A stretch of DNA of 64,000 bases from an uncultured bacterium (GTDB taxonomy: Bacteria; Verrucomicrobiota; Verrucomicrobiia; Verrucomicrobiales; DEV007), in the NCBI GenBank assembly GCA_963977015.1, contig CAXBMO010000002.1, positions 160,001 to 224,000 of the forward strand, in the 5' to 3' direction. A program made the position numbers and the translations under genes. Of the stretch, positions 1 to 64,000 are shown one piece after another. Below the pieces are notes generated by a model that was not told the origin of the DNA, searched no databases, and saw nothing but the letters and a program-made list of their open reading frames with translations. The stretch's first letter is position 1. Each line of letters begins with the position of its first letter.

Positions 1-99
1 CTCAACCAGCACGACATTCATCCGGCGGATTTCCTTCGCGTGGTATGGGCGGCGGACGGGAATACCGATTACGTCGTCGACTACGTTAGGAATCACTGA
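1..99 (+). CDS. 3' end of a CDS entering the window, possibly a DUF5069-like protein (partial)
   Basis: Frame 1 is open from base 1 to TGA at 97-99: LNQHDIHPADFLRVVWAADGNTDYVVDYVRNH*. The family call is from recollection of the IHPADFLRxVW C-terminus. Confidence 0.45.
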   Translation, partial: LNQHDIHPADFLRVVWAADGNTDYVVDYVRNH

Positions 100-647
100 C
101 GAAGCCTTGAATCATCGAGAGGCGGAGACGGGATTCGGCGGAAATGCAGGATCATCGTTACAAGGATCCCCGCCAGGAGGAACATGTAGACAACGACAGC
201 TCCGATGGTAATCGCCAATTCCTGATTCGCACGGACTTGATTGGCCTGAACCACATCCCAATGGACAGCGCCGAGTAGGAGGAGAGTTGCGAATGCCATC
301 GCGAGTAAGTCGCGCCCAATCCGGGTGGTGGTGCCGACGGCACGTTCCGGAGCCAGCCAATAGTTCTTGTTCGGCAGGTTCCAATGCGTTTGCGAGATGC
401 GGGGGAGAAACCAGGCAATGCCGGTGAAGGTGAGAAATTCAAGAGTTGCGACCATTGATATCGCCAGGGTCAACTCCCTTGGGCTCGACCAACGGTCCGG
501 CTCGCCTCCCGCCCCAAAATGGACCGCGACCTGTTTAGGCAATTGCCCGTGCGTCCAAACGACGTAGCTGATCAACACCAGCCAGGTGATGCCGACCGCC
601 ATGACAAGGGGCCAAATTGGTCGGAGATGCTCGGGTAGTCTCGCCAT
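93..647 (-). CDS. DUF1648 domain membrane protein (SdpI-like)
   Basis: LPKQVAVHFGAGGEPDRW motif followed by several hydrophobic helices; ATG at 647 preferred over the upstream TTG. Confidence 0.8.
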   Translation of the reverse strand: MARLPEHLRPIWPLVMAVGITWLVLISYVVWTHGQLPKQVAVHFGAGGEPDRWSSPRELTLAISMVATLEFLTFTGIAWFLPRISQTHWNLPNKNYWLAPERAVGTTTRIGRDLLAMAFATLLLLGAVHWDVVQANQVRANQELAITIGAVVVYMFLLAGILVTMILHFRRIPSPPLDDSRLRQ

Positions 648-767
648 GATGAGGAGATTCAACCCCGTTGAAGGCGACTTCGCGATTGCAAAATGTCACT
701 GGATTTCTCGCGACAGAGTGACTAACGGGTCCTTACCCTTGCCGAATCCCCCAATGTTGTTAACCCG

Positions 768-1823
768 ATGAATTGGCTTCTACAATCCCTCAGCCTCAGC
801 GTATTGCTTCTGCCATGGTGCCTCCATGCGGGAGAGGCTCCGCCAATCTCGGAGCCACTTCCGAAGCGACTCGCTTCGGCTTCGATTCTATGGGAAAACG
901 ACTCGCTGGGAGGGACGGACAAGCATTACACGAACGGGACGCGCTTTGAATTTACCCTGGGTTCGACCATCGACCGCGAATCGACCTTTCTGGGGCCGTT
1001 GGTCAACGTGTTTCAGGATCATGAGGAAATCTACGGAACCGTATTTTTCGGTCAGGACCTGTACACGCCGCGGGACATCACCGTGACTGAATTGATCGAA
1101 GACGACCGCCCTTACGCCGGTTGGCTTTATGCGGGAATGCGTTTTGGGACGGTGAATGAATGGACTGACGATCAGAAGTTCTGGTTCATCAAACGGGCGT
1201 TGGATTACACGAGTCTGGAACTGAATTTGGGGGTGGTTGGCCCATGGGCGCTGGGCGATGAAATCCAATCCGGCTTCCATGAGTTGATCAACGGCCAGGA
1301 ACCAATGGGCTGGGACAATCAGATCAACAACGAGATCGTTTTCGACGCGAATTTGTTTCAAAGCCTGAGTTTCCGCGTGCTGGAGGATTCCGCGCAGCGT
1401 GTGAGCTTCGATCTCGAACCGTTCTACAACCTGCGGGCCGGGATGGTCCAGGTTTCCGGCGGTGGTGGAATCGCTGCCGTGCTGGGGCTGAACCACAAGC
1501 TTGGGGCGACGCCTCGCCGGCTCTCTTACTCCGGGCCGCTGAGCCGGACGGGAATGCAGTCCAGTTGGGAGGTTGCGTTGTTTGGCTCAATGGAAGGGCG
1601 CGGCGTTGCGTGGAACACGTTTTTGGACGGCAACGTGTTCGCCGACGGAAGCCACTCCGTCGACAAGGAGCACTTCATTTGGCATTCAGAGGTGGGAATC
1701 ATGCTGCGCTACCGCTGGCTCGTTGCCTCCTACATCCAGGTTTTCCGCTCCGAGGAGTTTGATGGCCAGGAGGGAATTCACGAATACGGCTCCGGACGGG
1801 TCGGCTTTGAGTTCCCGTTTTAG
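768..1823 (+). CDS. Lipid A deacylase LpxR family (DUF2219) outer-membrane beta-barrel
   Basis: Signal peptide; WENDS..GTDKHYTNG, GQDLYTP, DRPYAGWL, GWDNQI motifs; C-terminal Phe. Confidence 0.9.
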   Translation: MNWLLQSLSLSVLLLPWCLHAGEAPPISEPLPKRLASASILWENDSLGGTDKHYTNGTRFEFTLGSTIDRESTFLGPLVNVFQDHEEIYGTVFFGQDLYTPRDITVTELIEDDRPYAGWLYAGMRFGTVNEWTDDQKFWFIKRALDYTSLELNLGVVGPWALGDEIQSGFHELINGQEPMGWDNQINNEIVFDANLFQSLSFRVLEDSAQRVSFDLEPFYNLRAGMVQVSGGGGIAAVLGLNHKLGATPRRLSYSGPLSRTGMQSSWEVALFGSMEGRGVAWNTFLDGNVFADGSHSVDKEHFIWHSEVGIMLRYRWLVASYIQVFRSEEFDGQEGIHEYGSGRVGFEFPF

Positions 1824-1886
1824 GCCGGATATCCTTGACGGCGAGCGCCGCAAGATTTTCAATTTTGGATCGAGTTTTCAACCTCT

Positions 1887-4250
1887 ATGCGCGCCACGTT
1901 CTTCGCCTTTTTCCTTACCGCTCTCTCCGGAATTGCATCTGATCACACGGCGTTTTTTGAAGCCCATTGTGTAAAATGCCACGGGCCGGAGAAGCAGAAG
2001 GGCGACTTTCGACTCGATACGCTGGGTGCGCCCGACTTTGACACGGCGGAAGATTGGTCCTTGATCGCTGACGTCATCGAAACCGGCGAGATGCCGCCCC
2101 GCAAAGAGCCTCGCCCCGATGCCGCAGTTGCCACCACGCTGGTCGATTGGATCAGCCACGAACTTGGCCAGATTGTCGAGCCGACGTTGGGGCTTCGCCG
2201 CATGAATCGCGTGGAATATGAAAACACGCTACATGATCTGCTCGGGATTGACACGCCGCTGGCCGAACTGCTTCCCGAAGACGGCAGCGTCCAGGGTTTT
2301 GACAACGTGGCCAACGGTTTGGGCATTTCTTCGATTCTGATGGAGCGTTATCTCGAAGCGGCGGATGCGGCATTTGAGGGAACGATTCGGCGGATTCAAC
2401 CTCTGCCTCCCGCGACGCGCCGCGCCAACCTGATGGAGATAAAGGACAACATCGAGTCGGTCAAAAAGAAGAAGGGCGGCGTGATCGAGGAAGCGGGCGG
2501 GTTCGTGGATTTCACACCGGGTTGGCCACCTGCTCGAATTGACCCCGCACATCCGATTGAGGAAGGGGTTTATCGCTGCCGCGTTGCGGTTTTTCCCCAC
2601 GAACCGAATGACCATCGCACACTTTCCGTGGCGGTATTTGCCGGTCCGTTGTTTGGCGACGGCAAGCGCCGATTCATGGGGATGTTTGACGTGACCGGAA
2701 CACCGGAGAAGCCCCGCATCATTGAATTCACGACGCGTATGGGCGAGCTTCACGCCCTCCACATTCTTCCCTGGATTTACCCGGAACACCTAACCTACCG
2801 CGATAAGCACGAAAAGCGGCCCGGTGTCGGGATTCTGTGGGCGGAGACGCATGGCCCACTGGATCAGGCGTTTCCCTCTGAACCTCAGAAGCAGCTTTTC
2901 GGGGAGTCGGAGACGCTCTCGATGGAAGCGGGTGCTTCGTTTTATATTCGGCACCGCAAGGGCGTGAAATCCCACCATGTTGCATCAACCGCACCCCGTG
3001 AGGACGCTGAGCGAATCATTCGCGATCTGATTCCACGCGCGTTTCGGCGTCCGGTCCCTGACGAATTGGCCGATCAGTTTGTCGATTTGGCGCTGGCCAA
3101 ACTCGACCAAGGAAACACCTTTGAAGATTCTGTCCGCGCAGGCTTCACCGCCGTGTTCTGCTCGCCTCATTTCCTTCTCCTGAACCGGGAAACGAAGGTG
3201 GATGACTACGAGATCGCGTCCCGCCTTTCCTACTTCCTCTGGTCGTCGCTTCCGGATGCGGAACTGATGAGCCTGGCCGCCGCCGGTAAGCTCAGTGACG
3301 CAACCGTCCGCCATGCTCAAATCGAACGGATGTTGAACGATCCCAAGAGCGAACGCCTGATCGACAACTTCACCGGTCAATGGTTGGACCTCCGGGACAT
3401 CGAATTCACGACACCGGACAAGAAGCTGTTTCCCGAATTTGATGAGTTGCTGCAACGCTCCATGGTCGCGGAGACCAAGGGATTCTTTCGCCATTTGTTA
3501 ACCGAGAACCTCAGCGTTCTGAATTTCATCGATTCGGACTTCGCCGTTCTCAACCAACGGCTGGCAACGCACTACGGCATTCCCGGAATTCGCGGCCACG
3601 AAGAGTTTCGCATCGTGCCGTTGCCGAAGGAGAGTATTCGCGGCGGAATTCTCACACACGGCAGCGTTCTCAAAGTGACCGCGAATGGAACCAGCACCTC
3701 ACCCATTTTGCGCGGGGTCTGGGTTCTCGACAATTTGCTCGGTCAACCGGCGCTGCCACCGCCACCCGGCGTTCCGGCAGTTGAGCCCGATATTCGCGGC
3801 GCGATCAACATTCGGGATCAGCTCGAGAAACATCGCGAAGACGAATCCTGCGCTCGTTGCCATGCTCGGATTGATCCTCCGGGATTCGCGCTGGAACAGT
3901 TCAATGCGATTGGAGGAGAGCGGGAATGGTATCGATCACTGGGAGGGGACGGTGGAAAGGTCAGGCATGTCAGCTATCGAATCGGTCAAACCGTTCAAAA
4001 GGGCGACGTCTGGCCCGATGGACGGAAGTTTGCGGACTTCACCGAGTTTCAGCAACAACTTCTGGATAATCCCGACGTGGTTGCCAAGGCGATCGCCTCA
4101 AAACTGCTCGTCTATGGAACCGGGCGCCCGCTCACAAATGCAGACCGCAAGATTGTGGATGCCGTTGTCGACGCCACTCGCAAGGACGATTTTGGTCTGC
4201 GATCCATGATCCATGCCGTCGCCGAGAGTGAACTCTTTTTCCGCCCGTAA
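1887..4250 (+). CDS. DUF1592/DUF1588/DUF1587/DUF1595/DUF1585 (PSD-domain) planctomycete-type c-cytochrome
   Basis: CxxCH motifs CVKCH and CARCH; RRMNRVEYENT, ASRLSYFLWSSLPD, TSPILRGVWV motifs; directly upstream of DUF1552. Confidence 0.9.
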   Translation: MRATFFAFFLTALSGIASDHTAFFEAHCVKCHGPEKQKGDFRLDTLGAPDFDTAEDWSLIADVIETGEMPPRKEPRPDAAVATTLVDWISHELGQIVEPTLGLRRMNRVEYENTLHDLLGIDTPLAELLPEDGSVQGFDNVANGLGISSILMERYLEAADAAFEGTIRRIQPLPPATRRANLMEIKDNIESVKKKKGGVIEEAGGFVDFTPGWPPARIDPAHPIEEGVYRCRVAVFPHEPNDHRTLSVAVFAGPLFGDGKRRFMGMFDVTGTPEKPRIIEFTTRMGELHALHILPWIYPEHLTYRDKHEKRPGVGILWAETHGPLDQAFPSEPQKQLFGESETLSMEAGASFYIRHRKGVKSHHVASTAPREDAERIIRDLIPRAFRRPVPDELADQFVDLALAKLDQGNTFEDSVRAGFTAVFCSPHFLLLNRETKVDDYEIASRLSYFLWSSLPDAELMSLAAAGKLSDATVRHAQIERMLNDPKSERLIDNFTGQWLDLRDIEFTTPDKKLFPEFDELLQRSMVAETKGFFRHLLTENLSVLNFIDSDFAVLNQRLATHYGIPGIRGHEEFRIVPLPKESIRGGILTHGSVLKVTANGTSTSPILRGVWVLDNLLGQPALPPPPGVPAVEPDIRGAINIRDQLEKHREDESCARCHARIDPPGFALEQFNAIGGEREWYRSLGGDGGKVRHVSYRIGQTVQKGDVWPDGRKFADFTEFQQQLLDNPDVVAKAIASKLLVYGTGRPLTNADRKIVDAVVDATRKDDFGLRSMIHAVAESELFFRP

Positions 4251-4271
4251 CCTCAGCCAGAACCCACCATC

Positions 4272-5519
4272 ATGATGAATCGCCGAACTTTTCTTCGCTC
4301 CGCCGGAGTTGCCATGGCTCTCCCCGGACTGCCCAGCCTCGGAGCGGCTCCATCCAGCCCGGACATTCGAAGGATGCTGGCCATTTGCGCTCCTCTCGGA
4401 ATCCACACTCCCCACCTCTTCCCTCAAACCGCCGGAAAAGACTATGAGGTCACGCCCTACCTGAAGCCCCTGCAATCGGTTCGAGACAAATTCACGGTAA
4501 TGTCCGGATTGAGGCACCCGATGGTGGATGGCGGCCATGCTGCGGAAAAGAGTTTCCTAACTGGTGCAGCTCATCCCGGCCAACCGAGTTTTCGCAATAC
4601 GATTTCGCTCGATCAGTATGCCGCTGAGCGCATCGGTCACGAAACGCGGTTTCCCTTTCTGGCCCTGTCGGCCAGCAACAACGGAATTTCCTACACCCGT
4701 TCCGGCGTTCTGATCCCGGCGGAAACTCGTCCGTCCAAAGTGTTCGGGCGCCTCTTCCTCGAGGGCAATCAAGCTGAAAAGGCTGCCCAGATGCGACGGA
4801 TCAAGGATGGCCAGAGCATCATGGATCTCGTCCGCGACCAGACCAGTTCGCTAACCCGAAAACTGGGCCATGAGGATCATGAGACCCTGGATCAGTATTT
4901 CACCAGCGTCCGCGAAGTGGAACAACGGCTGGTTCAGGCTGAAGAATGGGCAAAACGTCCCAAGCCGATCGTCGACCAGAAGCCCCCCACAGACATCAAC
5001 GACCGTGCCGAGTTCACCGCCCGGATGAAGACGATGTTCGATCTCATCTATCTGGCGCTGCAGACGGACTCCACCAGATTGGTGACGATGACCGGCGCGG
5101 GCGGGAACGAGGTCGTCAATCTCAAAGGGGTGGATGACGGTTGGCACAACCTGAGTCACCACGGCAAGGATCCAAGCAAGATTGAGCAGCTTTCCATCAT
5201 TGAGTTGGAGGAAATGCGACTCTTCGGCGAGTTCCTTGAGCGCTTGGATCAGACCCGGGAAGGCGAACACACGCTCCTCGATCAAACCGCGATCTTGATG
5301 GGCTCCAATCTCGGGAATGCCTCCAGCCACAACAACACCAATCTTCCCATCGTGGCTGCCGGGGGCCACTTTCAACATGGCCAGCACCTTGCGTTTGGCC
5401 CTGAGCACCAGCCGCCCTTGTGCAATCTCCACGTTTCCTACCTTCAACACCTCGGATTGGAAGTTGACACCTTTTCGACCGGAAAAGGAACGATGCGAGG
5501 TTTGGAAAGTTGGAGTTAG
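4272..5519 (+). CDS. DUF1552 (HXXSHH) domain protein, Tat-exported
   Basis: MNRRTFLR Tat motif, HNLSHH motif, canonical pairing with DUF1592. Confidence 0.9.
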   Translation: MMNRRTFLRSAGVAMALPGLPSLGAAPSSPDIRRMLAICAPLGIHTPHLFPQTAGKDYEVTPYLKPLQSVRDKFTVMSGLRHPMVDGGHAAEKSFLTGAAHPGQPSFRNTISLDQYAAERIGHETRFPFLALSASNNGISYTRSGVLIPAETRPSKVFGRLFLEGNQAEKAAQMRRIKDGQSIMDLVRDQTSSLTRKLGHEDHETLDQYFTSVREVEQRLVQAEEWAKRPKPIVDQKPPTDINDRAEFTARMKTMFDLIYLALQTDSTRLVTMTGAGGNEVVNLKGVDDGWHNLSHHGKDPSKIEQLSIIELEEMRLFGEFLERLDQTREGEHTLLDQTAILMGSNLGNASSHNNTNLPIVAAGGHFQHGQHLAFGPEHQPPLCNLHVSYLQHLGLEVDTFSTGKGTMRGLESWS

Positions 5520-5679
5520 CGTGCCCCCCTGCCGTCATGGCGATTCGACCGAACCTTCAGGGATGGTGCAGTCTTGAGGTTCCGGATGAATCGCGGCCCC
5601 CGGACGCAGTTTTATCCAGCATTGACATTTGTTCCCGCTACCACCCCAATGGGGGGAGCATCAGCACGAGTGTCTGACC

Positions 5680-6822
5680 ATGAAATCCCCCGACGATCCC
5701 TTCGAAGAAAAACGCAAAGCATCAGGAACGCTGCGCTGTGAGTTTCAAGGCGAAGATCTGCCCATGATTCTTCGCCATGCAGACGTCAGGCAAGCGGCGA
5801 AAGACTGGAAAACGTTCAGCTCGGATGCCCCCTTTCGGGTTCCGATACCTTCCGAGGAGGATTTTCGCAAAATGCGGCAACTTCCCATCGAGACCGACCC
5901 TCCGGAACACACCGAGTATCGCAAAATCGTCGAGCCCTTCTTCAAGCGAGCGAAAAATCCCAAGGTCATTGCGAAGGTCGAGAACTTGATCGACCGCATG
6001 CTGCGAGAGTCCCTCGAATTGGATTCGCTTGAGGTGGTTCGCGACTTTGCCTTGCCGCTGCAATCTCACGCCCTGACGTATCTCTTGAACGTCGATGAAG
6101 CTGAAGCAGAAACCTGGATCAGTTGGGGCATTCACGTGTTCCGCGATGGAGAATCCGGTGAGTTGAAAGGGGCAACGTTGGACCGCTATCTCAATGAACG
6201 CTTGGATCAAGCGATTCAAAACCCGGGCGAAGACTTCTTCAGCGCCCTGACGAAAGCCACATTCCAGGGCAAACGTCTCACGAAAGACGAAATGTTGGGA
6301 TTCGCCAATCTGACCTTCGCAGGTGGGCGAGACACAGTCATCCATACCATTTCATCCATCTTCGCTTACATTGCAGGTCATCCAGAAGCGCTCGATTTTC
6401 TTCGAGCAGATTCGAAGCGGGTTGTGAATGCTTCTGAAGAATTTTTCAGGGTGATCTCTCCCCTCACCCACATCGGTCGGGTTTGTCCGGTAAAAACCGA
6501 TGTGCACGGATCCACCGTTCCGCCTCAAGGTCGTGTCTCACTCTGCTGGGCTTCGGCCAACCAAGACGAAACCGCGTTTGATGCGCCAAACGAAATTCGT
6601 TTGGATCGCAAACCCAATCCTCACCTGGCATTTGGCGCTGGCGCCCACCTTTGCCTTGGAGCGGCTCACGCCCGGCTCATTGTGCGAACGCTTCTCGCCA
6701 AGCTTTGCCTCCATGTCAGCGCCGTGGAAGTGGTCGCGGCACAGGAAAATGTGGAAAAGGAGGCTCAGTACCAGCGTTCGGTGGGATACGAGTCTCTTGA
6801 AGTTCAGCTCAAGGGTTTGTAG
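5680..6822 (+). CDS. Cytochrome P450
   Basis: Heme motif FGAGAHLCLG, ExxR (EFFR), I-helix AGGRDT, DPPEH; ATG at 5680 is the likely start. Confidence 0.95.
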   Translation: MKSPDDPFEEKRKASGTLRCEFQGEDLPMILRHADVRQAAKDWKTFSSDAPFRVPIPSEEDFRKMRQLPIETDPPEHTEYRKIVEPFFKRAKNPKVIAKVENLIDRMLRESLELDSLEVVRDFALPLQSHALTYLLNVDEAEAETWISWGIHVFRDGESGELKGATLDRYLNERLDQAIQNPGEDFFSALTKATFQGKRLTKDEMLGFANLTFAGGRDTVIHTISSIFAYIAGHPEALDFLRADSKRVVNASEEFFRVISPLTHIGRVCPVKTDVHGSTVPPQGRVSLCWASANQDETAFDAPNEIRLDRKPNPHLAFGAGAHLCLGAAHARLIVRTLLAKLCLHVSAVEVVAAQENVEKEAQYQRSVGYESLEVQLKGL

Positions 6823-6849
6823 GCAACTTCACCATTTGCTCACCTCACC

Positions 6850-7833
6850 TTAGAATGAAGCCAGAACCTGCTGCGAAAGTCGCTCACTGTAGGAGTTGAT
6901 CTTCCAATGTCCGGGACACCACCCTTTCAAAAACCGGTGAAAATCAACCCAGGCAAAAGGGAACAGGTCACGCCATTCGGCGATGACAGCTTGTGAGTCG
7001 GTTTCCGGGGTTCGCGGATCGATCGCCTTCTTCAATTTGGCGAAATAGAGATCCAAAAGCGCGGGGATCCGCTCTTCACAGGCTTCCTCATCGAGACAAC
7101 TCCCCAGGAAATAGGCGACGTCTTTCATTCCGCATCCTCCTCCCACATATTGGAAGTCGAGCGCGGCGACTCGATCCGCCGACTTCGAGAAACAGAAATT
7201 GGCAAGCTTGGCGTCTCCATGAACCAAGGTTTGATACCTTGCGCCGCTTAACTTTTGATCAATTGCCTCCGCCGCAGCCTTCAAAGGGAGATCATCAAGA
7301 GCATCAAGTTCGTCCGGCCGAGTTGTTAGATGCCAATACGTTCCCGTCTTCCAGAGACCATCGGGCGCCTCCCCCAAAAACAAGGCGTGAAATTCAGCCA
7401 GCCATTCCAGACACCGTTCGATTTCCGGTTCCCCGATCGTAGTCAATCTCGAAGGATAGCCTGCGGCATCGATGTCTTCGAGAAGCAGACAAATCGAATC
7501 TTCATGATCTGCGAATGAGAGAAACTGGGGAATCCGGCAGCAATCATCACAACGCGACGCCCAGGATCGATACCAATGCGTTTCGACCTGATACGAACGG
7601 ACCTTCCGTTGATGTGAAAGGTCGGAAGTCCACCCGCGGGGATGCGTTCTCTCGCTTGGCATCGCAACGTGCTTCGCGACGAGCGTTTGGCGATCACCGC
7701 CCTCGAGAACAATCCTCAGGATTTGGCCATACCCACTCCAGAGCTCCTGAATGACCTGATCGATCTTCATTCCTGAAGCACCTGTCGAATCCAGCACAAA
7801 GGATCCGAATTCGGCTTCAAAGTTCGATCTCAT
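6850..7833 (-). CDS. Phosphotransferase, APH/choline/ecdysteroid-kinase-like family
   Basis: HGDAKLANF (Brenner motif) and DFQYVG; ATG at 7833 avoids overlap with ftsB. Confidence 0.85.
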
Positions 7834-7858
7834 CAAGCAATGGCTTGTCAGGAGGCAA

Positions 7859-8191
7859 TCACCGCTGAATTCGAATGATGGTTTCGCCTTTCCGCTGCAA
7901 ATCCAACCGATCACGAGCGACCGATTCGCGATACGCAGCTTCTTCGCGGAGCCATTCAAAATCCTGCTTCAAAGCATCTCGCTTGGAACGAAGCGACTGC
8001 TCTTCACTCTGAAGCTCAGCAATCTGCTCGTTCAAGAGGCTTTGACGCCGGATCTCGGGCAGAAACTTCGCAATCAGGGCAGCACTTGCGATCAAGGCCA
8101 CAAGTGCCACCAGAATTCGATTCAGCTTTTGCCAAACGTCGAGTCCACCGATCGAAGTGGAGTGCATTTCAGATCGGGGCTCGCGATTCAT
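7859..8191 (-). CDS. ftsB: Septum formation initiator FtsB/DivIC family
   Basis: Single TM helix, coiled coil and [15 protein letters not shown] motif; conserved position downstream of enolase. Confidence 0.8.
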
Positions 8192-8198
8192 GCGGGAA

Positions 8199-9587
<1,389 letters not shown>

Positions 9588-9773
9588 TTAATTCCTTCAA
9601 CCGTAATTGTCCATCAATTGTTCGTTAGAAGTTTTCGAACCGAATTCGCTCTCGTGGGATAAGCCCGCGGATTGGATAAATCCGGCCCTGAGCATTGGGT
9701 GGTGCCAATCGCAAAAGACGCTATACTCGCCGACGTTATGAGCAAAGTGCCTGACAGAACCTGATCAGACTTC

Positions 9774-10178
9774 GTGGATTACAGACTCGATATATTCGCC
9801 GGTTTTCAAGTACGGGAAATCAGTGTCGATGGCAAAGTTCGGCGTCGATCGTTTTACATCGCGTTTTCCGGCCAACCGGGAGCTTCCGTGACCATCAACA
9901 TTCTTGACCTTTCCTTCATGGTCGGATCCAGCACGTCAGTTATCGGCCACAATGGGGATCTGGAGATCGTGATTCCAGATTCATCCTTCGCGAAAAAGTC
10001 TTACACTCTGCAAATCATCGTCACTCCACCAACTCCGGAAGGCGGATCGCTCCAGCCTTCACAAAGTTACTACGTCACCTTTGACGCCGCGTTGGAGCCA
10101 CCGAACGGAGAGGCGCTCAAGATCGGCGATATCTACGGACAAGTCTTGGACGCACCTTCCCCGAGCAATCCGGGTTAG
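9774..10178 (+). CDS. Hypothetical protein; possibly starts at ATG 9738 across an in-frame TGA
   Basis: 134-aa ORF filling the eno-greA gap with no recognisable family; see findings. Confidence 0.5.
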   Translation: MDYRLDIFAGFQVREISVDGKVRRRSFYIAFSGQPGASVTINILDLSFMVGSSTSVIGHNGDLEIVIPDSSFAKKSYTLQIIVTPPTPEGGSLQPSQSYYVTFDAALEPPNGEALKIGDIYGQVLDAPSPSNPG

Positions 10179-10199
10179 GCTCAATGACCAGCTCTACGC

Positions 10200-12047
10200 T
10201 TAGGAGGCGTAGGCCTTGATCGAAACGATTTTGACTGAGCGGGTGTGGTCGGGAATTTCGGTTGGGAGGCTTGCGGAATCTCCAACGGATTTCCCGATCA
10301 AAGACTGTCCAGCACCGGTCGTGTAGGCGATGATGTTGTTGTCCGGGTCAGAATCCCAAGCACCCAGGATGGTGTAGGTTTCCTTTTTGCCCGCTTCTTC
10401 ATCTTCGATTTCAACGATGGTTCCAACGGAAACAAACGAAGTATCGACATCAGAAAAGTCAGTGCCTCGTGCACGGCTGATATCCCGCTCCATTTCTTCG
10501 CGCTGACGGCGCAGAACCGCTTCCTGCTGCTTGGCTGCCTTGTATTCGAAGTTCTCTCGCAAGTCACCATATTCACGGGCGACCTTGATTTCCTCACGGT
10601 TTTTCGGCTGAAGCACATTGCAGAGATTATCGAATTCCTTCTGCTTCGCTTCCAGACTTTCAAACGAGACGATCAGGTGCTCGTCCTTCTGAGTCTGAGC
10701 GTCCTTGCTTCCCGTGATCAGGTCCTGAATTTCAGGATGAACTTTTACGATTCGAGCCAGAAGCGATTTCCGCGTCAACTCATCGAAAGCCGGGCTCATC
10801 ATCAATCGACGAGCAAATCCCCTCACCGCGTTGATATCGAGTCCGGTGATCATGTCCGGAATCAGATCCTGGTCACCCTGGAGGGTCTCGGCCAGGCGGT
10901 TGGAACGGCGAACGCCTTCACCAAAGTGGTCTTTTTCCAGAGCGGCCATGAGAACGGAAGGCAGATCCGCATCGACAACATCCGCAGCCTTTCCTGTCCG
11001 CTCCTTACAAATCCAGGCGAGAAGGTCGGAACTGTGGGCCCGCTGCTGGAGTCCCAAACGCAGAAAGTCGTTCAGTTCGGTTTGCTTACCTTTCTCGACG
11101 AGAAATTTCGTCAGCTCGCTCGTGCCTCTCAAACCGGCCGTGCTGAGCATCTCCATGACGACTTCCGGCCATTCTTCACCAAAAGCATCTGGAAAGGATT
11201 CCAGAACCTGACGCTGCCTCGCAACACCGAGTCCCCGCAAGATTTCGCCAAGCTGATTCCGCTCGCCAACCAAAAAGCCGGCCAACTCGAGTTTGTCTTC
11301 TCCGGAATCAACGCCCTCAAATTTCGCCTCGACTTCCTCGCGAGCCAAAATCAGCTCCAACGCTTGGCCGGGCATCATTTTCGCGCATTTCAGAGCCGAC
11401 GCATTAAGATCGTCGACAACGGGATTGAGCTCCTCAACGGGATTATCAAACGCCTTTTCGTCCTTCAAAATGGCTTCAACGTTCTTCGCCTTGGATTTGA
11501 GGTCAGGGCTCGAAATGATGTCTTCGATCATTGCCGCCGAAGGGCTAACGTCAGCACCACGCAACTCCAACGGGAGATTCCGTTTCGAAGGAACCACGAA
11601 ACTCCGGTCCTGCCGCAGTTCCTTTTTCGCCTTGTCCCACCAGTTCTTGTATTTGCCGTCGGGAACAATCACGCCCTTCAAAACAGCGTCCAATTCATCG
11701 AGGGACATTGTGTTGTTGTGGCTGATCAAGGTTCGACGAACGAGTTCTACAGGATCCTTTTCCGCAAGTTCCTGCAACTCACTCGTGCTTTCCAGCCGTT
11801 GCGCCATGATGTGATCAGCAGGAAGCGGAACCAAGGCATTGGCCGCGAATTTCAGCTTCATTGCGTGGTTTGGCTTCTCCTCAAAATCGATCAGTAACCG
11901 ATCAGCAACCAAATCCCAGCTCTTGATCTTTCCGACTCCCCAACTTTTGTGCTGACAAAAAGCTCCCGGGGAGAGTGCTTGTACTTTCTCTGCGGTCTCG
12001 GTGTCCAGTTTCTTAGCGTTTACAAGATGTTCTAGCTCAGCGTCCAT
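10200..12047 (-). CDS. greA: Transcription elongation factor GreA with long N-terminal extension
   Basis: C-terminal AREYGDLRENFEYKAAK and YTILGAWDSD Gre motifs preceded by about 450 extra residues. Confidence 0.9.
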   Translation of the reverse strand: MDAELEHLVNAKKLDTETAEKVQALSPGAFCQHKSWGVGKIKSWDLVADRLLIDFEEKPNHAMKLKFAANALVPLPADHIMAQRLESTSELQELAEKDPVELVRRTLISHNNTMSLDELDAVLKGVIVPDGKYKNWWDKAKKELRQDRSFVVPSKRNLPLELRGADVSPSAAMIEDIISSPDLKSKAKNVEAILKDEKAFDNPVEELNPVVDDLNASALKCAKMMPGQALELILAREEVEAKFEGVDSGEDKLELAGFLVGERNQLGEILRGLGVARQRQVLESFPDAFGEEWPEVVMEMLSTAGLRGTSELTKFLVEKGKQTELNDFLRLGLQQRAHSSDLLAWICKERTGKAADVVDADLPSVLMAALEKDHFGEGVRRSNRLAETLQGDQDLIPDMITGLDINAVRGFARRLMMSPAFDELTRKSLLARIVKVHPEIQDLITGSKDAQTQKDEHLIVSFESLEAKQKEFDNLCNVLQPKNREEIKVAREYGDLRENFEYKAAKQQEAVLRRQREEMERDISRARGTDFSDVDTSFVSVGTIVEIEDEEAGKKETYTILGAWDSDPDNNIIAYTTGAGQSLIGKSVGDSASLPTEIPDHTRSVKIVSIKAYAS

Positions 12048-12109
12048 TTTTTCGTGAAGACAAATTTAGAGAGCTTCCCTACCTGCGAAAGCGATTTTTA
12101 TTTAAAAGG

Positions 12110-12138
12110 TTGCCAAGGATTCTGATTTTGCCTAGTCT
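12110..12138 (+). promoter_or_regulatory. Sigma70-type promoter, probably leaderless transcript
   Basis: TTGCCA-N17-TAGTCT ending 8 nt before ATG 12147; no SD. Confidence 0.55.
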
Positions 12139-12146
12139 CGGCCTCG

Positions 12147-12563
12147 ATGAAAAAAGTGCTTGCTATTCTTTTGGCAGTTTCGGTCGCAGGGGCGGCCTTT
12201 GCCGACATTCAGTCTCCTCCCGCAGATCGCGAAACTTCAGTTCGCAAGCTGAGTCGCGGTCTTTCCAACATTCTTTACGGTTTTATGGAGATCCCGGCAT
12301 CGTTCGAAACCACGCTGAAGAATGAGGGTGCCGGAGAAGCTTTCACCTACGGAATCATCAACGGATTTGATCGCGCCGGAATGCGTTTCGGTTACGGACT
12401 CTACGAAGTGGTCAATTTCCGCAGTCCAAAATACAAGGAAAGCTATCGCAAGCCATACAAGGGTTTGGACTACGACACGGTTCATGGAATGCGCGAGTTT
12501 CCGCCAGAGGTTGGGTTCAGCTCCCGTTCAGGCTACGTTCGCTCGAGTTCCAATACGAACTAA
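12147..12563 (+). CDS. Exosortase system-associated protein, TIGR04073-like
   Basis: Signal peptide and RKLSRGLSNILYGFMEIP motif. Confidence 0.8.
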   Translation: MKKVLAILLAVSVAGAAFADIQSPPADRETSVRKLSRGLSNILYGFMEIPASFETTLKNEGAGEAFTYGIINGFDRAGMRFGYGLYEVVNFRSPKYKESYRKPYKGLDYDTVHGMREFPPEVGFSSRSGYVRSSSNTN

Positions 12564-12592
12564 TCGCACTTTTCTGACTTTCGAATTTTCGG

Positions 12593-12625
12593 AAAGCGTC
12601 GCCTGAAACCGGGCGGCGCTTTTTC
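12593..12625 (+). terminator. Rho-independent terminator
   Basis: AAAGCGTCGCC...GGCGGCGCTTT hairpin running into a T-tract, 30 nt after the stop codon. Confidence 0.7.
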
Positions 12626-12703
12626 GTTGCCCCCCTGTCCCCGGCTAGCCGTCGTCAGTCTTGACGCAGGGGCAATCTACCCGAAGTTAACGATTTACCT
12701 GAC

Positions 12704-14743
12704 ATGCGCAAAATTCTCGTCACTTCAGCCCTTCCTTATGCCAATGGCCACATTCATATCGGCCATCTCGTCGAATATTTGCAAACCGACATGTGGGTTC
12801 GGTTTCAGAAAATGATGGGGAACCAGTGCCGCTACTTTTGTGCAGATGACACCCACGGCACCGCGATCATGCTCCGTGCCCAGAAAGAAGGACGCAGTGA
12901 AGAGGCCTTGATCGCCGAAATGAGCGAGGCGCATCAGCGTGACTTCGGCGGATTCGGTATCGAATTTGATCACTACGGCAGCACGAACAGCCCGGAAAAT
13001 GAAGTTCTTTGCGGGCAGATCTGGAAATCCCTCCGCGAGGCCGGGATGGTTCACGAGCGCGAGATCGAGCAACTCTATGACACCGAGAAAGGGACGTTTC
13101 TGGCGGATCGTCAGGTGAGAGGAACCTGCCCCAATCCGGATTGCCATTCGCCCAACCAACCCGGCGATAACTGCGGAAATTGCGGAAAAACCTATTCGCC
13201 CAAGGACCTGATTGATCCAGTCAGCCAGCTTTCAGGGACGAAACCGGAGGTTCGGTCGGCCCTCCACCTGTTTGTCGAGACCGAGCAGCTGCACGATTTT
13301 CTCACGGAATGGACCCAGTCCGGCGTGATGCCGAAGGAGAGCGCCAAGTACCTGAAGAATTTCTTTTTGGCGGAGCCGCTCCAGGATTGGGACATTTCAC
13401 GCCCGGCTCCCTATTTTGGCTTTGAGATTCCGGACAGCCCCGGGAACTACTGGTATGTCTGGTTTGACGCTCCCATCGGCTACATCGCCTCAACGCAGGC
13501 GTGGTGTAACGCGAACGGGGAGAAACTCGACGATTGGTGGAAAAACGATGACGTCGAGATTCATCATTTCATCGGGAAAGACATTCAGTATTTCCACACC
13601 CTGTTTTGGCCGGCCATGCTCAAAACGGCGGGTTTCAGTCTCCCCAAATTTGTTCACATCCACGGCTTCCTCACGGTCGACGGCGAGAAAATGTCAAAAT
13701 CTCGCGGCACCTTCATCCAGGCGTCCAAATATCTGGAGCATCTCGACCCGAGCTATCTGCGCTACTACTACGCGACCAAACTCTCGAGCCGGGTCGAGGA
13801 CATCGACCTCAACCTGGAAGAATTCGCATCAACCGTGGATGGCCTTTTCAAGAAGGTCGTCAATCTGGCAAGCCGAACCGCGAAGTTCCTCAAACCAACG
13901 GGATTCTCAGAGACCTATCCCGACGACCAGGGCCTTTTCCAAACGTTCAGCAATGGATCAAAGACGATCGCCGAGCACTATGAAAACGGGGATTACAACA
14001 AGGCGATTCGATCGATTCTCGAGTTGGCCGATCAAGCCAACGCCTACATTGAACAGAATGCCCCCTGGGAACTGAAGAAGGATCCGGACAAGGCCGGTCA
14101 AATTCAGGATGTCTGCTCGGTGGGGCTCAACCTCTTCCGCCAACTCGCCATTTTCCTCGCACCGGTCGTCCCAAGCCTGGCCGAAAAAGCCGGCGAGTTG
14201 CTTGGCGAGGCAATTACGTCCTGGGAGCAGGCACAGAAGCCACTTGAGGGAACTCCGGTTGCCAAATTCAAGCACATGATGAAGCCGGTCGATCCGGTAA
14301 AGATTCAAGCCATGGTCGAAGAGAGCAAAATCGAGCAAGAGGCCGAAGCGTCTCCATCTTCGACCTTGAGCACTGCTGACTCCGACGAGTGGTTGAAAGC
14401 GGAACCTCTGGCCGATGAGATGACGATTGATGACTTTGTGAAAGTGGATCTCCGCGTCGCTCGAATCATCGAAGCAAACGAGGTTCCGGAAGCTCGCAAG
14501 CTACTCAATCTCAAGGTTTCCCTTGGAGGCGATGAGGTTCGCAACGTTTTTGCCGGGATCAAGGCCGCTTATCAGCCCGAAGACTTGGTCGGCAAGCTCG
14601 TCATCGTGGCTGCAAACCTGGCACCCCGGAAGATGAAGTTTGGCGTAAGCGAAGGGATGGTCATTGCGGCGGGCCCCGGCGGGAAGGACGTTTTCCTGCT
14701 TCAGCCGGATTCCGGCGCCCAACCAGGGCAGCGGGTTCATTGA
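12704..14743 (+). CDS. metG: Methionine--tRNA ligase with C-terminal tRNA-binding domain
   Basis: [13 protein letters not shown] (HIGH), KMSKS, Zn knuckle, [11 protein letters not shown]-terminal domain. Confidence 0.98.
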
Positions 14744-14753
14744 TGAATCGGGC

Positions 14754-16253
14754 CTAAACGGAAGGCGACGCCCCAAATGCGCCCATCGACTGACGCAGCT
14801 CCGGAAGCGTATAGATCTCCATTTCCTGAGCCACCCCTCGAAGCTGGATACTGCCAATTTGTTCGAAATCAAAACGGTCGCGGACAGCTTGATAGGTGTC
14901 CGCACTGACCAAGCCACAGGTATTGAACTCCTTGGTCTTGGCTTCGAGCCGCGCCGCCACGTTCACGGTTCTGCCGATCGCGGTGTAGTCCATTTTTTGC
15001 TCCGACCCAATGTTCCCAACCACCGCCGTGCCGGTGTGGACCGCCATTCCGATCTGAAGCGCTCGTTGTCCTTTCACGAACCAGTTCGCAGCGAGCGCCC
15101 GGGCAGCCTCCTCCATCTCGATCATGGCTTTGACTGCGTGATACTCCTGCTCGTCATCGTTGAGAGGCGCCCCAAAAACCGCCATCATTCCATCCCCGAT
15201 AAATTTGTCGATCCCTCCCTTATTCGCGAACACGATCTCCACCATTTTGGTGAAGTATTCGTTCAGCTGGGAAACGACATCCTCAGGCGAGACATCTTCC
15301 GCCCAGGCGGTAAAGTCCCGAATATCGGTAAACAGGATGGTGACTTTTTGACGGGTTCCCTCAAGGCGGGGAAGCTCATTGGACTCGATGATCCGTTCGG
15401 CCACATCCCTGGAAACGTAACGCGCAAAAGCCTCTTTTAGCATCTCCCGCTCCTGAAGCGACCGCGCCATCGCATTGACCGCATCCCCAAGCTGGCCAAA
15501 TTCATCCGGGGCCAACCCGGAAATTCGGGTATCGAGATCGCCGTCGGCAATTTTCAAAACGCCTTCGCGCACAATCTGAAGTGGACGGGTTGCAGCTGCC
15601 GAATTTATCAGGGAAACGACGATTCCCAGCGCGATGGTGCATCCCATGATCAAGAGGCCCTGCTTCAACAATTCCACGTTTTGGTCCACCACATCGCTGG
15701 CCTCGATATCGACTCCAACAACCGCGACTGCATCACCGTTCGAATTCAGGACCGGTGCGCCTGCGGAGAAGAACACCCCGTATTCATCTTCCAGAAAGCC
15801 GTCTTCGGCCGCAGCCACTTCCAACCACTCCGCCAGTGGATTCAATTCTCCAGTTACTTCTTCATACTCAAACCGTTCGCCAATCACGGGCTTGATCTCA
15901 TCGTTTTCATCTGAATCGATCACGTATTCCCAAGGCCCGGAAGGCTCCCCGACTGGACGAAAGGTGTAAATGTAGGCGACGTAGACATCATCGCGACGGT
16001 GACGATCCCGCAACGCCCGAAGCTTCAATTCAATGGCACGATAGGCTTCAGATTCATCATCGCCTTCACCAAGCGTCTCGTGAAGGTCGCCATCAATCAA
16101 AGATGCCGCATCAACTGCAATCGAAAGCACTGTGGATTGAATCTGCTGAAAAGCCAATCGCCGCGTTTGAATCAACGAAAACCCAAAGAAGAACGCAGCG
16201 GTCAAGGTAACGGTGCCGACAAAGCCGATGAGCAGTTTGATCCGGTGCGTCAT
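14754..16253 (-). CDS. Membrane class III adenylate cyclase with extracytoplasmic sensor and HAMP domain
   Basis: Two TM helices, HAMP (DEFGQLGDAVNAM), FTDIRDFT, KFIGDG, TVNVAARLE; ATG at 16253. Confidence 0.9.
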   Translation of the reverse strand: MTHRIKLLIGFVGTVTLTAAFFFGFSLIQTRRLAFQQIQSTVLSIAVDAASLIDGDLHETLGEGDDESEAYRAIELKLRALRDRHRRDDVYVAYIYTFRPVGEPSGPWEYVIDSDENDEIKPVIGERFEYEEVTGELNPLAEWLEVAAAEDGFLEDEYGVFFSAGAPVLNSNGDAVAVVGVDIEASDVVDQNVELLKQGLLIMGCTIALGIVVSLINSAAATRPLQIVREGVLKIADGDLDTRISGLAPDEFGQLGDAVNAMARSLQEREMLKEAFARYVSRDVAERIIESNELPRLEGTRQKVTILFTDIRDFTAWAEDVSPEDVVSQLNEYFTKMVEIVFANKGGIDKFIGDGMMAVFGAPLNDDEQEYHAVKAMIEMEEAARALAANWFVKGQRALQIGMAVHTGTAVVGNIGSEQKMDYTAIGRTVNVAARLEAKTKEFNTCGLVSADTYQAVRDRFDFEQIGSIQLRGVAQEMEIYTLPELRQSMGAFGASPSV

Positions 16254-16360
16254 GGCAAGCAGGTAGCGATGAATACAGGCTCCCGCAAGGGAAGGCTCCA
16301 AACTGTAACGAAACCGCCACAATTTACGAGTCGCCTGCGGCCATCCAGCGCTAGACTAGG

Positions 16361-16496
16361 CGATGCAGATTTAGTGAACCTGTAGCCAATGAAAATGACT
16401 AAACACCGGAAAGTTTTCAGCTTTGCCGAAGGTCGAAAGACAGCGGTATCTTTCGCTACCTGCAGCATTGGCCAACACTTCACTTCAAATGCTCTA
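16361..16496. mobile_element. MITE-like element, short (empty) copy
   Basis: Imperfect terminal inverted repeats AGTGAACCTGTAGCCAATG / CATTGGCCAACACTTCACT; ends in TTCAAATGCTCTA; homologous to both ends of 59196-60220. The left boundary is approximate because it is degenerate. Confidence 0.65.
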
Positions 16497-16504
16497 GGAG
16501 AACA

Positions 16505-17425
16505 ATGAACGACCACGATCTAACAGCAACTGGCAATCAGTTCGAACAAATTCGCGACGAGTACATCGATCATCTCGACGAGGAACTGGAATTGGAGCTT
16601 TTCGATAGCGCTGAGGATTCCGAGTCCGACAAAGCGGCGGGAGGAGATCTGGCTGCTTTTCGACGAATGTATTTCCGCGAGCTGCATCAATTGCAGATTG
16701 AGTTGGTCAAGCTTCAGGATTGGGTGGTGGCCACCGGAGAGAAAATCGTCGTCCTGTTTGAAGGCCGGGACGCGGCGGGAAAAGGCGGTGTAATCACGAG
16801 GTTTACGCAACGCATGAACCCGCGAGTCTGCCGCGTCGTCGCTCTACCGGCCCCAAGTGATCGCGAAAAAACGCAGTGGTATTTTCAACGCTATGTCCCC
16901 CACCTGCCAGCTGCGGGTGAGATTGTGTTGTTTGACCGCAGCTGGTACAACCGGGCCGGAGTGGAAAAAGTGATGGGTTTCTGCACCGATGCCGAATACG
17001 ACTCCTTCTTTCGCACCGTACCCGACTTTGAACGCATGTTAGTCGACTCGGGAATTCGGCTCTTCAAATATTGGTTCTCGATTCAGGACGAGGAGCAGAT
17101 TTATCGCTTCCGAGCCCGAATTCATGATCCGCTCAAACGCTGGAAACTCAGCCCGATGGATCTGGAATCACGTCGCCGCTGGGAGGACTACACGAAGGCC
17201 AAAGAAGTGATGTTAAACAAAACCCACTTTGAGTATGCGCCATGGTGGGTGGTGCCCGCCGGAAACAAAAAGCGCGCGCGGCTCAATTGCATCGACCACT
17301 TCCTGAACCAATTGCCGTACGAAGCAATCAAGCGGAAGGATATCGAGCTTCCATCAAGGGTTCATCACAAGGACTACGACCGGCACCCCGTCCCTGACAC
17401 AATGATCGTTCCCCAGAAATACTAA
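16505..17425 (+). CDS. ppk2: Polyphosphate kinase 2
   Basis: FEGRDAAGKGG Walker A, FDRSWYNRAGVE, RWKLSPMD; SD AGGAG upstream. Confidence 0.97.
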   Translation: MNDHDLTATGNQFEQIRDEYIDHLDEELELELFDSAEDSESDKAAGGDLAAFRRMYFRELHQLQIELVKLQDWVVATGEKIVVLFEGRDAAGKGGVITRFTQRMNPRVCRVVALPAPSDREKTQWYFQRYVPHLPAAGEIVLFDRSWYNRAGVEKVMGFCTDAEYDSFFRTVPDFERMLVDSGIRLFKYWFSIQDEEQIYRFRARIHDPLKRWKLSPMDLESRRRWEDYTKAKEVMLNKTHFEYAPWWVVPAGNKKRARLNCIDHFLNQLPYEAIKRKDIELPSRVHHKDYDRHPVPDTMIVPQKY

Positions 17426-17962
17426 GGTCAGGGGGTCCCGTCCTGGCAACCAGCGCCCTCTCGTAGAATTCCAGCCAATGACGACCGGATTCTAGGAAGA
17501 CAGATGAGAAATCCTCAATGTTCGGATTCTCGCTGGAGCCAAGAAGTTCACCTCAAATTGGAGGCAAAGGGACGTTGGCCTTCAACCAACACGTTGATTT
17601 TCATCAATTGGGGGCCACGCGATTAACGTGGAAAGTTCCCCCTCCCGCGAACGGGCGCCATCTGGCGTCTAAGTGCTTTCCCAAAGGAAAGCGGAGCTGA
17701 AAGAGAAGCCTCTTCAGCAGATTTTGAGTTCATTCCAATAATGGACTGCATGTATTATTCTTTCTAAAGCCTGGCGGGTTAGTGTCGCTTATCTCACTTC
17801 AACCGAGAAACCACAGAAAACGCAGCACCACAGAAATTGCAAAACAAGCCACGGCCAGGATGAAAGCAGGCTCGACGCGTTTGGAGTACGGGCAAGCCCT
17901 TTCCCCGCATTTCTCGGGAAATACGATGATTCACCTGGCAACGGAAAGAAGCCTGAAGGCGA

Positions 17963-19966
17963 TTAAGCCATCTCGCCGGCTACCCGAACGACATTCGCCG
18001 CCGTCATGCCAAGTTCTTCCATCACGGTGTCGCCCGGAGCGCTGATGCCAAACCGGTCAATCGCGATGACTTCGCCTTCGCAGCCAACGTATTTCCACCA
18101 AAGCCCGGAAACACCGGCTTCGATCGCGATACGCTTGGTGCAACTCTTCGGCAGCACTTCCTCCCGGTATTCGGCAGGCTGGCGGTCAAAACGCTCCATG
18201 CAGGGCATGGAAACCACCCGAACGCCGTCTCCGAGTTCCTTCGCCGCATCGATCGCGTGCTGAAGCTCGCTGCCCGTTCCGATCAGGATCATTTCGAGAG
18301 GAGCGGTCTCCTTTTTCGCAATGTAAGCACCACGATAAACGCCTTCCCTTCGCTCCATCACGGGAATCTGGCTTTGATTGGGAACATTCTGGCGCGTCAG
18401 CAGAAGCATCGTCGGTCCATCGGTCCGCTGCAATCCTGCGGCAAACGCTCCGGCAGTTTCTTCAGGATCGGCGGGACGAATCACATCCAAGCCCGGAATG
18501 ACCCGGAGTCCGCTGCAGGTTTCGACGGGCTGGTGGGTTGGACCGTCTTCGCCAACACCCACGGAATCGTGCGTGAAAATGTAAAGGACCGGCAATTTGG
18601 CCAAGGCGGCCAAACGAATCGACGGACGGCAATAGTCGGCAAACACGGCAAACGTCGCACCGGAAGCGCGGAAAATCCCGTCATACGCAAGTCCGTTCAT
18701 GATCGCTCCCATCGCGTGTTCGCGAATCCCGTACCAAATGTTGCGCTGGGTGTAATCTTCGCGCGAGAGATCGCCGCTGCTCTTGATGTAGTTTTTGGTC
18801 GACCCGTAGAGGTCGGCACTTCCCGTGACGAGAAGGGGCATCGACTCGGCAATCGGCTGGATGACGGCACCACCTGCGGCGCGTGTCGCCATTTTGTCGT
18901 CCGGTCCAAACTCCGGAATCTCGTTGAGCAGATTGGAAGGCACAAACTTGGCAATTCCCTGGGTCAACGTCTCGGAGAGCTCGGGATTTGCGGCTTTCCA
19001 TGCTTCGTATTTGGCTTCCCAAACTGCGTGAGCCTGAAGCAACGCAGCTTTTCGCTCCGCGAAATACGCCTTAACCTCGTCGGAAATGTAGAACTTCTCT
19101 TCGGGCAACCCAAGCCCTTTGCGGGCTTCGTCCTGGAACTTGATACCTCCTTCGCCGTGACCAGCCGCGGTTCCGGCAACCTGAGGAATGCCCCGCCCAA
19201 TCTCGGTTTTCACTTCGATCAACTTCGGCCGTCCATTGTCATTGGCTTTGGCCTCGGCGACTGCTTTTTCGATCGCAACAAGATCATGTCCGTCAATCGT
19301 GACGGTGTCCCACCCCATCGCTTCAAATCTGGCGGTGGCGTTTTCACTTTGCGTGACTGCCGCCATCGCATCGAGCGTGACGTCGTTTGAATCGTAGATC
19401 AAAATGAGGTTGTCTAGCCCCACATGCCCGGCAAAAGCTGCAGACTCATTCGCGACACCTTCCTGAAGGCAACCGTCTCCGGCCAATGCAATCACGTGGT
19501 AATCAAGAATCTGATGATCGGCGGTATTGAAGCGCTGACCGGCCATTTTTCCGCTCAATGCGTAGCCAACCGCGTTTCCAATTCCCTGACCGAGTGGCCC
19601 CGTGGTTGCTTCGACGCCGGGCGTCTCGTCAAATTCCGGGTGGCCTGGAGTCGTAGAGTGAAGCTGGCGAAAGTCTTTCACCTGCTGCAAAGGCAAATCA
19701 TATCCCGACAAGTGAAGCCAGCTGTAGAGGAACATGGAGCCGTGTCCTGCACTCAGCACGAAGCGATCGCGATTGATCCATTTCGGAGCATCGGGATTGA
19801 ATTGCATGGAATGCCCAAAAAGCACCGCTCCAACTTCCGTCGCACCAAGTGGCAATCCAAGATGTCCTGATTTTGCTTGAGCAACAGCGTCGAGGGAAAG
19901 CCCACGGGCAATGGTGGCGGCTTTCGCGAGAATTTCTGGATTCAACTCCTGGGTACCTTGGCTCAT
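17963..19966 (-). CDS. tkt: Transketolase
   Basis: [41 protein letters not shown]. Confidence 0.98.
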
Positions 19967-20122
19967 TTTTCGTAGTCTACAGTTAGCGTCAATTTGGGCC
20001 GAGCATGGCGAGAATTATCCCCGTTGCAAGTTGGGAATGACGACAGTCCCGACTCAGAGTCGTCAGAATGCGATCGGCCAACCGAAATTGGCGGCCGAAT
20101 CCGCGCTTAGTCCTTGCTCCGC

Positions 20123-21349
20123 CTAGGCTTCTTCAGGTTCCGCCCCCGGGGGCAACTGCGCCGCATGCTCCTGTTCCTCAATCAGCGCTTCCAGCTGCTC
20201 CTCCTTATTCTTGCTCATCACCACGGAGATCCATTTGAAGTCCTCACTTTCATCGAGAGTCATCTTCATCATCATGGTTAGAGGAACCGCCAGGAACATT
20301 CCCACGGGCCCCCAAACCCAGCCCCAGAACAGGACGGAAAGAACGACAACAACCGTCGAAATCCCGAAACGATGCCCCAGTAACGTCGGCTCAATAAAGT
20401 TTCCGATTCCCACATTGATCGCGAGGTAACAGATCGCCACTCCCATACTGGGAAGTCCTCCGCCTCCCGGTTGAATCAAGGCAACCAATACCGGAGGAAT
20501 CGCTGCGACCAGGGAGCCAATGGTAGGAACGTAGTTGAAGAGAAAGGCGACCAGTCCCCACAAGACCGCGAACTGAACCCCGAAAATCGCGCAAACGCCC
20601 CACGCGAGCAATCCAGTCGCAATACTGGCGAGCGTTTTGATTCCCAAATAACGCTGAACTTCCTGTCCCGCGTTTCGAAAACGGCGGAAATTCGGACCAC
20701 GGGCTTCCACCACTTTCTCAATCTTATCGGCAAACTTCCCAGCCTCTCCCAAGATGAAAATCATGAGGATGAAGGCGAAAAACGTCATCGTTACCAACGA
20801 AGTCGTTTTTTGGATGATGTTCACCTGGTTGATCCAATTGAAGAGCGATTTGAGGGAATTGACACTGACGAGCTGCTCGGCGGCAGATTTGACATCAAAC
20901 ACCACCTGAGGAGGTAGCTCGGGTCCTTCCAGCTCGTCTCCTTCGGTCCCGACTTTCGAAGAAAACCAAGTTTGAAGTGGCACCACATGACTGTTGATCC
21001 ACGTCTGCACCGCTTCTGCCCGCTCAATGACGATTTCTTGAAAATCCTTGTCGTATTCGGAAAGACTTTTCTCGAAATCCGGCATGATGTTGGCAATCAC
21101 GACGACCAACAGCGTCAGGAGGGAAACGTGAATCAGAACCGCCATGAGTACGGCGAGCGGCCCGGGAATCCGGTGTGCGCGAAACCATGCCGTGATCGGC
21201 ATACTCAAAATCGCAAGGAACAATCCCAGCAGAATCGGGATCAGAAAATCCTGCGCCGCACGAAGGCCGGCAATGATGACGACGGTGCACGCCAGCGTTA
21301 GCAGCAGTTTGAAACCGCCGTTGCGCCGACTCGGAACTGGGGGGTTCAT
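20123..21349 (-). CDS. AI-2E family transporter
   Basis: Multi-TM; LFNYVPTIGS, GNFIEP, WGWVWGPVGMFLAVPLT. Confidence 0.9.
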   Translation of the reverse strand: MNPPVPSRRNGGFKLLLTLACTVVIIAGLRAAQDFLIPILLGLFLAILSMPITAWFRAHRIPGPLAVLMAVLIHVSLLTLLVVVIANIMPDFEKSLSEYDKDFQEIVIERAEAVQTWINSHVVPLQTWFSSKVGTEGDELEGPELPPQVVFDVKSAAEQLVSVNSLKSLFNWINQVNIIQKTTSLVTMTFFAFILMIFILGEAGKFADKIEKVVEARGPNFRRFRNAGQEVQRYLGIKTLASIATGLLAWGVCAIFGVQFAVLWGLVAFLFNYVPTIGSLVAAIPPVLVALIQPGGGGLPSMGVAICYLAINVGIGNFIEPTLLGHRFGISTVVVVLSVLFWGWVWGPVGMFLAVPLTMMMKMTLDESEDFKWISVVMSKNKEEQLEALIEEQEHAAQLPPGAEPEEA

Positions 21350-21472
21350 TCCTTGATCTTCCACAAGTGCTTAGACTCGCCCCGAAGTGGAATACTCACA
21401 ACCCGAAAAAGACAATCCTCCTGTCGTTTTTCCAAAATTCTCCGCTTGCAGACCGCTATCGAACAGAAGTTT

Positions 21473-22039
21473 TCAGGATTCTGAATCGGCCCACTCGTTG
21501 AGCACTTCCCCCAGTCCCTCATCAGCATTGCCCATTTTGGCCGCCTGCTGCACAACGAGAGCTTTTGCAAACGCCTGACTGCCAATCGCACCTTCTCCAG
21601 AGCTGACAGCTTGTGCCAAGCCGTTCAATTCATCCGCCAAGGCGCCCAAATCACGCAGGAGCGCCACCTCGCGGCGGAACGAATCGAGATCAAACGAACG
21701 CGGCAAAATTCGCTCATTCGCTTCGGCAACTTGCAACGCCCGTTCGACAAAGGATCTTCCACCTTCGCCCATTCGATGCATCAGACACGACTCTCCCACC
21801 GTGTATTCGTCGAGAAAGGCAAACCGCTGTTGAAGCTCGGTTACCGATTGGCGGGCATCATCCAACGGCGAAGACTTCTTCCGTTTGGAACCGGCTGTCG
21901 AAGGTGAATCCAAAGGCGCTTTCAACCGGTTTTTAGCTGAATGTTTTCCCCTTTCCGTCGAGTCTCCCAACGCGGTTTTGGACTCTCCCGAGCGAAAAAT
22001 TTCGAGTAAATTGGCCTTGGAATCGGACATGGGATCCAA
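21473..22039 (-). CDS. Hypothetical helical protein
   Basis: 188-aa ORF; the MGxxGRSFVERALxxA...LPRSFDLDSF segment resembles a widespread uncharacterised family. Confidence 0.65.
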   Translation of the reverse strand: MDPMSDSKANLLEIFRSGESKTALGDSTERGKHSAKNRLKAPLDSPSTAGSKRKKSSPLDDARQSVTELQQRFAFLDEYTVGESCLMHRMGEGGRSFVERALQVAEANERILPRSFDLDSFRREVALLRDLGALADELNGLAQAVSSGEGAIGSQAFAKALVVQQAAKMGNADEGLGEVLNEWADSES

Positions 22040-22120
22040 ATCTACTGTTTGAAGCCGAAAAGACGATTAAAATTTTAATAATTTCGAGAATTCAAACTTC
22101 TCTAAAATTTCTTCAACGTG

Positions 22121-22525
22121 TCAATCGTCCCGCGAAGGCTTGCGCCGCAAACGCTTCGTGTTGCTGCGACGTCGCTTTTGCTCAGTCATCCGGGCTCGAG
22201 ATGCAGCGCTGGGTCGTCGATTCCGAACCCTGGCCCGGGCCGCCGTCCGTTGGCGGCGTAGTTTCCGTTGCCGGCGTTCTTCCTCAAAAATCTCGCAGAT
22301 CTGGGACCGGGCGATATAGCGATTCATCGCTCGCGAACGGCCACTCTGGCATTTCACTTCATGCCCGCTTGGCTCGTGTTTCAACCAGACGCAGGAGTGC
22401 GTTTTGTTGATCTTTTGCCCACCGCTTCCGGTTCCAAGCACGAACTTTTCCGCCAAGTCATCTTCCAAGATGCCCAGGCTCTCCATACGCTCCTCGAGCG
22501 CGCTCTGTTTTTCTGCGGAGATCAT
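22121..22525 (-). CDS. Peptidyl-tRNA hydrolase / release-factor homolog (ArfB/YaeJ-like ribosome rescue factor)
   Basis: GSGGQKINKT (GGQ motif) and highly basic C-terminal tail; lacks codon-recognition domains. Confidence 0.85.
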   Translation of the reverse strand: MISAEKQSALEERMESLGILEDDLAEKFVLGTGSGGQKINKTHSCVWLKHEPSGHEVKCQSGRSRAMNRYIARSQICEIFEEERRQRKLRRQRTAARARVRNRRPSAASRARMTEQKRRRSNTKRLRRKPSRDD

Positions 22526-22654
22526 GAGATGGGTTCATGCGTTAGGACATCATACCCGGTATTTCAGCTTCGTAAAGGAGATTGGCGGGATGCGCCGCCA
22601 GTTCCAGATCGAGAAATTCCCCGTCCCGAAGCTGGCGGCGCCCGATTTTCGTCC

Positions 22655-23875
22655 TCATCCGGCCTGCGGAATCGGCGGAGGTGAAGGCCTTCGCGATTTT
22701 GCCGAGTCGGCGAACAACTTGGGCCAATCAACTTTCGCCGTCATCCACATGAGCAGAGCCAAGGTCACGATCGCTCCAATCGTAATCGTCAACCCGCTGA
22801 GCCCTTCGAAAAAGAAACTGTAGCTGAAAAGCACCATGTAGGCGGTTTGCGCCATCGCCGTGACGAAGGCGAATTGCCTTCCCGCAACCGCCCAAACGTA
22901 GGAACAGACGAGCAGCAGCGAAACGATACAGGAAATGACGAACGACACGTGGAGCGGAACGACATCGACGAGATAGGCCAACAGGAGTTGGAACGCGAAG
23001 TATCCAGCGGCGAGGAAGAAGTAGTTCATCGGGTGCAGATTCTTGTTCGTCGCCATCCCGACAATGACGAGCACAGCAAAAAAGAAGAGCAGCGAAATCG
23101 GCGCGAAGAAGGTGATGCGCTCAACAGTCGGGCCCGGATTGAGCACCGAAGGCATGCTCATCCCGATCGCGTTGGCTGCGATCACATCCGGATAGACCCA
23201 TTCCAGATTCCAACCTCCATCGGGTGAGGACTCGCGTTGGTTCGGCGATCCTGTCCCGTGAGGAAAATCGATCTCTTCAAAGTCGGTCTTCATCGCCAGG
23301 GTGAAGTTTCGAATTCGGGGATTCTCCCCAAAAACATAGCGCCACGAGTCGAGTCCGCGCGAGCGATACGCGATTGTGACCGGAGTGCTCGCCCCCGCTT
23401 CCAAATGAACCGCCTCGGTGATTTTCCCTTCTCTTGGAGTTCGTTGGGTCGACTCTGATTCGCCCACCCGAAGCTTGAAGTCATCGTAGCTGGTTCCCTT
23501 GGCGGGAAGCTCGAACTCCACGTAAACGGTCTGCCGAATCGGAGTGGGATTCGCAACCTCATACGTCGCCAGGAAATCGACCTCGTAAGTTCGATACCAG
23601 AGCAGCCCTTTCTTCTTTCGATCATAAGCCAAGTTCACGGATACGTCGCTGGCTTCAGGCTGAATTTCCCGCATCGATTTTCGATTCGTGGGCGAAGCAT
23701 AGAAAATCCGCGGGTGTTTCTGAACCATTGGTGGCCCCCAGTTTCCTTCCACATTCAGACACAGTTTGGCGTCCTGTTGGTTGGTTCGGTAGGCAACGGT
23801 TTCACGAAGAAGATGCCAACCGAGGCTGGTTGCGGCGAAGATTCCGCCGATCGCGACAAGATGGATGAGTTTCAT
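22655..23875 (-). CDS. creD: Inner membrane protein, CreD family
   Basis: N-terminal TM, periplasmic domain, six C-terminal TMs with LHPMNYFF motif; cre-tag repeats upstream of the operon. Confidence 0.8.
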   Translation of the reverse strand: MKLIHLVAIGGIFAATSLGWHLLRETVAYRTNQQDAKLCLNVEGNWGPPMVQKHPRIFYASPTNRKSMREIQPEASDVSVNLAYDRKKKGLLWYRTYEVDFLATYEVANPTPIRQTVYVEFELPAKGTSYDDFKLRVGESESTQRTPREGKITEAVHLEAGASTPVTIAYRSRGLDSWRYVFGENPRIRNFTLAMKTDFEEIDFPHGTGSPNQRESSPDGGWNLEWVYPDVIAANAIGMSMPSVLNPGPTVERITFFAPISLLFFFAVLVIVGMATNKNLHPMNYFFLAAGYFAFQLLLAYLVDVVPLHVSFVISCIVSLLLVCSYVWAVAGRQFAFVTAMAQTAYMVLFSYSFFFEGLSGLTITIGAIVTLALLMWMTAKVDWPKLFADSAKSRRPSPPPIPQAG

Positions 23876-23901
23876 TGGTCGATGGAGTTTGGGTGCGTTG
23901 T

Positions 23902-25590
23902 TTATTCGTTGGCGGCAGGCCGGCGGTAGAAGACTTCAACCGTCGGCGCGTCGCCCTGACAGAGTTGCTTGAGAAGGGTCACGGAGTTGGCGCCCGTGGA
24001 ACTCGCCGCGGGCTCCAGGTTTCCATCCACCGCACTGATGACGAAGATCCCGGGAATCCTGAGATTCCAACTGAGTTGGTGAATGAAGAGCGGTGTCTCC
24101 GGCAGACCCAGAGTCAGATTTCCCTCGATTTCCGAGAGGGGCTCGCCGCGATATGCATAGTCCAGCGCGACCTGCGTTTGGCAGGATTCACAGGGCGTCA
24201 AGGTTAGCTCAATCGTCCGTTCATCGCGCGCCACGGGAGTCGTCGGCTGATTGTTGACGGTGCATTTCAGCACTTCGCATCCTTCCGGCAAGGTAGTTTG
24301 CCAGACCAGGGTACTGTCATGATCAATCGTGTAGGCCGCCCGGTTCAAGGTCTGCCCGTTCCTCTCAAGTTGCGTTTCGAAGTTCGCCTCCGCGATGGTT
24401 GCTTGCGCAGTTGAGCGCCGGGGAAGCCAACGCGGCTGAACTTCAGCATCGTCGGTGGATTGTAGACTCACGTAATCCGCATTTCCAAGCTGCTCCTGAA
24501 ACCAGGGGGAAATGCGCTGCGCTTGCGCGGAGGCGACCACGCCATCGCCCTCCACTTCGAGCCCTTCCGCCAGCGGAATCACAAATAGAGCGCGGGCCGA
24601 TTCGCCATTCTCCGCCTTTGGGACAAAAAGCGGCCACACTTCAGCGAGGGGCGAAACGGGAAGCTCAAATCTCAATTGAATCTGGCGATCCAACGTTCCG
24701 GCGTCTTCCCAACTCACCTGATACCGCAATTCCCCTTCTCCAGTCCGAGTTGGCCGGGTTGCGGCGATTGAGTCGCTTTGAACGGCAACGTTGCGAGCGT
24801 TCTTCGGTAGTTGCAGGGCCATTTCATCGCCTGCCCCGGTTCTGTCCTGGGCAAAAAGTCGTGCCTCGTAGTGCAAAGCTCCGTCATCGTAGCGGGTCAG
24901 GATTTGAGAGGAAACATCCCACGAACTTGGGACGGCGACTTTGGGTCTCGCGGAATCCTCCATCGCCGCGATCAGCCCCAACTTCAGCGAACCCAAATTC
25001 TGCGAAAGCGCGGTGGTCGCCGTTCCGTTCATCACCGGCAGCGGAGAACCATTGAGCTCCAACCCGCGATCCCGCGGCACACCAACAACGCTTAAAACCT
25101 GAACCGTCGCATTGCGCGGGACGAGATCCAGAATCAGCTCTCGTCGCCCACCCTTCCGAGTTTTGGAGAACGCCAGCGTCACCGCGCTCTCACCCGCTTC
25201 ATCGCGGAGCAAAACATAACCATCGTCTTTCCAGACCACGCTCGCGCCGGCCGGTTCCACACTCACCAATTGGGCGGATCCGCCGAGAAGCGGGATGGAA
25301 TGCCAGCCATCCTCAAAACTCTCGACTTCGAACGTGACCGAAAGCTGGATCGTTTCTTCGCCAATCCCAACGTCCGCCTTCATCGATCGCACCACGGCCT
25401 GAACCGGGGGTTGGGCTTCCTCCGGTTCGACACTACGCGCCTTCGCCGCCTCCCACAGCTCCTTCACTTCGGAATACGGGAGGGTGACCTGCGCCTGCTT
25501 CGATTCAAAGAGCGACAATTCCTGGCCTTGAGCGATTCCTCCCTGAAACATCAGGCCAACCGACATCATCCACACGGTTCGTGTTTTCAT
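23902..25590 (-). CDS. Hypothetical secreted protein, first gene of the creD operon
   Basis: 562 aa with signal peptide; 26-bp gap to creD. Confidence 0.8.
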   Translation of the reverse strand: MKTRTVWMMSVGLMFQGGIAQGQELSLFESKQAQVTLPYSEVKELWEAAKARSVEPEEAQPPVQAVVRSMKADVGIGEETIQLSVTFEVESFEDGWHSIPLLGGSAQLVSVEPAGASVVWKDDGYVLLRDEAGESAVTLAFSKTRKGGRRELILDLVPRNATVQVLSVVGVPRDRGLELNGSPLPVMNGTATTALSQNLGSLKLGLIAAMEDSARPKVAVPSSWDVSSQILTRYDDGALHYEARLFAQDRTGAGDEMALQLPKNARNVAVQSDSIAATRPTRTGEGELRYQVSWEDAGTLDRQIQLRFELPVSPLAEVWPLFVPKAENGESARALFVIPLAEGLEVEGDGVVASAQAQRISPWFQEQLGNADYVSLQSTDDAEVQPRWLPRRSTAQATIAEANFETQLERNGQTLNRAAYTIDHDSTLVWQTTLPEGCEVLKCTVNNQPTTPVARDERTIELTLTPCESCQTQVALDYAYRGEPLSEIEGNLTLGLPETPLFIHQLSWNLRIPGIFVISAVDGNLEPAASSTGANSVTLLKQLCQGDAPTVEVFYRRPAANE

Positions 25591-25612
25591 GACGCCGAGA
25601 CTGGAGCCTCCG

Positions 25613-25651
25613 TGTGACGGTTTTATGAAGCTCGTGTGAATTGACCGTGAA
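25613..25651 (-). promoter_or_regulatory. Four phased direct repeats matching the CreB 'cre tag' (TTCAC-N6-TTCAC)
   Basis: Minus strand TTCACG-N5-TTCACA-N5-TTCATA-N5-GTCACA, exact 11-bp period, ending 22 nt upstream of ATG 25590. Confidence 0.75.
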
Positions 25652-25714
25652 AATCGGGTGCGTTGATTCTCCCAAAATGCGCCGGTTTCACTTGAGCCGG
25701 TTTCGATTCACGAG

Positions 25715-28700
25715 ATGGTTTCGCCAATGAATCTTCAAACCCCGCAATTGGTTCTCCTCGTTTCCCTGCTTCTTGGACCGGCCGTTCTTTTCGCCCAGAC
25801 CTTTCCCCAACCCTACAATAGTGAGCCGGATCAAACTGCGGAGCCGCCGTCGCCGCAGGAAGCTCTCAAGCTATTTCAGCTTCCCGACGGGTTTACGGCT
25901 GATCTCTTTGCCGCCGAGCCCGAGGTGCAGAATCCGATTGCGATGGCCTGGGATTGGCGCGGCAGAATGTGGGTCGCGGAAAACTACACCTATGCGGAAC
26001 GGGAAAAACGGTTTGATCTCGCCCTGCGCGACCGGGTCCTCATCCTCGAAGATTCCAACGGAGATGGAGAGGCGGATTCCCGAACCGTTTTCGCCGACAA
26101 TCTCCAGTATCTCACCAGCGTGGAAATTGGTCGTGGCGGCGTTTGGTTGATGTGCCCACCTCAATTGCTCTTCGTCCCGGATGCGAATGAAGACGACGTT
26201 CCCGATGGTCAGCCCGAGGTGGTTTTGGATGGATTCACCGTCGCGGAAAGCAACTACCACAATTTTGCGAACGGATTGCGATGGGGGCCCGATGGGTGGC
26301 TGTATGGCCGCTGCGGACACTCCTGCCCCGGCAGGCTCGGGATCCCTGGAACGCCCGAGGCCGACCGAATTCCGATGAAAGGCGGAATCTGGAGATTTCA
26401 TCCCGAGCGCAAGGTCGTGGAGGTGCTGACCCATGGAACGACGAATCCCTGGGGTCACGACTGGGATGCGCACGGCGAACTCTTTTTCATCAACACCGTC
26501 AACGGCCACTTGTGGCACGGAATTCACGGCGCCCATTTCAAAGAGAGTTTTGGCCAGGATCCGAACCCCGGCGTTTACGAGCGACTCGACATGCATGCCG
26601 ATCACTGGCATTTCGACACCACCGGCAAGTGGTCGGATTCTCGCGGTGGCAAGGCGAACGACTACGGCGGGGGACACGCCCACATCGGAATGATGATCTA
26701 TCAGGGCGACGCCTGGCCGAAGCACTTTCACGGCCGGCTCATGACCTTGAACATGCATGGCTTTCGCACCAACGTGGAGCGACTCGAACGTCATGGCAGT
26801 GGCTACCTTGGGCGGCATGAAGAAGACGTTTTCCTGATGGGCGATTCGTGGTTTCGAGGAATCGACATCCGACAGGGCCCGGATGGCTCTGCCTACCTTC
26901 TTGATTGGAGCGATACCGGTGAATGCCACGAGCACACCGGCGTTCATCGCACGAGCGGTCGCATTTACCGGATAAGCTATGGCGAATCGCAAGCTGCCGG
27001 CATCGCCGATTTGGCGATGATTTGTGAAGCGATCGCGCTCGGTGTCTGGGAACCGGCAGTTGCCCCGGTTCACCGGCTCCTCAATCATCCGAACCCCTGG
27101 TTTGAGCGCCAATTGCGCAGCATTCTGGTTTCCGCAAAAAACTCCGGTCAGAACGTTGATGATATCACCTCCCAGCTTTCCAGCGCCGCCCTCGCCAAGG
27201 AAACCACGCTGGTTACCCATCGCCTGCGAGCCCTTTGGACGCTTCACGCTCTGGGAGAAACTTCGCCTGAAATGCTCCGGAGTTTTCTTGCGGCAGACGA
27301 CGAGCACCTTCGCGTTTGGAGCATCCGCCTACTCACGGACAGCCAGCCGATGGATACGGGATTGGGGCCGAGGATGGCAAATATGCCCAAACCGCTTCCA
27401 ACGGCTGACATCAACAAGTTCGTCGAACTCGCCAAGACGGATTCGTCCGGACTCGTCCGATTGGCGCTCGCCAGCGCGTTGCAACGTCTTCCTCTCGACC
27501 AACGCGCGGAGTTGGGAAGCGCCCTCGCCGCTCGCGATGAAGACGCCGGAGACCACAATCTCCCGTCAATGGTTTGGTATGGGTTGATTCCACTGGCCGA
27601 GTCCAACCCCGCCGCGTTGGTTCAGTTGGCCGCAACCAGCGAATGGCCGACGCTCCTCAATTGGCTGGCGCGGAGTCTTTCCGGTGGGCAAGAAGACCAG
27701 ACGTCTTCGCTCAACACGTTGCTCGCTCAAAACACAACGCGAGAACCGCAAATTCAAACGGCAATTCTGCAGGGAATCAGCGATGGAATGCAGGGGCTCC
27801 GCCAAGCGACGAAACCGGAGTCCTGGGATTCCTTTGCCGCTTCGGTCGATCCGGGCAATGCGGAACTGGCTCAACTCACTCAGGAATTGAGCGTCCTTTT
27901 CGGGGACGGCCGGGCGCTGGATGCGATCCGGAAAATCGCGCTCGATCAGAAGGCCGATCTGGCGATGCGAAAAGCAGCATTGCAAACCTTGATCGAGAAT
28001 CGCCCGCCCGATCTGCGCGAGATTTGCGAATCCCTGCTCAATCAGCGGATCATCAACACCGTCGCGGTCGGCGGACTGGCCATCTATGACGATCCCAAAA
28101 TCGGGAACTCGCTTGCCCAAAACTACCGCAGATTCTATCCCGCCGAGCGATCCGCCGTCATCTCGACGCTGGTTTCACGTCCCGCCTGGGCCTCGGCCCT
28201 GCTCGCCGAGATGAAGGCTGGAAAAATTCCAAAAGCAGACCTCACCGCGTTTCAAGCCCGCCAGATCCGCTCATTCGCCGATGAGAAACTCACCCGTGAA
28301 CTGGAATCCGTTTGGGGAAAGCTTCGCGATTCCTCGGAGGAGAAACGAAAGCAAATCGCGGAATGGAAGGACAAACTGAGCCCCGAATTTCTCGCCGATT
28401 CCGACTTGAGCCGTGGCCGGGTTCTCTTTCAAGCGGTGTGCGGTGCCTGCCATATCATGTATGGCGAAGGTGGCAAAATTGGGCCCGACTTGACTGGCTC
28501 CGGACGCGCCGACCTCGACTATTTGGTCGAGAACATCTTTGATCCCAGCGCGGTGGTTGGCGCCGACTACCAGATGTCCATCATCACGTTGACCGATGGA
28601 CGCGTCCTAACCGGAGTCATCACTTCCGAGAACGATCGAACCCTGACGCTACGTCAGGCAACCGAAGAAACGACGCTCGAAATCAGCGCCATCGCCAAGC

Positions 28701-28825
28701 GGGAAACCTCTCCCGTCTCGATGATGCCGGAAGGTCTTCTCCTCGCGTTTGGGCCCGAGCAGGTTCGCGATCTGATCGCCTATCTTCAGCATCCCCGCCA
28801 GGTTTCGCTGCCTGAGATTCCCTGA
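25715..28825 (+). CDS. PVC-type heme-binding CxxCH protein (putative membrane-bound dehydrogenase)
   Basis: FAAEPEVQNPIAMAWD propeller start, NPWGHDWD, HEAT-like repeats, CGACH...IGPDLTG, SMMPEGL. Confidence 0.9.
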   Translation: MVSPMNLQTPQLVLLVSLLLGPAVLFAQTFPQPYNSEPDQTAEPPSPQEALKLFQLPDGFTADLFAAEPEVQNPIAMAWDWRGRMWVAENYTYAEREKRFDLALRDRVLILEDSNGDGEADSRTVFADNLQYLTSVEIGRGGVWLMCPPQLLFVPDANEDDVPDGQPEVVLDGFTVAESNYHNFANGLRWGPDGWLYGRCGHSCPGRLGIPGTPEADRIPMKGGIWRFHPERKVVEVLTHGTTNPWGHDWDAHGELFFINTVNGHLWHGIHGAHFKESFGQDPNPGVYERLDMHADHWHFDTTGKWSDSRGGKANDYGGGHAHIGMMIYQGDAWPKHFHGRLMTLNMHGFRTNVERLERHGSGYLGRHEEDVFLMGDSWFRGIDIRQGPDGSAYLLDWSDTGECHEHTGVHRTSGRIYRISYGESQAAGIADLAMICEAIALGVWEPAVAPVHRLLNHPNPWFERQLRSILVSAKNSGQNVDDITSQLSSAALAKETTLVTHRLRALWTLHALGETSPEMLRSFLAADDEHLRVWSIRLLTDSQPMDTGLGPRMANMPKPLPTADINKFVELAKTDSSGLVRLALASALQRLPLDQRAELGSALAARDEDAGDHNLPSMVWYGLIPLAESNPAALVQLAATSEWPTLLNWLARSLSGGQEDQTSSLNTLLAQNTTREPQIQTAILQGISDGMQGLRQATKPESWDSFAASVDPGNAELAQLTQELSVLFGDGRALDAIRKIALDQKADLAMRKAALQTLIENRPPDLREICESLLNQRIINTVAVGGLAIYDDPKIGNSLAQNYRRFYPAERSAVISTLVSRPAWASALLAEMKAGKIPKADLTAFQARQIRSFADEKLTRELESVWGKLRDSSEEKRKQIAEWKDKLSPEFLADSDLSRGRVLFQAVCGACHIMYGEGGKIGPDLTGSGRADLDYLVENIFDPSAVVGADYQMSIITLTDGRVLTGVITSENDRTLTLRQATEETTLEISAIAKRETSPVSMMPEGLLLAFGPEQVRDLIAYLQHPRQVSLPEIP

Positions 28826-28836
28826 CCGCGTTGCAA

Positions 28837-29853
28837 TCAGTTTGATCGCCGCTGAGCAAAGAGCCAATCCCAGATTTTGGGCGTGGGATCACAACGATCA
28901 TTCGTCTGCTGCGTTTGCCAACCGGCTTCCACATCGTTGGCATCAAAGACGAACGCGTAAGCCGCCGCCCCGTGACCTACTCCCGCCAATTCGGTGTATT
29001 TCATATTCCCACCAACCTCACGAAGCGCCGCGAACAACTCCTGGCTGGTTCGAACCGGCACTTTGTCATCATTCGCTCCGTGAAAGGCCCAAATTGGCAC
29101 CTTGCGGAACGTCGCCACGCGCTCGGGAGGATGCCCTCCACAAACCGGAATCGCAGCCGCGAACAAATCCGGACGCTGATGGATTGCGGCCCAACTGCCA
29201 TAGCCGCCCATCGACGCGCCTAAAACGTAGATCCGATTCCGGTCAATCGGGTGCTCCTGCACGAGTTTCTCAACGAGACTCAACGCCTGGGGCAGAAAAT
29301 TCTTCGGCTCCTTTTTGGCGCCAAGAAGTCCATGAAAATCCTCACGCGTGCCCCAGGTTCCGTCGGCCTGCGGAACCGCGACGAAAGCCGGATGTTGACT
29401 CCGCAATGCTTCGTCAACCAAGGGCGCCATCCAACCGACCAGGTTGCTCTTGTTGTCAGCCCCCTTCCCTCCGGCTCCGTGGAGCGCGAGAATCAGCGGA
29501 TACTTTTCACCGGCTATCTGCTTGAGAGGCGCCATCCAACGATAAGGAAGCTCTCCGTGATTTTTGGCTTCGAAGAATGCTTCCAACTCCTGGCCCGGAA
29601 TTCGCGAGGTCGCTCGACTCGGCATCCCGGGCGCCGACTTGGGATTCGACTTCGAGCGGCGGTCCGCAAGGAACGCTCGCGCTTCATCCATTGTCAGCTC
29701 TCCATCTTGATTCGCATCAGCTTCAGGGTGCTTCTTGAACAGTGCCTCCAATCGCGTTGCTCTCGGGTCATCAGCTTGAGCGAAAGAAAAGCAGATCATT
29801 CCCGAACTGGCGACAAAGAGAGCGAAACGGAACTTCATGGTCATGAAACCCAC
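28837..29853 (-). CDS. Secreted alpha/beta hydrolase (esterase/peptidase S9-like) with EF-hand
   Basis: DANQDGELTMDE EF-hand, LHGAG, GASMGG nucleophile elbow, FHGANDDKV, GVGH. Confidence 0.85.
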   Translation of the reverse strand: MGFMTMKFRFALFVASSGMICFSFAQADDPRATRLEALFKKHPEADANQDGELTMDEARAFLADRRSKSNPKSAPGMPSRATSRIPGQELEAFFEAKNHGELPYRWMAPLKQIAGEKYPLILALHGAGGKGADNKSNLVGWMAPLVDEALRSQHPAFVAVPQADGTWGTREDFHGLLGAKKEPKNFLPQALSLVEKLVQEHPIDRNRIYVLGASMGGYGSWAAIHQRPDLFAAAIPVCGGHPPERVATFRKVPIWAFHGANDDKVPVRTSQELFAALREVGGNMKYTELAGVGHGAAAYAFVFDANDVEAGWQTQQTNDRCDPTPKIWDWLFAQRRSN

Positions 29854-29996
29854 ATTGAAGCAGGGAGTTGCTCTCCCATTTTTCCGATTTTTTTAGACCC
29901 ACCAGACCCAGTCAACCATCCGAGTCTCAGTATTTCCCACAAAATCCCCACAGGAAAACAGTTGGCGAATCGGGAATCCGCCTAACAGTAGACCCT

Positions 29997-31169
29997 ATGG
30001 ATTTGCCACCCCACGTGCCAGAGATTCTTGCATCAGCGAAGAATCACTTGGATGCCCTTCCCCAGCTTCGAGACGTCGTATTGGCTAATGCGGTCTTCTG
30101 CGGAGAGATCCCTTCACCGACGTTCGGAGAGAACAAGCGCATCAGCTTTTTGAGCGACCGCTTCACGGAAAGCGGAGTCGAAAGCTCTGTCGACGAAGTC
30201 GGCAATGTGACCGCGATTGTGCCCGGGAAGAACAACAAGAAGAATATCCTTCTCGCAGCTCACGCTGATACGTTGTGGGACACCAGCGACGATCACGCCG
30301 TCACCGCCCTGACCGACACGCTGCAAGGAATCGGACTCGCCGACAACAGTCTCGGTGTCGCGGCAATGGCATCGTTGCCGCTCATTCTGGAACGTCTCGG
30401 AATTCAATTGGACTCCAACCTCATTTTGCTTGGCGCGGTCCGCAGCTTGGGACGGGGCGACTTGGAAGGGCTACGTTTCTTTCTCGACCACACTCAAAAA
30501 CCGGTTCACGGCGCAGTCTGCATCGAGGGAGCGCAACTCGGTCGACTCAGCCACTCCTGCCTTGGCATGGTTCGCGGCAAGATCACCGTAACCGTTCCCA
30601 AAAACCAGGACTGGAAGTTGTGGGGAGCCTCAAACGCGATCACGAGCCTCCACCAGATTATCGATCGAATCCTCGCGATCGGGCGCCCGGACAAGCCAAG
30701 AACCCAGATCATTCTGGGCTCCGTTCGGGCTGGCAGCGGCTACAACAGTTCGCCGGAACGGGCAACCCTGCGTTTTGAGGTCCGCAGCGAAAGCGAGGAT
30801 GTCGTCCAGAAGATCCAAACGGAGATCAATCAAATTCTGGACGAGGTCAATGCCCATCACCAGGGCAATGCCGAACTCTCCATCATTGCGCAACGCACGC
30901 CAGGAAACCTCGGTTACAACCACCCTCTGGTTACCTCTGTTCGCGCGATCATGGATACGCTGAAGATCCCCGTCACCGTCCAGCCGAGCATGAGCGAGCT
31001 TTCCGCCCTTCTGGTTCGCGACATCCCCAGTGTCACGCTCGGTCTGACCCATGCCGAACACTACAACGAGTTGAACGAAACCGTGCAGATCGAGCCACTG
31101 TTCAAGGGACTGGCTCAAGTCATTGCCACCCTTCAAGTCATGGACCAATCGCTTGCCGCCGAAGCTTAA
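29997..31169 (+). CDS. M20/M25/M40 family metallohydrolase homolog with degenerate active site
   Basis: AHADT and GLADNSLG motifs plus dimerisation domain; ATG at 29997. Confidence 0.8.
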   Translation: MDLPPHVPEILASAKNHLDALPQLRDVVLANAVFCGEIPSPTFGENKRISFLSDRFTESGVESSVDEVGNVTAIVPGKNNKKNILLAAHADTLWDTSDDHAVTALTDTLQGIGLADNSLGVAAMASLPLILERLGIQLDSNLILLGAVRSLGRGDLEGLRFFLDHTQKPVHGAVCIEGAQLGRLSHSCLGMVRGKITVTVPKNQDWKLWGASNAITSLHQIIDRILAIGRPDKPRTQIILGSVRAGSGYNSSPERATLRFEVRSESEDVVQKIQTEINQILDEVNAHHQGNAELSIIAQRTPGNLGYNHPLVTSVRAIMDTLKIPVTVQPSMSELSALLVRDIPSVTLGLTHAEHYNELNETVQIEPLFKGLAQVIATLQVMDQSLAAEA

Positions 31170-31208
31170 CCATTGCAATAAGCCTCAACCCACTATTTCG
31201 CCCGTTCT

Positions 31209-32195
31209 ATGAGTGAGAGCAAAACTATCAATCGCTGGCTGAAGACGAACACGTTTCACCACAGCAATTTCTGGGATCTCCTTCCCTTGCTGGAGGAAAA
31301 AGAGGAGAAGAAACTGAAGATCAGTCTCTGCATCCCGACCCTCAATGAGGAAGCCACCATCGGCAAAGAGATCATCATCTTCAAAAGCGAATTGATGGAC
31401 CGCTACCCGCTCGTTGATGAGATCGCGGTGATCGATTCCGGCTCCAACGACAAGACTTGTGAGATTGCGGCTTCGTTTGGCGCTGATGTCTATTTTTCCG
31501 GCGACATTCTGCCTAGCGAAGGCTTCAAACGCGGCAAGGGCGAAAACCTCTGGAAAGCCATTCATCAGCTGAAAGGGGACATCATTTGCTATGTCGATGC
31601 CGACATCAAAAACATCCATCCCCGTTTCGTCACAGGCTTGGTCGCGCCCCTGATTCGCAACGACGACATGCACTACGTGAAGGCGTTTTACGATCGTCCG
31701 CTCGCGTTCAGTGAGGGCATCCGCCCCTCCGGTGGTGGTCGCGTTACGGAGATTCTCGTCCGCCCGCTCTTCTCCCTCTTCTTTCCTGAGCTAACCGCAT
31801 TGGTTCAGCCGCTTTCCGGCGAATATGCCGTCCGCCGCAAGGTGCTGGAAGAAATTCCGTTCCCCATTGGTTACGGCGTCGAAACGTCGCACATCATCGA
31901 CGTTTACAAGCGGTGGGGACTCAATGCGTTCGGTCAGACCGACCTCGATCAACGCGTCCACCGCAACCAAACGACTCGCGCCCTTGGCAAAATGTCTTTC
32001 GGCATTCTCCAGAGTTTCCTGAATCGAATGGAGGCTTACGACATGATCGATAAATTGCCGGAGATGCGCAACGTCTTCCGCCAATTCCAAGCCGAGGGAA
32101 ACAAGTATGAGCAAGTCCTGCACGAGATCATCGAAGAAGAGCGCCCCCCGATGATCGAGATTGAAGAATACCGGAAGAAGTTTGGGCGCGATTAG
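31209..32195 (+). CDS. gpgS: Glucosyl-3-phosphoglycerate synthase
   Basis: IPTLNEEATIG, GKGENLWK, DADI, GGRVTEILVRP, QPLSGEYA, GYGVE, RVHRNQ. Confidence 0.92.
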   Translation: MSESKTINRWLKTNTFHHSNFWDLLPLLEEKEEKKLKISLCIPTLNEEATIGKEIIIFKSELMDRYPLVDEIAVIDSGSNDKTCEIAASFGADVYFSGDILPSEGFKRGKGENLWKAIHQLKGDIICYVDADIKNIHPRFVTGLVAPLIRNDDMHYVKAFYDRPLAFSEGIRPSGGGRVTEILVRPLFSLFFPELTALVQPLSGEYAVRRKVLEEIPFPIGYGVETSHIIDVYKRWGLNAFGQTDLDQRVHRNQTTRALGKMSFGILQSFLNRMEAYDMIDKLPEMRNVFRQFQAEGNKYEQVLHEIIEEERPPMIEIEEYRKKFGRD

Positions 32196-32206
32196 ATGCT
32201 GAAAGC

Positions 32207-33646
32207 GTGAAGATCGCCATCGTTCACTACCATTTGCGCCGTGGCGGAGTCACCCGCGTCATTGAAGACGCCGTCGCCAGCCTGGAGGGGCACGGAGTCG
32301 AAACGGTGGTGCTCGCGGGCGAATCTTATCTCGGCGACCGCCTGCCGAACGTCCGCGTAATCGAGGGGCTGGGCTACCGCAACACGGCGACGGAACAAGA
32401 TGCCCGCCACCTGGCTCGCGAGATGCAAAGCGCGGTAACCGATGCGTTGGGAACCGATCCTGACCTGTGGCACATTCACAATCATAGCCTCGCCAAAAAC
32501 GTCGCGTTTCCCGAAGCCGTTCATCATCTCCTCCTCGATGGCGCAAAGCTCCTTCTTCAAGTTCACGACTTTGCTGAAGACGGTCGCCCGGCCAACTACG
32601 AGCGCCAAACCGCCTACTACGCCGGTCGCGAAGACAGCCGCGCCGAGCAACTCTATCCCCGGGGCACCCAAATTCACTACGCCACGCTCAATCAGCGCGA
32701 TTCCCTCCATCTCTGCAATGCCGGAATCGATGCTGGCCACCTGCATTGGCTCCCCAATTCGGTGACGCCACCTCCCTGCAGCCAGCCTCGAACCGATCCC
32801 TTTCCTGGCAAGCGCTTCATCCTTTACCCGGTCCGCGGCATCCGACGCAAAAATCTGGGCGAACTCATGCTCCTGAGCTTGCTCAATCCCGACGCCGTTT
32901 TCGGGGTGACACTGGAACCCGAGAATCCGGAATGGCGGCAGATCCACGACGAATGGGCGAAGTTTTCACGGCAACATCGACTGCCCGTTCACCTCGCCTA
33001 CGGGCGCCACGGTCCCCTCTCCTACCCGGAATTGATTCACCGCGCAGATGTCATGATTTCCACGTCCGTCGCGGAAGGTTTTGGCTTGGCCTTCCTCGAA
33101 CCGTGGCTCGCCGACAAAGCCGTCGTCGGTCGCGACCTTCCGAAGATCACGCGCGATTTCGTCAAACAGGGAGTCAAACTGGATCACCTCTATCAGCGAC
33201 TCGAAATCCCCATGAAATGGATCGACGAACCCGACCTCCATGCGGCCCTCGCTGACGGACTGTTCGAATCCTACCAAAGCTACAATCGCGAACCTCCGGC
33301 AGACGCCGTCGACCGAGCCTGGGCCACCACGGTACGAGCCCATCGAGTGGACTTTGGCCGGCTAAGTGAATCCTTTCAACGCCAGGCCCTGGAGCGCTGC
33401 CTTTCCGAACCGAACCTTCGCCATTCCATTTCCGCACCCACGTTGGCTCTGGAGGAGGAGGATCGAATCGCCGAGAATCGTGAGCTCATTGAGCAGAGTT
33501 ACAGTCTCTCGCAATACGGCCCGCGACTGCTCGAAATCTATCGCGAAATTGCCGCCAGTCCCTTGGGCGAACTCTCGAGCTATGATGCCGACGCCGTGCT
33601 CGACGCCTTCCTCGCCCCAGAAAATTTCAACCTCCTCCGTGCATGA
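32207..33646 (+). CDS. GT4-family glycosyltransferase, probable mannosylglucosyl-3-phosphoglycerate synthase (MggA-like)
   Basis: HYHLRRGGVTRVI, HNHSLAKN, RRKNLGE, SVAEGFGLAFLE; lies between gpgS and a HAD phosphatase. Confidence 0.75.
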   Translation: MKIAIVHYHLRRGGVTRVIEDAVASLEGHGVETVVLAGESYLGDRLPNVRVIEGLGYRNTATEQDARHLAREMQSAVTDALGTDPDLWHIHNHSLAKNVAFPEAVHHLLLDGAKLLLQVHDFAEDGRPANYERQTAYYAGREDSRAEQLYPRGTQIHYATLNQRDSLHLCNAGIDAGHLHWLPNSVTPPPCSQPRTDPFPGKRFILYPVRGIRRKNLGELMLLSLLNPDAVFGVTLEPENPEWRQIHDEWAKFSRQHRLPVHLAYGRHGPLSYPELIHRADVMISTSVAEGFGLAFLEPWLADKAVVGRDLPKITRDFVKQGVKLDHLYQRLEIPMKWIDEPDLHAALADGLFESYQSYNREPPADAVDRAWATTVRAHRVDFGRLSESFQRQALERCLSEPNLRHSISAPTLALEEEDRIAENRELIEQSYSLSQYGPRLLEIYREIAASPLGELSSYDADAVLDAFLAPENFNLLRA

Positions 33647-34452
33647 CCCACGCCGAACGCTTTCGCCGCCTTTCCTCTCCACTTGAGCCCATTCCCACCA
33701 AAGAGACGCCACAGCTTGATGCGCTGGAAGGAATCGAGGCTGTCGTCTTCGACATTTACGGGACCCTCGTCATTTCCGGATCGGGCGATATTGGCCTGAT
33801 CGACGAATCCAACCGCGAGAACGCGATGCGCGAAGCATTCGAAGCTGTCGGAGCAACCATGCCCGAGGGAGCAAGCACGCGGTTTTACCAACTCATCCGC
33901 GAAGATCGCGAGGCCAGCCATGTCGAGCATCCGGAAGTCGAAATTCGCGAGATCTGGCGCAAACTGGCGGGCGACGACGTCGGCGTGGAAGCTCTCGCCA
34001 TCGAGTATGAATGCCGCACCAATGTGGTTTGGCCCATGCCCAACCTCGTCGAAACTCTGGGACAATTGCGGGAACGCGGACTTCGACTCGGCATCGTCTC
34101 CAACGCCCAGTTTTACACGCCGCACCTCTTCGAGGCGTTTTGCAATGCAACGCTGGACGAACTCGGTTTCGATCCCGAGCTTCAGGTTTTTTCGTTCGAC
34201 CTGCGCGAAGGCAAGCCTTCCACACTGCTTTACGCCGAGATCGCCAAAAGCCAGGATCCCAAGCGGGCCCTTTTCGTCGGCAATGACATGCTGAAAGACA
34301 TCTGGCCGGCTCAAACGGTCGGATTCAAAACCGCACTTTTCGCCGGCGATCAACGCTCTCTCCGCAACCGCGAAGATGATCCCCGTGTTGCCGAAACGCA
34401 CCCAGATCTCGTCATCACGGATCTCGCGCAATTGCCGGGCGCGATCAAATAA
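33643..34452 (+). CDS. HAD-family phosphatase (MggB-like)
   Basis: FDIYGTL, VSNAQ, GKP, VGNDMLKDI; ATGA overlap with the upstream gene. Confidence 0.85.
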   Translation: MTHAERFRRLSSPLEPIPTKETPQLDALEGIEAVVFDIYGTLVISGSGDIGLIDESNRENAMREAFEAVGATMPEGASTRFYQLIREDREASHVEHPEVEIREIWRKLAGDDVGVEALAIEYECRTNVVWPMPNLVETLGQLRERGLRLGIVSNAQFYTPHLFEAFCNATLDELGFDPELQVFSFDLREGKPSTLLYAEIAKSQDPKRALFVGNDMLKDIWPAQTVGFKTALFAGDQRSLRNREDDPRVAETHPDLVITDLAQLPGAIK

Positions 34453-34466
34453 CCGCAGTTGTTTGA

Positions 34467-36074
34467 TCAGCGGTATTTCCGCAGCGGATCTTCGTTCCAC
34501 TCCGGCAATCGGGAAACTTCATCGACCACGCCCGGACTGAGCGGGAGCCCAAGTGTCTGGTAATGGGGCGCAAGGTTCTTCCCAACGGCTTGGGAAAAGC
34601 GCCGAACCCATTCATCGTTGCGGCGCTGTTTCGAAGCGGGCATCTCCCAGACCTCAAGGCGATTGTATTCGTCAAAAATGCGTTGGAAAGGCTTCCAGCC
34701 AAATGCGTCCTGAATGCAGAGATAGGAATCAAGCGCAGTCCAACTGTTCCAATTTTTGGCGAAGTCAGGAACTCCGCTGAAATAGGCATTGCGGAGTTGC
34801 TGGCGGCGGAGGGGATGAAAATTCGGGTGGAGTTGGTCGCGAGGAATCTGCAGGAGTTCATCGGCAAGGTAGGCTCCCCAGAGATTGCAGGTCGCCTCGG
34901 TCGTTCCCGGCAGATGCCAGAAGTTGTGTTGATGGTTGTGACCGAGTTCGTGAAAAAAGCGGTAGCTGCCGCGTTTGCGCAGTTCTGTCGCGTTCACAGC
35001 CAGGGCGGCATCAGGTCCGGCATGAGCAGCAAACGGGTAGCCGGAATGCGCGGATCCGGAGAGGAGTTGGCGATCAAAGACAATGCGTTCCGCGCGATAG
35101 TTGGAGCGGTCGATCTTGACCAGTTCGGCGGACGTATCGACGATCTGATTCCACAGGGTCATGACTTCGTCCGGGTTTTCCAGATTGCGGACATAGTTGC
35201 TGGGTAAGGCGAGAATCATGCGATCGGAAACGAGTTCCGCCCACGGAGCTGGAGCGTGGCGGAGCATCGTTTTCCATTCATCGAGAGTGGTTTGGCCATG
35301 GACGTAGAGCGGCGCAGCGACCGCGCCCGAGATGGTAACATCGAAACTTCCAAGTCTGGCATCTCGCGGAATCCCAATGGTAATGAGACCGCCCAGCCCG
35401 TTGGCAACACGGCGTTCCGGTTGGCTCATGACAAATGACCGGAGAAGACGTGGGTAGCGCCACCACTCCGCTTTGTCCGTGATGTTTCCCCAGTAGGCGC
35501 CGATGCTGACCGTGACGCCCTTTCGGACGAACTCAGGAGGAACAGAAACGGTGACAACTTTGCCCGGCGGCGCATAAAGGCCGGTGGAACGTTTTTCCCC
35601 GATGAACCAATGTCCGCTAACGCGCCCGCCAAGCCAACCCCGGTAGTTTCCGTCGATCTTGATGGTTCGAGTGATTCGCGGAGCCTCTTCGGGAACCAAA
35701 CCGGGATAATCCCCGGCCGCGTCGATGGGCCAGAGTTGTTCCGGTGGAAGAATCTGGTTGAAGTGATCCTCAAGGCGGATGATGGCGGCCGGCAAAATCT
35801 GCTCCGCCGGACGAATGGGAAACTCCTTGGTCGGAATGATGGGCCCCAGTTCGCCCCGAAGCTCGTGAAAGGCGGTCAGAAAGTCGGCGAGTTCTCGACC
35901 GTTGAGCGTTGCGCCCCTGGAGAGCGCGGAAACGCGTTGAGGTTCGGCGCGGTTCGCCGGATCAAGAAGTTCGCGTGCTGCTACAAGCGGTTCAGAGGCC
36001 TCCGCCCCGGAATGCCCCATCACGACGCCGACGATCAAGCAAACCGGAACTGTAATCCACGCACCAATAAACAC
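34467..36074 (-). CDS. M60 family metallopeptidase (short paralog)
   Basis: STGLYAPPG, APWAEL, HELGH...TEATCN gluzincin motif. Confidence 0.9.
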   Translation of the reverse strand: MFIGAWITVPVCLIVGVVMGHSGAEASEPLVAARELLDPANRAEPQRVSALSRGATLNGRELADFLTAFHELRGELGPIIPTKEFPIRPAEQILPAAIIRLEDHFNQILPPEQLWPIDAAGDYPGLVPEEAPRITRTIKIDGNYRGWLGGRVSGHWFIGEKRSTGLYAPPGKVVTVSVPPEFVRKGVTVSIGAYWGNITDKAEWWRYPRLLRSFVMSQPERRVANGLGGLITIGIPRDARLGSFDVTISGAVAAPLYVHGQTTLDEWKTMLRHAPAPWAELVSDRMILALPSNYVRNLENPDEVMTLWNQIVDTSAELVKIDRSNYRAERIVFDRQLLSGSAHSGYPFAAHAGPDAALAVNATELRKRGSYRFFHELGHNHQHNFWHLPGTTEATCNLWGAYLADELLQIPRDQLHPNFHPLRRQQLRNAYFSGVPDFAKNWNSWTALDSYLCIQDAFGWKPFQRIFDEYNRLEVWEMPASKQRRNDEWVRRFSQAVGKNLAPHYQTLGLPLSPGVVDEVSRLPEWNEDPLRKYR

Positions 36075-38315
36075 CTACTTGATGTAGCGCTTTACCGGAT
36101 GGTCATCCCACGCCGGCAACTGGCTGGTTTTCTGGCTTACGAACTCGCTCATCGGAAGGTTCCAGGCGGCATAGTAGGGAGCCAGGTTCGCGTTGCAGGC
36201 TTTGGAAAGGCGGATGACCCATTGGTCATTCTTCTCCTGCTGCGACTTGGGCCATTCATCTTGCGGAAGGTTGTTGTATTCATCGAACACGGCTTTGAAG
36301 GGCTCCCAGCCAAACTCCTCTTGAATCAACAGGTAGCAGTCGAGCGCGGTCCACACGGCCCATTCGTCCTGAAAATTTCGACCGCCATTGAAGTAGGCAT
36401 TCCGCAATTGCTGGCGCTTGAGGGGATTGACACCGCCATGCGTTTTGTCGCGATGTTTCCCAACATACTCTTCGAAGATGTAGACGCTCCAGAGATTGCA
36501 GGTGGTTTCCCCGGTGCCGGGAAGAGACCAGAGATTGTGTTGATGATTGTGCCCATATTCGTGAAAGAAGCCCCAATTCCCGTCACGCTTGAGCGATGAG
36601 GCATCGACAGCTTGTTCCGCGCCTTTGCCGAGATGAGCCGCGACCGGGTAACCACTGTGCATGGAACCCGCAGCGGTCTGCCGGTCAAAAACGATGCGTT
36701 CGGCCCGGTAGTCGTCGCGGTCGACAACGACCAGTTCAGCCGCAGTATCGATATAGGCGTTCCAGACTTCCATGACTTCATCCGGGTTGTTGAGATTGCG
36801 AATATATTCGCAGGGAAGCGCGATAATCATCCGTTCGCTCGCCAGTTCAGCCCAGGGGGCCGGATGCTTGCGAAGCGTGGACTTCCAGTCGCTCACGGAG
36901 GTTTGACCATGAACGTAAAGCGGCGCCTCGATGGCTCCTTCGATCTGGATTTCCTGTTCCCCAAACTCGGCACCGCGGGGGACACGAATGGTGATGAGCC
37001 CACCCAAGCCATTGGCCGCCGTGGTTTCTCTGCTTTTGATCTCCACACTGCGCTGAAGCCGAGGCCAGCGTTGCCATTTGTCCCGATTGTTCAAACCACC
37101 TCGATACGCACCGATCACAATCTCGAATCCGCTCCCGGCGATACGCCCGGGAACGGTGACCCGAACAGTCTCGCCGGGAACCGCATAAAGACCGGTTGGC
37201 CGCATTTCCTTCGCATTGTTGGCTCCAGCCCCCCGTCCGCTGAGCCAGCCCTTGTAGTTGCAATCAACAGCCAGGGTTCGCGTGACGCGGGGAGCGTCCT
37301 CCGGAACTGCGCCAGGGTAATCCTGCGCGGCAGCAATCGGGCGAACTTTCTCAGCGGGAAGCGTTTGGTTCAATTGATCGATCAGTTCGATGACCGTGTC
37401 GATCAGTTCGTTCTGGCCCGGAATGACGGGATTCTCTTTCGTCGGAACGATGGGTCCGATCGCGTTGTCGAGTTCAGCCAACGCTTCAAGAAAGCCATCC
37501 AGCTCCTCCCCTTTCAGCCGGTAGCCATTCTTGAGTTCCTTGATGAGCTGTGGCGTTGCGGATTTCCCACCATTCTGAGCCAGCTTTTTCGAAGCCGCGA
37601 TTGGGAGAGGAACTCCGGAGCTATCGACCGGCGGAGGACCAAATGCGATGGAATTGCGAACGCTGGCGTAGCCGCTGGATTGAAAGGTAATGCCTGCGAG
37701 GCTGCCGACCTGGTTTCCCGGAAACGTGGCAAAATCAGGAAATTTGTCCCCAAAAGGCCACGGCGTTGCCGCAATGATCACCCCGCTTCCTTTGAGGGCG
37801 AAGCGACGCACACTCTCAACTCCTTTTTCGGACAGGGCCTCGTGGCCAATGAAGCAGTAAACATCAACCTGGTTGATCAGGTCTTCGGGCTCGACTTCCC
37901 TCACCGTCATTCCTAGTTCGGTCAAAACCGGCTCCAATTGGGAAAGGCTGGGCGAAAGCCCGACACTTGGTCTCGTCGATCTTCCAGCCCAGCGAATCGT
38001 GTTCGCGACGAGCAATTTTACGCCGGCCTGATCCATCAACGCTCCGGGCTTGAGAAACGAACCATGAGCGAAAGCGGCGACCCGTCCCTTCGTTCCGGTA
38101 AGCCCGATAGCGCCAAAAACCTTGCCGTCTTCATTCGTGAGAAGTTCCCGAGAACTGGCCGCCTGGAGCTCGAGAACTCCCGGAATGCTCTTGCCGAGCG
38201 AAAACTCGTCAACCTTTGAGGTGATCAGATCAATATCTTTCCGGCTTGGACTCGCCGCGAATGTTGAAACCACCAGCAAGAAGGAGACGACACCAACATG
38301 GATTGTGGGCTTCAT
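36075..38315 (-). CDS. M60 family metallopeptidase with additional N-terminal domain
   Basis: Signal peptide, PTGLYAVPG, APWAEL, WGFFHEYGH...GETTCN. Confidence 0.92.
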   Translation of the reverse strand: MKPTIHVGVVSFLLVVSTFAASPSRKDIDLITSKVDEFSLGKSIPGVLELQAASSRELLTNEDGKVFGAIGLTGTKGRVAAFAHGSFLKPGALMDQAGVKLLVANTIRWAGRSTRPSVGLSPSLSQLEPVLTELGMTVREVEPEDLINQVDVYCFIGHEALSEKGVESVRRFALKGSGVIIAATPWPFGDKFPDFATFPGNQVGSLAGITFQSSGYASVRNSIAFGPPPVDSSGVPLPIAASKKLAQNGGKSATPQLIKELKNGYRLKGEELDGFLEALAELDNAIGPIVPTKENPVIPGQNELIDTVIELIDQLNQTLPAEKVRPIAAAQDYPGAVPEDAPRVTRTLAVDCNYKGWLSGRGAGANNAKEMRPTGLYAVPGETVRVTVPGRIAGSGFEIVIGAYRGGLNNRDKWQRWPRLQRSVEIKSRETTAANGLGGLITIRVPRGAEFGEQEIQIEGAIEAPLYVHGQTSVSDWKSTLRKHPAPWAELASERMIIALPCEYIRNLNNPDEVMEVWNAYIDTAAELVVVDRDDYRAERIVFDRQTAAGSMHSGYPVAAHLGKGAEQAVDASSLKRDGNWGFFHEYGHNHQHNLWSLPGTGETTCNLWSVYIFEEYVGKHRDKTHGGVNPLKRQQLRNAYFNGGRNFQDEWAVWTALDCYLLIQEEFGWEPFKAVFDEYNNLPQDEWPKSQQEKNDQWVIRLSKACNANLAPYYAAWNLPMSEFVSQKTSQLPAWDDHPVKRYIK

Positions 38316-39499
38316 GATTCGTCAGAAGGTGCAGTGTAGGAGAACTCCAGCTTGGCATCGGGAGAGATCTCGACCAACGAAGGGTGAGATACCGAAACGG
38401 TGCCGTGCCGAGGGTCTTTCGTTGCCTCATAAATGGATCCGTAGAATTCAACCCGGCTCAGGCCTGCAATCGGCCCATCTTTCTCGGTCGCACGAAATTT
38501 CCCATTCCGAACGCGAAGCGTCGTGATTGGCAACCATTTGCCTTCCGGATAGAAGGAAACGGATCCCCAACTCACCGGAGTGGAATTGAGCATGACCGTT
38601 CCCGAAACGGGAACCCGTTTCCCTTTCCCGAGAAACTGATTGGTGCTGAGCCACCCCCGGAGATGCCCTCCCCAGGTCTCCAGAATCGGATCGCCCGGCA
38701 TCAGCCCAACGCCATGTGGCCCTTTTTGGTAGATGTGCATTTCCGCCGGGATCCCATGCTTTCGCAATCCTAGGTAAAAAAGCACGCTGTTCTCCACAGG
38801 GACGACCGGGTCTTCCCCTGTATGAAAGAGAAACGTCGGAGGTGTGTCCGCCTTAATCTGCAGTTCGGTGGAAACGAGGCGAACCTGGTAAGATTCCGGA
38901 TCGACGTTTTCCCCGAAAAGGTTGCGGCGAGTTCCGCCATGAGCGTATTCGGTGGACAGCGAGATGACGGGATAACAAAGCACGAGGAAGTCGGGACGCG
39001 AACTGGAACGTTCCACCGGGTCGACCGCATTCGGCATGCCGGAATCAAACATCGTGCCGGTCATGGAACAGAGGTGCCCGCCTGCCGAGAATCCCATCGA
39101 GCCAATTCTTTGAGGATCGACACCAAACTCTTTCGCGTTTGCCCTCACGGAGCGGATTGCCCGGCGGGCATCGTTGATTTGGGTTGGATGATGATAGCCG
39201 TTGCTTCCAAGCCGGTAGTAGACCACAAACGCAGCAACCCCAAAATCATTGAAGTAGCGAGCAATCTGGTGCCCCTCGTGATCGGCGGCCAATCCACCAT
39301 AACCTCCCCCAGGAAAGATCACCACGCCGCAGCCATTCGCATCTTGGGCGTCCGGCAAATAGACGTCCATGAAGGGTTGATCGATGGCCTCGAGCCCTTT
39401 GGCTCCCGGCGCTCCATCGGGCCACAATTTCTGCCGTTCCTGAGACACGGCCGACGAAGCCAGGGCAACTGTCAGCAGCCCGTAAAAGAGGATTTTCAT
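38312..39499 (-). CDS. Secreted alpha/beta hydrolase (acetyl/feruloyl esterase-like)
   Basis: PGGGY, GFSAGGH, EDPVV, GPHGVG; extra C-terminal beta domain. Confidence 0.88.
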   Translation of the reverse strand: MKILFYGLLTVALASSAVSQERQKLWPDGAPGAKGLEAIDQPFMDVYLPDAQDANGCGVVIFPGGGYGGLAADHEGHQIARYFNDFGVAAFVVYYRLGSNGYHHPTQINDARRAIRSVRANAKEFGVDPQRIGSMGFSAGGHLCSMTGTMFDSGMPNAVDPVERSSSRPDFLVLCYPVISLSTEYAHGGTRRNLFGENVDPESYQVRLVSTELQIKADTPPTFLFHTGEDPVVPVENSVLFYLGLRKHGIPAEMHIYQKGPHGVGLMPGDPILETWGGHLRGWLSTNQFLGKGKRVPVSGTVMLNSTPVSWGSVSFYPEGKWLPITTLRVRNGKFRATEKDGPIAGLSRVEFYGSIYEATKDPRHGTVSVSHPSLVEISPDAKLEFSYTAPSDES

Positions 39500-39511
39500 G
39501 AATGGAAGCGA

Positions 39512-40576
39512 TTAGGATTCCGCCGTGTTCGAACCGCCAACGATTCCTTCCAATTCGGAAATCCAGCCTTCGGCTTCATCATGCCCGATGTTGGCTTGAA
39601 TGATGTCGAGCATTGACTTTGCAGCCAACGCCCGATTTCCGAATTCATATTGGTCGCGCGCTTGAGCCCACTTCAGTTCAGGAAGCCGCTCCTTCTCAAA
39701 CTGCAACGCAGCCTTGGCCCGCCCCCGAACAAAGCCAGCCATTTGCCCGATCTGACGACGAACGGCACCGGCTTCTCCTTCGTTTCGCTCCTGATACCGC
39801 TCCATTTTATCCTCAAACTCGATAAAGAGCTTCGCCATGGCAACTTCCTGTTTAATCCGAGAAGACCAGGCATTGTCCAAACTCGCCGGCATTTTTTCGC
39901 GGAGATAAGGCAAAATCGTCTTTTCATACACACCACCAATATTCAGGGGATTGCCCTCCCACCGTTCCGCGTTCCGGGCCAACGCCTCATCCAATTCATA
40001 AACCTCCGCGAAAATGGTGGAAGCAATATTCCGATTGAGCTCAGGGTGAGGTGGCTCACTCAGCGTCGAGAGTTTCGCCATGAAACTTGTCAGCGGCGTG
40101 AACACTGTGGAAATTTCCTCGGTTTGAGCCGACCGGGTTGCGAGCGCCAGATACTCCAATTGGAGCTGAAGCGCCGTGAGAAAGGGCTCAAACTCATGCT
40201 GCTCCTCGTTGGCATTTCTCCATTCCCGAAAATCACTGTCGCTCTTGTTCATCCGGGTGAAATTGATTTCCTGATGACAGCGCAAATACAATTCCAGCGC
40301 AGCTTTGGGACTACCGGAAGCAGAGCGAAAAACCTGCTCCGCACTGGAATTCTTGCTCAGCGTCTTGGTCCTGGCAGCCGTTTTGAGCTCCTCCAACTGT
40401 TTTTTGATCGCCTGAATCTGGGATTCAGTCAGTGGAGAAGGTTCTGATTGAGCGACAATCGTCGCGCTGGAAAAGGCGCAAAGGAAGGTAATTTGCAATG
40501 CAGCAACGAGCCGACGCCATGACATGGATTGAAGGGGTTTCGTCATAAGAGAAGAAGATTTGGGTAGACTTAACAT
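39512..40576 (-). CDS. Hypothetical secreted helical protein
   Basis: 354-aa ORF with signal-peptide-like N-terminus, co-oriented with the hydrolase/M60 genes. Confidence 0.75.
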   Translation of the reverse strand: MLSLPKSSSLMTKPLQSMSWRRLVAALQITFLCAFSSATIVAQSEPSPLTESQIQAIKKQLEELKTAARTKTLSKNSSAEQVFRSASGSPKAALELYLRCHQEINFTRMNKSDSDFREWRNANEEQHEFEPFLTALQLQLEYLALATRSAQTEEISTVFTPLTSFMAKLSTLSEPPHPELNRNIASTIFAEVYELDEALARNAERWEGNPLNIGGVYEKTILPYLREKMPASLDNAWSSRIKQEVAMAKLFIEFEDKMERYQERNEGEAGAVRRQIGQMAGFVRGRAKAALQFEKERLPELKWAQARDQYEFGNRALAAKSMLDIIQANIGHDEAEGWISELEGIVGGSNTAES

Positions 40577-40651
40577 GAGTTGAAACGATGGATCAAGATC
40601 TGTCCTTTGAACTTTCCGCCCAGGAGAGCATCAAATCAGATGAATCTGCGT

Positions 40652-40680
40652 TTGACAGGGGGATAGCTGCCAATTAAGGT
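40652..40680 (+). promoter_or_regulatory. Sigma70 promoter of rplM-rpsI
   Basis: TTGACA-N17-TAAGGT ending 53 nt before the rplM ATG. Confidence 0.65.
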
Positions 40681-40733
40681 CGCGACCCCTCTTCGACCGG
40701 GAGAGTTTTGTCGTAATCGACACCAATATCGAG

Positions 40734-41183
40734 ATGAAAACATTTTCAGCCAAGGCGGAAGAAGTAGACCGCAAGTGGTGGATCATTGACGCCAAGGATC
40801 AAGTCCTTGGAGACGTGGCCGTCCAAGCTGCGCGTTTGTTGCGTGGAAAGAACAAGCCCATCTTCACCCCACACTGCGATACGGGAGATTTCGTCATCGT
40901 GATCAACGCCAAGGATGTGAAGTTGACCGGGAAGAAGGAAAGCCAGAAAATTTACACCCGCTACAGCGGATACGTCGGTGGTCAAAAAGCCGAAACGCCT
41001 CGTCAAGTGCGCGAAAACCATCCGGAAAGACTCGTGGAGCGTGCCGTTCGCGGAATGGTGCCCCACAACCGTTTGGGACGAGCAATCTTTAAGAAGCTGA
41101 GAGTTTATTCCGGTTCAGAGCATCCGCACGAAGCCCAGCAACCGGCGGTTTACGATCTCAAAACCAAGAAAGCTGCTGCTTAA
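40734..41183 (+). CDS. rplM: 50S ribosomal protein L13
   Basis: [32 protein letters not shown]. Confidence 0.99.
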
Positions 41184-41197
41184 CCCTTTTTAAAATC

Positions 41198-41587
41198 ATG
41201 GCTGAAGTATACCAAGCAACAGGACGACGCAAAACGGCGGTAGCCCGCGTCCGAATGACTGAAGGCAAAGGCGAAATCGTCATCAACGGACGTAGCTTCG
41301 AAGACTATTTCCCAACCGTCGCCTTGCAAAACAACCTTTTGCAGCCGTTTCAGATCGCCAACCTGATCAACAAGTTCGATCTCAAGGTCAACGCCAACGG
41401 CGGTGGCCCAAATGGACAAGTCGGAGCCATTCGCCTCGGAATCGCTCGCGCCCTGATCAAAGCAGATCCTGAGTTGCGCGGTGCTCTGAAAGAAGAAGGA
41501 ATGCTTCGCCGAGATCCCCGCGCCAAAGAGCGTAAGAAGGCGGGTCAACCTGGTGCGCGGAAGCGTTTCCAGTTCTCCAAGCGTTAA
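41198..41587 (+). CDS. rpsI: 30S ribosomal protein S9
   Basis: TGRRKTAVARV, ERKKAGQPGARKRFQFSKR. Confidence 0.99.
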   Translation: MAEVYQATGRRKTAVARVRMTEGKGEIVINGRSFEDYFPTVALQNNLLQPFQIANLINKFDLKVNANGGGPNGQVGAIRLGIARALIKADPELRGALKEEGMLRRDPRAKERKKAGQPGARKRFQFSKR

Positions 41588-41600
41588 TCTGCGTTCTTTC

Positions 41601-41619
41601 TCCTCCTTTCCAAGGAGGA
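41601..41619 (+). terminator. Hairpin after rpsI, possible terminator
   Basis: TCCTCCTT-TCC-AAGGAGGA; no downstream U-tract. Confidence 0.35.
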
Positions 41620-42006
41620 TCAGTGTAGGTTTGTGACGTCCAAAATTTTGGGGCAAGGGTGAAAACCCTTTCATGTTTTGCTCCCGGATTGGATACGGTC
41701 ACCTGCATTCGTTGCCCGGTTTTCTTGAAAGCAGCATCGCTCAGGAAGCCAATCAGGGCAGAATGCCGTGCGGCGGCGAGACATATTCCAGTGCTCTGAT
41801 ATCGGCGCTAGATTGGAACTCGATTTGGGAGGCTCCGCGTTCACGATCGGAGAATCCCTCGCGATCGATTTCGATACACAGGGCGACTCAGGGGCATGGA
41901 GGCGTTGAGTTTTAGGGAGGTTTTCAAGATGCGCCGGTCCCGGGATGCGCAGAAGTTCAGGAGAAGTTCCAAAACCTGAGCTGCCTGCGCCAAAAGAAAC
42001 CGCCCC

Positions 42007-43038
42007 ATGAATCGTCGCCAATTTCTCGCACTCTCAGCCGCATCCGCCGCGTCCGTGGCTCAACTTTCTGCCGCTTTAGGGAAACCCATGGGAATCTCGA
42101 TCGCGTCTTATGGAATTCGCTGGCGAGCCCGAAAGACTCCCGCTGGCGCCGGTTGGAAAAACGCCCTGGACGTCATCGCGCACTGCGAATCCCTCGGCAT
42201 CGGGTGCCTGCAGATCGGGGTTCGGGGCTGGCAGGAGGATTTTGCGGGAAAAGTGCGGTCGGCAAGGGAATCAGCAGGACTGATCCTGGAAGGCCAAATC
42301 GCCCTCCCGAAAGATGAAACGGACATTTCCCGCTTCGAAAACGAAGCCAAGCGGGCGAAAGAAGCCGGCGCGAAGATCCTTCGCACGGTTTGCCTTGGGG
42401 GGAGACGCTATGAAACCTTCCCGAATCACGAGCGTTGGGCTGAATTTCGATCCAATTCGATGAAGCGGCTAACTCTCGCCGAGCCCATCATGAGGAAACT
42501 CGGGCTGATTCTTGCGGTCGAGAATCACAAAGACTGGCGCACCGACGAGTTTCTTTCCATCCTTCGTCATTTTGACAGCGAATTCATCCAGGTGAATTTT
42601 GATTTTGGAAACAACCTTTCACTCTTGGAAAATCCATTGGAAGTCGCTGGAGCACTGGCCCCATGGATCGTGACCACCCATCTCAAGGACATGGCGGGCA
42701 AGGCTACAGACGAAGGCTTTCTGCTCAGTGAAGTTCCGCTGGGAACAGGAGTGCTCGACCTGGACGCGCTGATCCAAACGTGTTCTTCCCATCATCCCTC
42801 AGTTCAATTCAACTTGGAAATGATCACCAGGGATCCACTTGTGATCCCCTGTTTGAAACCGCAATACTGGGCAACCATGGATACGGTGGAAAATCGAGAA
42901 TTGGCAATGGCAAACACTCTTGCGATTCTCAAGTCCAATCCTGTCGAACTTCCAACCCTATCCGGACTCGATCAGACGCAGCAAATCACGTTCGAAGAGG
43001 AGAATGTCCGCAAGAGCCTCGCTTGGCCCCACACTTAA
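42007..43038 (+). CDS. Tat-exported sugar phosphate isomerase/epimerase (xylose isomerase-like TIM barrel)
   Basis: MNRRQFL Tat motif; AVENHKD, DFGN, THLKD, NLEM metal ligands. Confidence 0.9.
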   Translation: MNRRQFLALSAASAASVAQLSAALGKPMGISIASYGIRWRARKTPAGAGWKNALDVIAHCESLGIGCLQIGVRGWQEDFAGKVRSARESAGLILEGQIALPKDETDISRFENEAKRAKEAGAKILRTVCLGGRRYETFPNHERWAEFRSNSMKRLTLAEPIMRKLGLILAVENHKDWRTDEFLSILRHFDSEFIQVNFDFGNNLSLLENPLEVAGALAPWIVTTHLKDMAGKATDEGFLLSEVPLGTGVLDLDALIQTCSSHHPSVQFNLEMITRDPLVIPCLKPQYWATMDTVENRELAMANTLAILKSNPVELPTLSGLDQTQQITFEEENVRKSLAWPHT

Positions 43039-44948
43039 GAGTGCGGTGGATCAAACCGGACTTCGGCAGGATTATCGCTGGCGAACGCTGAGGCACTGGT
43101 CTTTTTCGGATTCTCCTCGGCAGCGAGTTGTCCCTGAGCCATCAAGGCAATACCAGCAGCAGCGGCTCCGCTTTTCTTGAGCATTTCCATCTTTCGCTTG
43201 TTGGAATGCCCGTAACGCTCGCGGCGAATCTTGAGGGAATTCTTCTCGTGGATTCGGTAGACAACGTTGCGCACCTCATCGTCGCGATAGAACTCCGCTC
43301 CAACCTTGTAGAGACGATCCCAAAGATGATAATCATCAGCCCCAAGTCCTACGGCGCGCTCCTGATAGTTGCCCGCCTGCAACACCATCTTGGTGCGGAG
43401 CAGAACCGATGAATGCGGCAGCATGTTGTCGTCGCTATTCCCCGTAAACATGGTCTCCAATCCTTTGTTGGGCCAATGCAGCCGAGGCATGATTTCACCG
43501 TTCTCAAGGGTCATCAAAAGGCATCCATACACGTCGAGATTCTTCTGATCCATCGTCGCAACAGCGCGCTCCAAATATTCGGGCACGAGCTGGTCGTCGT
43601 AGTCCAGCGGCTTGTAAAATTCCGTATCGCACTGAGCAACCGCCTGGCGATGCAACCAACTGCAATGTTCAATATCCGCCGTCACCCCGGTGCAGATGAG
43701 GGGGAGGCCGAAACGCTTGGCAAGCCGTTCGCCCATCGCCCAGGGACCGTCCACGAGTAGAATGACCTTGAAGTTCTGGTAGGTCTGGCAGCAGATACTG
43801 TTGATCGCATCCTCAAGGAGTTCTTCATCGACTCCCTGATGAATTCGAACCCCAACGGTCACGCGGGCACTCTCATGGCGCAGGCTCGTGTGAGTCAGTT
43901 TCCCGAGAACCAGGCTGTGTGCCGACGAGTAACCGGCCGCTGTCGAAAGATCTGCGACACTTGCCAAACAGTTCATGGGATCGAGCTTCGCCGCCTTGAG
44001 AATGGCGCCGTAGGCAACCTTGGCGAGAGCCTTGGGATTGTCGTTCCAGTCGATGAGATACCCGTTGTATCCGCGCTTGATGTAGTCAGCGATTCCGCAT
44101 GAACGCGTCACCACAACCGGCACCCCGCAACTCAAGGCCTCAGCTGCGGTCAGGAGAAATCCTTCCTTCTTGCTGTTTCCAAGCAGGACATGGCAGCCTT
44201 CCAACCGGTGACGGTAGTTGAAGGGATCAAAATCAAGCGGACGGAGATCAATGCGATCGGCCACTCCAAGCTTCTGCGCAAGCCCCATGAAATTCTCCAT
44301 AGCCTCCCCCTGAACCTTCAAGGTGTAGGCCAAACCCGCGGTCTCGGCGCCGGTCCAGATTCGGAGGATGATGCGGGGATCTTCCTTCAACAGATAGGGA
44401 AGCGACATCAAGCCCTTGTCCTCGAGCGGACGTCCCATCCACGCGACAACGATGCGGTCGCGATGATTGTAGGCGCCCTTGGCCGGGGTGAATTCCGTGA
44501 CCGGAGGCGGGAGAATACCGGCGCTGATGTGGCCGTTGTCCTTCATCCAGTCTTCGTAGCGGTCGAGAACCTTTTGGGAAACGCCGGCAACGGTCAATCC
44601 GCGGTATTCCTTGTAGGCCTTGCTGAAGTAGCGCCACCCGGCCTCGTCCCAGCTGTGAAGAACCAACGAAGTGGGTCGCTCCGCCAAACCGGTCAGGTTG
44701 CCGTAGCTGAGGAACCAACTCGAAGGATTTCCCGGAGCTTCTCTCGTGATGTCACCACATTCAAATCCGGCATCAACCGCCTTGTCGAGCAGCGGCATGT
44801 CGTCACTTTGGCAGTATAGAGTGGTGCGATCACGAACCCATTCGGGGAGAGCCTTGATATAGCGTAAAACTGCAGTTTGAGCGCCTCCGAGAGCCATATT
44901 GTGGGTCACGAAGCAAGGTGCTGTCTGAGGCAGTAGGGAATGGGCCAT
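43035..44948 (-). CDS. Two-domain glycosyltransferase (GT4-like plus GT2-like)
   Basis: LGGAQ, GR...KG, EGFLLTAAEALSCGVPVV (GT-B); SICCQTYQNF, LDYDD, ADDYHLW (GT-A). Confidence 0.88.
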   Translation of the reverse strand: MAHSLLPQTAPCFVTHNMALGGAQTAVLRYIKALPEWVRDRTTLYCQSDDMPLLDKAVDAGFECGDITREAPGNPSSWFLSYGNLTGLAERPTSLVLHSWDEAGWRYFSKAYKEYRGLTVAGVSQKVLDRYEDWMKDNGHISAGILPPPVTEFTPAKGAYNHRDRIVVAWMGRPLEDKGLMSLPYLLKEDPRIILRIWTGAETAGLAYTLKVQGEAMENFMGLAQKLGVADRIDLRPLDFDPFNYRHRLEGCHVLLGNSKKEGFLLTAAEALSCGVPVVVTRSCGIADYIKRGYNGYLIDWNDNPKALAKVAYGAILKAAKLDPMNCLASVADLSTAAGYSSAHSLVLGKLTHTSLRHESARVTVGVRIHQGVDEELLEDAINSICCQTYQNFKVILLVDGPWAMGERLAKRFGLPLICTGVTADIEHCSWLHRQAVAQCDTEFYKPLDYDDQLVPEYLERAVATMDQKNLDVYGCLLMTLENGEIMPRLHWPNKGLETMFTGNSDDNMLPHSSVLLRTKMVLQAGNYQERAVGLGADDYHLWDRLYKVGAEFYRDDEVRNVVYRIHEKNSLKIRRERYGHSNKRKMEMLKKSGAAAAGIALMAQGQLAAEENPKKTSASAFASDNPAEVRFDPPHS

Positions 44949-45056
44949 GGTCGATACTTTGGGTGTCTACAATTGTTAAGGCTGCTAAAGATTTACCACA
45001 ATCCTCATCTGGAGCAAGGGGCAACGTCGTGGTGGACGCTGCGAAGTGGAGCGATG

Positions 45057-45084
45057 TTCGAGAAAAGTGGTCACTTTTCTCGAA
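45057..45084. repeat. Perfect 13-bp inverted repeat
   Basis: TTCGAGAAAAGTG-GT-CACTTTTCTCGAA. Confidence 0.85.
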
Positions 45085-45147
45085 AGCGGCCTCGCAGTCG
45101 CATACACGGGCCCTGACTTGCGAAACTTCAGGAAATTTCTGCGAAAA

Positions 45148-46344
45148 TCAGCCCAGAGTCTCGACCCACCAAGTCAGCAGTCCCGCTTCCCAAAGGGTCA
45201 GCCCAGTCCAGAAAAACCCCATGCCCAGCAAAATCCAACTGGCAGGAACAACCAGGAGACTGCGGTACCAATTTTTCTTCCAGAAGGCTCCCAAAACGAT
45301 CCAGGTAACAAGAAATACCGCAAACAACGCAGCAATCTCGCCGAGCAAAAACCCCTGAAGTTCCTGAAGCGATCCCGAAGTCTCTGGTTGGGTACAAAAA
45401 CCGAGAAGCATTCCGACGAGCACCACCAAGGCGAACCGAATCGAGGTGACTTTCGATTGAGCGATATTACTCCAGGCCATCAGGATAATCGCGCCCCCCA
45501 ATACCAATTCCCCCAAGTAGGCCCAATCAGGAACGCGACCGACCAGTGCCAGCATTTGACCAAACACGAGCCCCAACACCAAAGCCAGAACTTGGGAAAA
45601 CCCACGAAAAAATCCCGTGGCCAATAGAAAAATCGCCACCGCCAACACCGCTCGTTTCGCATCATTGGAGAACAGCAATTTGGCTCCCGACAAGAGGTGA
45701 TCAACCATGGTGGGTTCCGATTCAGCGACGTCAACGTCCAGGAACGGGTCACCATCAACAGGTTCGCTTCCAACAAATCCCAGATCAATGGGCCGGCTGA
45801 ACTCGCCAGCAAACAGTGTGTGCGCCCGCTTCTGCATCTCGCCATCAATGATGACGACCATGACCAACGCGACATCCGTTTCCTCCGAGAGGCGCACCAT
45901 GAACTTCTCCGCATTTTCGGGAACGCGCCCCTTTGTCTCAGTGTAGAGCTGGGTGACGATGTCCAACCCCGGGAGCGGGTTGTCCTGTTCGACCGGTTCC
46001 AGTGGACTGAATTCCGCCTTCAGTTCGTCTTCATCGAAATGAAGCGTCACCGCGTTTCTCAGATAGTCCATCGCGGCTTCTTCAGGCGAGATCGTGTCAT
46101 TCAGAAGTGGATCTTCAGAAGCTTGAATCTCGAGGCTTAACGCAAACGTGTAGGAGCCATCACGCTCAAAACTCGCCTTTGCCGCGACTGCCTTGATTTG
46201 ATGAGCTTCCGACACACCGGGCACAAGAAGAAAAATCCCAACTTGCACGATCAAAAACGGGAGGAGAAAAGGTAGGCGGCCAAGCTGAATCACGGAGAAC
46301 ATTCTACAACGGTTGAAATCTCCCGCAAATGAAGCACAGATCAT
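45148..46344 (-). CDS. HupE/UreJ-like membrane protein with N-terminal soluble domain
   Basis: Signal peptide ending SEAH, soluble domain, then about six TMs with HupE-like layout; start may be ATG 46302. Confidence 0.6.
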   Translation of the reverse strand: MICASFAGDFNRCRMFSVIQLGRLPFLLPFLIVQVGIFLLVPGVSEAHQIKAVAAKASFERDGSYTFALSLEIQASEDPLLNDTISPEEAAMDYLRNAVTLHFDEDELKAEFSPLEPVEQDNPLPGLDIVTQLYTETKGRVPENAEKFMVRLSEETDVALVMVVIIDGEMQKRAHTLFAGEFSRPIDLGFVGSEPVDGDPFLDVDVAESEPTMVDHLLSGAKLLFSNDAKRAVLAVAIFLLATGFFRGFSQVLALVLGLVFGQMLALVGRVPDWAYLGELVLGGAIILMAWSNIAQSKVTSIRFALVVLVGMLLGFCTQPETSGSLQELQGFLLGEIAALFAVFLVTWIVLGAFWKKNWYRSLLVVPASWILLGMGFFWTGLTLWEAGLLTWWVETLG

Positions 46345-46443
46345 ATGCGTGAACAGTTAAATTTGCTTAAAAATACAGTAATTATAAACTTTTAACCTCA
46401 AGCTTGACCCATAGGTTAAAATCAACCAACCATTCCCCAAAAC

Positions 46444-47226
46444 ATGCGCTTTCTCCCCATTTTCTTAAGCATGGTTTTGCTTGATATCGCCGGGCTGTCT
46501 TTGACAGACGCCAAGGCTGTTGTGTATCTCGAAATCATCGAAGTTCCAGCGTCCGCCCCTTCCACTCCCAAAAAGAATCCGTTCGCGTTTGGGAAGAAAA
46601 GCGAGGCGCAGATCAAACCTGCCGTAACCTTGAGTGAACGCTTTGCCCTTACGGCGGAGGGGAAACGAAAAGCCAAGCAATGGGCCAACTCGAAAAGCCC
46701 GAACGAGACCCACCGCATCGTCGTCTACAAGTGTCCGGAGGTTCTGAAAATTGCGGGTACTCACAATACGGAAGTCGTAATCGACATTGGCAGACAAGCT
46801 GCATTTCTTCTGGTTGGTGGGGCGATCGGCCTCGAAACGGAAATTTCCACGGCCCGATCGGGGAAGGTCACCCCCAAAGGATCGTTCCAAATGACGGAAC
46901 GCGTTCGCAATGGGAAGATCTCCAACCTCTACGACGTCGAAATGCCCTATTGGATGCGCCTCGACAATACTCCCTACGGCGTTCATGCCGGGTATCTTCC
47001 CGGATATCCGGCATCCGCGGGATGCATTCGACTTCCCCATGTCGCTGCCGAGGTCATCTATCGCTACACGGCCCGTGGTTCGACCGTCGTCATCACCAAC
47101 TCGTGGCGTCCTTCTCCCAATTTGCCCAAAACCCCGAGCAATCATTCCCAGCCGCCCAAAGCAGGGCGCTTCAGTTCGGATTTGATGAATCCAACCATTC
47201 CGAAGTATCCGGAAATCGGTGGGTAG
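46444..47226 (+). CDS. L,D-transpeptidase (YkuD family)
   Basis: ISTA...TPKG, MPYWMRL, GVHAGYLPGYPASAGCIRL. Confidence 0.9.
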   Translation: MRFLPIFLSMVLLDIAGLSLTDAKAVVYLEIIEVPASAPSTPKKNPFAFGKKSEAQIKPAVTLSERFALTAEGKRKAKQWANSKSPNETHRIVVYKCPEVLKIAGTHNTEVVIDIGRQAAFLLVGGAIGLETEISTARSGKVTPKGSFQMTERVRNGKISNLYDVEMPYWMRLDNTPYGVHAGYLPGYPASAGCIRLPHVAAEVIYRYTARGSTVVITNSWRPSPNLPKTPSNHSQPPKAGRFSSDLMNPTIPKYPEIGG

Positions 47227-47330
47227 AAGTTAAGGGTTGAGCGATTCAGGCCTTTCGAGGTTCATCTCCAAATCGAACTGCCCACTGAGTTCTGGTTTGC
47301 GCCCCGGTTCAGGCGAGTTACTGCTAGGAC

Positions 47331-48683
47331 ATGAAACCTCTCGCTCTTTTTTGCTGCTGGTTGACCATCGCTAGTTTCGGATTCGCCGCAAAGCGTCCCA
47401 ACATCATCCTCATCATGGCCGATGACATGGGGTACGAATGCGTCTCGGCAAATGGCAGCAGGATGTATCAAACGCCTCATATTGATGCGCTCGCTGCAAG
47501 CGGAATGCGATTCGAGAATGCCCATTCCCAACCCATTTGTACTCCGTCGCGCGTTCAGATCATGACGGGAATCTACAACAACAAAAACTACATCAAATTC
47601 GGCCTCCTCGATCCCGAAGCCACCACCTTTGGCAATCTGCTTCGCGACGCCGGATACAAGACCTGCATCGCTGGCAAGTGGCAGTTGCAGGGAGGATTCG
47701 AAGGCGTCAAAAATTTCGGTTTTGATCGCCATTGTCTCTGGCAGCTGACCCGACGGCCAAGTCGTTACCCCAACCCTGGTTTGGAAATCGATGGCGAGGA
47801 GAAGGATTTCAAGAATGGAGAATTCGGCCCTCACCTGGTTTCCGACTACATCTGCGATTTCCTGACGGAGCACAAAAGCTCGGAGGATCCGTTCTTCGTT
47901 TACTATCCGATGATTGAGCCCCACTGGCCGTTTTTGCCAACTCCCGGCAGTGAGGATTGGGACCCCACGATGTGGCGCAACCAAAAGAATGAGCCGGGTG
48001 GATACAAGGATCAGAAATACTGGGATCTCATGGTGACGTTGACCGACAACATGGTCGGCAAGGTCGTCGCAAAACTCGACGAATTGGGACTGCGCGAAAA
48101 CACCCTGGTAATCTTCACCTGCGACAATGGCACTTATACCGGCGTGAAATCGACCTTTGCCGACGGGGAGTATCCCGGAGGAAAGGGAACCCCAAAAGAC
48201 AATGGCACCCACGTTCCTTTTGTCGTGAGCTGGCCTGGAACGACGGGCGCCAATCAAGTCCGAGAGGAGCTGGTCGATTTCAGCGATCTCCTTCCCACAC
48301 TGGTTGATGCGGCGGGCGCTGAAATTCCAGGCAACCTCGATGGGCACAGCCTCATTCCTCTCTTCAAAGGTGATTCAAACTACACGGCTCGGGAAACAAT
48401 CTATTGCTGGTATGAGCGGAACGGAGACCGAACGAAGGCGACTCAACATGTGCGGGATCAACGCTACAAGCTTTATGCAACCGGCAAATTTTACGATACC
48501 CAGACGGATCTTTTGGAAAAAACCAACTTGGCGGCAAACGGCGTCCCGGAAGAACTCAGTTCAGTTCACGCGAAACTCAAGGCTGCTTTGGAACCTCATC
48601 TCGCGGCAACGAAACTCGCCGATCCAATCCAGTCGGCCAAACGCGGTGACGACAAGAAAAAGAAGAAACCAAAGAAGGGCTGA
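47331..48683 (+). CDS. Sulfatase (S1, Cys-type)
   Basis: PNIILIMADDMG, CTPSR, GKWQL, DNG. Confidence 0.95.
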   Translation: MKPLALFCCWLTIASFGFAAKRPNIILIMADDMGYECVSANGSRMYQTPHIDALAASGMRFENAHSQPICTPSRVQIMTGIYNNKNYIKFGLLDPEATTFGNLLRDAGYKTCIAGKWQLQGGFEGVKNFGFDRHCLWQLTRRPSRYPNPGLEIDGEEKDFKNGEFGPHLVSDYICDFLTEHKSSEDPFFVYYPMIEPHWPFLPTPGSEDWDPTMWRNQKNEPGGYKDQKYWDLMVTLTDNMVGKVVAKLDELGLRENTLVIFTCDNGTYTGVKSTFADGEYPGGKGTPKDNGTHVPFVVSWPGTTGANQVREELVDFSDLLPTLVDAAGAEIPGNLDGHSLIPLFKGDSNYTARETIYCWYERNGDRTKATQHVRDQRYKLYATGKFYDTQTDLLEKTNLAANGVPEELSSVHAKLKAALEPHLAATKLADPIQSAKRGDDKKKKKPKKG

Positions 48684-48691
48684 GCTCTAGA

Positions 48692-49678
48692 TTAGAACTT
48701 CATCGAGATCATTCCACGGCCGCCGGTCAGCTTCTTCAGATTCGCTTTGTAGATGTCCGGATCAACAATCGTCTTTTCGACTTCCCATGGCCTCGCGATG
48801 ATCACGCCTGCGTGACCCTTGAATTGATTCAGATAGTCCGATATCGATTTATCAATGATCACCCTGCGATACTGCTTCTGAGACGAGGCGTGCATGAGGC
48901 GCAAGACGCCGTCATTGGTTCGAATCGCAAGTCCCACATGCGAGCAAAACCCGCCCTGGTGCGTCGTCGCAATTCCCAGAATATCGCCATTCTGTAGTTT
49001 GGGCTCAATCAGCTTTACCTTGTTTTTCGGAATGTAGTAGACGGGAAGCTGGCTTACCTTCCCCTCTAACTTCGCCATCGTGGGTCGCAGGTCAGGGTTG
49101 TTTTTCAGATAGCGGTAACTCTTCCAGAGAATCGTCATTTCCTGACACTTCCGTTCCGTCATGGGCATCGCGTATTCGAAATCCCTGGTGATGTCATCAG
49201 CAACGCCACGAGCTTCGTTTTCAAAGAACCACTCGCTGAGGTAATGAATTCGCTGCAGATAATTCCCCGTGCAAACGCCTCCGCGATAGCGGGTCAGGAG
49301 AATTTGATCGAGAAGATCCTCCGGTTCAAAGCGGTCTTTCTCCTCAACAATCATTCGACTGAAACCCAAGCTGATTTCAAAGAAGCTCCAACAATCGAGG
49401 CCGTTCAGGTTCACCGAAGGAGCCTCAATGTGATCGTCGATTTCAAGGGTAAAACTCGTGTAGGGAAGCCCATGAAGCTCTCTTCCAAATTTGATCATCC
49501 GCTCTCCAATCGGAAGTTTAGCCCATCCTTCCGCTCGCGCCTTCGCGACAATTTGATCAAATTTCTTCTCGCCCTTGAAACGAACACTCAGGGGCAATTC
49601 TTTCCCAGCTCCCAGCGACGAAATTGGTGCCCAACCAAGGAAACTTGCGAGAAGCAAGAGCAGGATAGTCTTTTGCAT
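48692..49678 (-). CDS. DUF1460 N-acetylmuramoyl-L-alanine amidase-like protein (NlpC/P60 superfamily)
   Basis: LDCWSFFE, RYRGG, RIHYLSEW, SHVGLA, MHASS. Confidence 0.88.
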   Translation of the reverse strand: MQKTILLLLLASFLGWAPISSLGAGKELPLSVRFKGEKKFDQIVAKARAEGWAKLPIGERMIKFGRELHGLPYTSFTLEIDDHIEAPSVNLNGLDCWSFFEISLGFSRMIVEEKDRFEPEDLLDQILLTRYRGGVCTGNYLQRIHYLSEWFFENEARGVADDITRDFEYAMPMTERKCQEMTILWKSYRYLKNNPDLRPTMAKLEGKVSQLPVYYIPKNKVKLIEPKLQNGDILGIATTHQGGFCSHVGLAIRTNDGVLRLMHASSQKQYRRVIIDKSISDYLNQFKGHAGVIIARPWEVEKTIVDPDIYKANLKKLTGGRGMISMKF

Positions 49679-49755
49679 GATTAACATTAGCAGATTTTTA
49701 AGAAGTTAAAAGTTTTCTACCCTCTGCACGTCGCGTGCCCGCCTCGGCGCTGGTT

Positions 49756-50529
49756 CTATTCCGGCAATTTCGGAAGGTTCCAAAGGGACTCCACTTTGAG
49801 ATACTCGGACTTTGGAAGGGCTACGTAATGAGGATTTTGATTCTCTTCGAGCCAACGAATAACCCGAACCAGATTGCTCTCAGTCATCGTGGTGCAGCCA
49901 TGCGTGGTTCGGTCTGCGCCGCGGCGAACGTGGAAAAAAATCGCGCTGCCAAATCCTGGCACCGGCGGATCGGAATTGTGACGCACCTCGATTTTATAGC
50001 GATAGGCATAGTCTCCAAGGCGCATTCGTTGCGACTCGAACCACGAAGGCTTGTTGGAAGGACTCGCCTCAAAGTGTTGATTGTAATACTTGTTGGTCGG
50101 GTCGTCGATCCACGCGTCCCAACGATCCACCTGATTGTAGGGGTAGGCACCACCACCCGGAATCGTCGCCCCGTAACCAAACACCGTTCCTAGCTCAAAG
50201 AGCCCAGCCGGGGTGCGCCGATCACCTTCCCGCTTCATTCTCCCTTCAGGTTCAACCGGCAAAACACCTCGCCCCCAAGCCATGCCATTCTTTCCAAAGA
50301 GCACAGGGATCGGTTCCGCCCGCGTTGTTTGCCACCCTTCGTTCGTCTTGTAGAAACACCACATTTTGGCCCGATTACTGTCCCAACTATCGGCAATGCT
50401 GACAAGGAGCTGCCCGCAATCATTCGGCAGCTTTTTGGGAGGTTTGGCCTCGCACAGAGCGGAAAGTCCGAAGGAACATGCGATCGATAGCAGGACCGTC
50501 GCAGTGAACAATGAACGGGAAGAGATCAT
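49756..50529 (-). CDS. L,D-transpeptidase family protein (YkuD-like)
   Basis: KREGDRRTPAGLF, GSAIFFH...THGC. Confidence 0.88.
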   Translation of the reverse strand: MISSRSLFTATVLLSIACSFGLSALCEAKPPKKLPNDCGQLLVSIADSWDSNRAKMWCFYKTNEGWQTTRAEPIPVLFGKNGMAWGRGVLPVEPEGRMKREGDRRTPAGLFELGTVFGYGATIPGGGAYPYNQVDRWDAWIDDPTNKYYNQHFEASPSNKPSWFESQRMRLGDYAYRYKIEVRHNSDPPVPGFGSAIFFHVRRGADRTTHGCTTMTESNLVRVIRWLEENQNPHYVALPKSEYLKVESLWNLPKLPE

Positions 50530-50589
50530 GTCATGTTAGAGACGGTTCGTTTCTGAACCGCATTCATCATAGACGATCTCTCTGAAAAC

Positions 50590-52044
50590 TCAATCAGCAG
50601 GCACCGGGGGCAACAGACCGTGGCCGAGTGGAAGGTCGCTGTTGTTGGGACGGCGGGGCAATTTCGGCAATTCCACATCCGTGGGTGCCTGATAGCGGTT
50701 TCTGGGAGTCTGTGAGTCTCCGCCGCCGCGCAGCCCGGATAGAATGCCGCCGGAACTACTGCTTGGAACCGTAAGAGAAGGCGGCGTCCGAAACCCGGCG
50801 TCGTAGGAAGACCGTCCAGCTTCGTTTTCGCGAGCCCGGCGCAAATCCTTGGTTTTCATCAATCCCTTCTTCCCGTTGGGGAGTCGAACAGAGCTCCACT
50901 CATCACCTGCTTTGTCCATCGTGAGGAGCAGTCCATTCGGAATTGGAGTGTGCCCTGAAGCGAGGGCATCGCCAAAGGGATGAAATTCCGCTGTTCCATT
51001 GGCCGAAACGACATATTGGGACGGGTCGGAAGACAGCGGCACATTGGAAACCTCAGCTTTTTCTGAAGCCCGAAAGCGCTTGATTCCATTGCTTGAACTA
51101 CCGGACTCATCGATCAGATCCACCTGACCAACTTCCATATCGTCCTGGCTACGACCAGCAAACGAAGGCAATGAAGGGAGGCTGAAATTGCGTTGTTTGG
51201 ATGGAGAACCAACGGTGGCGTCTTCTTCCGCACTACGCTGAACCGATTGATCCATACCAGCCGCCATTTCAGCCGGATTGTCGTTGCCACGGCGAACGCC
51301 ATCCATCAGCCTTGAAAGTCGCCCCGGAGAATCTTCTGCCACGGCGGGTTCCGTCAGGTTGGATGCCGGAGCATTCGATGGTTGAACGAGATACTGATTG
51401 AGCGAAGAATTTGCCTGAGCCAACGTCTGATCCGGAGCTCTCGATTCACCGCCGCCGGGAAGCATTTTGCCGGCAACACCGACGACCCCCTGCGTTACAT
51501 TACTGGCGAGCCCACGTGATTCTCCGCCCATGTTTCCGGCGGCATTACTCAGGCGCTGAAGTGGCCCCGCGTCTTCATCAATCAATCCGGCCCGGCGACG
51601 CTCAATGTAGGATTCATTGGTCATCACGGAATCCAATCCGTCACCAATGCTCTCCAGGAGCCCCCTTCGCTCACGAACCGGCTCGTAAGTCGTGCCTTGG
51701 CGCATTTTCTGGAGACGTTGGGTTTGCCAGGTTCCATCGGTAATTCCGGTCGATGCGGGATACTTTCTCCTCCGCGAATCTGCACTCTCCGGCTTTGAAA
51801 AGCTCGAAGTCGCATCCTTCATGATGCTTCTCAACTTCCGCGAACGTTCCAAGGCCATTTCTTCCTGGCGACGCTCATAGGTGCGGAGATCCTGCTGAAA
51901 TACGGGACCGGTCCCCGGGCCCATTTGTGACTCGAGTCGCGCTTGACTCGATGCCCGAAGAAGGTCATCCCGAGATTGCGCCGCTGAAGTTGCAATCCCG
52001 ACAGAAAGGAGCATCGGAATCGCAAAAAAAAGTTGTTTGTTCAT
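50590..52044 (-). CDS. Hypothetical secreted protein, largely low-complexity, with SH3-like domain near the C-terminus
   Basis: Signal peptide; the DEWSSVRLPNGKKGLMKTKDL segment resembles bacterial SH3. Confidence 0.7.
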   Translation of the reverse strand: MNKQLFFAIPMLLSVGIATSAAQSRDDLLRASSQARLESQMGPGTGPVFQQDLRTYERRQEEMALERSRKLRSIMKDATSSFSKPESADSRRRKYPASTGITDGTWQTQRLQKMRQGTTYEPVRERRGLLESIGDGLDSVMTNESYIERRRAGLIDEDAGPLQRLSNAAGNMGGESRGLASNVTQGVVGVAGKMLPGGGESRAPDQTLAQANSSLNQYLVQPSNAPASNLTEPAVAEDSPGRLSRLMDGVRRGNDNPAEMAAGMDQSVQRSAEEDATVGSPSKQRNFSLPSLPSFAGRSQDDMEVGQVDLIDESGSSSNGIKRFRASEKAEVSNVPLSSDPSQYVVSANGTAEFHPFGDALASGHTPIPNGLLLTMDKAGDEWSSVRLPNGKKGLMKTKDLRRARENEAGRSSYDAGFRTPPSLTVPSSSSGGILSGLRGGGDSQTPRNRYQAPTDVELPKLPRRPNNSDLPLGHGLLPPVPAD

Positions 52045-52225
52045 GTTGGTAGGGGAAGTGAGCGGCGATCATAACGTAAAGGGGATCAGGCGTCCATCCT
52101 TTCTTCCCCCTTCGGAACACCGGTTTTTTTCTTTCTTTCACGGTGGATTTGGGCAGTATTCAGGCGAACCCACATTTGGCCTTTTTCGCGAAAGGTAGGG
52201 GGCGGGTTCTCGACCAACTGCAAAC

Positions 52226-53200
52226 ATGGCCACCACTTTCAACGACTTTGATCGCGCACTCACGGACAACCAGCTCACGCTGAACCGCGACCGGCCCGAG
52301 ATCCTTCAACTCAACGTTGGCAAACTCTGCAACCTGACCTGCGTGCATTGTCACGTCAACGCCGGCCCCAAGCGGAAGGAGATCGTATCCGGCGAGACCA
52401 TCGACAAGATATTGGATTGGTTTGGCCAAACGGAGATTGGGACATTGGATATGACCGGAGGAACGCCGGAGATGGTCCCCGATTTCCGGCGGTTGGTAAC
52501 CACCGTGCGAAATTTCGACCAACCACGCCGGGTGATGGATCGGCTGAACGCGACCATCGTGAACGAACCAGGGTATGAATGGGTGGCGGAGTTTCTGGCC
52601 GAAAACCAGGTCGAGATTATCGCGTCGATGCCGTGTTACCAACCCGACAACGTAAACGAACAACGGGGTGACGGCGTTTTTGATTCCAGCATCAAGGCCT
52701 TCCAAATTCTCAACGAGCTGGGTTACGGTAAAGATCCCAATCTGGTGCTCAACTTCGTTTACAATCCGAACGGCGCCTTTCTGCCCCCGGAGCAGGAACA
52801 GCTGGAAGCGGATTATCGCCGCGAGATGAAGGCGCATTTTGGAATTGAGTTCAATCGCCTCTATTGTATCGCCAACATGCCGATTGCCAGATTCTCGGCC
52901 TATCTGAAGCGGAATGGCCAACTCAAGGAATACATGGAAGTCTTGAAGGACGCATTCAATCCATCAACAGTGGATGGCTTAATGTGCCGGAACACGATCA
53001 ACGTCAGCTACGAGGGCGAAGTCTTTGATTGCGACTTCAACCAAATGCTGAAGATGCACACGAAGAACGGTCACCCCGGCCCAATCAACGTTTGGGATAT
53101 TGATCCGCTGACCTTCTCCGATATCCCGATTCGCACCGGCTCCCATTGTTTTGGATGCACCGCCGGAAGCGGCAGTTCCTGCGGTGGCGCGTTGACCTAG
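52226..53200 (+). CDS. arsS: Radical SAM/Cys-rich protein, ArsS (arsenosugar biosynthesis) family
   Basis: CNLTCVHCH, DMTGG, LMCR, DCDFNQML, HCFGCTAGSGSSCGGAL. Confidence 0.88.
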   Translation: MATTFNDFDRALTDNQLTLNRDRPEILQLNVGKLCNLTCVHCHVNAGPKRKEIVSGETIDKILDWFGQTEIGTLDMTGGTPEMVPDFRRLVTTVRNFDQPRRVMDRLNATIVNEPGYEWVAEFLAENQVEIIASMPCYQPDNVNEQRGDGVFDSSIKAFQILNELGYGKDPNLVLNFVYNPNGAFLPPEQEQLEADYRREMKAHFGIEFNRLYCIANMPIARFSAYLKRNGQLKEYMEVLKDAFNPSTVDGLMCRNTINVSYEGEVFDCDFNQMLKMHTKNGHPGPINVWDIDPLTFSDIPIRTGSHCFGCTAGSGSSCGGALT

Positions 53201-53216
53201 TCACGGGATTCCACCC

Positions 53217-53498
53217 CTAACCGTTTTTCTCATCGCCCAGCCCGCTATTGTCTTTCTGACTCTCAGGCAGATAGCCGGGAACGTATTGAGCCTTGTCGGC
53301 AAACCTGTCAAAACGATTGGAGAGGATCAATAACGTCGGAGCCCAAAGCCCGATGAAAATGCCAAATCGCTCGGCATGCGCTCGTTGTTCCGGAGTGTCG
53401 CCGTTCAGGAACCACCAAACTGCGATCGACAAGACAATCGAGATCATTCCCGACTGAAAGCAAATTGCGCTGAGAACTCGACACGTGTTGGGGTTCAT
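53217..53498 (-). CDS. Small hypothetical membrane protein
   Basis: Two TMs with HAERFGIFIGLWAPT motif. Confidence 0.75.
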   Translation of the reverse strand: MNPNTCRVLSAICFQSGMISIVLSIAVWWFLNGDTPEQRAHAERFGIFIGLWAPTLLILSNRFDRFADKAQYVPGYLPESQKDNSGLGDEKNG

Positions 53499-53583
53499 TG
53501 GCGAATCGTCGTCCTAAAGATGAAAATGCCTACGCCTGTGTTGGCAATGGCTGCGCATCATTTTGACCAGCCACGCGATCCAT

Positions 53584-55362
53584 TTACCGGATCACCATTT
53601 CATCCAGATAAAAGGTCATCGGTTCGCCATTCGCGGCGAGCGACCACGCAAAAGGAGTCTTGATCCGGCTCAAATCCTGTCCGCTGAGAAGGAAGCCGTA
53701 TCGCGTCCATTCCGTCTTCAATTTCAGCTCCATTTCCAGTTTGGCAGAATCATGAAAAGGCTTGTCTTCACCGATCAATCCGAAGCAGAACTTCACCTTT
53801 TCTCCCCCCTTTGCCCCGCGCGCCCAAAAGGTCATTTCCTTCGCTCCCGCCAAATTCAGGCCGCCAGGCGCATCGCCCCAGTCGTTGGGCGGATCCTGCC
53901 AGACAACGCCGCCCCAGCCATCGCCTTTGGTGAATCGAACCTCGAGGCAGTGATCCCCCACCTTTGGAGAATCCGTGCAATCTTCCCGCATCTGAATCGA
54001 ACCGCCGTCCCCCATGTAGCCCGAGGGATAGTAGATCGGTGAAGCGGTTGGCTCATCAAAGACCGTCAACGGAAGCTTTGCCGTCGCGGCAACCGGGGGA
54101 CGGCGAGGTGCGTCCACTTTGAGAGACAAGTTCGCCACGGCCGCTCCCCCCGCATTGTCATAGACATAGGCGTAGAGCCGGTAAAATCCGCCGTTGGACG
54201 GCATTTGGAATTCGGCGCCGCTCAAATCCCCCCGAATCAAGGCTTCCGGATATTCCCTTGGGCGCTGCTGGGCATAGCCCCCGAATCCATAGTCCAGCGC
54301 GTCATCCATCAATACCCATTTCATCCGCAGCGGATCGCCCTCGGGATCGCTTGCCGAAAGGGTCGGCTTCACGATCGCCCCCGGTTTCAGTGAGGCATCG
54401 CCGGCCCATTTGAGCGCTTCGATTTGCGGCACGCGATTCTTGACCGGTGCCCCCCAAAGCTCCGCCATGGTATCGACCGCCGCAGTTCGTTCGCCAGATT
54501 CCAGGAGCATCCCAAACCACGTCGCGGTTGCCTCCTGCTTGTTCCCCCAAAGAAATGCGTAGGAGCCCAGCCCCATTGGGTCCGATGCAATTCCCTGGTA
54601 AGCGGAACCGTAAAATTTCGCCTTCTCGCCACTCTTCATCTCATCCGCAGCTCCAATTCCATTCCGGCCAACTTCCCAGAATCCCAGCGGCCCAAACTCC
54701 GTCAACACGACCGGCTTCGTCCCGCCCAGTTCGCGGTATCGCTTCATCAGGCTGGAAGCTCCTCCATAAGCGTTGATTCCCAACAAATCGAGATCCGGAC
54801 AGTGAGCTTCAATCGACGGCACTTTTTTACCCCCCACCTCCGCGATCACGGTCATCGTCGGATGGTTGGGATCCAGCTCCTTCACCAGCTTTGCCAGGCT
54901 GTTGATTTGCCGCCACAGAGCCACATTGGTATCACCACCCTCCCCGACTTCCATCTCATTACCGAGCCCCCACACCAAAACGGCGGGATGATCTTTGAAC
55001 TTCTCCACCGCTTCCCGAACCTGAGTTCTCTGGCGCTCGAGCAATGCCGCGTCCTCGTAGTTGGCTCCGTGATTCAGGTGATCCAGCCAAATCCCAACCG
55101 CCACCGTCAAACCTTGCTCATGGGCGGCGTCCAGGAGATCTCCGGTTTTCGCGTCCACGCCCCAGGTCCGGATCGAATTCGCCCCACACGTCTTCAACAA
55201 CTCCAACGCGGAACTTCCTCCTCCACCTTTGATTTCATAGGGCTTTCCCGCTCGAACCAATCGCCACGTTCCCTCCCCTTCTTCCAATTTCACCGGGACC
55301 GGCGCAGCCTGACTTGCCAGCACGGAAGAGAGAAGAACTAGGAGCGCAATCAAGGGGGTCAT
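53584..55362 (-). CDS. Secreted clan GH-A glycoside hydrolase (GH2-like TIM barrel) with C-terminal CBM-like domain
   Basis: GANSIRTW, GLGNEME acid/base, LTEFGP nucleophile, FWARGAKGGE CBM-like segment. Confidence 0.85.
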   Translation of the reverse strand: MTPLIALLVLLSSVLASQAAPVPVKLEEGEGTWRLVRAGKPYEIKGGGGSSALELLKTCGANSIRTWGVDAKTGDLLDAAHEQGLTVAVGIWLDHLNHGANYEDAALLERQRTQVREAVEKFKDHPAVLVWGLGNEMEVGEGGDTNVALWRQINSLAKLVKELDPNHPTMTVIAEVGGKKVPSIEAHCPDLDLLGINAYGGASSLMKRYRELGGTKPVVLTEFGPLGFWEVGRNGIGAADEMKSGEKAKFYGSAYQGIASDPMGLGSYAFLWGNKQEATATWFGMLLESGERTAAVDTMAELWGAPVKNRVPQIEALKWAGDASLKPGAIVKPTLSASDPEGDPLRMKWVLMDDALDYGFGGYAQQRPREYPEALIRGDLSGAEFQMPSNGGFYRLYAYVYDNAGGAAVANLSLKVDAPRRPPVAATAKLPLTVFDEPTASPIYYPSGYMGDGGSIQMREDCTDSPKVGDHCLEVRFTKGDGWGGVVWQDPPNDWGDAPGGLNLAGAKEMTFWARGAKGGEKVKFCFGLIGEDKPFHDSAKLEMELKLKTEWTRYGFLLSGQDLSRIKTPFAWSLAANGEPMTFYLDEMVIR

Positions 55363-55477
55363 TGATCAGCGTTTCACAAACCCACAGGGATGCAAGCTGC
55401 GAAGTTTTCCAACAAAAGACGGCAAGAGCAAAAACTATTGACGACGCCCCACCTGTTCGTTCAGGGTTTTCGACACT

Positions 55478-56089
55478 ATGCGTTTAGGATGCTTTGGGAT
55501 CTTTTTGGCGATTGCCTTACTTTGGGGTGGCGGTCAGATGACTTATGTCGGTTTCACCAATCGAGAACCGACGGAAGTAACGATTGATGAACTCATCCAA
55601 GAGAAGCCGTCAGCCAAATGGCTTAAGGTTACCGACGGCAGAATCGATTTCTTAAACTGCGTTTATCAGGAGTCCATCACCGGCGAAGCCAAGGAGTTGT
55701 ACATCCCAATTGTTTCAAAGGAATCCGAGGACGAGCAGATCCACGTGATTTATCACACCCAGGAACCGGAGTATTTTGAGACGTTCAAGAAGCTGCAAGC
55801 CATTGGAGACAATGAGGAAATGTCGGAAGGCGAGGTGATTCTCAAGATCGCCGAGATGAGCGAACAACTCTTTGAAGAGAAAGACGTGATGGGGCTGGTT
55901 GAATTTGGTATCGACTCCGACAGCGGCGATGACAAAGCCCGGGGCCTGTTCGAGAATCTGGCTGAGGGAGCCATCATGATCCAGGCAGAAGAGAAGCCAT
56001 CACTCGGTGCTGGTGTTGCGATGCTCGTGGTCGGAATTGGGATCGCAGCCTTTATGGGCCGGGGAATGCTGTCGAAAGAATCGGAATAG
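55478..56089 (+). CDS. Hypothetical membrane protein
   Basis: 203 aa with N- and C-terminal TM helices and an acidic core. Confidence 0.75.
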   Translation: MRLGCFGIFLAIALLWGGGQMTYVGFTNREPTEVTIDELIQEKPSAKWLKVTDGRIDFLNCVYQESITGEAKELYIPIVSKESEDEQIHVIYHTQEPEYFETFKKLQAIGDNEEMSEGEVILKIAEMSEQLFEEKDVMGLVEFGIDSDSGDDKARGLFENLAEGAIMIQAEEKPSLGAGVAMLVVGIGIAAFMGRGMLSKESE

Positions 56090-56126
56090 TTTGCGACCCG
56101 CGTCCAAAACAGAAACTACGGCCACT

Positions 56127-57764
56127 CTACAGCGCCATCAAGCCGGTGATCTTCCCATCCGCGTCAATGTCGATCCCTTCGGCCGCGGGAACTCTGGGTA
56201 ACGCCGGCATGCGAAGAATATCTCCCGTCAGTGCGACGAGAAACCCGGCGCCATTGGCAATTTCAAAATCGCGAACCGTGATGTCGAAATTTCGGGGACG
56301 CCCCAGAACGGATGGATCATCGGAAATGGAGTTCTGAGTTTTGGCCATGCAAATGGGAAGCTTGTCGAGCCCGAGCTTCTCAAATCGATTCAACTTTTTC
56401 CGGGCAGCAGGAGCCAAAACAACCCCGTTTGCTCCATAAATCTCGCGAGCAATCGTTTCGATCTTCTCCGGAACGCTGGCGCTCACCGGATAGAGAGGTT
56501 CCAAAGCGGGACTCTCCTGCCTCGCGGCTTCAACCACGATATCTGCCAGATCAGCACTCCCCGGACCTCCATCTGCAAATCCCTTGGAAACCGCACAAGG
56601 AATCGATCGGGAATCGCAATAACGGCGAACCCGTTCAAACTCTTCGTCCGTGTCGGCCGGGAACGCATTGATCGCCACCACAAGTGGACGCTTGAACTTG
56701 GCCGCCGCTTCCAGATGAGCCGCGAGATTCTCGAGGCCGCGATCAACGGCATCGGGATCGGAATTGGTTAAATCGGCCAGCGCGACACCGCCATGCATCT
56801 TGAGCGCACGAATCGTTGCAACGAGAACGACTGCATCCGGCGAAATTCCTGCCGAGCGGCATTTGATGTCGAAAAACTTTTCCCCGCCAAGATCAAAGGC
56901 AAATCCCGCTTCGGTGATCGTGTAATCCGATCCACCAAGCGCCGTCCGCGTCGCAAGCACCGAGTTGCAACCATGGGCAATGTTCGCGAAGGGCCCACCG
57001 TGGACAACCGCCGGAACTCCTTCCAAGGATTGCACCAAATTCGGACGCAGCGCATCGTGCAAAATGGCAAGCAGGGCCCCGGTGATCCTGAGGCTGGAAG
57101 CAAACACGGGGTTCCACTCCGCATCGTAGCCGAGCAAAATTCGGTTGAGCCGTTCACGCAAATCTTCCATCGACTCGGCCAGACAAAAAATCGCCATGAC
57201 TTCACTGGCCGCAGTGATGTCGAACCCGCATTCCCGAGGAACACCATGTCCTCCAAGCCCGGGGTTGATTGCGCGCAACGAACGATCATTCGCGTCCAGC
57301 ACCCGTTTCCAAAGCACTCGTCGAGGATCCAGTGTGGTGGATCGAAAGTGGAGTTGATTGTCCAGCGTGGAAGCAATCAGATTATGGGCGGTAGTGATGG
57401 CGTGAAAATCGCCGTTGAAGTGGAGATTGATCTTCTCCGACGGCGTCAATGAAGCCAAACCGCCTCCAGTTGCCCCACCTTTCCGTCCAAAAACAGGCCC
57501 CATCGAAGGTTCACGCAGAGCCAACGCAACATTGTGACCGCGGTGACGCATTCCCTGAGCCAACGCAATCGAAGTCGTGGTTTTCCCTTCTCCCGCAGGT
57601 GTCGGCGTAATCGCACTGACGAGGATGAGCTTTCCGCGGGCGGGACGCGAAGTCACGAAATCCAGGTCGATTTTCGCACGATCCTTGCCATAGCATTCCA
57701 AATGCTCTGCGGGAATCTCTAAGTCGCTTGCGACATCCTGGATCTCTCGAATCACCATGAGCAT
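56127..57764 (-). CDS. fhs: Formate--tetrahydrofolate ligase
   Basis: TPTPAGEGKTTT, INLHFNGDFHAIT, VHGGPFANIAHG, CMAKTQ; start is uncertain (57809, 57764 or 57758). Confidence 0.97.
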   Translation of the reverse strand: MLMVIREIQDVASDLEIPAEHLECYGKDRAKIDLDFVTSRPARGKLILVSAITPTPAGEGKTTTSIALAQGMRHRGHNVALALREPSMGPVFGRKGGATGGGLASLTPSEKINLHFNGDFHAITTAHNLIASTLDNQLHFRSTTLDPRRVLWKRVLDANDRSLRAINPGLGGHGVPRECGFDITAASEVMAIFCLAESMEDLRERLNRILLGYDAEWNPVFASSLRITGALLAILHDALRPNLVQSLEGVPAVVHGGPFANIAHGCNSVLATRTALGGSDYTITEAGFAFDLGGEKFFDIKCRSAGISPDAVVLVATIRALKMHGGVALADLTNSDPDAVDRGLENLAAHLEAAAKFKRPLVVAINAFPADTDEEFERVRRYCDSRSIPCAVSKGFADGGPGSADLADIVVEAARQESPALEPLYPVSASVPEKIETIAREIYGANGVVLAPAARKKLNRFEKLGLDKLPICMAKTQNSISDDPSVLGRPRNFDITVRDFEIANGAGFLVALTGDILRMPALPRVPAAEGIDIDADGKITGLMAL

Positions 57765-57908
57765 CCCTTCAAACGCGAGCCCCTCGGTTTCAAGCTTTTT
57801 GTTTGTCATCAGGGACTGCGATGATACGGAACCTAGATCGAAGGAAATTGCCTAACAGAGTAATCGTCGTTTGCATATTGGCAGGGTCATCCGACCATCT
57901 GCCCCATC

Positions 57909-59159
57909 ATGGAACGCCGCGTTGTCATCACCGGCCTTGGAGTCGTTACGTCTCTTGGCTGGGATCTTACCACCTTTTGGAATCATTTAGTCACCGGCCG
58001 AAGTGGGATTCGTCGCGTTCAGGGATTCGAGACTTCGGGTTTGCGCTGCCAAATCGGAGCGGAACTTCTCGATTTTGATGCCAGCCCCTATTTCGCCAAT
58101 TCTCGCGATGCGAAACGCGCGGATCGCTTCATTCAATATTCCGTTGCGGCTTCCAAAATGGCCGTCGCCGAATCGGGGCTCGACCTCGAAAATTTGGCAG
58201 ACCCCGGCAAAGCTGGAGTCTTTCTCGGGACCGGCGTTGGCGGTTTGAGGACCACGGAAATCAGCCAACACGTTCTGGATGAAAAGGGGCCCGGCAAAGT
58301 TTCCGCCTTTGCGATTCCCATGATGATTGGAAATGCGGCGGGCGGTCTGGTCGCGATGGATTTTGGAATCACCGGTCCCAATTTCTGTGTCACGTCAGCC
58401 TGTGCAACGGGGTGCCATGCGATGGGCGAAGCGTGGAAAACGATCAAATTCGGCGATGCCGACGTAATGATTGCTGGTGGGTCCGAGTCCGCCGTGACGC
58501 GACTGGCTTTTGCGGGTTTCGGGAATATGCGGGCTCTCAGCCGGCGGAACGACGAACCGGAACGCGCCTCACGCCCCTTCGATTTGGACCGTGATGGCTT
58601 TGTCATGGGCGAAGGAGCCGGCGTCGTGATCCTCGAAGAATTGGAAAGCGCGAAGAAACGTGGCGCGACCATTTTTGCCGAATTGGTCGGCTACGGAACG
58701 TCGGCCGATGCCTTTCACCCGACCATGCCACATCCCGAGGGACGTGGAGCCAGCCAATGCATGGAACGAGCCCTCGCTCGCGCAAAGCTGAATCCAAACC
58801 AAGTCGAATACATCAACGCCCACGGCACCTCGACCCCTCACGGCGACATTGCCGAAACCATGGCCATCAAACAAACCTTTGGCGACTACGCCCAAAATGG
58901 TCTCGCGGTCAGTTCCACCAAATCAATGACGGGCCATCTCCTCGGAGCAGCTGGCGGAGTCGAACTGGCAACCTGCGTGCTCGCGATCAAAAACCAGGTC
59001 GCACCGCCAACGATCAATCTGGAAACTCCCGACCCCAAATGCGACTTGGACTACGTGCCCAACGAAGCCAGGGAAATGCCGATCACTTCCGCATTGAACA
59101 ACTCGTTTGGATTCGGAGGAACCAACGCGACGCTGATCGTCTCAAAATTCCTCGGCTAA
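57909..59159 (+). CDS. fabF: Beta-ketoacyl-ACP synthase II
   Basis: SACATG, NAHGTST, KSMTGHLLGAAG, NSFGFGGTN. Confidence 0.96.
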   Translation: MERRVVITGLGVVTSLGWDLTTFWNHLVTGRSGIRRVQGFETSGLRCQIGAELLDFDASPYFANSRDAKRADRFIQYSVAASKMAVAESGLDLENLADPGKAGVFLGTGVGGLRTTEISQHVLDEKGPGKVSAFAIPMMIGNAAGGLVAMDFGITGPNFCVTSACATGCHAMGEAWKTIKFGDADVMIAGGSESAVTRLAFAGFGNMRALSRRNDEPERASRPFDLDRDGFVMGEGAGVVILEELESAKKRGATIFAELVGYGTSADAFHPTMPHPEGRGASQCMERALARAKLNPNQVEYINAHGTSTPHGDIAETMAIKQTFGDYAQNGLAVSSTKSMTGHLLGAAGGVELATCVLAIKNQVAPPTINLETPDPKCDLDYVPNEAREMPITSALNNSFGFGGTNATLIVSKFLG

Positions 59160-59315
59160 GGGGAACTGGGACCTGGGAAATTGAAAACTGCGATCTCAAG
59201 TAGTTGAAGTGAACCTGTAGCCAACGGCTATGACGAGGATCAGGAAAGAGTGCGGCTAGGCCAAAAGAAGAGGATCAGCGGTATCTTTGGCCACCTGCAT
59301 CGTTCGTGATCGGTC

Positions 59316-59375
59316 TCAGAGCGTCTTCGCTGTGCCGTCCGCGATCAGCGGATCGGAACCAGCGTTTTGTTCTGA
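59316..59375 (-). other. Integron attC recombination site (60 bp)
   Basis: Minus strand TCAGAAC-AAAAC-GCTGGTTC-CG-A-TCCGC-TGATC-GCGGA-CG-GCACAGC-GAAGAC-GCTCTGA: R''/5-nt spacer/L'' with extra base/stem-loop/L'/6-nt spacer/R'. R' reads GCT rather than GTT. Confidence 0.8.
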
Positions 59376-59398
59376 CTTCTTGTGTTCTACCATGGCGT

Positions 59399-60109
59399 TT
59401 ATCGATACTTTGAAACGATCTCCGTGTCCCCAATAAAACAATGCTTTAGCGTTCTCATAGACCGAGCTACGCGCTCTCCATCGTCCAGGCGACCACAATC
59501 TTCCGTCATGAATTCCTCGAGTTTCGGCGCAATTGAAGGCAGCGCACCCACAGATGTGAGATTTCGGCATCGGGCCAGCTCAAGCTGTTTCAACTTGGGC
59601 ATCGAGGAAAGCCCATCAAGCCTGTGAGGATTTGCCCAACAGACCATCATCTTCTGGACCGACGGAGGAACCAACAATCGCTCAAAGGTTGCCTTCTTCG
59701 GGTTGAAATGCCAAACGTGGTAGCGCTTCACGTTTGTCAGGGAATCGATTCCGATGTCCCTCTTGTTGAAGTGAATGATCAATTCCTCAAGATCAGGGAG
59801 CTTTGAAAAGTCGATACCGGGCCTCTTGGGGAACACTCCAAAGAACTTCAGCTTTGCCACGGAGTAGAGTCCATCGATATCCCTAACCTTGACGTCGTTG
59901 AACCACATCCGCTCCACAAAGGGAATTTGCCTAAGGAAATCCAACGTATCCTCCTCAAACCCCAGATAGGGGGCCCCAAAAATGCTCTTCACCCTTCGGC
60001 GTTGGATCTCCGCAACACATTCGTCGATTCTCGAAGATTCGATCCCAATTGAGTCAGCGCCTGCTGGACCCCATCCCGTCAGGAAGCCATTCTCCCGGTC
60101 GCAAACCAT
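59399..60109 (-). CDS. Cassette-borne hypothetical protein with leucine-rich-repeat-like pattern
   Basis: Repeating LxxLxxL/LPDLEEL/MPKLKQLEL...CRNL segments; bounded by GTTCTGA upstream and attC downstream. Confidence 0.8.
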   Translation of the reverse strand: MVCDRENGFLTGWGPAGADSIGIESSRIDECVAEIQRRRVKSIFGAPYLGFEEDTLDFLRQIPFVERMWFNDVKVRDIDGLYSVAKLKFFGVFPKRPGIDFSKLPDLEELIIHFNKRDIGIDSLTNVKRYHVWHFNPKKATFERLLVPPSVQKMMVCWANPHRLDGLSSMPKLKQLELARCRNLTSVGALPSIAPKLEEFMTEDCGRLDDGERVARSMRTLKHCFIGDTEIVSKYR

Positions 60110-60217
60110 TCTTCTTTGTTGAATTCTTCTCGGTCAGAACTTGCTCCGCTCCCTCACAACGCCTTGCAGGAAGCCAAATCTCTTCGCGGCATTGGCAACA
60201 CCTCCACTTCAAACGCT

Positions 60218-61159
60218 CTAACGCATTTTCTCGAAGCGATTCGTCAACAGCTCAACGCTGGACTTGTTGCCGGTTGCATCCAGCGCCTTGTCCGTGAGCT
60301 GCTGCTCGAGAGCGTTCTTTGTCGGACGTTCAACCTCGTAAAAGACGCCAAACTTGCCCGGCCAAGGTTCATCAGCCAACTTGAAAGCTTTGTTCTGATC
60401 GGTGATGTCATGGCGCTTCCAGTCATCTTCGCTGTCGTCCCACTTCTTCTCTTCGATCAACTCAAACTTCCCGTCTTTGCGAGGATTCGCCTCATCAAAG
60501 GAACCTTTGTAGAACACAACGCACTCGGAAAGGACCTCAACGACGCTAAAGCCGGGATGCTTGATCGCGCGCTCGAACATCTCCATCATGTGCTTCACTT
60601 GAGCAGCATGGGTGCGAGCCACAAAGGACGCGCCACTGGAAACCAGCTTCTTCATGGGGTTGATCGGTTGATCAACCGCGCCCGTTGGATCGGTTTTCGA
60701 CTTGAAACCAATCGGCGAAGTCGGGGAAGTCTGCTTCTTGGTCAATCCATAGACAAAGTTGTCCATGATGACGTAGGTCAGGTTGACGTTCTTCCGAGCG
60801 CAATGCTCAAGGTGATTCCCACCAATCGAAAATCCATCACCGTCCCCACCAAAAACGAACACGTTGAGATCCGGACGCGAAAGGCTAACGCCGGTCGCAA
60901 ACGGAAGAGCCCTGCCATGAATGAAGTGAACTCCGTGACCATTCACGAAATACGGAAACCGTGACGAGCACCCAATCCCGGCAATCGTCGCGATTTTCTC
61001 ATGGGGGATCTGGAGTTTCTCCACAATCTTGAAGAAGGAAGCAAGGACAGCGAAGTCGCCACAGCCCGGACACCAGGTTGGGTGATCCGCCGTTAAATCC
61101 TTTTTCGTCAACTTTGGAGCCTCGAACGGTGGAGCTTCTTTGATGTCGATGGTTGCCAT
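60218..61159 (-). CDS. korB: 2-oxoacid:ferredoxin oxidoreductase beta subunit
   Basis: WCPGCGD, GIGCSSR, HGRALP, GGDGDGFSIG, YGLTKKQTSPT. Confidence 0.93.
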   Translation of the reverse strand: MATIDIKEAPPFEAPKLTKKDLTADHPTWCPGCGDFAVLASFFKIVEKLQIPHEKIATIAGIGCSSRFPYFVNGHGVHFIHGRALPFATGVSLSRPDLNVFVFGGDGDGFSIGGNHLEHCARKNVNLTYVIMDNFVYGLTKKQTSPTSPIGFKSKTDPTGAVDQPINPMKKLVSSGASFVARTHAAQVKHMMEMFERAIKHPGFSVVEVLSECVVFYKGSFDEANPRKDGKFELIEEKKWDDSEDDWKRHDITDQNKAFKLADEPWPGKFGVFYEVERPTKNALEQQLTDKALDATGNKSSVELLTNRFEKMR

Positions 61160-61185
61160 GATAATAGGAAAAAATAAGGTAACTA

Positions 61186-63015
61186 CTAAACTTCTTCGAT
61201 CGCCAGATACTCGTCAATCCCGTCGATGATCTCCCGAATCTTGAAGGTCAGGCCATCTGTCTTGCAGATGCTCTGAATCTTCGGATTGCAGAATCGCGAA
61301 CGCAACAACGTCGCCAACTGGCCCTGGCCGTAAAGGCCCTCGTCGTTCATCTCGACAACGAAAATGTGATTGAAGCGATCGAAAATATCACCGAGACCGG
61401 GAGCCATCGGATTCAGGTGCCGAAGGTGGACTGCACCGACTTTGTGATCATCCTTTCTCAAGCGATCAACCGCCTCGCGGACGGGACCGTAGGTCGATCC
61501 CCAACCGACCAACAGGACTTCACCATCGTTCACGCCGTAGACCTCAGGCGGAGACAGTTCCTTCTCCAAATCCCGCAATTTATTGCGGCGTCGAGCAACC
61601 ATTTGCACGTGCAGTTCGGGCTTCGCGGTGGGATGGCCCCACTCGTCATGCTCCAAACCGGTAACGACCGGGTATTTGCCACCGTCAATTCGCTTTCCTG
61701 GAGGCGCGTGCTTTGTCACTCCATCCAGCGGATACGGCTTGAATTCGTCCTCAATCGGCGTCAGATCCAAAACGGGATCAACCGTCAATTTCGCAATGTC
61801 GGGTTGCTCAAACGCTTCAATCCGGGATGCCAGAGCCTGGTCCGAAAGCACAATCACGGGAACGCTGTATTTTTTCGCAATCCGAGCGGCTTCCAGCGCG
61901 ATGTAGAAGCAATCCTCAACATCTTTCGGCGCCAAAACCACACGCGGAGTGTCGCCATGGCTGCCGTAGATCGCCTGCATCAAATCACTTTGCTCTACAC
62001 TGGTCGGAAGGCCGGTCGACGGACCGCCACGTTGCACGTTGATCACAATCAGAGGCAACTCAGCCATGGTTCCCCAACTCAAAGCTTCCATTTTGAGAGA
62101 GAGACCGGGGCCGGAACTTCCCGTGACGGCGAGGTGCCCGGAATAGGCGAATCCCAAAGCCATCGAAACTGCCGCCAACTCATCCTCGGCCTGAATAAAG
62201 GTTCCTCCATAACGAGGCAGCTCCACCCTCAACCCTTCCATGATGGAAGACCAGGGAGTAATTGGGTAACCGGCACCGTAGCGAACGCCAGCTGCGATCA
62301 GCCCTTGCGTTAGCGCCGTGTTACCGTCCGTTGCCACCCGATGTTCATCTTTCGAGTGGCCAACCTTCATGTCGAAGGCCAACTTGAGAACGTCGCCAAG
62401 CGGATAGGAAAAACCGGCATCGAAGGCCAATTCAGCGTTGCGAAGCACGGACTCATGCTTGGAACCAAACTGACGGCGAATGATCTCGAGCAACTTCGAG
62501 CGATCGAGATTGAAAATGCTGCAGATCAATCCCAGCGCGAACATGTTCTTGCCACGATCTTTGGCGGAACCTCCGATAGCCTCAACCGTCGCACTGGTAA
62601 GCGGAACGCCGACAAACGTGAACCGGGGGTCATTCTCCTTGGGCTCGACATGATCGGAATCGTAAAGACAGATGCCACCCTCACGAAGCGAATCGATGTG
62701 GTTGTCAAAGCTGTGCTGATAAAAGGCGACCAGGAAATCCGCGCGATCGCCGGAACTGAGCACTTCACCGGAAGCAAGGCGAACCTGGAAGATCGACGCG
62801 CCACCCGAAATCGTTGCCGGAATGGTCATGTAGGTCATGACATCGCGGTCGCTGCGACCGGCCAGTTTTGCGAGCATCCCGCCGATACTTTGAATCCCAT
62901 CCTGGGAATCGCCGGCAAAGCGGATTACTGCATCTTCAACTTGCTCGGTCTTGAGACCGGTGTTGCCCGCGACGATCTGCTTCGTCGGAGCTGGAGGGGT
63001 GGCGACATCGCTCAT
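61186..63015 (-). CDS. korA: 2-oxoacid:ferredoxin oxidoreductase alpha subunit (gamma-alpha fusion)
   Basis: FAGDSQDG, GYPITP, QAEDE, QRGGPSTGLPT. Confidence 0.93.
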   Translation of the reverse strand: MSDVATPPAPTKQIVAGNTGLKTEQVEDAVIRFAGDSQDGIQSIGGMLAKLAGRSDRDVMTYMTIPATISGGASIFQVRLASGEVLSSGDRADFLVAFYQHSFDNHIDSLREGGICLYDSDHVEPKENDPRFTFVGVPLTSATVEAIGGSAKDRGKNMFALGLICSIFNLDRSKLLEIIRRQFGSKHESVLRNAELAFDAGFSYPLGDVLKLAFDMKVGHSKDEHRVATDGNTALTQGLIAAGVRYGAGYPITPWSSIMEGLRVELPRYGGTFIQAEDELAAVSMALGFAYSGHLAVTGSSGPGLSLKMEALSWGTMAELPLIVINVQRGGPSTGLPTSVEQSDLMQAIYGSHGDTPRVVLAPKDVEDCFYIALEAARIAKKYSVPVIVLSDQALASRIEAFEQPDIAKLTVDPVLDLTPIEDEFKPYPLDGVTKHAPPGKRIDGGKYPVVTGLEHDEWGHPTAKPELHVQMVARRRNKLRDLEKELSPPEVYGVNDGEVLLVGWGSTYGPVREAVDRLRKDDHKVGAVHLRHLNPMAPGLGDIFDRFNHIFVVEMNDEGLYGQGQLATLLRSRFCNPKIQSICKTDGLTFKIREIIDGIDEYLAIEEV

Positions 63016-63256
63016 GGGCGGGAATCAGCGTTTGATTACGAAAATTTACGAAAAAGTTACGGGAGGGACGGGATTCATCTGCCAGCTTTTAAAATTTGGC
63101 AAGACGTTTTGGAGGCTTTTGACAGACCATTAGACGTTGCTCCGCGTTCGATATTACTTTGGCAACGTTGAAGTGCCCAAATCACCGCCGAACTGGTCCG
63201 TGGAGAAAACGCCTGAACTGGGATAACAGCTCTATCATCGGCACCAGATCAGCGCC

Positions 63257-64000
63257 TTAAGGAGTCTTTTTCGCCTCCAGTATTCGGCGAATCCGGCTTT
63301 GGTTATCTGGATGCGACGAGAACATGTAAGCCCAATTCGGCATCGAGCCATTCTCTTCCAGAACCTCAAACAAAGCTTCCGCGCCCTCGGTCTCACCATA
63401 CACTGACAACACACAGCGAAGTCCGAATTCGTCAGCGCCGGACTCCTGACCTCGGGAATACTTTGCCAACACCAAATCGGTTGGCCCCCGAGTGAACGAC
63501 TGGAGATCCGCTCCAAAAATCAGTTGAACCCCAATTCCGAATCCCAGCTTTCGCCCCAGCCCGCGCAGATGATCCCGCTGCGCAAAATGTCCCAACTCGT
63601 GAGCGAGCACAAAGGCGATGGCGATTTCTTCATCGAGAGAATTCAGCAACCCACGCGTAACTCCGATGCTGCCACCCGGAACAGCAAACGCGTTGGGAGA
63701 TAGATCGTCCAGATAGATCAACGTGTAGTCGATCTGAGGAACCTCTTCGTAACTTTGCAGCTTTTCGAGAACGGCCTCACAACGGGCGAATTTTTCTTTC
63801 TGCGAATCGGGAATCTTCGCGCCTGCCACGATTCCATTTTCGGAGCCCCCAAACAATTGCTGTTCGCGTTGCGGCGAAACCTTGGACACCACGACTTCCG
63901 TGATTCCGACAACGAGGAAATAGATGATCGTAAGCGCAAGCGCCACAAGCACGGCCAACGTGCCGATCTCTTTGACGAGTCCCCGGTCTCCGCCCCCACT
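63257..64000 (-). CDS. M48 family metallopeptidase (5' end outside the window)
   Basis: NAFAVPGG, LAHELGH, ESGAD, SSHP; the frame stays open to the window edge. Confidence 0.9.
   Translation of the reverse strand, partial: SGGGDRGLVKEIGTLAVLVALALTIIYFLVVGITEVVVSKVSPQREQQLFGGSENGIVAGAKIPDSQKEKFARCEAVLEKLQSYEEVPQIDYTLIYLDDLSPNAFAVPGGSIGVTRGLLNSLDEEIAIAFVLAHELGHFAQRDHLRGLGRKLGFGIGVQLIFGADLQSFTRGPTDLVLAKYSRGQESGADEFGLRCVLSVYGETEGAEALFEVLEENGSMPNWAYMFSSHPDNQSRIRRILEAKKTP

Follow-up and report, generated by a model that had tools for sequence, protein, structure and literature searches.

For a long time integron cassettes were regarded as confined to integron arrays. The locus described here raises the question of how a single promoterless gene, followed by a palindrome resembling an attC site, came to lie between the two halves of a short inverted-repeat element, and whether that element merely received the gene or also moves it. 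An initial annotation of the window (the whole stretch of 64,000 nucleotides that was analyzed) had read the element as a MITE that either carries integron cassettes around the chromosome independently of an integron platform or offers them a landing site. The features to which we refer are the following, in window coordinates.

57909..59159, + strand: fabF-like gene, left flank of the element (ORF with matches in relatives; name from the initial annotation)
59196-59226, within the left part: degenerate left inverted end of the loaded copy
59198..59321, + strand: MITE left part, family profile positions 1-124 (nhmmer match to profile 3-130, E 3e-30)
59322..60139, - strand: inserted integron gene cassette, 818 bp (TTCTGAC leader, gene, attC ending in G)
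59315..59376, - strand: attC, a 62-nt imperfect palindrome (end-to-end match to covariance model R1; DNA fold)
59399..60109, - strand: cassette gene, 711-nt ORF for a 236-aa cytoplasmic leucine-rich-repeat (LRR) protein
60117..60139, + strand: cassette leader, 23 nt, a second, diverged copy of MITE positions 99-124 (profile hit)
60133-60139, last 7 nt of the leader: TTCTGAC, remainder of the R' box
60140..60220, + strand: MITE right part, profile positions 125-205 (nhmmer match to profile 99-205 at 60117-60220, E 1e-21)
60190-60220, within the right part: right inverted end of the loaded copy
60218..61159, - strand: korB-like gene (ORF that adjoins fabF in relatives; name from the initial annotation), directly upstream of the cassette and on the same strand
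16365..16497, + strand: internally deleted MITE copy, profile positions 3-106 and 171-206 (nhmmer E 6e-18 for 16365-16468, and 0.72)

The MITE family and its split copy

The family was defined with a profile built from seven full-length copies, all on other contigs, and the whole genome was searched with nhmmer. Its unit is 205 to 206 bp long and non-coding, with TA at both tips, 31-bp inverted ends (complementary at 26 of 31 positions in the consensus) and a long internal hairpin. The search returned 52 matches at E ≤ 1 and 38 at E ≤ 1e-3, the latter on about 25 contigs; the genome holds 10 near-full-length copies, seven of which seeded the profile, and about 25 partial ones. All 12 copies examined are intergenic, with four overlapping the stop codon of a neighboring gene. 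Full copies mostly begin with TAGAGC and finish with GCTCTA(G), so that neither a TA nor a YTAR target duplication is distinguishable from this end repeat. Many copies are internal-deletion derivatives that keep both ends. Truncation is common as well (about 25 of 35 copies), the breaks being concentrated around the hairpin tip: pieces that retain only the right part begin at profile positions 117, 128, 130, 130 and 133, and those with only the left part stop at 104-112. The central palindrome was itself considered as an attC site and rejected, as on both strands GTT falls in the 5' arm and AAC in the 3' arm. A second repeat family has its inner core in common with this one and different ends.

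The family is present in 4 of the 40 relatives searched and was not found in the same-genus genome G001. In a genome of another genus, G010, at least 11 copies share a 32-mer without change, six of which lie where contigs end, and judged from these sequences the family looks recently active there. Small size, lack of coding capacity, terminal inverted repeats, dispersed copies and presence/absence differences among relatives are all observed; the genome contains a MITE family, and its behavior as such is supported. The further assignment to IS630-type MITEs found no support: no DDE_3 (PF13358) or DDE_Tnp_1 transposase was found in this genome (95% complete), and the TA and YTAR targets are indistinguishable.

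It is very improbable that the repeat is instead a structured element maintained by the host (an RNA element or a REP/ERIC-like intergenic palindrome) that a cassette hit incidentally. Such an element would suit the folding of the copies into a long hairpin, their exclusively intergenic position, often abutting stop codons, the failure to find a partner transposase, and the second family with the same core. Against it, no Rfam family matched in the window, the repeat is patchy in relatives and absent from the orthologous site of G003, near-identical copies break contigs in G010, and the combination of 31-bp inverted ends, TA tips and many deletion derivatives with both ends kept is typical of MITEs.

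One copy of this MITE is split exactly by 818 bp between fabF and korB. When the insert is removed, a complete 205-bp MITE (124 + 81 bp) remains and nothing is lost; the insertion point is the tip of the central hairpin, between profile positions 124 and 125. Extension of the left part beyond position 124 scores no better than shuffled sequence (58 of 200 shuffles reach it). At the left tip TC stands in place of the expected TA, and the terminal TA of the right part forms part of the korB stop codon. The insert has a GC content of 51.2%, against 56.0% for the genome.

The four sequence observations of the initial annotation were all borne out, apart from two corrections. BLAST and direct counting both reproduce the ungapped alignment of 59208-59304 to 16373-16469 (69 of 97 identities) and that of 60189-60220 to 16465-16496 (26 of 32); the identical 17-mer starts at 59208 and 16373 as described, and the outer ends are imperfect inverted repeats, with 5 (left) and 2 (right) mismatches from the 31-nt family consensus. 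The repeat match is far above chance (whole-genome profile E of 3e-30 at 59200-59327, 1e-21 at 60117-60220 and 6e-18 at 16365-16468). The halves are indeed separated by a cassette here, over 818 bp (59322-60139) when measured against the full unit rather than the approximately 880 bp first given. What had been taken as an empty sibling 43 kb away is a deletion derivative, as a caveat in the same annotation had allowed: it lacks profile positions ∼107-171 and hence the insertion point, and its two halves are contiguous only because of that internal deletion. Copies that are genuinely empty measure ∼205 bp and are located on other contigs, for example at C10:175046-175251. The family unit is ∼205 bp, not ∼130 bp.

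The annotation had also suggested examining the fabF-korB junction of relatives for an empty site. The element is absent from this junction in the same-genus genome G003, where the spacer measures ∼76 nt, though the orthologous empty site aligns on the korB side only. In four marine metagenome runs from a single study, contigs span the two junctions without differences, so the structure is not an assembly artifact; the assembly may itself derive from these runs, which are therefore not independent evidence. Among these contigs, which drop rare forms, no joint skipping the cassette and no excised or empty form was seen.

The attC site, the integrase gene and the cassette gene

The palindrome at the left end of the insert is an attC site and belongs to one class with the others in this genome. 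It lies on the strand of the gene, 22 nt past the stop codon, and reads R'' box GTCAGAAC, spacer AAAAC, bulged stem-loop, spacer GAAGAC, G, and then the target-derived CTCTGAG. Covariance model R1, trained on five other attC sites of this genome that are related to one another, matches 59315-59376 end to end and ranks this site first in the window. The score is 18.3 bits, and the E values, which are rough, are 1.2e-4 for a 10-kb search and 0.0016 for one of 128 kb. This score is modest, with a genome-scaled E of about 0.2, and a prefiltered whole-genome search did not list the site; it is convincing only because the place had been fixed beforehand. The runner-up in the window (12506-12629, 13.2 bits) has the appearance of a terminator-type hairpin, not an attC. 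A simpler scan, for a 7-mer ending in AAC with its complement 35-125 nt away and a folding filter, gave 2333 matches on both strands and was of no use. A BLAST search with the palindrome alone found no second copy in the genome.

The two ends of the insert also fit each other: the cassette start G|TTCTGAC (60140-60133) is a perfect complement, at 8 of 8 positions, to the R'' box (59376-59369). Genome-wide, this 8-mer signature occurs at 19 of 5638 long ORFs, at least one of which is another true cassette, on contig C36; for the 7-mer form, 13 of 210 mismatched pairs agree by chance. The classical R-box consensus is RYYYAAC / GTTRRRY, and the boxes found here, TCAGAAC / GTTCTGA, fit it only in AAC/GTT, as do those of the other sites in the genome (NNCGAAC / GTTCGNN). 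The attC family of this genome has 25 conserved pairs, seven of them with compensatory changes, and homology among its members stops right after the crossover G.

The genome encodes an integron integrase and carries further cassettes. The intI gene, for which the initial annotation had suggested looking, lies on another contig (C1:216131-217426; TIGR02249, 290.1 bits, cut-off 265), where its neighbors are housekeeping genes and no array adjoins it. When the cassette signature was counted genome-wide as a null, a five-site attC array came to light on C36, and other attC sites are scattered over C5, C28, C30, C6, C31, C18, C16, C11 and C4 (about 10 in total); 15 sites score at E < 0.01, including the five of the training set. 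Other isolated cassettes of the genome have hybrid junctions without GTT too, namely G|AT on C28 and G|GA on C5.

The cassette is compact, with a 30-nt leader, the 711-nt ORF and 22 nt to the attC. A scan of 59100-60300 for sigma-70-like promoters found none of that type. The encoded protein belongs to a conserved family with 16 members at 38-45% identity. Its AlphaFold2 model (mean pLDDT 92.7) finds LRR proteins such as SDS22 and internalins as best Foldseek matches, and Pfam LRR_4 matches at 23.4 bits, under the cut-off of 27. By its predicted fold the protein, which has no signal peptide, may be a binding module. Neither the insert nor the protein has a further copy in the genome (BLAST, tblastn), and no relative of the protein was found in 40 related genomes. 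Homologues are spread patchily across phyla; one from Geopseudomonas, frameshifted, sits between two attC sites of an eight-site array. The identification of the interrupting DNA as an integron cassette is thus upheld by an attC recognized with a model from the same genome, by the intI gene, and by a homologue that is itself a cassette. The 7-mer signature occurs at 1 of 14 homologue loci, which is chance level. In four Planctomycetota homologues the shared DNA begins 10 nt ahead of the start codon and extends no farther than the stop codon, with no common attC, and no MITE profile match lies beside 21 homologous gene loci of other genomes.

Origin of the nested structure

We consider it probable that the locus is an isolated integron cassette of the SALIN/attG type inserted into a MITE, giving a structure like that of a mobile insertion cassette (MIC). 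A ∼205-bp MITE would first have come to occupy the fabF-korB spacer, in contact with the korB stop codon. The integron integrase, the presumed maker of the insertion, would later have cut this copy at its hairpin tip and inserted one circular cassette. Its crossover, G|CTCTG on the minus strand, would be a non-canonical genomic site, neither attI nor attC, and the product an isolated cassette nested in a MITE, with a passenger gene between transposon ends. Transcription of korAB, which lies 108 nt upstream and has the same orientation, could read through into the LRR gene. Excision by the integrase would yield a circle with the junction GAAGAC-GTTCTGAC and leave an intact 205-bp MITE. Because no matching transposase was found, the composite is probably now fixed.

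Integrases can place cassettes at ordinary genomic attG sites, for which a preprint gives the consensus GWT (Loot et al., bioRxiv 10.1101/2022.09.11.507474). The target in the MITE consensus is G|CTCTG (minus strand), and its triplet GCT departs from that GWT rule (10.1101/2022.09.11.507474).

A plain integrase insertion does not account for the likeness of the leader to the MITE. The leader adds 12.8 bits to the profile match of the right part, a score that none of 200 shuffles reaches. It agrees with the left copy of positions 99-124 at 14 of 22 positions and with copies C9 and C15 at 18 of 22, and it differs from the MITE consensus by a C-to-T change and the loss of TG, which create the perfect complement to R''.

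These observations bear on the possibility that no integrase was involved, the gene having been caught between two MITEs that inserted separately and were truncated later, or captured when a break at the palindrome tip was repaired, with the palindrome a terminator-like hairpin. Truncated copies are common, with breaks concentrated around the hairpin tip; the pair of sequences that represent positions 99-124 are dissimilar and resemble different family members, as would fit two parent copies; and the target triplet is not GWT. Such a history is nonetheless distinctly unlikely: it requires two deletions, 8 nt and 77 nt from the gene ends, that together restore exactly one 205-bp unit, and it leaves unexplained the end-to-end match to the own-genome attC model with strand and distance both correct, the conversion of the distal copy (C to T, loss of TG) into a perfect R'' complement, and the occurrence of the gene family as a cassette elsewhere.

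That the MITE is a working vehicle or docking site, with repeated cassette entry and loaded copies moved by a transposase acting in trans, independently of a platform, is unlikely. The loaded copy does have the anatomy of a mobile insertion cassette, the family looks recently active in G010, and the closer agreement of the leader with C9 and C15 than with the resident copy would fit a hop between MITE copies. Yet there is one loaded copy, and its outer left end is degenerate. Among roughly 80 family copies and fragments in five genomes (this genome, G002, G003, G010 and G023) there is no other gene-sized insert, the only other insert being a nested 300-bp MITE, and no inverted end pair besides that of the loaded copy brackets more than 300 bp. 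The initial proposal of a cassette vehicle is therefore not sustained, the loaded unit being single-copy and its partner transposase not found.

No IS with matching ends was found in this genome, and eight transposase loci of G002, G003 and G010 lack the family ends. PF13358 was likewise not found in G010, a genome in which the family looks active; G002 and G003 contain it, but with no family ends nearby. A scan of metagenomes for the end motif gave, among the matches listed, mostly chance hits and two records scoring as copies from this genome, and no IS. In terms of a MIC, a passenger gene between inverted ends without a transposase is seen; further copies and a cognate transposase were not found.

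Support for the landing-site idea is weak. Two of the 11 other attC loci have a MITE fragment no more than 1.5 kb away, where the expectation is 1.6% per locus, and the cassette on C5 begins 13 nt from a MITE end. Both cassettes, however, lie beside the element and not inside it, and as both element types prefer intergenic, flexible regions, this proximity could arise from that preference alone. We regard it as unlikely that the hairpin tip is a preferred integrase docking site, that cassettes hop between MITE copies and that the leader was carried along by off-site excision from another copy occupied earlier. If this were true, mobile insertion cassettes would have a natural forerunner in loaded MITEs, and integron cassettes would gain a second, transposase-driven means of spread without an integron platform.

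Known systems compared with the locus

An integrase-made insertion invites comparison with SALIN/attG cassettes as set out in 10.1101/2022.09.11.507474. There as here, a single coding sequence with one attC stands apart from attI sites, arrays and integrase genes, G is joined to target sequence in a hybrid junction downstream of the attC, and a promoterless gene depends on a neighboring promoter; this genome also has an array-less integrase (In0) and an integrase-less attC cluster (CALIN), as with SALIN systems. The differences are that the target here is G|CT rather than GWT, that it is the hairpin tip of a MITE, a context not mentioned in the sections of the preprint that were consulted, that the cassette starts with 23 nt resembling the target element, and that the host belongs to the Planctomycetes-Verrucomicrobia group rather than the Proteobacteria.

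The locus is a clean natural example of a cassette outside an integron, in a little-studied marine bacterium of that group with its own attC class, an array-less integrase and about ten scattered cassettes. Its landing place is a transposon relic, so that a single promoterless gene now stands between transposon ends, and it suggests one concrete origin of mobile insertion cassettes and a second movement route for cassettes. IS231-derived MICs occur in Bacillus cereus. Like the MIC/MICE elements presented in PMC5444012, for example the qnrS2 element of Aeromonas plasmids, the locus has inverted ends around a passenger gene without a transposase and is related to gene-free MITEs with the same ends. 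Known MICs are read as IS derivatives in which the transposase has been replaced (PMC5444012), whereas here the passenger is a recognizable integron cassette inserted into a preexisting MITE; moreover, no cognate IS was found for this family, no two-sided flanking duplication was seen, and the loaded unit is single-copy.

MITEs are also associated with integron-derived DNA in MITE-flanked integrons and integron mobilization units (Gillings 2009, Domingues 2011, Poirel 2009; as cited in PMC3575428 and PMC5444012), and there as here the association could give cassettes a second route of movement. In those systems two MITEs surround a whole integron or array, whereas here one cassette lies inside one MITE.

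The anatomy of the MITE family is itself a familiar one. Correia elements of Neisseria and ERIC elements of enterobacteria are 100-200 bp long and intergenic, with TA tips, inverted ends, long hairpins, and both full-length and internally deleted forms. The family described here is similar in these respects, with no sequence relationship to them and in another phylum. Insertions of complete genes are not known among the described variants of Correia and ERIC elements. For annotators, a MITE that appears split, or a small orphan gene, may hide a cassette.

A TA-ended repeat family and its two copies in the window

The window holds a long copy of a repeat at 59198-60220, between fabF-like and korB-like genes, and a short copy at 16365-16497. 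The four sequence statements made about them in the initial annotation are all correct: by BLAST and direct count, 59208-59304 and 16373-16469 are identical at 69 of 97 ungapped positions and 60189-60220 and 16465-16496 at 26 of 32, a common 17-mer begins at 59208 and at 16373, and the outer ends form an imperfect inverted pair. BLAST of both pieces over the full assembly, which has 51 contigs and 6.89 Mb and in which the window is C2:160001-224000, placed them as parts of a larger unit of ~205 bp that is intact on other contigs. A family profile seeded with seven intact copies returned 52 matches at E≤1 and 38 at E≤1e-3. Ten matches are near full length (the seeds on C3, C5, C9, C10, C15, C29, and C32, together with C2:42281-42484 and copies on C21 and C33), and the others either retain both ends around an internal deletion or are one-sided fragments. 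The consensus begins TAGAGCAGTTTAAGTGAACCTGTAGCCAATG and carries a near-complement of it at the other end (26/31 complementary), and the whole unit folds as one long hairpin with the tip CAGAGC-TT-GCTCTG. All 12 copies checked are intergenic and 4 overlap the stop codon of the adjoining gene; the korB stop codon includes the terminal TA of the loaded element. This fits a target containing TA, as stop codons frequently provide in a GC-rich genome. The terminal (C)TAG/TAA supplies or overlaps the adjoining stop codon at window 60218-60220, C9:67190, C10:175248, and C29:10002. No Rfam family matched anywhere in the window, and we file the family as a MITE whose target could be either TA or YTAR.

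Two further repeats were seen in this genome. A second family (C8:243322-243456 and C1:619710-619816) shares the inner core of the MITE and has other inverted ends (AGTGCATCATCCGGAAACTAACCGG...). Near-perfect palindromes of 88-89 nt, GTAAAAC...GTTTTAC, with a DNA fold of about -44 kcal/mol, occur at C41:22882-22970, C41:24129-24217, and C27:26841-26928; the two on C41 are mutually inverted with ~1.16 kb between them and may mark the two ends of a further mobile element.

The short copy comprises profile positions 3-106 and 171-206; it is an internal-deletion derivative whose missing middle part includes the point of interruption of the long copy. Because the insertion point is deleted there, it is not the empty form that had been proposed; the ~205-bp copies on other contigs are the empty forms. 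In the long copy, 59200-59321 corresponds to profile positions 3-124 and 60117-60220 to positions 99-205. The right-hand overlap with positions 99-124 is real, adding 12.8 bits, a score attained by 0 of 200 shuffles; the left part showed no extension beyond position 124 (58 of 200 shuffles were equally good). Both junctions are spanned, without a difference, by contigs of four marine metagenome runs from a single study.

An integron cassette at the tip of the hairpin

The interruption of the long copy contains one gene.

59399-60109, minus strand: cassette gene, an ORF of 236 residues

On the minus strand, a 62-nt imperfect palindrome starts 22 nt past this gene and reads GTCAGAAC-AAAAC-stem/loop-GAAGAC-G, followed by CTCTGAG, and G|TTCTGAC, 30 nt ahead of the start codon, is the perfect complement of GTCAGAAC. 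An equivalent 8-mer signature accompanies 19 of 5,638 long ORFs in the genome. We ran a covariance model built from five other attC sites of this genome (R1), with the site at 59315-59376 left out of model building, unfiltered over the window. It matched 59315-59376 (minus strand) from first to last model position at 18.3 bits (E of 1.2e-4 in 10 kb), the top match in the whole window ahead of a runner-up at 13.2 bits. This score is modest and would be insufficient alone in a whole-genome search; we nevertheless accept the cassette call made in the initial annotation, because place, strand, and boundaries had been set in advance and match a cassette exactly.

A crossover at the junction G on both sides makes the cassette 818 bp long (59322-60139) and leaves 59198-59321 plus 60140-60220 (124 + 81 = 205 bp), an entire element without any loss. 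On the cassette strand the target reads GAGCAAG|CTCTGTGACC in the family consensus and falls at the tip of the central hairpin. Its triplet is G|CT, whereas Loot et al. found GWT at genomic insertion sites (preprint 10.1101/2022.09.11.507474). Other single cassettes of this genome end in G|AT (C28) and G|GA (C5), and hybrid non-GTT junctions are therefore usual here. By the definitions in that preprint, the locus is a SALIN (isolated cassette), and the genome has in addition an In0 (integrase without array) and a CALIN (attC cluster without integrase).

attC sites and the integrase elsewhere in the genome

Inspection of the 19 signature ORFs led to contig C36, where sites of the form NNNNNAAC-AAGAC-G...GAC-G|TTCG... 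stand between genes. A single 128-nt site is present twice on C36 and also on C5, C28, and C30; these five copies are homologous exactly up to the crossover G, and the sequence that follows varies by place (TTCGATA, TTCGGTC, GAAGACG, ATACTAT). In this five-site family, 25 base pairs, interrupted by bulges, are conserved, and 7 of them have compensatory changes. The recurring sites are attC sites. Over the genome, R1 found 15 sites at E<0.01 (the five training sites included), about ten of them single and on other contigs. A search for intI, as proposed in the initial annotation, found an integron integrase at 290 bits to TIGR02249 (cut-off, 265).

attC sites (R1, single sites at E<0.01) and integron integrase (TIGR02249) of the genome
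C36:38208-44671, minus strand: five-site attC array with genes of 183-444 aa between
C5:241631-241758: single attC site
C28:81801-81928: single attC site
C30:31017-31145: single attC site
C6:342916-343043: single attC site
C6:220280-220406: single attC site
C31:28645-28771: single attC site
C18:47538-47663: single attC site
C16:233-360: single attC site
C11:159562-159688: single attC site
C4:398408-398533: single attC site
C1:216131-217426 (locus L019, 11132-12427): integron integrase, 431 aa, with an N-terminal extension

The integrase gene has housekeeping neighbours (PSCyt/PSD1 protein, YkuD, ThiD-like kinase, LptA-like, response regulator, RuvB) and no cassette array beside it on C1, an In0; the PSCyt/PSD1 neighbour is in keeping with the Planctomycetes-Verrucomicrobia group. 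The C36 array is close to one end of its 46.7-kb contig, of which locus L234 covers 41500-46500, and is distant from the integrase gene; it is a CALIN, and its stop codons fall in or beside the R'' boxes.

Origin of the loaded copy and its cassette gene

The cassette opens with 23 nt (60139 down to 60117) that repeat MITE positions 124 down to 99 in diverged form. A fresh target duplication is ruled out as their source: the resident left copy and the leader copy are alike at 14 of 22 positions, and each is nearer to other family members (left copy to C10 at 23/26, right copy to C9 and C15 at 18/22). Where the right copy deviates from the MITE consensus (C to T, loss of TG), it does so in precisely the way that gives the perfect R'' partner. 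Because other leaders also have an A-rich stretch past the R' box (TTCGCTGAAGAAAAT on C5 and C28, TTCGATAAAGATAAT on C36), the likeness to the MITE may partly be a requirement of integrase or ribosome, though the ACCGAG common to leader and MITE exceeds any A-rich requirement. Another possibility is that the cassette formerly lay in another family copy and that off-site excision took a piece of MITE along; excision outside the insertion point is reported in the abstract of 10.1101/2022.09.11.507474.

The proposal that the element is a vehicle for cassettes finds no support beyond its anatomy: the left tip is degenerate, one loaded copy is present, and neither a transposase nor a second location of the gene was found. 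The ~80 copies and fragments of the family seen in five genomes contain one further insert, a nested 300-bp MITE in G002, the genome of a sister species (L045, G002:C290, 1037-1548; a different MITE of ~300 bp at profile position ~62-70, with ends GGGGTGAAA... / ...TTTCACCCC). The companion proposal, that the MITE offers cassettes a landing site, is weakly suggested by proximity: among the 11 other attC loci, with C36 taken as one, 2 have a family fragment within 1.5 kb, with 1.6% per locus expected (p of ~0.014, simple binomial), and the C5 cassette begins 13 nt outside a MITE end. Neither of the two lies inside an element, and attC cassettes and MITEs both favour flexible intergenic regions.

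The family is present in 4 of 40 related genomes (G002, 4 matches; G003, 13; G010, from another genus, 18; G023, 2) and was not found in G001 (same genus, 87% complete). G010 has at least 11 copies without differences over a 32-mer, and six contigs (C138, C155, C156, C166, C228, and C538; loci L088-L091 and L096-L104) stop inside the end of the element, a pattern that suggests very recent spread in that genome and a transposase yet to be found. PF13358 and PF01609 transposases were not found in the genome under study, the family ends are absent from eight transposase loci of G002, G003, and G010, and no inverted end pairs >300 bp apart other than the loaded copy occur in the genome under study. 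A metagenome scan for the end motif gave, among the matches listed, chance matches and apparent own copies of this organism. Between fabF and korB in relatives, a precise empty site is shown at the korB-side boundary, the one that could be aligned: in G003 the gene ends are ~76 nt apart with a hairpin and no element between, and in G002 a 265-aa ORF with a WCGPC motif occupies the place.

All the pieces are of known kinds, namely, a MITE family, an isolated cassette, and a MIC-like outcome, the last as far as the accessible part of PMC5444012 describes it. We found no description in the literature of a MITE family for this bacterial group. MITE-flanked integrons are already known, according to citing papers; in those cases MITEs flank integrons, whereas here a single cassette lies inside a MITE, for which we found no description in the accessible parts of related papers.

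The insert has a G+C content of 51.2% (genome, 56.0%). The cassette transcript would likely come from read-through from korAB, because a scan for sigma-70-type sites found no promoter-like site for the gene and korB lies 108 nt upstream on the same strand. The protein has a subthreshold LRR_4 match in Pfam and no match in NCBIfam, and neither a paralogue in this genome nor a relative in 40 related genomes was found. Its family is conserved (16 proteins, 38-45% identity, many invariant positions), and the predicted fold is an LRR solenoid (mean pLDDT, 92.7) with SDS22 and internalin-type LRR domains as the nearest solved folds; the protein is most likely a small cytoplasmic binding module. Homologues are scattered over Planctomycetota, Verrucomicrobiota, one Cyanobium, one Mycobacteriales MAG, and Geopseudomonas aromaticivorans. 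The homologue in the last, which is frameshifted, has an attC site on either side within an array of eight such sites and is therefore a bona fide cassette there. That array, of the CTAAC...GTTAG type, spans 64-5268 of locus L077 (NZ_JAHRGL010000019.1), and the cassette holding the homologue is at 3931-4711.
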